From: Oscillospiraceae bacterium
Lineage (GTDB): Bacteria; Bacillota; Clostridia; Oscillospirales; Acutalibacteraceae
Length of the DNA: 38,350 nt
Direction of reading: 5' to 3'
NCBI GenBank assembly: GCA_902796175.1
Contig: CADBOC010000200.1
Span: 1 to 38,350 of the forward strand
The first letter of the stretch is position 1, and every line of letters starts with the position of its first letter. Of the stretch, positions 1 to 38,350 are shown piece by piece. The position numbers were made by a program, and so were the translations under genes. The notes beneath the pieces were generated by a model. It made no database searches and was not told the DNA's origin. It worked only from the letters and a program-made list of their open reading frames with translations.

Positions 1-130
1 GATTGTAACGCCTGCCGATTTCGCCCTGCGGGCGACGGCAATGGCGAATGCGAAAGCGCTCTGCGCTGCGGCGCAGCCGCTTTCTTGCTGCTTTCTGAAA
101 GGCCGGGCGGGAAACGGGATCCGATCCCGG

Positions 131-562
131 TTATCGGCGGATAAACGCGCGAAGGCCCATAAAAACGCCCGCAAGCGCCAGCACGGCGCCGATGACGATC
201 ATGATGACGGAATTGCCCGTCACGTTCTTTTCCGCAAAGTTCTCGGGATTTGAGGACTGGTAGAGGATCTCAAGCTCATCGCCCTTTTTCATGGAGCTGC
301 TGTAGCCCGGATATTCCCGGTTCTCATACTTTTTGCCGTCGACCTCGTAATCGACGTAGACCTTGTAGTCGTAGGTATCGAAACCGTCCTCATCCGTACC
401 CGTCCATTCTCGCTCAATGCCGACGATCACAGCCTTGGTCGAAGCGTCGTACAGACGCCGCGACTGCAGCTTTTTGACGCCGGCCACGATGAGGATAACG
501 GCAAAGACCGCCATCACAATGGGAAATACGAATTTAAGGATCCTGTTCAGAATCGTACGCAT
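131..562 (-). CDS. small two-TM membrane protein, DUF3592-like
   Basis: 143-aa ORF with ATG at 562 preceded by AGGAGAGA. Hydrophobic helices at both ends (FVFPIVMAVFAVILIVAGV and VIMIVIGAVLALAGVFMGL) flank a soluble segment containing YKVYVDYEVDGKKY...GDELEILY..NP, a pattern I associate with DUF3592. Confidence 0.7.
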   Translation of the reverse strand: MRTILNRILKFVFPIVMAVFAVILIVAGVKKLQSRRLYDASTKAVIVGIEREWTGTDEDGFDTYDYKVYVDYEVDGKKYENREYPGYSSSMKKGDELEILYQSSNPENFAEKNVTGNSVIMIVIGAVLALAGVFMGLRAFIRR

Positions 563-597
563 GTTTTTATCTCTCCTGTTCTTTTCTGTCTGCCTTC

Positions 598-606
598 AGT
601 ATAACA
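598..606 (-). promoter_or_regulatory. candidate extended -10 promoter (TGtTATACT) for the DUF3592-like gene
   Basis: Minus-strand TGTTATACT about 35 nt upstream of the ATG at 562. No convincing -35. Confidence 0.3.
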
Positions 607-659
607 TATCCGCGCCAAAAAAGGAATACTTTTTTTGAAAATGCAGAGCCGGAGGCGGA

Positions 660-2834
660 TCAATCGCGCGCGGCGGGACTCAACTCATACGCGCCGCCGG
701 GAACAGTCTCCAGCATGAGATCGCCCGCCGCATCCCGGCAAAGCGGCAGAGGCCGCCCTTCGTGTACCGCCTCGACCGCGCCCTGCCACGGGGGGACGAG
801 CTTCAGCGTACCGCCCTTTTCGCTGACGATACGCACGTTTTCGATCACGCCGTCCTTCAGAGAGGCGCTGACGAGGAACGCGCCGTAAACGCGCAGGTTT
901 TCGAAGGCGGCGTCCTCCGAACGGTCCCACACGGGGAACAGACGCAGCCGGCCGGCGTAATTCTGCGCCAGCATATCGTTGACGGCGGATGGCACCGCGC
1001 TGCAGCATTCGATCCCGCCGCCGCCGTAATAGACGAAGCCGTTCGGATAAGCGTGCGTTCTGAGCTGTTGCTCCATATGCCGCAGGATCTCGCCGGGATC
1101 CGCGCCGAGCCTGACCGCCGCGGTGTAGAACGTAGGGAAGGCGTTGTAATCCTCCCACCGCGCCATCACGGCGAGCGTATCCCGCAGGAGCTTCAGCGTC
1201 GCGGGATCGCTGTCGAGCCCTTCGACCCCGGCGGGAAAGGCGGACTGGATGCCGAGGCTGTTGTCGTCGCACCAGGCTCTCCCTTTTTCCGTATAGCGCA
1301 GCACGGTGCGGCCTCCCCGCTTCTGGGTGGTATAGCCGGGGAGATGCGCCAGCATATACTCCCATTTTTCGCGTCTGTCTTCGTCGCGGCCGAGCGCGCG
1401 GCTCATGTCGATCAGGGCTCTGAGCGTCATGCGGATCAGGGCGATGCTGACAACGGGGTTCAGATCCGGCTTTACGCTGCGGTTCCCCTTCCAATCCCGT
1501 TCCACGGCGTGGTCGCCGACGTCGCCCTCCTCATGGATAAAGTCGTTCTTATCCATATAGCGGCCGTTTTCAAAGACAAGGTAATCCTCCCAGAAATCGA
1601 TCACGGCAAGCAGATACGGATAAGCGCGCTCCTCGAGATACCGGCGGTCAAGCGTGGAATAATACCGCATGATAAAATTGACGGCGGCGTAGCTCGCGTT
1701 GGATTTCTGCCCCCAGTAAGGACGCTGCTCATTCGGAGAGCCGTCCGGGCGGAACATGGCTGAGACCTCATAACCGAAGGGGCCGACGCCGACCTTGGAA
1801 TACAGGCCGCGGCAGTTCAGCTGCGTTCGGGCGTTTTCCCGCGCTTTATCCATATATTCAAGCACAGGCCGGTCGTACGCGTCCGCAAGGTCGATGCGAT
1901 TGGAGCTGTATAAACCCCAGAAAGGCGCTTCGTGATTATAGTTCAGGTGATAATCTCCGCCCCAGTTCGGATGATCGGAGGTCAGAAAATTCCCGAAGAT
2001 GCCGGGCGCGAATTTATCCCTGTCGCAGCAGCAGGCAAGGATATAGTGGGAGAGGTACCAGATCCGCTCGATCTCGGGACGATCCGGCAGACACACAGAA
2101 GAGGTCTGCCAGAATCCGTTCCACCAGCGGGCGTTCGCCGTCTCGAGCGCTTCGGCCCCGGCGGGGGTCATGCCGCCTGCGCGCGAGACCGCCGCCGCCG
2201 CGGGATCGGGCGCTTCGTTCTCTGTAACGAGGGCGACGGCGAAGCAGACAGACTGCCCCGCGGCAAGAACGCCTTCGGCGCCGCCGTCCAGACCGCGAAG
2301 CGCCGAGGCGCAGCGGGAATCACGGTCCATCTCTTTCCCTTCGTAGGATTTTACGACGAGCAGCGTATCCGCCGCCGTTTCGCGGCGGACGGAGCACAGG
2401 GGATCCTCAGACAGCGCGTCGGGAGAAACGCGGTACGGCAGCTCGCCCGCTTCACAGCCGATACGCAGGATCAGGACCCCTTCGCCGCGCGGCGCGGAAA
2501 GCGAAAGCGCCCCCCTTGTTTCCCCGTTTTCGTACCGCATACCGATGCGCCCGACACGGGCGTCCTGCCAGAGCGCCGCCTCGCCGCCGCCGAACCCCGG
2601 CAGATCGACGGTAAGAAGAGCGGCGCTCTTCATACCGCCGCCCTTTTGCGCGGGGCGGTAGCACCAGAAATCATTTTTCGACAGCCAGAAGCGCGCTCCG
2701 GCGGCGGTCAGATCCATCACGGCGCCGATATCCCCGTTTCCGCAGACAGGCCCGTTCGGTACGGCCTGGTTGGGCGTATTCGGAACAAACGCCCCGAATT
2801 CCGTAAATAAGTTCCGTTTCTCTTTTTGCAGCAT
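660..2834 (-). CDS. cytoplasmic (alpha/alpha)6-type glycoside hydrolase, distantly GH95-like
   Basis: The ORF extends to 2894, but the ATG at 2834 (MLQKEK...) has a perfect SD (GGAGGCAAAAATG). No signal peptide. The segment PGIFGNFLTSDHPNWGGDYHLNYNHEAPFW parallels the GH95 block PANLQGVW...NPWNADYHTNINLQMNYW found in the ORF at 33021. Confidence 0.6.
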   Translation of the reverse strand: MLQKEKRNLFTEFGAFVPNTPNQAVPNGPVCGNGDIGAVMDLTAAGARFWLSKNDFWCYRPAQKGGGMKSAALLTVDLPGFGGGEAALWQDARVGRIGMRYENGETRGALSLSAPRGEGVLILRIGCEAGELPYRVSPDALSEDPLCSVRRETAADTLLVVKSYEGKEMDRDSRCASALRGLDGGAEGVLAAGQSVCFAVALVTENEAPDPAAAAVSRAGGMTPAGAEALETANARWWNGFWQTSSVCLPDRPEIERIWYLSHYILACCCDRDKFAPGIFGNFLTSDHPNWGGDYHLNYNHEAPFWGLYSSNRIDLADAYDRPVLEYMDKARENARTQLNCRGLYSKVGVGPFGYEVSAMFRPDGSPNEQRPYWGQKSNASYAAVNFIMRYYSTLDRRYLEERAYPYLLAVIDFWEDYLVFENGRYMDKNDFIHEEGDVGDHAVERDWKGNRSVKPDLNPVVSIALIRMTLRALIDMSRALGRDEDRREKWEYMLAHLPGYTTQKRGGRTVLRYTEKGRAWCDDNSLGIQSAFPAGVEGLDSDPATLKLLRDTLAVMARWEDYNAFPTFYTAAVRLGADPGEILRHMEQQLRTHAYPNGFVYYGGGGIECCSAVPSAVNDMLAQNYAGRLRLFPVWDRSEDAAFENLRVYGAFLVSASLKDGVIENVRIVSEKGGTLKLVPPWQGAVEAVHEGRPLPLCRDAAGDLMLETVPGGAYELSPAARD

Positions 2835-2865
2835 TTTTGCCTCCGTATTTTTTTTGTACGGCAAC

Positions 2866-2894
2866 ATAGTAACATGAAGCGCCGGAAAATGCAA
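2866..2894 (-). promoter_or_regulatory. candidate sigma-A promoter TTGCAT-17-TACTAT (with TGt extension) for the GH95-like gene
   Basis: Read on the minus strand: -35 at 2894..2889, -10 at 2871..2866, spacer 17 nt. Lies between the MATE stop (2908) and the GH start (2834). Confidence 0.45.
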
Positions 2895-2907
2895 GACTCC
2901 GGGAGCC

Positions 2908-4326
2908 TCAGGCAGCGGCTTTGTTGCGAGACGGGGCAGACGCGTTCAGGCTGCGGTAGGTCAGGATCAGCACAGCGGCCGTGATCACGGCGGTCAGGAT
3001 ATCCGATACCGGCATGGAATACAGTACGCCGTCAAGCCCGAAAAAGCGCGGCAGCAGCAGAGCGAAGCCGACGCCGAATACGATCTCTCTGACCATGGAG
3101 AGCATGGTGGAGGCCCCCGCTCTGCCCATCGCCTGCATAAAGATGAACGCCGCCTTATTCACGCAGGCAGGGACCAGCATAGACAGATAGATCCGGAACG
3201 CTTTCACGGCGAACGCCGTATAGTACCCGCTTTCATTCGCCGCGCCGAACAGACGGATGAGCGCGCCGGGGAAGCATTCCGCAATAAACAGCGAAACGGC
3301 GCCGACGGCGGCTTCCGCCAGAAGCAGACGGGTCAGGATCCCTTTTACGCGGCCGTTTGCCCGCGCCCCCATGTTATACCCCACGATCGGTATGCAGCCC
3401 GCCGCCATGCCGATCACGACCGAAATGACGATCTGAAAGAACTTCATCACGATGCCGACGACCGCCATCGGGATCTGGGCGTACCGGGTCTGCCCGAAAA
3501 CGGGATCGAGCGCGCCGTACCGGCGGATCATATTGTTGATCGCCATCATGGCGGCTACGAGCGAGAGCTGCGCCAGAAAACTGCATACGCCGAGAGAGAG
3601 CATTCGGGCGAGCAGCCGTGCGTTCAGTTTAAGATCGGCGGCGCGCGGCTTTACGAGCTTTGCGCGGACGAGATACGCCGCCGCCATCACGGCGACGACG
3701 ACCTGGCCCGCCACGGTGGCGACGGCCGCGCCCTTCATCCCCCACCTGAGCCCGAGAATAAAGACCGGATCCAGAATCAGGTTGACCGCTGCGCCGGCGG
3801 CGGTGGAGATCATGGCAAAAACAGGACTGCCGTCTGCCCGGATGACGGGGTTCATCGCCTGCCCGAACATATAAAACGGAACGCCGAGGGCGATCCAGAA
3901 GAAATACTCTTTTGCCATCGCGAAGGTCGTTTCGTTCACGTTCGCGCCGAAGGCTTTGAGAAGCTTATCCGCGAAGAGCAGATAGACCGCCGTGAGCGCT
4001 GCGCTCGCAATGAGACAGACGGCGACGGCGTTCCCGACGCCCCTGGACGCGTTTTCGGTCTTTTTTTCTCCCATCGAAATGCTGACGAAGGCGCAGGCGC
4101 CGTCCCCGATCATCACGGCGACGCCCAGCGCGATGACGGTCAGCGGGAACACCGCCGTGTTCGCGGCGTTGCCGTTGGAGCCGAGATAGGCGGCGTTCGC
4201 GATGAACACCTGGTCCACAATGTTGTAGAGCGCCCCCACCAGCAGCGAGACGACGCAGGGCAGCGCGTATCTGAGCATGAGCTTACCGGGCTTTTCCGTG
4301 CCGAGGGCGGTATGTGCGTTTTTCAT
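2908..4326 (-). CDS. MATE family efflux transporter
   Basis: About 472 aa and 12 predicted TM helices. N-terminus GKLMLRYALPCVVSLLVGALYNIVDQVFI is typical of MATE. The ATG at 4326 (MKNAH) is preceded by GGAGGATCAG; the ORF track start at 4338 has no SD. Confidence 0.9.
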   Translation of the reverse strand: MKNAHTALGTEKPGKLMLRYALPCVVSLLVGALYNIVDQVFIANAAYLGSNGNAANTAVFPLTVIALGVAVMIGDGACAFVSISMGEKKTENASRGVGNAVAVCLIASAALTAVYLLFADKLLKAFGANVNETTFAMAKEYFFWIALGVPFYMFGQAMNPVIRADGSPVFAMISTAAGAAVNLILDPVFILGLRWGMKGAAVATVAGQVVVAVMAAAYLVRAKLVKPRAADLKLNARLLARMLSLGVCSFLAQLSLVAAMMAINNMIRRYGALDPVFGQTRYAQIPMAVVGIVMKFFQIVISVVIGMAAGCIPIVGYNMGARANGRVKGILTRLLLAEAAVGAVSLFIAECFPGALIRLFGAANESGYYTAFAVKAFRIYLSMLVPACVNKAAFIFMQAMGRAGASTMLSMVREIVFGVGFALLLPRFFGLDGVLYSMPVSDILTAVITAAVLILTYRSLNASAPSRNKAAA

Positions 4327-4359
4327 CTGATCCTCCACAGGTTTCTTGTTTTCGGCGGC

Positions 4360-4402
4360 AAAAAAAGAAAGGCGTAAGATCCGTTTCAGCCGGACTTACA
4401 CC
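4360..4402 (-). terminator. intrinsic-terminator-like hairpin plus U-tract inside the MATE leader
   Basis: Minus-sense RNA is GGUGUAAGUCCG-GCUGAAA-CGGA(U)CUUACGCC followed by UUUCUUUUUUU. It contains a G.U pair that would be a C/A mismatch in the opposite sense. It ends about 34 nt upstream of the ATG at 4326. Confidence 0.5.
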
Positions 4403-4427
4403 TTTCGGGTCGCACACCGTGTTTTTT

Positions 4428-4456
4428 ATTATAGCAGTTCACGCGGAAAAACGCAA
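4428..4456 (-). promoter_or_regulatory. candidate sigma-A promoter TTGCGT-17-TATAAT upstream of the MATE gene
   Basis: Minus strand: -35 at 4456..4451, -10 at 4433..4428, spacer 17 nt. Confidence 0.45.
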
Positions 4457-4470
4457 AGGCAGTTTTCGCC

Positions 4471-4496
4471 AAAAAAACGGCGTTTTACGGCTCCGT
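4471..4496 (-). terminator. weak terminator-like hairpin after the ADP-ribosylglycohydrolase gene
   Basis: Minus-sense ACGGAG-CCGUAAAA-CGCCGU (one mismatch) followed by U7, starting 4 nt after the stop at 4500. Confidence 0.3.
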
Positions 4497-4499
4497 TTT

Positions 4500-5306
4500 T
4501 TACACGCGCCCGCCCGGCGTTATGCCGAACGCGGCCTCGAACGCGAAGAGCGTCTGCTTCTGAAACGGATCCAGAAACGGGAGCGCCGCCTCGCGCAGCC
4601 GAGCCGGCACGCCGAAATACGCCCCCGCGACGCCGCCCGCGATCGCGGCGATCGTATCGCTGTCACCGCCGAGGGAGACCGCGCCCCGCACGGCGTCTTC
4701 AAAATCCTCCGCTTCAAAAAACGCCTCCAGCGCCTGCGGCACAGACCCCTGACAGGATACGTCGAAGGTATACGTATCCCGAATGGAATCCAGCGTAAAA
4801 TCCAAAGGATAATAGTCTTCCGTGATCATACGGCGGATCTCCTTCTTATCCGCGCCGGCCCGCGCGAGATATACGGCGGCGGCGACGCTTTCGGCGCCGC
4901 GGATCCCCTCGGGATGGTCGTGGGTGACCGCCGTCACCGCGCGGGCGAACGCTTTCGCCTCTTCGAGAGAAGCGGCCGCGTATCCGCAGGGGGATACGCG
5001 CATGGCGGCGCCGTTGCCCCAGCTTTGATAGGGCTTCGGTTCCTTCGCCGTCAGCCAGTCGCAGAATCTGCCGCCGTACCCGGCGAAGGGATAGCGTCTG
5101 CCGAATTCCCGCATCGCGTTTACGGCGGCCTCCGCAAGCGGCAAAGAACGCCCGGCCCGATCCAGAAACGCCTTCGCGACAGCAAGCGTCATGACGGAAT
5201 CATCCGTCGGCCGGCAGTCCGCCGTAAAGAATTCAAATGATTTCGACTTACAGTTGTTCCACTCGAATCTGGAACCGGCGATATCGCCGATCAACGCGCC
5301 GATCAT
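4500..5306 (-). CDS. ADP-ribosylglycohydrolase family protein
   Basis: 268 aa. N-terminal IGALIGDIAGSRFEW, DDSVMTLA, and C-terminal GGDSDTIAAIAGGVAGAYFG metal-binding motif typical of the ARH/DraG fold. SD GGGAGG upstream of the ATG. Confidence 0.85.
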   Translation of the reverse strand: MIGALIGDIAGSRFEWNNCKSKSFEFFTADCRPTDDSVMTLAVAKAFLDRAGRSLPLAEAAVNAMREFGRRYPFAGYGGRFCDWLTAKEPKPYQSWGNGAAMRVSPCGYAAASLEEAKAFARAVTAVTHDHPEGIRGAESVAAAVYLARAGADKKEIRRMITEDYYPLDFTLDSIRDTYTFDVSCQGSVPQALEAFFEAEDFEDAVRGAVSLGGDSDTIAAIAGGVAGAYFGVPARLREAALPFLDPFQKQTLFAFEAAFGITPGGRV

Positions 5307-5374
5307 ACCGAGACCTCCCGCTTTTTCTGTTATGAGGGGCTTTTTTCCCTTGCCCCTTTGCGCTTCGATGAAAC

Positions 5375-5421
5375 GTCCCCGCGCCGCCCGTAGCTTTGCG
5401 GTACGGGCGCGGCGCGGGGAC
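5375..5421 (-). terminator. long GC-rich hairpin immediately after atpC (probable atp operon terminator)
   Basis: Minus-sense GUCCCCGCGCCGCGCCCGUA-loop-UACGGGCGGCGCGGGGAC (18 bp with a 2-nt bulge) begins 6 nt after the atpC stop. Only a short GUUU tail follows. Confidence 0.55.
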
Positions 5422-5427
5422 CTGGTT

Positions 5428-5817
5428 TTATTTCTTTCTTCGGATCTCCCCTACGATACGCGTTAAGTGGATCTCGCTCTTCCAATGCTCGCGCACGCTC
5501 TCATAGTCGCGTTTTCTCAGCCGTTCGAGCTCGGCCAGCGCCTTAGCGAGATCCTTCTCCTCCCGGCAGAAATCAACGTAAAGGTCAGCCCGGTTCCCGT
5601 AGACCTCCATAAATCCCTCGCTGCAGAGGTAGGTGATCCATTCGCCGCCGATCTTCAGCTTCAGCAGACCGTAATCGAGCGCGATCACACAGGGCATGTG
5701 GTTCGCCATAACGCCGATCTCGCCGTCAAGTCCCCGGCAGGTAAGCGCCTCGGCGCGCGTTTCGAGCGTCAGGCTTTTCGGGGTGTAGACCGATACGGCA
5801 AAGGTATGATCTTCCAT
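5428..5817 (-). CDS. atpC: F1 ATP synthase epsilon subunit
   Basis: 129 aa, last gene of the atp operon. Epsilon-like N-terminal beta domain (LTLETRAEALTCRGLDGEIGVMANHMP) followed by a C-terminal helical hairpin. Confidence 0.9.
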   Translation of the reverse strand: MEDHTFAVSVYTPKSLTLETRAEALTCRGLDGEIGVMANHMPCVIALDYGLLKLKIGGEWITYLCSEGFMEVYGNRADLYVDFCREEKDLAKALAELERLRKRDYESVREHWKSEIHLTRIVGEIRRKK

Positions 5818-5844
5818 ACGCGCCGCCTCCTGTTATTGCTCCGG

Positions 5845-7233
<1,389 letters not shown>

Positions 7234-8109
7234 TCAAATCCCTCTTTTCAGCAGCTGCGTCGCCGCCGCGATCTCTGTGATCTCATTCGTTATCGTAAGC
7301 TGGCGCACCGCGTTCATGCGGCCCTCGAGCGTACGCAGCATCTCGTCCGCGTTGTTGGTGGCGGACTGCATCGCGTCCATGCGCGCCGCGTTCTCGCTGG
7401 CGGAGGCCTGCACCAGAATGTTATACAGCAGCGCCGAACAGTACAGCGGCACGATGTGCTCGAACACCGACTCCGCCGACGGCTCGTAGAGCATTTCGTT
7501 CGGCCTGCCGCGCGAAGCGGAATCCGTAAAATCGCCCTGCAGCAGCGGCAGCATCCGCCTGCAAACCGGCGCGCGGTTCGCCGCCTTATACGGCGTATAG
7601 ATGATGAAGACCTCGTTCACCTCGTCCGTCACATACATATCGATCAGGGCCTTCGAGAGCTCCCGCGCCAGCGTAAGATCGGGATGCATGGAGGAACCGG
7701 GCAGCACGCGGTCGGGCCTCAAGCCTCTGGCTTTGAGATACTCTTCGCCCTCAAGCCCGAAGCAGTACAGCATGGAACCGGGCTTTTCCCGTTTGATCTG
7801 CGACGTGAGCGCCGCCAGGGCGTAATTGTAGTTGCCGCAAAGCCCCTTATCTCCCATGACCGAAAGATAGAGGGAGGTGCCCTTGGGCGAGACCTCCAGA
7901 TAGCGGTTGCGTATACCCGCGTCTTCGCTCATTTCAAGGATCTCGCGCATCGCGCCGCGAAGCGATTCGCGGTAGCGCAGACTGTATTCCATACCCGCGA
8001 GCGTCTTTTTGAGCATGGAGGTCGAGAGCAGGAACATGGCGTTCGTGATCTGACGCGTCTGTCTTACGCTTGCAAGATGCTGTTTTATATCGCTGAGACT
8101 TTCGCTCAC
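7234..8109 (-). CDS. atpG: F1 ATP synthase gamma subunit
   Basis: 291 aa. Gamma-type termini: IKQHLASVRQTRQITNAM and NAVRQLTITNEITEIAAA. Confidence 0.93.
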   Translation of the reverse strand: MSESLSDIKQHLASVRQTRQITNAMFLLSTSMLKKTLAGMEYSLRYRESLRGAMREILEMSEDAGIRNRYLEVSPKGTSLYLSVMGDKGLCGNYNYALAALTSQIKREKPGSMLYCFGLEGEEYLKARGLRPDRVLPGSSMHPDLTLARELSKALIDMYVTDEVNEVFIIYTPYKAANRAPVCRRMLPLLQGDFTDSASRGRPNEMLYEPSAESVFEHIVPLYCSALLYNILVQASASENAARMDAMQSATNNADEMLRTLEGRMNAVRQLTITNEITEIAAATQLLKRGI

Positions 8110-8137
8110 GCAGACGGCCTCCTTTTCTGTTTACGGT

Positions 8138-9634
8138 TTATTCGCTCCGTTCCGAAAACCGGCGCATCGCCTGCGTCAGCGCGTCGCGCACGCCGGCGTC
8201 CATTCTGCCGGTGCCGTCGATCGCGCGCTCGGCTTCGGGGCAGGCGGTATGCAGGAACGAAAGAAGGGCCTCGCCCGCTTCATTTATTTTTGCGGGATCG
8301 GTACCGTCAAAAACATTCTCATGATAGGCAAGCAGCAAAGCCGTCTCTTTGAACAGGCTTTTCGGCTTGCTTTTATCCTGTTTGAACAGGTTTACAAGCT
8401 GCTCGCCGCGCTGCAGCATACGTTTGGTGGACGCATCCAGATCGTTGCCGAAACGGGTGAACACCGCCATTTCACGGTACTGCGAAAGTTCGATGCGCAG
8501 CGTGCCCGAAACGTCCTTCATCGCGGGGTGCTGCGCGGCTCTGCCCACGCGCGAGACTGAAAGCCCCGTGTTTACGGCCGGGCGCACGTCGGCGTGGAAG
8601 AGCTCGCTCTCAAGGTAGATCTGCCCGTCCGTGATCGAGATGATGTTCGTCGGGATATAGGCGGAGATATTGCCCGCCATGGTCTCAACGATCGGCAGCG
8701 CCGTGATGCTGCCGCCGCCGCGCTCTTTCGACAGGCAGGCGCTGCGTTCCAGCAGGCGCGAATGCAGATAGAATACGTCGCCCGGGAACGCCTCGCGTCC
8801 CGGCGGACGCAGAAGAAGCAGACTCATGGTGCGGTACGCCACGGCGTGCTTCGAGAGATCGTCGTATACCACCAGCACGTCTTTTCCCTTTTGGGCGAAG
8901 GATTCCGCGATCGACGCGGCGGAATAAGGCGCAAGATACTGCATGGCGGGCGAATCCGCGGCGGACGCGCTGACCACGACCGTATAATCCATCGCCCCGG
9001 CGTTCGTCAGCGTCTGGATCACGCCGGCGACGGTGGAAGCTTTCTGCCCGATGGCGCAGTAGATGCAGATCACGCCCGACTCCCGCTGGTTCAAGATGCT
9101 GTCGAGCGCGATGGTGGTCTTGCCCGTCTGCCGGTCGCCGATGATCAGCTCCCGCTGGCCGCGGCCGATCGGGATCATGCTGTCAATGGCGAGGATGCCC
9201 GTCTCCATCGGCGTATCGACCGGTCTGCGGTCGATGATCGCGGGCGCGGGACGCTCCGCGGGCAGGTATGTTTCGGTTCTCAGCTCCCTGCCGTCAAGCG
9301 GACGGCCGATGGGATCGACCACACGGCCGAGCAGCGCGTCGCCCACCGGGGTTTCGGCTACGGTATCCGTGCCGCGCACGCCGTCGCCTACCCTTACGGA
9401 ATCCGCCGCGTCGAACAGCACCGCGCCGACGCCGTTTTCGGTCAGATCCAGCGCCATGCCGTAGACGCCGCCGTCAAACTCCAGCAGTTCGCCGTAAAGC
9501 CTGCCCGGCAGCCCCTCGATGCGTACCACGCCGTCGCCGACCTTCGAAACGCGGCCGCGCTGGTAGGTGATGGGCGCGGCGTGCCAGAGAGACAGCTGTT
9601 CTTTTAAGTGTGCGCTGATGTTTTTCAGCTCCAT
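8138..9634 (-). CDS. atpA: F1 ATP synthase alpha subunit
   Basis: 498 aa. Walker A GDRQTGKT, plus LVVYDDLSKHAVAYRTMSLLLLRPPGREAFPGDVFYLHSRLLER. Confidence 0.97.
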   Translation of the reverse strand: MELKNISAHLKEQLSLWHAAPITYQRGRVSKVGDGVVRIEGLPGRLYGELLEFDGGVYGMALDLTENGVGAVLFDAADSVRVGDGVRGTDTVAETPVGDALLGRVVDPIGRPLDGRELRTETYLPAERPAPAIIDRRPVDTPMETGILAIDSMIPIGRGQRELIIGDRQTGKTTIALDSILNQRESGVICIYCAIGQKASTVAGVIQTLTNAGAMDYTVVVSASAADSPAMQYLAPYSAASIAESFAQKGKDVLVVYDDLSKHAVAYRTMSLLLLRPPGREAFPGDVFYLHSRLLERSACLSKERGGGSITALPIVETMAGNISAYIPTNIISITDGQIYLESELFHADVRPAVNTGLSVSRVGRAAQHPAMKDVSGTLRIELSQYREMAVFTRFGNDLDASTKRMLQRGEQLVNLFKQDKSKPKSLFKETALLLAYHENVFDGTDPAKINEAGEALLSFLHTACPEAERAIDGTGRMDAGVRDALTQAMRRFSERSE

Positions 9635-9659
9635 AACGCGTTCCCCCTTTCGAGCGCCG

Positions 9660-9878
9660 TCAGCCGCAAAGGTGCCGACGGGCGTCCCTGAGAAGCGCGG
9701 AATAGCTCATATCGTAAACGCCCGCCTCCATCTGCAGAATAAAGCCGCCGATGATCGAGGGATCGTCCACGCGGGAAAAACCGACGTTGGCGCCGAAGCG
9801 CGCCCGCGCTTTGGTGCAGATGTATTCAAACGTCTCTTTCGTCGTTTCGGGGCGCACGGTGATCACACAGTGTTTCAT
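9660..9878 (-). CDS. atpH: ATP synthase delta (OSCP) subunit, C-terminal domain only (72 aa)
   Basis: The only ORF between atpF and atpA. Contains the delta C-terminal block VDDPSIIGGFILQMEAGVYDMSYSALL. Its ATG overlaps the atpF stop (ATGA at 9875..9878). It is less than half the usual delta length. Confidence 0.7.
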   Translation of the reverse strand: MKHCVITVRPETTKETFEYICTKARARFGANVGFSRVDDPSIIGGFILQMEAGVYDMSYSALLRDARRHLCG

Positions 9879-10369
9879 ACGTTCGTTTCCTCAAAGAATT
9901 GTTCCGCCGCGCGCAGCGTATCCGCCTCCGTCACGGCGCGTCCGAGGATCTTTTCGGAGAGCGTTACCGCCATCTCCACGATATCCTTTTTCGCTTCCTG
10001 CACCGCGTCCGCGCGGGTGAGCTCCGCCGCCGCAGCGGCTTCGCGCTTCACCTGTTCCGCCTGTTCGCGCGCGCCGGCAAGGATCCGCTCCGATTCCGCC
10101 CTGGCGGCGTTCTGCGCCTCGGCTACGCTCTTTCGGCGCATCTCCTCCGCCCCCGCCAGAAGCGCTTCGTACTGTTCGCGGGCGGCGGCGGCTTCGGCCT
10201 GCCCGGCCTGCGCCCGGGCCGCTTCATCCTCCAGCCGCTGACGGCGCGCCTCCAGAAACTTTTTTACCGGCTTATATACCAGCGCCTTCGTAACAAGGAA
10301 AAGGATCACGATGTTGATCAGATTGATCACGAGATCCGCGATCATATCCTTTGAAAGCAGTTCTCCCAT
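9875..10369 (-). CDS. atpF: Fo ATP synthase b subunit
   Basis: 164 aa. One N-terminal TM helix (LVINLINIVILFLVTKALV), then YKPVKKFLEARR and a long Ala/Glu/Arg-rich coiled coil. Confidence 0.85.
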   Translation of the reverse strand: MGELLSKDMIADLVINLINIVILFLVTKALVYKPVKKFLEARRQRLEDEAARAQAGQAEAAAAREQYEALLAGAEEMRRKSVAEAQNAARAESERILAGAREQAEQVKREAAAAAELTRADAVQEAKKDIVEMAVTLSEKILGRAVTEADTLRAAEQFFEETNV

Positions 10370-10383
10370 AACCGTTCCTCTTT

Positions 10384-10602
10384 TTATTTCGCGGTCGCGA
10401 GAATGATCGCGATGATAAAGCCGTAAAGACCGATGGATTCCGCAAGGGCGCAGCCCAGCAGCAGTAGGGTCTGGATCCTGCCCGCGGCCTCAGGCTGACG
10501 GGCGGCGGATTCCACCGCTTTGGACGTGGCAAAGCACATACCGAAGCCGACTCCCAGTACGGTAGCGGCCATGATGATCGCGGCAGCAATTGCATTCGTC
10601 AT
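10384..10602 (-). CDS. atpE: Fo ATP synthase c subunit
   Basis: 72-aa helical hairpin with loop ARQPEA and the carboxylate in ALAESIGLYGF. Confidence 0.92.
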   Translation of the reverse strand: MTNAIAAAIIMAATVLGVGFGMCFATSKAVESAARQPEAAGRIQTLLLLGCALAESIGLYGFIIAIILATAK

Positions 10603-10635
10603 TTTTTCTTTCCTCCGAATCTGAATTGATTTGTT

Positions 10636-11544
10636 TTATTCAAGCGCTTCGCTGATGTAGGTCAGCGAAAGCGTTACAAAAATATAGATCTGCAGCATCG
10701 GGTGGATCAGGTTGAAATAGATCCCCGCGACGGCGGGCAGACCAAGCGCGAAGCCGCCGAGCACGCCCTTTAAGAGCTCCATCACGAGCATGCCGCCCAT
10801 CATGTTGCCGAAGAGCCGGCAGGCGAGAGAAATGGGAACGGCGAAGTCGCTCACCATTTTAAGCGGAACCATGATCGGGCGCATCCAGGGCACGGGACCG
10901 CCCATATTTCTGAGTCTGCCCCCGAAGCCGTTCTCGCGGATGCCGCAGATGTTGACGAGCGCCAGCGTACAGAGGCCCAGACTGAAGGTGAACGTAAGAT
11001 CCGAGATCGGCGCGCGCAGCCCGAACAGCTCCGTCAAAGCCGATGCGAACATATAGAGCGCGACGCTGAGCATATAAGGCGCGAGCAGCGGCGTCATACC
11101 GGGATTCGTCGCCTTGCCGACAAAGGAATCGAGCGTTTCCACGATCAGCTCGAACACGTTCTGCAGCCGGCCCGGAGAGCCCTCCGTAAACTTCGGAACG
11201 GCGATAAAACGAAAGAGCAGCATCAGCACCGTCAGGATCACGAGCAGCGCCGCGCCCAGCACCGTGGTCTTCGCGACCGTGATCCCGGCAAAGAGCGGCA
11301 CGCGTTCGCTGAACATCTCGAACTCGATCTTAAGCTCAGACCGTTTGCCCGACAGACCGGTGATCAGAGAACCCGCCGTCAGATAAGCGGAGATCAGCAC
11401 GCCGACGAACCAGAGCTTTCGTATCCGCCTCTGTTTCTTTGTCGGCTGAGCCCCGCCGCCCCGCTTTGCCACGATATACCCGGCGAGCGTGACGCCGAGC
11501 AGCGCCGCCCCGACGGCGGCGAGAATGATCTGTTTGGTTTCCAA
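10636..11544 (-). CDS. atpB: Fo ATP synthase a subunit with N-terminal extension
   Basis: 302 aa. Stator arginine motif LACRLFGNMMGG. TTG start at 11544 with SD AAAGGAGGA. The first ~70 residues (two hydrophobic helices and a KKQRRIRK loop) precede what looks like the usual a-subunit N-terminus. Confidence 0.88.
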   Translation of the reverse strand: METKQIILAAVGAALLGVTLAGYIVAKRGGGAQPTKKQRRIRKLWFVGVLISAYLTAGSLITGLSGKRSELKIEFEMFSERVPLFAGITVAKTTVLGAALLVILTVLMLLFRFIAVPKFTEGSPGRLQNVFELIVETLDSFVGKATNPGMTPLLAPYMLSVALYMFASALTELFGLRAPISDLTFTFSLGLCTLALVNICGIRENGFGGRLRNMGGPVPWMRPIMVPLKMVSDFAVPISLACRLFGNMMGGMLVMELLKGVLGGFALGLPAVAGIYFNLIHPMLQIYIFVTLSLTYISEALE

Positions 11545-11547
11545 GGA

Positions 11548-11829
11548 TTATCCTCCTTTCATCTGTGTTCTGCCTTTTTTAACGTACCAGACCGCAAGCG
11601 CCGCAAGCAGGCCGACGGCATACCCCGCGGCGCCCCATAAAACGCCCGCTCGCAGGGGGAACGCCAACAGGCAGAGCAGCGCGCCGTAAACGGCGATCTT
11701 CGCGAACAGCGCCGCGAGCATTCTGCCCGTCTGCTGCGAGAAAGCAGCGGGGAACAGGACCGCGCTCAGAAGCGCCTGCACGACGCCCGCCGCAAGGGCG
11801 GCCGCCAGCGCGGCGATACGAATGAACAA
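11548..11829 (-). CDS. small hydrophobic protein leading the atp operon (AtpI/AtpZ-like)
   Basis: 93 aa, Ala/Leu-rich with about 3 TM segments. TTG start 9 nt after GAGGGGAGG. The call rests on its position as first gene of the operon, not on a recognised motif. Confidence 0.5.
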   Translation of the reverse strand: MFIRIAALAAALAAGVVQALLSAVLFPAAFSQQTGRMLAALFAKIAVYGALLCLLAFPLRAGVLWGAAGYAVGLLAALAVWYVKKGRTQMKGG

Positions 11830-11847
11830 ACCTGTACGCCTCCCCTC

Positions 11848-11881
11848 AAAAAACAGAAAGCGCGCCGGTCTCCGGCAACGC
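11848..11881 (-). terminator. terminator-like hairpin plus U-tract in the atp operon leader
   Basis: Minus-sense GCG(U)UGCCGG-AGA-CCGGCGCGC followed by UUUCUGUUUUUU, immediately upstream of the SD GAGGGGAGG. An A-run and a T-run flank it, so it could act in both directions. Confidence 0.4.
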
Positions 11882-11900
11882 TTTTTGCTCGAACGGTTGC

Positions 11901-11929
11901 ATTATAGTCTTTGTTTGCATAAAATACAA
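11901..11929 (-). promoter_or_regulatory. candidate sigma-A promoter TTGTAT-17-TATAAT for the atp operon
   Basis: Minus strand: -35 at 11929..11924, -10 at 11906..11901, spacer exactly 17 nt, in an AT-rich intergenic island. Confidence 0.55.
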
Positions 11930-11981
11930 GGGCTTTTTCATAATTTTTTATTATACTTTTTTATTTGGTCATTAGCGATCT

Positions 11982-12914
11982 TTATACACTGTATACGCTG
12001 CGCGCGCAGTCCACGAACGCCTCCATGGCGCTGCTGGGATACCTTTTTTTCTTGTAGCCGATCGAGAGTCTGCGCCTTGTATCCTCCCCCGCGAGCTTAT
12101 AAAAACAGCAGCGCGTCTCGCTGCCCATCACGCGCACAAGGTTATCCGTTACCACGGTAACGCCGAGGCCCTCTTTGGTCATATTGTAAGCCGTGAGGAG
12201 CTGATCGGGGCTGATACGGACCTTCGGCGCAAAACCGGCGTTTTCACACAGCTGCATCGCGCGCGCATACATATCGTTGCCCTTTTTGAGCACGATGAAA
12301 AAGCTGTCTGAGAAGGCCGAAAGCTCCACCCTCGGGCAGCCGCGGTCCAGATAATGTCCGTTTTTGATATCGCGGTCCGTCAGCGCGGCGTCCGCAAACG
12401 CTTCGTTGATCGGGTGCGCCGCCGGCACCGCGAGCAGCAGCGTTTCGTCTGAAAGCGGATAGGATACGAAAAGCTCGGGATCAAAATCGTGCGCGACCAG
12501 GATATCCACCTTTTCTTCCAGAAGCTGATTCTTCAGATCGTGGGTATGGGATTCCACCAGCTCTACCTGCACGCCCTGATAGCGCTGCGAGAACGCGCGG
12601 ATGATGCGCGGCAGAATGAACGACGCGATAAAATTTTCGCCGCTCACGATCACGCTGCCGCTCTTGATCTCGCTCAGATCATTGAGCTGATTGAGCATAT
12701 TGTGCTGCAACGCCCGCATCTTTTCGATGGATTCGATGCACACGCGCCCGGCGGAGGTCAGCGAAACGGGATTCGTGCTGCGGTCAAAGATCGTCACGCC
12801 GAGACGCTTTTCCACTTTTTTTACCGCGGCGGACAGCGCCGGCTGCGATATGAAGAGCTTTTTCGCCGCGGCTGAAAAGCTGCGCTCCAGATAGACTTCA
12901 TATACATAATCCAT
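11982..12914 (-). CDS. LysR family transcriptional regulator
   Basis: HTH region ERSFSAAAKKLFISQPALSAAVKKVEKRLGVTIFDRS plus a LysR substrate-binding body. The ATG at 12914 (MDYVYEVYLE) matches the canonical LysR N-terminus. The track start at 12971 lies upstream of the predicted promoter. Confidence 0.88.
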   Translation of the reverse strand: MDYVYEVYLERSFSAAAKKLFISQPALSAAVKKVEKRLGVTIFDRSTNPVSLTSAGRVCIESIEKMRALQHNMLNQLNDLSEIKSGSVIVSGENFIASFILPRIIRAFSQRYQGVQVELVESHTHDLKNQLLEEKVDILVAHDFDPELFVSYPLSDETLLLAVPAAHPINEAFADAALTDRDIKNGHYLDRGCPRVELSAFSDSFFIVLKKGNDMYARAMQLCENAGFAPKVRISPDQLLTAYNMTKEGLGVTVVTDNLVRVMGSETRCCFYKLAGEDTRRRLSIGYKKKRYPSSAMEAFVDCARSVYSV

Positions 12915-12959
12915 GCCGTCGAACACCGCGCCGCCCCCCCCTTTGGTTCCGATGGGTGT

Positions 12960-12988
12960 ATGATAGCACAAAAACGGATCTTTGTCAC
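12960..12988 (-). promoter_or_regulatory. candidate lysR promoter GTGACA-17-TATCAT (TGc extended) overlapping the ACAAA-N8-TTTGT dyad
   Basis: Minus strand: -35 at 12988..12983, -10 at 12965..12960. The dyad at 12968..12985 sits in the spacer, a plausible autoregulatory LysR site. Confidence 0.35.
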
Positions 12989-13011
12989 CTCTTTTTTTGT
13001 TTTTTTCGGGA

Positions 13012-13040
13012 TTGAATCCGCGGCGTCTTTATGATATGAT
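13012..13040 (+). promoter_or_regulatory. candidate sigma-A promoter TTGAAT-17-TATGAT (TGa extended) for the symporter gene
   Basis: -35 at 13012..13017, -10 at 13035..13040, 28 nt upstream of the ATG at 13069. Confidence 0.5.
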
Positions 13041-13068
13041 AAAAGAAAACGGAAAAGGGAGGATCGGA

Positions 13069-14502
13069 ATGGGTAAGACAAAAACGCTTACCACAGGCAA
13101 AATGATCGCCTACGGCGTCGGGATCTTCGGCATCCAGATGCTGGTGGGCTACATCAATACGTACCAATCCCAGTTCTATTCCAAAGTATTGAACGCGGAG
13201 CTGACGGTCTGCGCCGTGATCATTCTTGCGGCGAAGATCATCAGCTCGTTCGCGGATCCCGTGATCGGCCGGCTGATCGACGGAGCGCATTTCAAATCCG
13301 GCAAAATGAAGCCCTTCGTCGCCTTCAGCATTCTCCCCTTTGCGGCGATCACCCTGATGATGTTCGTGTTCATCCCATTCCCGAACGACGCGGTCAAATA
13401 CGTTTACATCACGTTTACGACGGTCCTGTGGAACATTCTGATGAGCTTCGCCGATATCCCGAGCCAGGGGATGCTCGCGGTGCTCAGCCCCTCGTCGGAA
13501 GAGAAAAACTCAGCCGCCGGTTTTTCGAACATGATGAAATCCGTAGGGCTGATCGTTCCGGGGCTCGTCGTGCCGATCGTCTGCATGGCGACGGGCTCGC
13601 CGGACATCGGCAAAAAGGAGTACCTGATCACCGCCGTCGTCGTGTGTCTGCTTGCGCTTCTCTTCGTCGCGCTGATGCTCGGCACAACGAAGGAGGTCAT
13701 AAAGAGCGAACCGCAGAAGATGAGCCTGAAAGCGATGTTCCGGGAGCTGGTGACAAACAAGCCCCTGATGATCATTTTTCTGATGAATCTTCTGGGCTTC
13801 GGCCGGAATCTCGCCGTGAACATCGGCGTGCAGACGGCGGCCGTCGTATTCAAAGAGGGCTTTTCGATCACGCTTTTCGGCAATCAGATCGCTTTCGCCG
13901 GGGAAAATCTCTCGATCGCGCTCGGCATCGGCTCTTCGGTGACCTCATTCATCGGCATCACGATCGCTCCCTTTGTCGCGAAAAAGCTCGGGATCAAAAA
14001 GACATTTATGATCTTCGGCGTATACGGGCTCGCCGCCAGCACCGCTTACTATCTGCTCTTCGTCTTCGGCCCGGATTTCTGGCGCGGCTTCTGGGGCATT
14101 TTCATCGGTCAGTTCATCATCAGCCTGATGTTCGGCACCCACGGCTACGCGCCGCTCGTCATGCTCTCCGATTCCGTCGACTACCGCGAGATGACGACGG
14201 GCAAACGGACGGAGGGACTGCAGTCCTCCATCGTAACGCTCTCCATCAAGCTGGCGAACGCCTTCTCGGTGGCGGTCGGCATCTTTATGGTGGGGCTTTC
14301 GGGCTATAAGGCCGATATGGCGGGAACGCCGGATCTGATCACCCCGAAGATGACCAACATCGTGACCGCCGCGTACTGGCTCGTGCCCGGCATATGCGTG
14401 GGCCTGAGCATGCTGCCCATGCTCTTTTACAAGCTCGACGACCCGGAGATCCGTAGCAAAATGACCGCCTATATGAGATCGCGGGAAGAACAGAACGTCT
14501 GA
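13069..14502 (+). CDS. MFS transporter, glycoside-pentoside-hexuronide (GPH) cation symporter type
   Basis: The ATG at 13069 follows AAGGGAGGATCGGA. About 12 TM helices. FADPVIGRLIDG after TM2 and MLSDSVDYREMTTGKRTEG in the central loop are typical of MelB/GusB-like carriers. Confidence 0.88.
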   Translation: MGKTKTLTTGKMIAYGVGIFGIQMLVGYINTYQSQFYSKVLNAELTVCAVIILAAKIISSFADPVIGRLIDGAHFKSGKMKPFVAFSILPFAAITLMMFVFIPFPNDAVKYVYITFTTVLWNILMSFADIPSQGMLAVLSPSSEEKNSAAGFSNMMKSVGLIVPGLVVPIVCMATGSPDIGKKEYLITAVVVCLLALLFVALMLGTTKEVIKSEPQKMSLKAMFRELVTNKPLMIIFLMNLLGFGRNLAVNIGVQTAAVVFKEGFSITLFGNQIAFAGENLSIALGIGSSVTSFIGITIAPFVAKKLGIKKTFMIFGVYGLAASTAYYLLFVFGPDFWRGFWGIFIGQFIISLMFGTHGYAPLVMLSDSVDYREMTTGKRTEGLQSSIVTLSIKLANAFSVAVGIFMVGLSGYKADMAGTPDLITPKMTNIVTAAYWLVPGICVGLSMLPMLFYKLDDPEIRSKMTAYMRSREEQNV

Positions 14503-14512
14503 TCCGAAAAAA

Positions 14513-14568
14513 GATCCCGCTGTGTCTGCCGCCCTGAGGCAAAGCAAGCATAACGGGATCCGTTTTTT
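14513..14568 (+). terminator. terminator-like hairpin with T6 after the symporter gene
   Basis: GATCCCG ... CGGGATC with a large (34-nt) loop, followed by CGTTTTTT. Starts 11 nt after the stop. Confidence 0.35.
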
Positions 14569-14572
14569 CTGT

Positions 14573-14601
14573 AAAAAAGCCTGTTGCCGCACAACGTGCG
14601 G
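14573..14601 (-). terminator. terminator-like hairpin after radC
   Basis: Minus-sense CCGCAC-GUU-GUGCGG followed by CAACAGGCUUUUUU, 12 nt after the radC stop. Confidence 0.4.
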
Positions 14602-14612
14602 TGAACCCGGCC

Positions 14613-15353
14613 TCAGTCCGGCAGGCCCGAAAAGGCCAGCTCCGTCGGGCGGAACCTGCCGGTTTTGGAGAGATAGCAGACGCCGTCCGGCGCAACGATC
14701 ATGTGGTCGAGCAGAATCACGCCGATCGCGCCGAGCGTCTGGGCAAGCATACGCGTACTGTCTATGTCGTCGCGCGAGGGAGCGGCGAAGCTCAGCGGAT
14801 GCGAATGGGCGATCACGATCCCATGCGCCGAATGCAGAACGGCCTCGCGGATCAGCATTTCGGTACTGGCGGAGACCGAGTGGGAACCGCCGGAATCCGT
14901 CACAAAACGTTTGATCACCCGCCCGGCGCCGTCGAGCAGCGCGAACGCGAACTGCTCAACGGAGGGATCTGTCAGCAGGGGCGAGAGCACGCTCTCGATG
15001 TCGGCCCGCGAACCAATGCGCTCTGTTGTCAGGTCCGATTCCCGTCTGCACAGCGCCGAAACATCCCGGAACAGCTTCAGGAACGCGGCCGTTTCCTCGC
15101 CGACGCCGGGAATCGAGGTCAGCGCCCGGCTCGGCGCGTTGAGCACGTTCGAAACGGAACCGTACCGGTCGATCAGCTCATGCGCGATCGGCTTTGTATC
15201 TACCCGCGGAAGCGCGTAGAACAGGATCAGCTCCAGCACCTGGTAAGGCGGCATGCCAGTAAGACCGCTCTCCATATACTGCCTGCGAACGCGCATCCGG
15301 TGCCCGGCATGGAACCGGTCGCCTTTGCGGCTCTTTGCTTTTCTGTCCTCCAT
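14613..15353 (-). CDS. radC: RadC-family JAB/JAMM domain protein
   Basis: JAMM signature HSHPLSFAAPSRDD (HxHx7Sx2D). N-terminal GHRMRVRRQY plus a helix-hairpin-helix segment. The ATG at 15353 follows AGAGGA; the track start at 15356 is a GTG one codon upstream. Confidence 0.88.
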   Translation of the reverse strand: MEDRKAKSRKGDRFHAGHRMRVRRQYMESGLTGMPPYQVLELILFYALPRVDTKPIAHELIDRYGSVSNVLNAPSRALTSIPGVGEETAAFLKLFRDVSALCRRESDLTTERIGSRADIESVLSPLLTDPSVEQFAFALLDGAGRVIKRFVTDSGGSHSVSASTEMLIREAVLHSAHGIVIAHSHPLSFAAPSRDDIDSTRMLAQTLGAIGVILLDHMIVAPDGVCYLSKTGRFRPTELAFSGLPD

Positions 15354-15408
15354 CACAGATCCTCTTTTTCTGTATCAGTATCACTCTATCATCAGGGGTA
15401 AGACAATC

Positions 15409-20322
<4,914 letters not shown>

Positions 20323-20377
20323 CGTTCCCTTCCGCTGTTTTCTTCGGGACCCGCCCTGCAAGCCTTCGGAAAGCGGT

Positions 20378-21493
20378 TCAGCGGCAGGCTTCCCTTACCT
20401 TTTCTACGATCCGCCGCATCTCCTCCGCTTTTTTCTCCATATCCGCCACCAGCGCGAACTGGGTGCGGCAGCGAACAAGGTTGTGCTCGGGGTAATCGGT
20501 TTTGAAATAAACGTCGCCGTCCAGAAAATCCGTCAGAAAGCGCATGCCGCACTCGAGCGTCATGAGCTTTGACGCAAAGGGAAGCAGACCGATCTCTTTT
20601 TCCGTAAGGCTCCCGCCCGCGGCGGAAAGATACCCTTCGGTATACGCTTCAAAAAGCGTAAGATCCAGCGACACCTTCGATAAGTCCCGTTCATCCTCCG
20701 CCGCCGTATTGGCGCCGAAGCGGATGGCGTCGCCGAAGTCGTAAAGAGAAAGCCCCGGCATGACGGTATCGAGATCCACAACGCAGACCGGCTCGCCGGT
20801 CGCCGCGTCAAAAAGGATATTGTTGAGCTTTGTGTCGTTGTGCGTAACGCGGACAGGCAGCGCGCCGGTTTCGATATAGCCCGTCAGAATGAACGTGTCG
20901 TCAAGCCTTTGCTCCGCGAAAGCGATCTGAGCCTCACACAGCCCTCTGCGGCCGGAGGCGTTGCGTTTCACGCTGTTCATCAGATTGCGGTAGCGCCGCG
21001 CCGTATGGTGGAAATCCGGGATCGTTTCATAAAGCGTATCGATCGGGAAATCCGCCAGCTGGTTCTGGAATTCCCCGAACGCCTTCCCCGCTTTGCGGAA
21101 CACGTCCGGATTCTCGATCGTGTTGTACGCAAACGCGTCGTTCACGAAGTTATAGACGCGCCATACTCTGCCGGCGGCGTCCGTATAATACTTTTTACCG
21201 TCCTTGCAGGGCTTGCAGTAGAGCGTTTCGCGTTCCGGATCGCCGCCGGCGGCGATCACGCGGTCGCGCAGAAAAGACGTGACCAGATCCACGTTCACCA
21301 TCAGCCGCTCGGGATCCCTGAAGACGGCGGTATTGATCTGCTGCAGCAGATAGGTCAGCTCCCTGCCGCCGCTCAGGAACACCGCTTTGAACGTATTGTT
21401 GATATGGCCGTCGTCGATCGCGCGGCAGCCCCTGTATTCGCCGGAGATCATAAAATGACTCAGGATCTCTCTGAGTTCTTCCTGTGTGAACAT
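20378..21493 (-). CDS. APH-fold sugar kinase, N-acetylhexosamine 1-kinase (NahK)-like
   Basis: The ATG at 21493 follows GAAGGGAGGA. Catalytic loop VTHNDTKLNNILFD and metal site VVDLDTVMPGLSLYDFGD resemble Bifidobacterium NahK/LnpB as I recall them. Confidence 0.75.
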   Translation of the reverse strand: MFTQEELREILSHFMISGEYRGCRAIDDGHINNTFKAVFLSGGRELTYLLQQINTAVFRDPERLMVNVDLVTSFLRDRVIAAGGDPERETLYCKPCKDGKKYYTDAAGRVWRVYNFVNDAFAYNTIENPDVFRKAGKAFGEFQNQLADFPIDTLYETIPDFHHTARRYRNLMNSVKRNASGRRGLCEAQIAFAEQRLDDTFILTGYIETGALPVRVTHNDTKLNNILFDAATGEPVCVVDLDTVMPGLSLYDFGDAIRFGANTAAEDERDLSKVSLDLTLFEAYTEGYLSAAGGSLTEKEIGLLPFASKLMTLECGMRFLTDFLDGDVYFKTDYPEHNLVRCRTQFALVADMEKKAEEMRRIVEKVREACR

Positions 21494-21522
21494 GGCGGTT
21501 CCTCCCTTCACCAAACAGAAAA

Positions 21523-21551
21523 ATTATAGCAAATATAAAAAAAACAGTCAA
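21523..21551 (-). promoter_or_regulatory. near-consensus sigma-A promoter TTGACT-17-TATAAT for the kinase-cotH-ligA operon
   Basis: Minus strand: -35 at 21551..21546, -10 at 21528..21523, spacer 17 nt, about 30 nt upstream of the ATG at 21493. Confidence 0.6.
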
Positions 21552-21568
21552 GTTTTATTAATTCATTC

Positions 21569-21597
21569 TTTACTTTATCGCTGAAATCAAGTACAAT
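21569..21597 (+). promoter_or_regulatory. candidate sigma-A promoter TTTACT-17-TACAAT for pyrH
   Basis: -35 at 21569..21574, -10 at 21592..21597, 36 nt upstream of the pyrH ATG. Confidence 0.5.
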
Positions 21598-21633
21598 AAA
21601 CTGGAACGATACTACAGATTCCGGAGGAAAGAG

Positions 21634-22338
21634 ATGAAACCTGTATACAAACGGATCTTACTCAAGCTCAGCGGCGAGGTGCTCGCCGGCAGCGGCGGCC
21701 ACGGCATCGACTTTGCGACCGTGGACAGCATCTGCGCCGTGATCAAAAAATGCGCCGATCTCGGCGTTGAGATCGGCATCGTGGTCGGCGGCGGCAACTT
21801 CTGGCGCGGCCGCTCCAGCGGAGAAATGGACCGCGTGCGCGCCGACAGCATGGGCATGCTCGCAACCGTTATGAACGCCCTGGCGCTGCAGGAAAGCCTC
21901 ATCGGCCTCGGCAACCCCGCCGTTGTGATGACGGCGCTCGACATGCAGCGCATCGCGAAGCCCTATCAGAAGGACGACGCCGTCGCCGCCATGAAGGCCG
22001 GCAGCGTGGTCATCTTCGGCTGCGGCACGGGCAGCCCCTTCTTCAGCACCGATTCGGGCGCGGCGCTGCGCGCGAACGAGATCGGCGCGGATATCTTCTT
22101 CAAGGCCACGAACGTGGACGGCGTTTACGACAAAGACCCGAACCGTTACCCCGACGCGGTCAGATACGAAACGCTCACCTACGACGAGATCCTTGAAAAG
22201 CACCTCGGCGTGATGGACAACACCGCCGCGGCGCTCGCCCAGAACGGGCGGCTTCCCGTACTCGTATTCAACCTGAACGATCCCGAGAACATCCTCAGGG
22301 CCGTTCTGGGTGAAAAGATCGGCACGATCGTAAAATAA
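21634..22338 (+). CDS. pyrH: UMP kinase
   Basis: 234 aa. YKRILLKLSGE..., VVGGGNFWRG, FGCGTGSPFFSTDSGAALRA. Confidence 0.96.
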   Translation: MKPVYKRILLKLSGEVLAGSGGHGIDFATVDSICAVIKKCADLGVEIGIVVGGGNFWRGRSSGEMDRVRADSMGMLATVMNALALQESLIGLGNPAVVMTALDMQRIAKPYQKDDAVAAMKAGSVVIFGCGTGSPFFSTDSGAALRANEIGADIFFKATNVDGVYDKDPNRYPDAVRYETLTYDEILEKHLGVMDNTAAALAQNGRLPVLVFNLNDPENILRAVLGEKIGTIVK

Positions 22339-22366
22339 AAAACAAAAAACGGAGGAGAGATCAATC

Positions 22367-22921
22367 ATGGAAACCGTATTTGCCCATACCAGAGAAAAAA
22401 TGTCGAAGACCATCGCCGCGCTCAGAAGCGAATTCAACTCCATCCGCGCCGGCCGCGCGAACGCCGCGGTGCTCGATCCCATCCGCGTGGATTACTGGGG
22501 CGTTCCCACCCCCATCAACCAGATGGCGGCCGTTTCCGTTCCGGAAGCGCGCATCCTCATGATCCAGCCCTGGGACAAATCGGCCCTGAAGCTGATCGAA
22601 AAAGCGATACAGGCCTCCGATCTCGGCATCAACCCCCAGAACGACGGCAGCGTGCTGCGCCTCACCTTCCCGCCCCTGACGGAGGAGCGCAGAAAGCAGC
22701 TCGTGAAGGAAGTAAAGGCCACGGCGGAAGGCTCCAAGGTCGCGATCCGCAACATCCGCAGAGAGGCGATCGAGAAGCTCAAGGCCATGAAGAAGGCCTC
22801 AGAGATCACGGAGGACGACCTGAAGGACGGCGAAGCGGAGATCCAGAAGATCACCGACGAATTCATCAAGCAGGTAGACGCAGTCTCCGCCGCCAAGGAA
22901 GAAGAGATCCTCGCGATCTGA
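22367..22921 (+). CDS. frr: ribosome recycling factor
   Basis: 184 aa. LRSEFNSIRAGRANAAVLDPIRVDYWG, NPQNDGSVLRLTFPPLTEERRK. Confidence 0.96.
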   Translation: METVFAHTREKMSKTIAALRSEFNSIRAGRANAAVLDPIRVDYWGVPTPINQMAAVSVPEARILMIQPWDKSALKLIEKAIQASDLGINPQNDGSVLRLTFPPLTEERRKQLVKEVKATAEGSKVAIRNIRREAIEKLKAMKKASEITEDDLKDGEAEIQKITDEFIKQVDAVSAAKEEEILAI

Positions 22922-22927
22922 CGGCGT

Positions 22928-23653
22928 ATGACAGACAAACCGTTTGAAAGCCTGCCCCGGCACGTTGCCGTGATCATGGACGGCAACGGCCGCTGGGCAA
23001 AAAAGCGCGGCCTGCCGCGGTCTGAGGGCCATATCGAGGGCGCGAAGACCTTCCGGCGGATCGGCGAATACGCCGGCAACCTCGGCATCCGCCACCTGAC
23101 CTTCTACGCCTTTTCGACCGAGAACTGGTCAAGACCCGAAGCGGAGGTCAAAGCGATCATGTCGCTGTTCGGCGATTATCTCGACGAAGCGCTCAGAAGA
23201 CTGGACGAGGACAAAGAAAAAGGCATAAGGCTGCGTTTTCTCGGCGACAAAAGCCGCATCGATCCCGCGCTCGTCAGCCTGATGGATACGGTAGAGGAAG
23301 CGACCCGTGAGATGACGAAGGTCAACCTCAACATCGCCGTGAACTACGGCGGCAGACAGGAGATCCTGCAGGCGGCGCAGTCGATCGCCAGAGACGTAAA
23401 GAGCGGGGCGCTCTCCCCCGAAGAGATCACGGAACAGACGATCGAAGAAAGGCTGTATACCGCCGGTCAGCCGCCGGTGGATCTGCTCATCCGCCCCAGC
23501 GGCGAACAGCGGCTCTCCAATTTTCTGCTGTGGCAGTGCGCCTACGCCGAATTCTGGTATTCGGACGTGCTGTGGCCTGATTTTACAGAGGCAGATCTCG
23601 ACCGGGCGCTCGGGGCCTACGCCGCGCGCAGCCGCCGCTTCGGCGGGCTGTGA
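22928..23653 (+). CDS. uppS: isoprenyl transferase / undecaprenyl diphosphate synthase
   Basis: 241 aa. HVAVIMDGNGRWA, FSTENWSRP, RPSGEQRLSNFLLWQ, C-terminal RSRRFGG. Confidence 0.95.
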   Translation: MTDKPFESLPRHVAVIMDGNGRWAKKRGLPRSEGHIEGAKTFRRIGEYAGNLGIRHLTFYAFSTENWSRPEAEVKAIMSLFGDYLDEALRRLDEDKEKGIRLRFLGDKSRIDPALVSLMDTVEEATREMTKVNLNIAVNYGGRQEILQAAQSIARDVKSGALSPEEITEQTIEERLYTAGQPPVDLLIRPSGEQRLSNFLLWQCAYAEFWYSDVLWPDFTEADLDRALGAYAARSRRFGGL

Positions 23654-23684
23654 TACAAAAAAAACCGATCATACGTTTGACGCA

Positions 23685-23704
23685 GGGGGGCGCGAACGCC
23701 CCCC
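23685..23704 (+). other. perfect 8-bp all-GC hairpin (GGGGGGCG-CGAA-CGCCCCCC) in the uppS-cdsA spacer
   Basis: Read directly from the sequence. A second hairpin, TCGCGC-CGGA-GCGCGA, lies at 23730..23745. Neither is followed by a U-tract. Confidence 0.5.
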
Positions 23705-23757
23705 ATATAAAGCCCGAAAGGAAAATGGATCGCGCCGGAGCGCGACCGGGTCGAGGA

Positions 23758-24612
23758 ATGAAAAACCGATTGCTGACTGCCCTCGTAGGCGTTTCGATCG
23801 CCGTGGGATGGATGTTTACGGTCTATACGCCCGCCTTTTCCGCCATCATGGCGATCGTAGCAGGCATTGCCGTCTATGAAATGCTGAAGGTATTCGAGGT
23901 AAAAAATATCCCCTTCTTTGTGCTGTGCGAGCTTACGGGCGTCTGCACGATGCTTTGGGCGGATTATAAAAACAAGCTGGATCTGCCGCTCTTCCCGGTA
24001 CTCACGCTGATCGTACTGCTGAGCCTGGTGTTCATGGTGCTCGACTATAAACGCCTGCGCTTTGAGCAGGTAGCGTGTTCGCTGTTTTCCGCCGTGCTGA
24101 TCCCGGCGGCGCTCTCGTGCGTGGTGCTGCTGCGCGACGTATACATCGCATTTCCGGCTGTATTCACAAAGCCGGACGGGATCTTTCTGATCCTGCTCGC
24201 CTTTTTCTGCTCCTGGATCAGCGACGGCTGCGCGCTGTTCGCGGGCAGAGCCTTCGGAAAGCATAAGCTTGCCCCCGAGATCAGCCCGAAAAAGACCGTA
24301 GAGGGCGCTATAGGCGGCATTCTCGGCAACCTGCTGTTCTGCGCGGGGCTGTGGGCGGTATTTCAGTATAAATTCAATCTTTCGGCGTATATTGGTCTCG
24401 GATGGCTGATACCGGTCTCGGCAGGGCTTTCCGTTATAAGCATATTCGGCGACCTTGCCGCCTCAACGATCAAGCGGCACAGGGGGATCAAAGACTTCGG
24501 CAATCTGCTGCCCGGCCACGGCGGCGTGATGGACCGTTTCGACAGCTCCGTCTTTGTGTTCGCCGCGGAATACGCCATTGTATCGCTGATGGGAAAATGG
24601 ATCGGAGCGTAA
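23758..24612 (+). CDS. cdsA: phosphatidate cytidylyltransferase (CDP-diglyceride synthase)
   Basis: C-terminal signature STIKRHRGIKDFGNLLPGHGGVMDRFDS. MKNRLLTALVGVSIAV at 23758 looks like the canonical N-terminus. In-frame alternative starts at 23650 (GTG) and 23725 cannot be excluded. Confidence 0.85.
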   Translation: MKNRLLTALVGVSIAVGWMFTVYTPAFSAIMAIVAGIAVYEMLKVFEVKNIPFFVLCELTGVCTMLWADYKNKLDLPLFPVLTLIVLLSLVFMVLDYKRLRFEQVACSLFSAVLIPAALSCVVLLRDVYIAFPAVFTKPDGIFLILLAFFCSWISDGCALFAGRAFGKHKLAPEISPKKTVEGAIGGILGNLLFCAGLWAVFQYKFNLSAYIGLGWLIPVSAGLSVISIFGDLAASTIKRHRGIKDFGNLLPGHGGVMDRFDSSVFVFAAEYAIVSLMGKWIGA

Positions 24613-24628
24613 AGAACGGGAGCGGCTT

Positions 24629-25777
24629 ATGAACAAAAAAAACATCACGGTGCTCGGCTCCACGGGCTCCATCGGCGTGCAGTCTCTGGACGTCGCCGAA
24701 AAAGCGGGCTACGGCGTTACGGCGCTCACCGCGAATACGGACGTAAAAAAGCTGGAAGAGCAGATCCGGCGCTTTTTGCCGCGTTTTGCCGCGCTGCGGG
24801 ATGAGAACGCGGCGGCGGACCTCGCCGTTCGCGTCGCCGACCTCCCCACAAAGATCCTTGCGGGGGAAGAGGGCGTATGCGAATGCGCGGCGGCAGAGGG
24901 CGCCGACGTCGCCATCGACGCCATCGTGGGGCTTGCGGGCCTTCGTCCCGCGCTCGCTGCCGTCGGCGCCAGGAAGGATCTTGCCCTCGCGAACAAGGAA
25001 GCGCTGGTTGCGGGCGGACCCATCCTGCTCAACGCCGTAAAAACAAACGGCGTAAAGCTTCTGCCGGTAGACAGCGAGCATTCCGCGATCTTTCAGTGTC
25101 TGCAGGGCGCGCCGACAAACCGCGCGGTAAAAAAACTGATCCTGACCGCCTCGGGCGGTCCGTTTTTCGGTAAAACGCGCGAAGATCTGCAGCACGTAAC
25201 GGCTGCCGACGCGCTGCGGCACCCCACCTGAAGCATGGGCGCGAAGATCACGATCGATTCCGCCTCTCTGTTCAACAAGGGACTGGAGCTGATCGAAGCG
25301 CATTTTCTGTTCGGCGTCGCGCCCGAAAAGATCGAGATCGTGATACAGCGCGAAAGCGTGATCCACTCGATGGTGGAATACGACGACAATTCCGTGATCG
25401 CGCAGCTCGGCGTTTCGGATATGCGCATCCCGATCCAGTACGCGCTGACGTACCCGGAGCGCTTCCCCTCTCCGGCGGCGGAACCGGATTTTCCGGCCAT
25501 CGGCGCGCTTACCTTTTTCAAACCGGATACCGATACCTTCGACTGCCTGAACATCTGCCGCGAGGCGATCGGAAAAGGCGGCCTGTTCCCGGCGGCGGTC
25601 AATTCCGCAAACGAAGAGGCGAACCGCCTGTTCCGGGAGGGAAGGATCGGCTTTTTGGACCTGCCCGTACGCATCCGGCGGGCCTTCGGCGTTACGCCTG
25701 ATAAAACGGAGTTTACGCTCGAAGACATCTACGAAACAGACCGCGCCGCAAGAGCGGCGGTCCTCGCGGGACTCTGA
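24629..25777 (+). pseudogene. dxr: 1-deoxy-D-xylulose 5-phosphate reductoisomerase interrupted by one in-frame TGA (25229..25231); formally a pseudogene, possibly expressed by read-through
   Basis: ORFs 24629..25231 and 25235..25777 share one frame. The N-terminal part has GSTGSIG and LANKEALV. The junction reads [27 protein letters not shown], versus [23 protein letters not shown] in E. coli Dxr. Confidence 0.9.
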
Positions 25778-25812
25778 TCCCGTTATAATCTGAAACAAAA
25801 AGCGGTGATTTT

Positions 25813-26886
25813 TTGAACGGTATCTCATTGGCTGTTTCAGCCGGCGCCGTCTGGGGCAAGGTATGGCCGGTCCTCTTCGCCATCCTGTTTTTCGGCGTGA
25901 TCATAGCCCTGCACGAATTCGGGCATTTTATCACGGCAAAGCTCTTCGGCATGCGCGTGAACGAGTATTCCATCGGCATGGGGCCGGCGATCTTCAAACG
26001 CAAAAAAGGCGAAACGCAGTATTCCCTGCGCGCGCTGCCCGTCGGCGGCTTTGTCTCTCTTGAGGGAGAGGATGAGGTCTCGGACGATCCGCGCGCCTTC
26101 GGAAATCAGAAAGCGTGGAAGCGCTTTATCGTGATCGCGGCGGGCGCCACGCTCAACATCATTCTGGGGCTGCTGCTCATCGCGGTGATGATCGGCATAG
26201 ACGGAAAAACCGACACCACCGTGGTCGCAGGCGTTTCAGAGACGATGACGCAGAGCGAAAACGGCGTAAGGGAGGGCGACCGCGTCATAAAGATCAACGG
26301 CAGCCGCGTATACGCCGCCAGGGATCTGTACTACCAGCTTTACCGCAGCGAGAGCGACCGCTTCGATATCACGGTGCGCCGCGGCGGCGAACGGCTGGAG
26401 CTGACCGACGTGAAGGTGACCTATTCCGCCGAAGAGGGCTTTTGCGACTTTGTGGTCGGCGAACGGAAGGCGTCTTTCTTACGGGTGCTGCCCGACGCCG
26501 TCACCCAAACCGTTTCGATGACAAAGCTCGTCGGCCTGAGTCTGCTCGACATGGTGCGGGGCAAATACGGGCTCAAGGATCTTTCGGGCCCGGTGGGCAC
26601 CATCGGCATCGTGGCCGAAACGACCGGGGACGCGGTAAAGCAGGCGGATTACGGCTCCGTCATCTTTATTCTGGCGTTCATCACCGTGAACATCGGCGTT
26701 GTGAATCTGCTGCCCCTGCCGGCGCTTGACGGCGGCAGACTGTTCTTTATCCTCATTGAGATCATCGCGCGCAGACCTGTACCGAAGAAATTTGAGGCGG
26801 TCGTACACGCGGCGGGCCTCGTGCTGCTGCTGGCGCTGATGGCGCTGATCACCTTCAACGACGTATTCAACATGATCCGCAGATAG
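25813..26886 (+). CDS. rseP: RIP site-2 metalloprotease (M50 family)
   Basis: HEFGH zinc motif in TM1, a central PDZ-like segment, and NLLPLPALDGG near the C-terminus. TTG start at 25813 as given in the track; the exact start is uncertain. Confidence 0.9.
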   Translation: MNGISLAVSAGAVWGKVWPVLFAILFFGVIIALHEFGHFITAKLFGMRVNEYSIGMGPAIFKRKKGETQYSLRALPVGGFVSLEGEDEVSDDPRAFGNQKAWKRFIVIAAGATLNIILGLLLIAVMIGIDGKTDTTVVAGVSETMTQSENGVREGDRVIKINGSRVYAARDLYYQLYRSESDRFDITVRRGGERLELTDVKVTYSAEEGFCDFVVGERKASFLRVLPDAVTQTVSMTKLVGLSLLDMVRGKYGLKDLSGPVGTIGIVAETTGDAVKQADYGSVIFILAFITVNIGVVNLLPLPALDGGRLFFILIEIIARRPVPKKFEAVVHAAGLVLLLALMALITFNDVFNMIRR

Positions 26887-26906
26887 GTCTGCAAAGGAGA
26901 AAAAAC

Positions 26907-27950
26907 ATGGCAAGCAGAAAACAGGTGCGCTGCGGCCCGGTCACGATCGGCGGCGGCGCGCCGGTAACGGTACAGAGCATGCTCAATACCCCGGCTGAGA
27001 ATACGGCCGCATGCGTCAGGCAGGGGCTGGAGCTGCAGAACGCCGGCTGCGAGATCCTGCGCGCGACTGTGCCGAACGCGGCGGCTGTCAGAACGGTGGC
27101 CGCGCTCAAAGAGGCGCTTTCGATCCCGATCGTCGCGGACATTCACTTCGACTATAAAATGGCGCTGGAGGCGGCGGCCGCGGGGGCGGACAAGATCCGC
27201 ATCAACCCCGGCAACATCGGCGGCGACGACCGCGTGAAAGCCGTGGCGAACGCCTGTCGCGAACGCGGCGTCCCGATCCGCGTCGGCGTGAACTCAGGCT
27301 CTGTGGAAAAACACATTCTGCGCAAATACGGCGCGCCTACGCCGGAGGCGCTGGTCGAAAGCGCGCTGTATCACGTTTCTCTTCTCAATAAATTTGATTT
27401 TGACGACGTCGTCGTCTCCCTGAAATCCTCCGACGTCAAAAGCACCGTCGCGGCTTACCGCCTGATGGCCGAACGTACCGACTACCCGCTGCACGTCGGC
27501 GTAACGGAAGCCGGCACCGCGCGCATGGGCCTGATAAAATCAGCCGCCGGCATCGGCGCGCTGCTCGCCGACGGCATAGGCGACACGATCCGTGTTTCTC
27601 TGACCGCGCCGCCGGTCGAGGAGATCTACGCGGGGGCCGATATCCTGAAGGCGCTGGGACTCGGCAAACCCGGCGTGAACCTGGTATCCTGCCCCACCTG
27701 CGGGCGCACAAAGATCGACCTGATCGGCCTTGCCTCCCGGGTGGAGGCGGCGCTCAGGGGCTGCAGCAAACCGATCACGGTCGCCGTGATGGGCTGTATC
27801 GTCAACGGCCCCGGCGAAGCGAGAGAAGCCGATATCGGCATTGCCGGCGGCGACGGCGAAGGACTGCTGTTCAAAAAAGGCGAGATCGTGCGCAAGGTAA
27901 AAGAGGAGGAGCTCTTCTCCGCGCTGATGGAAGAGATCGCATCCATGTAA
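26907..27950 (+). CDS. ispG: 4-hydroxy-3-methylbut-2-en-1-yl diphosphate synthase
   Basis: 347 aa. VQSMLNT, IRINPGNIG, Fe-S ligand motifs VSCPTCGRT and GCIVNGPGE. SD AAAGGAGAA. Confidence 0.96.
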   Translation: MASRKQVRCGPVTIGGGAPVTVQSMLNTPAENTAACVRQGLELQNAGCEILRATVPNAAAVRTVAALKEALSIPIVADIHFDYKMALEAAAAGADKIRINPGNIGGDDRVKAVANACRERGVPIRVGVNSGSVEKHILRKYGAPTPEALVESALYHVSLLNKFDFDDVVVSLKSSDVKSTVAAYRLMAERTDYPLHVGVTEAGTARMGLIKSAAGIGALLADGIGDTIRVSLTAPPVEEIYAGADILKALGLGKPGVNLVSCPTCGRTKIDLIGLASRVEAALRGCSKPITVAVMGCIVNGPGEAREADIGIAGGDGEGLLFKKGEIVRKVKEEELFSALMEEIASM

Positions 27951-27957
27951 ATCATTC

Positions 27958-27984
27958 GCGGGGGCGGACCGTCCCCGCTTTTTT
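27958..27984 (+). terminator. rho-independent terminator after ispG
   Basis: GCGGGGGCG-GAC-CGTCCCCGC (9 bp including one G.U) followed by TTTTTT, 8 nt after the ispG stop. Confidence 0.8.
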
Positions 27985-28030
27985 GTCGCGATCTTTCCCG
28001 ATTTTTCCGCTTCCATCCGGCGCGGATCTG

Positions 28031-28039
28031 TGCTATACT
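28031..28039 (+). promoter_or_regulatory. candidate extended -10 promoter (TGcTATACT) for the GH25 gene
   Basis: TGCTATACT lies 59 nt upstream of the ATG at 28098. The -35 (TTCCAT) is weak. Confidence 0.4.
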
Positions 28040-28097
28040 GAAAAAAACGGATTCCGCCGAACCAGCCGCGGCGGAACGCGAACCGGGAGGAAATAAC

Positions 28098-30068
28098 ATG
28101 ACTCAGAAAAAACGTCCGCATGCAGCCGCCGTTTTCACGGCTTTTCTGCTGCTGTTTGCGATGCTGTTTCACAACGGAACGATCCCGGTCGCGGGAGCGG
28201 CTGAATTTCAGACAGGCGAATACACGCTGAACGCGAGCATGAACTTCCGCGTTTCTCCCGATATGAACGCCGAAAAGATCGGCGTGATCCCTTCGGGAAC
28301 GGCGGTACAGATCCTGGAGGTACGGGGGGACTGGGGCCGCCTTGTCTATGAGGACGCGGAGGGGTGGATCAGCCTGTTGTACAGCACCCCCCATCTGCCG
28401 CGCACAGACGTAACCTCGCCGGATCTGTGGCTCGTCGCCGATTTTTCGCAGTGGCACGAGCCTGAAAGCATCAGCTGGAGCGGTCTGAGAGCGGAGGGCG
28501 TTCAGGGCGTGATCCTGCGCGCGGGCGGCCGCGGCTACGGCAGCGCAAAACAGCTCTACGCGGACAGCTGCTTCGTATCGCACGCGCAGAGCGCCGCCGC
28601 GGCTGGTCTGCATATCGGCGTCTACTTCTTCAGCTACGCCCTGAACGCGGCCGAGGCGGTCGAAGAGGCCGATTTCACGGTCTCCATGATCCGCGCGGCC
28701 GGCATTCAGCCGGACATGCCCGTTTTTATCGACATCGAAGACGCGTCGGGCGACCGGCAGCATGAATACGCCGGCATCGACGTGTGCTCCGCCGTCTGCG
28801 ACGCGTTCTGCGAACGCATACGCGAAGCGGGGTATTACCCCGGCGTTTACTCCGGCAAATGGTTTGCGGAGACCCTGCTCTACCCGCAGGTGTTCAGCGG
28901 CCGCGCATCGTGGATCGCGCACTACGGGGTAGAGCGCTGCGGGTATGCTTACGCCGAGCCGGATATGTGGCAGTTCACGGAACGGGGAGAGCTTTACAGC
29001 GTAAGAGGGTACGTGGACCTCAGCTACTGCTACCGCGATTTTCCGGCGATGATCGCTTCCGGCGAGCCCGTTCCCGCTGAACCGGATAAACCGCCGATCG
29101 ACCCGCCGGAGGAGCCGGATCCCATCCCCGGCGCGGACCCGCACTATACCCCGCCCGATACATACGACGCGGATCTGGATTTCGGCGCGCACGTGCCGAC
29201 CGCGCGCTGGACGACCGTAAAGAACCCCACCTGCAAACGGGAGGGCGTTACGCAGCGGCGCTGCGCCGACTGCGGTTTGATCCTGCAGCACGCGGCGATC
29301 CCGCGTATCGCGCACACGCCGGGCGAACCGCTGGCGCTGCCCGCCGATACGGTGCTCACGCCCGGTGATCAGATCCCGCAGGCGCTTCTGCGCAGCCTTT
29401 CGCCCGCCGGCGACGACTCGACGGCCGCGGTGATCACGGTATGCACGCTCTGCAAAGAGGTGCTCACCTACGCCGTCGGCGACGGCAGCTGCGCCCACAC
29501 GGAAACCGAGACGGATACGATCGCCCCGACCTGCGTCAGAGAAGGCCTGCGCCGTACCGTATGCACGGCGTGTATGGAGGTGGTCAGCGCGGAGATCACG
29601 GAACAGGTCGCCCACACAAAGGGCGTCGCCGGTTATTTCGTGCCGGATTGCGCCCAGGGCGGCACGGAACGTTTCGTCTGCCCGGTATGCGATACCGTTC
29701 TGCTCGAAACCTATCTTCCGCCGGCGGAACACCGGTATTCGGATCCCGAGACCGTTTCCCCTGCTACGCTCTCTGAGGGAGCGCTTTTACGGCGGACCTG
29801 CGCCGTATGCGGCTCGACGGCCGATTCATACGGAGAACCGCTGCTGCCGGGGGACGCGGATGGGGACGGTCTGCTTTCGGCGGCGGACGCCCGTCTGCTG
29901 CTCCGCTTTGCAGTCGGGCTTGAAACGATGCTCCCCGTACCCGAAACCGCCGACCCGGACGGCAACGGCACGGTAGACGCCGCCGACGCCCGTTTGGCGC
30001 TGCGCCTTGCCGTGGGGCTCGAAGACCCGGAGGAGATCCGCACGGCCCTGCTCGCGGGAACGGAATAA
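28098..30068 (+). CDS. secreted multidomain muramidase: signal peptide, SH3b, GH25 lysozyme, Pro-rich linker, four Cys-rich repeats, dockerin
   Basis: Signal peptide ending VAGAAE. SH3b-like FRVSPDMNAEKIGVIPSGTAVQILEVRGDWGRLVY. GH25 motifs VADFSQWH, GVQGVILRAGG, GVYFFSY and PVFIDIED. The C-terminus carries two dockerin Ca-binding segments. Confidence 0.9.
   Translation: MTQKKRPHAAAVFTAFLLLFAMLFHNGTIPVAGAAEFQTGEYTLNASMNFRVSPDMNAEKIGVIPSGTAVQILEVRGDWGRLVYEDAEGWISLLYSTPHLPRTDVTSPDLWLVADFSQWHEPESISWSGLRAEGVQGVILRAGGRGYGSAKQLYADSCFVSHAQSAAAAGLHIGVYFFSYALNAAEAVEEADFTVSMIRAAGIQPDMPVFIDIEDASGDRQHEYAGIDVCSAVCDAFCERIREAGYYPGVYSGKWFAETLLYPQVFSGRASWIAHYGVERCGYAYAEPDMWQFTERGELYSVRGYVDLSYCYRDFPAMIASGEPVPAEPDKPPIDPPEEPDPIPGADPHYTPPDTYDADLDFGAHVPTARWTTVKNPTCKREGVTQRRCADCGLILQHAAIPRIAHTPGEPLALPADTVLTPGDQIPQALLRSLSPAGDDSTAAVITVCTLCKEVLTYAVGDGSCAHTETETDTIAPTCVREGLRRTVCTACMEVVSAEITEQVAHTKGVAGYFVPDCAQGGTERFVCPVCDTVLLETYLPPAEHRYSDPETVSPATLSEGALLRRTCAVCGSTADSYGEPLLPGDADGDGLLSAADARLLLRFAVGLETMLPVPETADPDGNGTVDAADARLALRLAVGLEDPEEIRTALLAGTE
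29190..29837 (+). repeat. four tandem Cys-rich protein repeats, P-[TD]-C-x9-C-x2-C...H type, putative zinc-ribbon modules
   Basis: NPTCKREGVTQRRCADCGLILQHAAIPRIAH; APTCVREGLRRTVCTACMEVVSAEITEQVAH; VPDCAQGGTERFVCPVCDTVLLETYLPPAEH; and a degenerate fourth, LSEGALLRRTCAVCG. Confidence 0.6.
29847..30032 (+). other. type I-like dockerin module
   Basis: Duplicated segments DADGDGLLSAADARLLLRFAVGLE and DPDGNGTVDAADARLALRLAVGLE (DxDxDGxxxxxD loop followed by a helix). Confidence 0.8.
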
Positions 30069-30072
30069 CGCG

Positions 30073-30112
30073 ATAACTGCCGGACGGCCCGCAGGGGCTG
30101 TCCGGCAGTTAT
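30073..30112. terminator. bidirectional hairpin terminator between the convergent dockerin genes
   Basis: ATAACTGCCGGAC ... GTCCGGCAGTTAT (13-bp perfect arms, extendable inward) lies between the stops at 30068 and 30126. U-tracts are poor on both sides. Confidence 0.65.
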
Positions 30113-30125
30113 GATAGTCTATCGG

Positions 30126-30992
30126 TCAGAGGACTTCCAGATCCACGGCGGCGCGCAGGATCAGGCGCGCGTCGGCGGAGGAAAGCGCGCCGTCGCCGTC
30201 CACGTCAAGCAGGCGGTAAACCTCGGAACGCGCGTCAAAGGAATCGAGCCCGACGGCCGCGCGAAGCGCAAGACGCGCGTCGCCGGAATCCACCTCTCCG
30301 CTCTGATCGGCGTCCCCGGGCAGATCGGCTGAGGACGCTTTGACCGTGCCGGCGGTCAGGTCCGGCTGCAGTATGAAGCAGATCTTTCTGCCCTGGCGCG
30401 TCAGACGCCCGGCGTTGAACTGCCTCCAAGTAAAACGGTTCACGGCGATCAGGCCGTTGTAATCGGCGTTGCCCTCAAGGATCGTAATGCCTTCTTCGTC
30501 GTAGGTCAGAACGATGAACGAATGGCCGTCGGATCCGTTAAAACTGTAATCGGAATTGCCGGTCGTGCGCACGTAAGCGCCGCAGCCGACGCCGGCCTTC
30601 AGCATCGACTGATAAGAGAGCGCGTCCCGCGCCCTGAGCGCCACACGGCTCGCCCGGAACGCACCGGAAGCGTCCCCCGGGATCTCGGAAAACAGATAAT
30701 AATATACGGCCTGCGCATAGGCGAGACACTGATACCCCCAAACGGGATACTCGCCGCCCCAGGTATAAACGCGGTCCGGGTCGATGGAATCGCCGACGGC
30801 GAAGGTCTCGTCCGTATTGCGGAACAGCACGGCTTTGCCCTGCAGAACGTTTGTCAGCTTAGCGGCCAGCGCTTTGTTGTCGGTATAGGCGCCGCCCCTC
30901 AGCGACGCGGCGGAGGCAGGCAGCCGAAAAAAGAACCCGATCACGATCATGACCGATAAGAAAACGGAAACACCCTGTTTTCTGTTGTACAC
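30126..30992 (-). CDS. secreted papain-fold (NlpC/P60- or CHAP-like) amidase/peptidase with C-terminal dockerin
   Basis: GTG start after AAAGGAG. Signal peptide ending LPASAAS. Candidate nucleophile in VWGYQCLAYAQAVYYY and His in SDGHSFIVLTYD. Dockerin segments DADQSGEVDSGDARLALRAAVGLD and DVDGDGALSSADARLILRAAVDLE map to nt 30129..30320. Confidence 0.75.
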   Translation of the reverse strand: MYNRKQGVSVFLSVMIVIGFFFRLPASAASLRGGAYTDNKALAAKLTNVLQGKAVLFRNTDETFAVGDSIDPDRVYTWGGEYPVWGYQCLAYAQAVYYYLFSEIPGDASGAFRASRVALRARDALSYQSMLKAGVGCGAYVRTTGNSDYSFNGSDGHSFIVLTYDEEGITILEGNADYNGLIAVNRFTWRQFNAGRLTRQGRKICFILQPDLTAGTVKASSADLPGDADQSGEVDSGDARLALRAAVGLDSFDARSEVYRLLDVDGDGALSSADARLILRAAVDLEVL

Positions 30993-31018
30993 AACACCAC
31001 TCCTTTCGGTATAATGTT

Positions 31019-31048
31019 ATTGTAGCATCATAAGTCCCTGCGCGTCAA
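31019..31048 (-). promoter_or_regulatory. candidate promoter TTGACG-18-TACAAT (TGc extended) for the amidase-dockerin gene
   Basis: Minus strand: -35 at 31048..31043, -10 at 31024..31019. Confidence 0.5.
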
Positions 31049-31079
31049 CCCGGCAATCTGTACAAAAATCATTTACCGC

Positions 31080-31108
31080 TTGAAGAAACGTCGACGAAGG
31101 CGTATACT
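31080..31108 (+). promoter_or_regulatory. candidate promoter TTGAAG-17-TATACT for pepT
   Basis: -35 at 31080..31085, -10 at 31103..31108, 56 nt upstream of the ATG. Confidence 0.55.
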
Positions 31109-31164
31109 GATACCGTACCGGCCGCGCCTGCGGACGGAATTCTCGAAAGGAACCTGAAATAAGC

Positions 31165-32367
31165 ATGGACGTGATCTCCCGTTTTTTAGACTATGTCTCC
31201 TACCACACCACATCCGATGAAGAGAGCGAGACCTACCCCTCCACCGAACGGCAGAAGCTGCTCGGCCGGCGTCTTGCCGAAGAGCTCAAGGCCCTCGGCG
31301 CAGAAGACGCCCATATGGACGAATTCGGCTGCGTGTACGCCTATATCCCGGGAAACGGCGGCGACGCGCCGGAGCCCATCGGATTTATCGCGCATATGGA
31401 CACCTCCCCCGCCGCGCCGGGGAATGATATCAAGCCCCGCCTTCTGACCTATACGGGCGGCGACATTCCGCTCTCAGATACCGAAGTCACCGCTGTAAAG
31501 GATTTTCCGTTCCTGGAGCAGTACGCCGGCCAGCGCCTCATCGTGACCGACGGCACGACGCTGCTGGGCGCGGACGACAAGGCCGGCGTCGCCGAGATCG
31601 TGACGGCGGCAGAAACCCTGCTTTCGGATCCGTCGATCCGGCACAGGGGCGTCGCCGTCTGCTTTACCCCGGATGAGGAGGTGGGAGCCGGCACGGACCA
31701 CTTCGATTTTGAGGCGTTCCGCGCGAAACGCGCCTATACCGTGGACGGCGGCGCGCTCGGCGAGATCGAATACGAAAACTTTAACGCCGCGGCGGTCACC
31801 CTGCGCGTAAAGGGCGTGAACATCCACCCGGGCAGCGCCAAGAACAAAATGAAAAACGCGGTGCTGCTCGCGAACGAGTTCATCACGCGCCTGCCGCCCG
31901 CCGAAACGCCCGCCCACACGGAGGGCTACGAGGGCTTTTACCACGTCTGCTCGATGAACGGCGACGAAAACGCCGCCGCCGTAAAGCTGATCATCCGCGA
32001 TCATGACCGCACGCTTTTTGAAAAACGCAAGGCCTTCGTTGAAAGACTCTGCGATTACCTCAACGGAGTCTACGGCGCGGGCACCTTCGAAGCCGAGATC
32101 AAAGACAGCTATTATAATATGAAAGAGAAGATCGAGCCGCATTTCGATCTGATCACGGCGGCGGAGGAAGCGTTCCGGAAAGCGGGCGTTCAGCCGAAGA
32201 CCGTTCCCATTCGCGGCGGCACGGACGGCGCGATGCTCTCATGGAAGGGCTTACCGTGCCCCAACCTTTCAACGGGCGGCGAAAACTTTCACGGCGTGCA
32301 CGAATTCGTGAGCGCCGACGCCATGGAGACCATGGTACAGGTGCTGATTAACCTCGCTGCATATTGA
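31165..32367 (+). CDS. pepT: peptidase T (tripeptide aminopeptidase, M20B)
   Basis: 400 aa. RFLDYVSYHTTSDEES..PSTERQ, IGFIAHMDTSP, GADDKAGVAEI, TPDEEVG. Confidence 0.93.
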   Translation: MDVISRFLDYVSYHTTSDEESETYPSTERQKLLGRRLAEELKALGAEDAHMDEFGCVYAYIPGNGGDAPEPIGFIAHMDTSPAAPGNDIKPRLLTYTGGDIPLSDTEVTAVKDFPFLEQYAGQRLIVTDGTTLLGADDKAGVAEIVTAAETLLSDPSIRHRGVAVCFTPDEEVGAGTDHFDFEAFRAKRAYTVDGGALGEIEYENFNAAAVTLRVKGVNIHPGSAKNKMKNAVLLANEFITRLPPAETPAHTEGYEGFYHVCSMNGDENAAAVKLIIRDHDRTLFEKRKAFVERLCDYLNGVYGAGTFEAEIKDSYYNMKEKIEPHFDLITAAEEAFRKAGVQPKTVPIRGGTDGAMLSWKGLPCPNLSTGGENFHGVHEFVSADAMETMVQVLINLAAY

Positions 32368-32377
32368 CCGAACGGTC

Positions 32378-32412
32378 AAAAAAGGCTCGTCCGATCCCGG
32401 GCGGGCCTTTTT
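32378..32412. terminator. bidirectional rho-independent terminator
   Basis: AAAAAA-GGCTCGTCCG-ATCC-CGGGCGGGCC-TTTTT (10 bp with two G.U pairs) lies between the convergent stops at 32367 and 32417. Confidence 0.75.
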
Positions 32413-32416
32413 GGAT

Positions 32417-32851
32417 TCAGAGGTATTCGCGCATTTCGGCGGTGAGCTTCGCCTGCAGGCCGATGAGCTTTTTGCAGACGTCGCGCGCTTCCTTTTCCGC
32501 GTCCGGATAATCGTTCAGAAAACCGTTCAGGGATTTAATGCCCATGTTGCAGCCGTCGGTGATCATCTCGGCGGCCTTCGCGTCCGAATCGTCCGCCGTC
32601 AGCGCAACGCCGGTCTTGATCCAGCTCATCGCCTGCACAACGGGGTTCGGGCTTTTGCCCTCGTCGCCGAACCGCGCAAGCTCCTTCTGCACGGAGCCGG
32701 CAAGCTCCGTGAACGCGGTCTTGTTCTCCGCCAGCGTTTTGCGGAGGGTCTCCCCTTTTACGTGTTTGAGCACGTCCTCAATGCCCTGCACGCCCATCTT
32801 GGCGCCGGAATCGCATTCCCGCAGCAAACGGACCGTATCGTCTTTCTGCAT
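32417..32851 (-). CDS. small cytoplasmic all-helical protein of unknown function (possibly a four-helix bundle)
   Basis: 144-aa ORF with coding-like composition and no TM segment or signal peptide. I do not recognise a definite family, and the SD is weak. Confidence 0.55.
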   Translation of the reverse strand: MQKDDTVRLLRECDSGAKMGVQGIEDVLKHVKGETLRKTLAENKTAFTELAGSVQKELARFGDEGKSPNPVVQAMSWIKTGVALTADDSDAKAAEMITDGCNMGIKSLNGFLNDYPDAEKEARDVCKKLIGLQAKLTAEMREYL

Positions 32852-32961
32852 AACACCCGTGCCCCGGCTCTTCGCCGGAGCGCTCCTTTCTTTTTTACTG
32901 ATATCAGCTTGCCCTTCTGTGATTTTTTTATGCGCGAGAGGCTGTATTTTTATTCAGATTC

Positions 32962-32990
32962 TTGCTTTTCATCGCCGGTTGTGATAGGAT
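32962..32990 (+). promoter_or_regulatory. candidate promoter TTGCTT-17-TAGGAT (TGa extended) for the GH95 operon
   Basis: -35 at 32962..32967, -10 at 32985..32990, 30 nt upstream of the TTG start at 33021. Confidence 0.4.
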
Positions 32991-33020
32991 AACGGCGAAA
33001 CCGGGAAGGAGGGAATTTTT

Positions 33021-35267
33021 TTGATACACATCCTGCATCTGAACAAACCCGCTTCACAGTGGAACGACGCCTCCCCCGTCGGCAACGGCAGTCTCGGCGG
33101 CATGCTCTGGGGCCGGCCCGGCGCGGAGCGCGTCACGCTCAGCGAAGAGACGATCTGGGCCGGCCTGCCGATCACGGACGCGGACGGAGATTTCAGGAAA
33201 AAGATCGACGCGCTGAGAAAGAAATTTCTCGACGGCGATCTCGCCGGCATAGACGACGCGGCCGAAACGCTGCTGGACGGCAGCTTTCGCCGCGTGCGCT
33301 CGGCGGAATACGCAGGGGACCTGACGATCCGCACGCCGCTTACGGGAAAAGCGACAGACTACAGCCGCGATCTTGACCTGACGGACGGCGTTTTTGAGAC
33401 GGCTTACGAAATGGACGGTACCGGGGTCCGTGAACGGGCCTTCTGCTCCCACGCGCATAAGGTGCTCGCCCTGCGCTTCGATTTTTCAGAGCCCTGCTCG
33501 CTTACGGTCTCTTACGACCGCCCGAACGTCACGGCGCTCAAAGCGCACGGCGACCGTCTGACGGCCGAAGCGCGGACCGCCTGCGGGAACCACGCGTTTT
33601 CGGTAGGCGTGAAGGTCGAAACGGACGGGGCCGTTACGGCCGACGGCAAAGAACTTGCGGTCAGAGACGCGCGGTTCGCCGTTCTTTATATCGCCGTCGC
33701 GACAGAGTTTAATTTCGGCGCGGATCACGCCGCGGTGCTCGACGATATTCTGACGGAGGCGGAGGACTTCGACGGGATGCTCGCGGCGCACCGCGCGGAT
33801 TTTTCGGAGCTATCGAAGCAAAGCGACGTCACGCTCTTAAGCCCGCCCGAGGTGGAAGCTCTGCCCGCCGACGAACGGCTCGATCGCCTGAAAAACGACC
33901 CGGCAGCCGGGGACCCGGGACTCGCCGCGCTCTACTTCGCCTTCGGCAAATATCTGCTGATCTCCTCCTCCAGAGAGGATACGCTGCCCGCGAACCTGCA
34001 GGGCGTATGGGTCGAAAAGCTCGAAAACCCGTGGAACGCCGATTACCACACCAACATCAACCTGCAGATGAACTACTGGCCCGCCGAGGTCGCGGGGCTC
34101 GGCGCCTGTCACGAAGCGCTCTTCCGCTTTATGAACGAGGTGCTGCTGCCCTCCGGCGAAAAGACGGCGAAGGAGCTCTACGGCTGCCGGGGCACGGTCT
34201 CGCATCATCTGAGCGATCTGTACGGCTACACCGGCCCCGCGGACGGCGTATGGGGGCTGTGGCCCCACGGCGCGGGATGGCTCTCGACCCATATGTGGGA
34301 GCATTACCGCTTCACGCAGGACTTATCCTTTTTGGAGGATACCGCCTACGGCTTTATGAAGGCCGCCGCGCGCTTTTACCTCGATTATCTCTTTGAGGGT
34401 CCGGACGGCAGGCTGCATACAGGGCCCTCCGCCTCGCCCGAGAACCGCTACTATCTGCCGACGCCAAAGGGAAAACAGGAGACGTACATCTGCTTCTCCC
34501 CCACGATGGATATCGAGATCGTGGGCGCGGTGCTCCGGAACTTCATCTCCGCCGCCGAGCTGCTGGAAACGGACGAAGCCATGCGGCGGGAGGCGGCCGA
34601 TGCGCTCGGGCGGCTGCCCGCCCTGACCGTCGGGCCGGACGGAAGGCTCAACGAATGGCTGGAGCCCTATGAGGAGCCCGAACCCGGCCACCGGCATATC
34701 TCTCACGCCTTCGCGCTTTACCCGGACGACGCGATCGGCAGGGATACCCCGGCGCTCTTCGACGCCGTATCGAAGACCCTCGAAAAACGGCTCGCCAACG
34801 GCGGCGGTCACACGGGCTGGTCCCGCGCGTGGCTCATTTGCCTGTACGCCCGTCTCGGGAACGGAGAGGAGGCTGCAAAGCACCTCAGGGCGCTCTTTAC
34901 GAAATCCACGCTGCCGAACCTCTTCGACACCCACCCGCCGTTCCAGATCGACGGGAACTTCGGCGGCGCGGCCGGGATCGCCGAGATGCTGCTGCAGAGC
35001 AAAGAGAACGAGATCGCGCTGCTGCCCGCCATACCCGCCGGCTATACCGGCAGCTTTACGGGACTCAGAGCGCGGGGCGGTCTTTCGGTGGACGCAGCGT
35101 TCGAGAACGGCAGACTTGCGTCCTTTGCCGTTGCCTCGGTGACCGGCGGCGACGTAACCGTGCGGCTGCCGGCGGGCACGGCGGTACGGGGACGGCGGCT
35201 GAAGGACGGCAGCCTTACGGTGCGCCTTACGGGCGGCAAACCCGCCGCGTTTATCTGTGAAACATAA
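33021..35267 (+). CDS. glycoside hydrolase family 95 (alpha-L-fucosidase type), cytoplasmic
   Basis: TTG start after GGAAGGAGGG. N-terminus WNDASPVGNGSLGGMLWGRPGAERVTLSEETIWAG. Catalytic region PANLQGVWVEKLENPWNADYHTNINLQMNYWPAE. No signal peptide. Confidence 0.9.
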   Translation: MIHILHLNKPASQWNDASPVGNGSLGGMLWGRPGAERVTLSEETIWAGLPITDADGDFRKKIDALRKKFLDGDLAGIDDAAETLLDGSFRRVRSAEYAGDLTIRTPLTGKATDYSRDLDLTDGVFETAYEMDGTGVRERAFCSHAHKVLALRFDFSEPCSLTVSYDRPNVTALKAHGDRLTAEARTACGNHAFSVGVKVETDGAVTADGKELAVRDARFAVLYIAVATEFNFGADHAAVLDDILTEAEDFDGMLAAHRADFSELSKQSDVTLLSPPEVEALPADERLDRLKNDPAAGDPGLAALYFAFGKYLLISSSREDTLPANLQGVWVEKLENPWNADYHTNINLQMNYWPAEVAGLGACHEALFRFMNEVLLPSGEKTAKELYGCRGTVSHHLSDLYGYTGPADGVWGLWPHGAGWLSTHMWEHYRFTQDLSFLEDTAYGFMKAAARFYLDYLFEGPDGRLHTGPSASPENRYYLPTPKGKQETYICFSPTMDIEIVGAVLRNFISAAELLETDEAMRREAADALGRLPALTVGPDGRLNEWLEPYEEPEPGHRHISHAFALYPDDAIGRDTPALFDAVSKTLEKRLANGGGHTGWSRAWLICLYARLGNGEEAAKHLRALFTKSTLPNLFDTHPPFQIDGNFGGAAGIAEMLLQSKENEIALLPAIPAGYTGSFTGLRARGGLSVDAAFENGRLASFAVASVTGGDVTVRLPAGTAVRGRRLKDGSLTVRLTGGKPAAFICET

Positions 35268-35285
35268 TACGGAGGTATTTTTTAT

Positions 35286-36341
35286 ATGAAACCGATCAGA
35301 ACGGTCGTCGTCGGCTACGGCGGCATGGGCGGCTGGCATGCGGACCGCCTGCTGAAAATGGAAAAATTCGAGCTTGCGGGCGTTTGGGATATCGACCCCG
35401 CGCGGCTCGACGCCGCCCGCGAGCGCGGGATCCGCGCCTACGGCTCCTTTGAAGAGGTGCTCGGCGACGAAACAGTGGAGCTGCTGGTGATCGCAACCTG
35501 GAACGACGTGCATAAGCCCCTTTGCATCGCTGCGATGCGGGCGGGCAAGAACGTGATCAGCGAAAAGCCCGTCACACTCTCGGTAGCAGATCTCGACGAG
35601 ATGATCGCCGTCTCCAAAGAGACCGGCAGACTGTTCACCGTGCATCAGAACCGGCGCTGGGACGAGGATTACCTCACCATGCGGGCGATCGCAGAAGAGA
35701 ACCGCCTCGGCAAAGTCTTCCGCATCGAATCCCGCGTGCAGGGCTCCAGAGGCATACCGGGCGACTGGCGCAAGGAGGCCGGCCACGGCGGCGGCATGGT
35801 ATACGACTGGGGCGTGCATCTGCTGGATCAGGCCCTCACCTTCTGCGACGGCGACCCGCTGTGCTCCGTCTACGCCCACCTCACGCACATCACGAACGAT
35901 GAGTGCGACGACGGCTTTGTCTGCGAGATGCGTTTTCTCAGCGGCCTGAGATATATGGTGGAGGTCTCCACCAACAACTTCATCTCCCTGCCCCGCTGGT
36001 ACATCCTCGGCGAAAACGGCTCCGCCGTGGTGGAGGACTGGGACTTAAACGGCCGCATGACGCTGGTGCACAACTGGGATAAGATCGATTCCGTACCCGT
36101 AAAGGCCGGCACCGGCATTACGAAGACCATGGCGCCCCGCACGGATGAGACCATCCACGACGAGCCCCTGCCCGCCGTACACGGCAGATGGGAACAGTAT
36201 TACGACAATATTTACGACGTGATCCGCTCCGGCGCGGCGCAGACGGTGACGCACCGCCAGATGCGCCGGTGCCTGAAGCTGATCGAAGCGATCTTCCGTT
36301 CCGCCGAAACGGAGCAGGTGATCGCGTTCACAGAGGATTGA
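35286..36341 (+). CDS. Gfo/Idh/MocA family NAD(P)-dependent oxidoreductase (ThuB-like context)
   Basis: 351 aa. Rossmann motif VVVGYGGMGGWH, EKP motif VISEKPV, and a dimerisation domain containing GGGMVYDWGVHLLDQ. Confidence 0.92.
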   Translation: MKPIRTVVVGYGGMGGWHADRLLKMEKFELAGVWDIDPARLDAARERGIRAYGSFEEVLGDETVELLVIATWNDVHKPLCIAAMRAGKNVISEKPVTLSVADLDEMIAVSKETGRLFTVHQNRRWDEDYLTMRAIAEENRLGKVFRIESRVQGSRGIPGDWRKEAGHGGGMVYDWGVHLLDQALTFCDGDPLCSVYAHLTHITNDECDDGFVCEMRFLSGLRYMVEVSTNNFISLPRWYILGENGSAVVEDWDLNGRMTLVHNWDKIDSVPVKAGTGITKTMAPRTDETIHDEPLPAVHGRWEQYYDNIYDVIRSGAAQTVTHRQMRRCLKLIEAIFRSAETEQVIAFTED

Positions 36342-36355
36342 AGGGAGTTTTCAGG

Positions 36356-37087
36356 ATGATCAGAGTTCTTGTCTTCAATGAGTTTCAGCACGAAAAGGAC
36401 CCGAACTGCCGCGCTTCCACGATCTACCCCGAGGGCATCCATACCGCCATCGCCGGTTTTCTGAACAAAGAAGCGGATCTGACCGTAAAGACCTGCACGC
36501 TGGACGATAAGAACTGCGGCATTACCGAGGCTGTTCTCAAAGAAACCGACGTGCTGCTCTGGTGGGGTCATATGGCCCACCACCGCGTGCCGGACGAGGT
36601 CGCGGAGCTCGTCTACCGCGAGGTCAACAACGGCATGGGCGCGGTGTTTCTGCACTCCGCCCATAAATCCAAGCCCTTTATGCGCCTGATGGGCACAGAC
36701 TGCTCGCTGATCTGGCGCGAATCTGACGATCTGGAGCGGATCTGGACGACGACCCCCTCGCACCCCATCGCTTCGGGGCTGCCCCCGTATTTCGAGCTGC
36801 CGGGCGAAGAGACCTACGGCGAGGCCTTCGGCATTCCGACGCCGGAGGATATCGTGTTCATGGGCTGGTTCGAAGGGGGCGAGGTCTTCCGCTCCGGCTG
36901 CACCTGGCGGCGCGGCCACGGGCGCGTGTTCTATTTTCAGCCCGGCCATGAGACCTACCCGACCTATTACGACGAAAACGTACAGCGCGTGATCAGAAAC
37001 GCGATCCGCTGGGCGGCTCCCGTCTACCGTGTGCAGAACAGCATGGACTGCCCGAACCCGCCGCGCGTCCATCACTGGGGAAAATAA
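36356..37087 (+). CDS. ThuA domain protein (trehalose-utilisation-like, class I glutamine amidotransferase fold)
   Basis: The ATG at 36356 follows GAAGGGAG. MIRVLVFNEFQHE..., DVLLWWGHMAH, FYFQPGHETYPTYYD. Confidence 0.9.
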   Translation: MIRVLVFNEFQHEKDPNCRASTIYPEGIHTAIAGFLNKEADLTVKTCTLDDKNCGITEAVLKETDVLLWWGHMAHHRVPDEVAELVYREVNNGMGAVFLHSAHKSKPFMRLMGTDCSLIWRESDDLERIWTTTPSHPIASGLPPYFELPGEETYGEAFGIPTPEDIVFMGWFEGGEVFRSGCTWRRGHGRVFYFQPGHETYPTYYDENVQRVIRNAIRWAAPVYRVQNSMDCPNPPRVHHWGK

Positions 37088-37090
37088 AGG

Positions 37091-38350
37091 ATGAGAAAAT
37101 ACAAAAAATACGCCGGCGCGGATCAGCATACCCCCGGCGTGCCGCAGTATTTTTCGTGGATCAACAACACGAATGAGGGCTCCACCGAGGCGCAGACCCT
37201 GACGAACCTCGCCTTTTTCGGCTGGATGCGCGATACCTACGGCATGCAGCTGCGCATCTACGCGTGGGACGCGGGCAATTTTGACGGCGCGGGCGAGGGC
37301 TACGGGAACTTAAACGGCGAGAAATTCCGCTCGCAGTACCCGAACGGCTACGCCCCCATCGTAGAAAAGGCGGCTGAGATCGGCGCAAGGCTCGGTCTTT
37401 GGGGTTCGCCGGACGGCTACGGCGACGACCCCGAAACGGAAAAGACACGGTACGACTTTTTTGTACACCTGTGCCGCGACTATCACTTCGCGCTCTTCAA
37501 ATTGGACGGCGTCTGCGGACGGCTCCGTCCCGAAAAGGCGGCGCTCTTCGCACGCATGCTGACCGAATGCCGAAAGTACAGTCCCGATCTGATCGTGCTC
37601 AACCACCGGCTGGATCTCTATGAGGCGGAAAAGCACGTTACGACCTTTCTTTGGAACGGCGACGAGACCTATACGGACGTTTTCTCCCACAACCGGGTCA
37701 CAGCCCCGCACCCGCGCGCCTATCTGTTCTCGCGCGGGCATGTAGATAAACTGAACCGTCTGGCGGAGGACCACGGCGTATGTCTGTCTTCCTCACTCGA
37801 CCGCTTTGAGGACGATCTGATCTATCAGGCGTTCTCGCGCAGCCTGATCCTTTCGCCCGAGATCTACGGCAACCCGTGGTTCTTAAAAGACGGGGAGCTG
37901 CCCCGGCTCGCCCGCGTCTATACGCTGCAGGCGGCGAACGCCGCGATCCTGCCGAACGGCATGCGGCTGCCGGAGCGCTTCGGCCCGAACGCCGTATCGC
38001 GCGGCGACGGCGGCAAACGCATGCTCTGCACCGGCAACGATACGTGGGAGGAAAAAACGCTCGCCCTGACGCTCGACGAGAGCGTAGGGCTCATCCCCGC
38101 GGAACGGATCCGCGTGATCCTGCGCCACCCGTGGGAGGAGTATATCGGCGACTTTGCCTACGGCGAGACCGTCGCGCTGCCGCTGCCGCCCTTCCGCGCC
38201 GTGCTGGCAGAGCTGTCGGTCCCCGACCGGGCGGACCCGGTCCTTACGAACTGCCGCTATCATTTCTTAACGCCGGATGAGACCGGCGCGCCGAAAACCG
38301 TTCGCATTCTTGAAACGGCGGGCGGCAAAATCGAGCTGCTGCGAGGGAAC
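37091..38350 (+). CDS. unknown protein, 5' partial view (420 codons, continues past the window end); possibly a TIM-barrel glycosidase-like enzyme
   Basis: Not in the ORF track because there is no stop in the window. My manual translation from the ATG at 37091 (3 nt after the ThuA stop) is open to 38350: MRKYKKYAGADQHTPGVPQYFSWINNTNEG...FFVHLCRDYHFALFKLDGV... The FKLDG segment loosely recalls the nucleophile region of clan GH-D enzymes. Confidence 0.7.
   Translation, partial: MRKYKKYAGADQHTPGVPQYFSWINNTNEGSTEAQTLTNLAFFGWMRDTYGMQLRIYAWDAGNFDGAGEGYGNLNGEKFRSQYPNGYAPIVEKAAEIGARLGLWGSPDGYGDDPETEKTRYDFFVHLCRDYHFALFKLDGVCGRLRPEKAALFARMLTECRKYSPDLIVLNHRLDLYEAEKHVTTFLWNGDETYTDVFSHNRVTAPHPRAYLFSRGHVDKLNRLAEDHGVCLSSSLDRFEDDLIYQAFSRSLILSPEIYGNPWFLKDGELPRLARVYTLQAANAAILPNGMRLPERFGPNAVSRGDGGKRMLCTGNDTWEEKTLALTLDESVGLIPAERIRVILRHPWEEYIGDFAYGETVALPLPPFRAVLAELSVPDRADPVLTNCRYHFLTPDETGAPKTVRILETAGGKIELLRGN

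Follow-up and report, generated by a model that had tools for sequence, protein, structure and literature searches.

The dxr gene of the window, the 38,350-nt stretch of Oscillospiraceae DNA analyzed here, is interrupted by an in-frame TGA at the codon for its lid-loop tryptophan, and the comparisons presented below make it probable (roughly 0.6) that this stop is a one-off, non-programmed G-to-A lesion at position 25231 without maintained function, a reading that covers both an artefact and a transient variant. The gene would then be an ordinary dxr, with TGG (Trp) as the normal allele of the species, and the TGA would represent either a consensus or assembly miscall, possibly through the uptake of a minority variant, or a very recent nonsense allele under no selection. 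Such a lesion would not imply any special decoding machinery, the working enzyme in the cell population most likely derives from the TGG allele, and the change itself would be non-adaptive.

Within this explanation, an artefact seems about as likely as a real allele. The comparisons narrow the three-way choice left by the first-pass annotation, whose third option, a base-call or assembly error, or else a minority variant in the consensus, is at least as probable as a real allele. On the one hand, the change is private and falls in a normally essential gene whose conservation is perfect in all other respects, which favors an artefact or a minority variant, and many internal-stop "pseudogenes" are known to arise during assembly (PMC11017572). 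On the other hand, the window consensus is otherwise clean, so that a real allele stays plausible. The dxr stop matches an already known category, the sporadic internal-stop "pseudogenes" of draft and metagenome assemblies (Cooley and Wright, 2024; PMC11017572), with which it shares a single stop in a gene that is otherwise perfect, and the presence of this stop in one assembly only and its absence from a same-species genome that is nearly identical. It differs from the assembly-derived members of this class in that the window shows no other suspicious changes where it was cross-checked, an artefact being here a possible rather than an established origin.

Identity of the interrupted gene

Translated in one frame, the whole of the dxr interval yields a 382-codon Dxr in which the TGA at 25229..25231 is the sole internal stop, and the gene ends on a TGA of its own (25775..25777). 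According to Pfam profiles, the N-terminal open reading frame (200 aa) covers PF02670 and positions 1-56 of PF08436, and the C-terminal one (180 aa) covers positions 59-84 of PF08436 and PF13288, so that the break falls inside one domain, the catalytic one, and only the Trp column is removed. Both the single-frame translation and the Pfam coverage of the two halves bear out the view taken in the first-pass annotation, made from the sequence alone, that the two same-frame open reading frames form one full-length Dxr. When the Trp is restored, the protein retrieves 8000 homologs with lengths of 381-393 aa, the top one being 80% identical (668 bits, 99% coverage); those with a named source come from metagenome-assembled genomes of Oscillospiraceae, Ruminococcaceae and Clostridia. 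It also matches solved Dxr structures with E values from 1e-95 to 1e-56, including those of E. coli (PDB 1K5H, 1ONP, 1Q0Q). Three domains in canonical order and full-length similarity hence place the product in the Dxr/IspC family, and the window shares with canonical members such as E. coli Dxr both the three-domain architecture and the HP-x-W-x-MG lid loop. The frame of the window, however, is broken at the lid Trp codon, whereas an uninterrupted frame encoding this residue is found in a second contig of the same species (L004, described below). In E. coli Dxr the equivalent residue is Trp212, whose indole packs on the backbone of the substrate or of fosmidomycin (PMC9782300; PMC7248951). 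The features of dxr and of its neighbors are collected in Table 1.

Table 1. Coordinates of dxr, of the changes within it and of the adjoining genes in the window.
Feature	Position	Strand	Basis or remark
dxr (Dxr/IspC)	24629..25777	+	Pfam order PF02670, PF08436, PF13288; homologs; solved structures
In-frame TGA at the single Trp codon of dxr (E. coli Trp212 equivalent)	25229..25231	+	25231 is A in the window, G in L004
ATG for the Met of the conserved W-x-M-G motif, 3 nt 3' of the stop, opening the 180-aa downstream ORF	25235..25237	+	Read from the sequence
Second dxr mismatch to L004	25269	+	Window CTG (Leu), L004 CGG (Arg)
pyrH (UMP kinase), intact	21634..22338	+	PF00696 on the identical product in L001/L002
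frr (ribosome recycling factor), intact, TGA terminator	22367..22921	+	
uppS, intact, TGA terminator	22928..23653	+	
cdsA, intact	23758..24612	+	PF01148, profile positions 1-263 of 264
rseP-type M50 site-2 protease, intact	25813..26886	+	PF02163, profile positions 2-221 of 221
ispG (gcpE), MEP pathway, intact	26907..27950	+	PF04551, PF26540; identical protein in two other assemblies

The tryptophan codon in the same species and in relatives

Besides ERZ28613745, the species occurs in ERZ27280503, ERZ12289766 and ERZ919319. An exact-product look-up of the window IspG led to L004, a scaffold of 5197 bp in an ENA metagenome assembly of independent origin (ERZ28613745), which aligns without gaps to positions 24696..29892 of the window with 4 mismatches in 5197 bp (99.92% identity). 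In L004 position 25231 is a G, the codon is TGG and Dxr is uninterrupted; the comparison with a sister strain that the first-pass annotation had suggested hence returns the Trp codon in a near-identical contig from another sample. L004 is the only same-species contig that spans 25229..25231. Exact-product look-ups of both Dxr halves disclosed no further contig encoding either, those of frr, uppS and pyrH recovered only short same-species contigs that end before the stop site, and those of cdsA, rseP and the GH25, M20 peptidase and APH-like genes gave no match.

The second mismatch between the two dxr sequences affects codon 214 (position 574 of L004), at which the family has only Leu or Met and an Arg is never seen. 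Since the Leu-to-Arg change of L004, 38 bp away from the stop, is incompatible with the family, radical single-base differences do occur in such assemblies. The last two mismatches, a Thr/Ile difference and a synonymous one, lie in rseP, and in both L004 agrees with L005, a contig from a third sample. Where the window can be set against at least two overlapping same-species contigs (7005 nt), it shows 4 private differences, two of them synonymous, one Thr/Ile and one an intergenic A8/A7 change in homopolymer length; since all of these are benign, the window consensus is not generally noisy. The homopolymer in question lies between uppS and cdsA (23655..23663), where the window has one A more than L001 and L086.

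Codon 214 stands just before the phosphate-binding N-K-G motif, and each of the two same-species dxr sequences has a radical change of its own in this part of the lid, the two lying within 13 codons, a pattern that with n = 2 is not significant. A link between the TGA of the window and the Leu214Arg change of L004, for instance through selection on the lid driven by an inhibitor, was considered and set aside, as it involves two sequences only and the clustering is not significant; by our own rough estimate, the chance of finding some pair among 4 differences no more than 38 bp apart in 5.2 kb is about 0.09.

Beyond the species, a scan of a genome collection provided relatives of which the best among the matches listed are 62-73% identical, none of them from the same species. 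The lid Trp is coded by TGG in all 80 of the species-level relatives listed (78/78 of those aligned), and of the 120 closest protein homologs 119 have Trp in this place and the remaining one Cys. Together with the G of L004, these counts uphold the description of the stop in the first-pass annotation as a single TGG-to-TGA transition on the lid-loop Trp. The one homolog with Cys (P0093, from a single ENA contig) reads HPTCDMG at this otherwise invariant position, a change that is one base away from TGG.

The truncated product itself is equally isolated. When a collection of 5.8 billion proteins was queried with the N-terminal half, the 200-aa product (P0121) was the sole member of its cluster and came from one contig of 38,350 bp, the window itself, which is hence a whole contig; since the next match is 73% identical, no other assembly in that collection holds a truncated product from the same species. 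Furthermore, the JGI metagenomes contain no exact match to the local 38-mer, in which an R at 25231 admitted both alleles. With TGG in L004 and the TGA allele found nowhere else in these searches, the stop is private to the window contig and neither conserved nor maintained.

Alternative interpretations

Most of the remaining probability belongs to readings in which the allele is real. The principal alternative is a real nonsense allele that has become fixed in the strain, which would survive because tRNA-Trp (anticodon CCA) decodes UGA leakily as a near-cognate codon. The yield of exact wild-type Dxr would then be a few percent of the normal one and would suffice for the MEP pathway. Taken as a whole, this scenario is rather unlikely. 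It would have most ribosomes stop at the UGA and release a 200-aa fragment that should be inactive, as it is missing the lid Trp, the entire C-terminal domain and half of the catalytic one, while a small fraction of ribosomes would decode the UGA with tRNA-Trp and produce the exact wild-type enzyme. Leaky read-through of the dxr UGA is physically possible, for UGA is read as Trp at low frequency in E. coli and Salmonella and, in wild-type B. subtilis, the read-through of catA86-TGA amounts to about 6% (PMC7918605), E. coli mass spectrometry finds Trp almost always in the place of TGA (PMC11126739), and Salmonella genes with in-frame stops still yield low levels of protein (PMC9122581). The window resembles these leaky-UGA systems and "pseudo-pseudogenes" in that the commonest read-through product, Trp, is the native residue at this site, as Trp is aligned with the stop in the homologs; the earlier remark that read-through would restore the wild-type residue is thus sound. 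The intact state of the rest of dxr and of the operon, including ispG, and the otherwise clean consensus of the window also speak for this alternative.

The window nevertheless departs from those systems. An in-frame stop is considered putatively functional when an orthologous stop is present in at least two independent genomes (PMC7918605), and in this lineage both L004 and the 80 listed relatives have TGG, which makes read-through or selection hypothetical for the window. Moreover, the internal stop has the +4 context TGAA, with which four genes of the window genuinely terminate, and the 72 nt 3' of the UGA (25229..25300) fold no better than shuffled sequences (z = 0.35), so that no stimulatory structure is apparent downstream. 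The proposal in the first-pass annotation of a down-tuned, selected allele has accordingly lost its comparative support, as the same species has TGG in another sample, the truncated product occurs in no other assembly and no listed relative carries a TGA. That a real allele leaves an essential MEP enzyme to be fed solely by near-cognate UGA-to-Trp read-through, at a lowered dosage of Dxr, is unlikely. If the allele were real and dominant, it would offer a natural example of an essential gene living on the leakiness of UGA towards Trp, a "self-correcting" nonsense allele in an uncultured gut Oscillospirales strain, of no more than moderate interest, since model bacteria already provide documented cases of the mechanism.

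Less probable still is a real and very recent dead pseudogene, with isoprenoid precursors supplied by a second dxr, a DRL-type enzyme, the mevalonate pathway or cross-feeding. In its favor, the stop splits the catalytic domain and takes away the substrate-packing Trp of the lid (PMC9782300), and sporadic single TGAs on the same codon are seen in two unrelated metagenome contigs (L087 and L089, described below). The gene shows no sign of decay, however. Of the 61 columns with a conservation of at least 97% across 78 species, the Dxr of the window keeps 60, the Trp being the sole deviation; neither a frameshift nor a second stop is present in the window dxr. The pseudogenization envisaged in the first-pass annotation therefore finds no support in the state of the gene, in which a single lesion stands where a decaying pseudogene would have several and would have lost conserved residues. 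The adjoining ispG belongs to the same pathway and is intact, with identical copies in three assemblies; the dxr of the closest strain (L004) is intact, and no alternative pathway is encoded within the window. As the other conserved columns are kept and no frameshift is present, the lesion is either very recent or not real, and if real it would correspond to a very recent inactivation. Relaxed selection on dxr over a longer period was also contemplated, given that the window Dxr deviates at 7 more columns conserved in the 120 closest homologs, and was rejected: these 7 columns vary across the wider family, with for example a Gln at position 240 in 9 of 78 species, and none of the family-wide conserved columns is lost, the Trp stop apart.

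Programmed recoding, by insertion of selenocysteine or through a full or partial UGA-to-Trp change of the genetic code, is effectively refuted within the window. The idea can draw on the one in-frame UGA aligned with Trp, on the existence of an intermediate UGA-to-Trp stage in Ca. Providencia siddallii (PMC10540940) and on that of a code-4 Dxr with TGA at this same Trp (L088, below). As in Ca. Providencia siddallii and code 4, an in-frame UGA stands at a Trp position while UGA terminates other genes (PMC10540940), but those genomes are reduced and AT-rich and have many such UGAs (PMC10540940), unlike the window, in which 1 of 108 Trp-position codons is TGA, the GC content is 60.6% and the sister strain has TGG. 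TGA is not rare as a terminator here but the commonest one, ending 17 genes, 4 of them as TGAA, and the 29 genes contain 107 internal TGG against 1 TGA, so that neither a table 4 nor a partial UGA=Trp code, which would place many TGAs at aligned Trp positions, is in use. The earlier inference that there is no global UGA=Trp code, drawn from the TGA terminators of frr, uppS and dxr, is thereby extended to the whole window. As for selenocysteine, the absence of any fold better than shuffled sequences 3' of the UGA means that there is no SECIS-like element, no Rfam family reaches its gathering threshold within the window, and the homologs carry Trp at the site (119/120 among the closest proteins, 78/78 among the aligned species), Cys being limited to the single case of P0093.

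It is likewise extremely improbable that the gene now specifies two polypeptides, with termination at the UGA and re-initiation at the AUG at 25235 giving a two-piece enzyme split at a flexible loop, for although the ATG lies 3 nt past the stop and the break falls in the surface lid loop (PMC9782300), the resulting enzyme would be missing the invariant Trp and the next residue, no Shine-Dalgarno-like sequence is present upstream of the ATG (CACCCCACCTGAAGC), no dxr split in this way is found among the listed relatives and the gene of the sister strain is continuous.

As it stands, then, the preferred reading of a one-off lesion gives the stop little importance, as a single private base difference of a kind common in draft assemblies. 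For annotation purposes, the locus is best reported as a dxr with an internal stop and a possible sequence error, and not as two genes or as a case of recoding.

Position of the stop and parallel cases

The first-pass annotation had stressed that the stop falls exactly on the invariant Trp; the placement is correct, but needs no special explanation. There is one Trp in the restored Dxr. A single base of dxr can be changed in 3438 ways, 81 of which create a stop, and only 10 of these are transitions, 8 affecting CAG codons and 2 the TGG in question. With 2 of the 10 transition nonsense changes on the sole Trp codon, a random G-to-A or C-to-T nonsense event lands there 1 time in 5. The position on Trp is hence unremarkable, being in large part dictated by the genetic code.

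Among 241 million JGI records, a degenerate search for the lid motif of Dxr with the Trp codon replaced by TGA returned 3 contigs. In one of them (L088; JGI Ga0123356_10289690, 1305-1366; 33% GC), Dxr has three in-frame TGAs, all in Trp-like places (HPT*KMG, EAH*LFG and VYD*TAIK, with the asterisk for the TGA), a pattern that indicates a code-4 (UGA=Trp) organism having the MEP pathway. The other two, L087 (R07__coassemble_253, 430-491, minus strand; 44% GC) and L089 (LULF01001878.1, 5158-5219, plus strand; 71% GC), both show just one TGA, on the lid Trp codon of an otherwise normal dxr. L087 and L089 are sporadic parallels in unrelated lineages, and the 3 contigs form no clade-coherent pattern, hits on this codon being scattered across the phylogeny.

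A further candidate for a stop on the same Trp codon was rejected. This Clostridia dxr (P0175/L090; ENA ERZ28614729 scaffold_1616, 3580-3615) reads HPN*EKEKKITID over an A-rich run (TGAGAAAAAGAAAAAAAAATT), with the W-x-M-G-x-K motif replaced by *EKEKK, which is a garbled A-rich tract instead of a point mutation and probably an assembly or sequencing error.

Genomic context

The interrupted gene lies within the usual pyrH-frr-uppS-cdsA-dxr-rseP-ispG cluster. As had been stated for the operon, including ispG, at the outset, every other gene in it is full length, and the same applies to every other gene of the window. The remaining window genes fit Pfam profiles over essentially their full length, and include an F-type ATP synthase operon, ligA, rluD-like, LysR, MFS and GH95 genes. 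No tRNA gene was found within the 38,350 nt, and prfB is absent from the window. Open reading frames without a Pfam match but with coding-like GC3 are located at 14701..15219 (+), 11548..11829 (-), 32417..32851 (-) and 37091..38350 (+). The first of these, with second codon positions unusually rich in GC (0.65), is possibly not a genuine gene.

Although they come from different samples, L004 and L005 both stop exactly at position 29892 of the window, which adjoins, on the upstream side, a set of dockerin-like repeats (…DADGDG…SAADARL.LR.AVGLE…). These repeats lie at the C-termini of two convergent genes, one encoding a 656-aa GH25+SH3 protein and the other a 288-aa protein without a Pfam match, and at the nucleotide level they constitute a 76-nt inverted repeat (29952..30027 and 30131..30206) that is 71% complementary. 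Between the two convergent genes, a near-perfect 18-nt hairpin (30073..30112) looks like a bidirectional terminator. Lastly, the window carries two GH95-type glycoside hydrolase genes, at 660..2894 (-) and 33021..35267 (+). The latter fits the full catalytic profile, whereas the former fits only positions 55-289 of 408, with a much weaker score, which suggests a divergent paralog.
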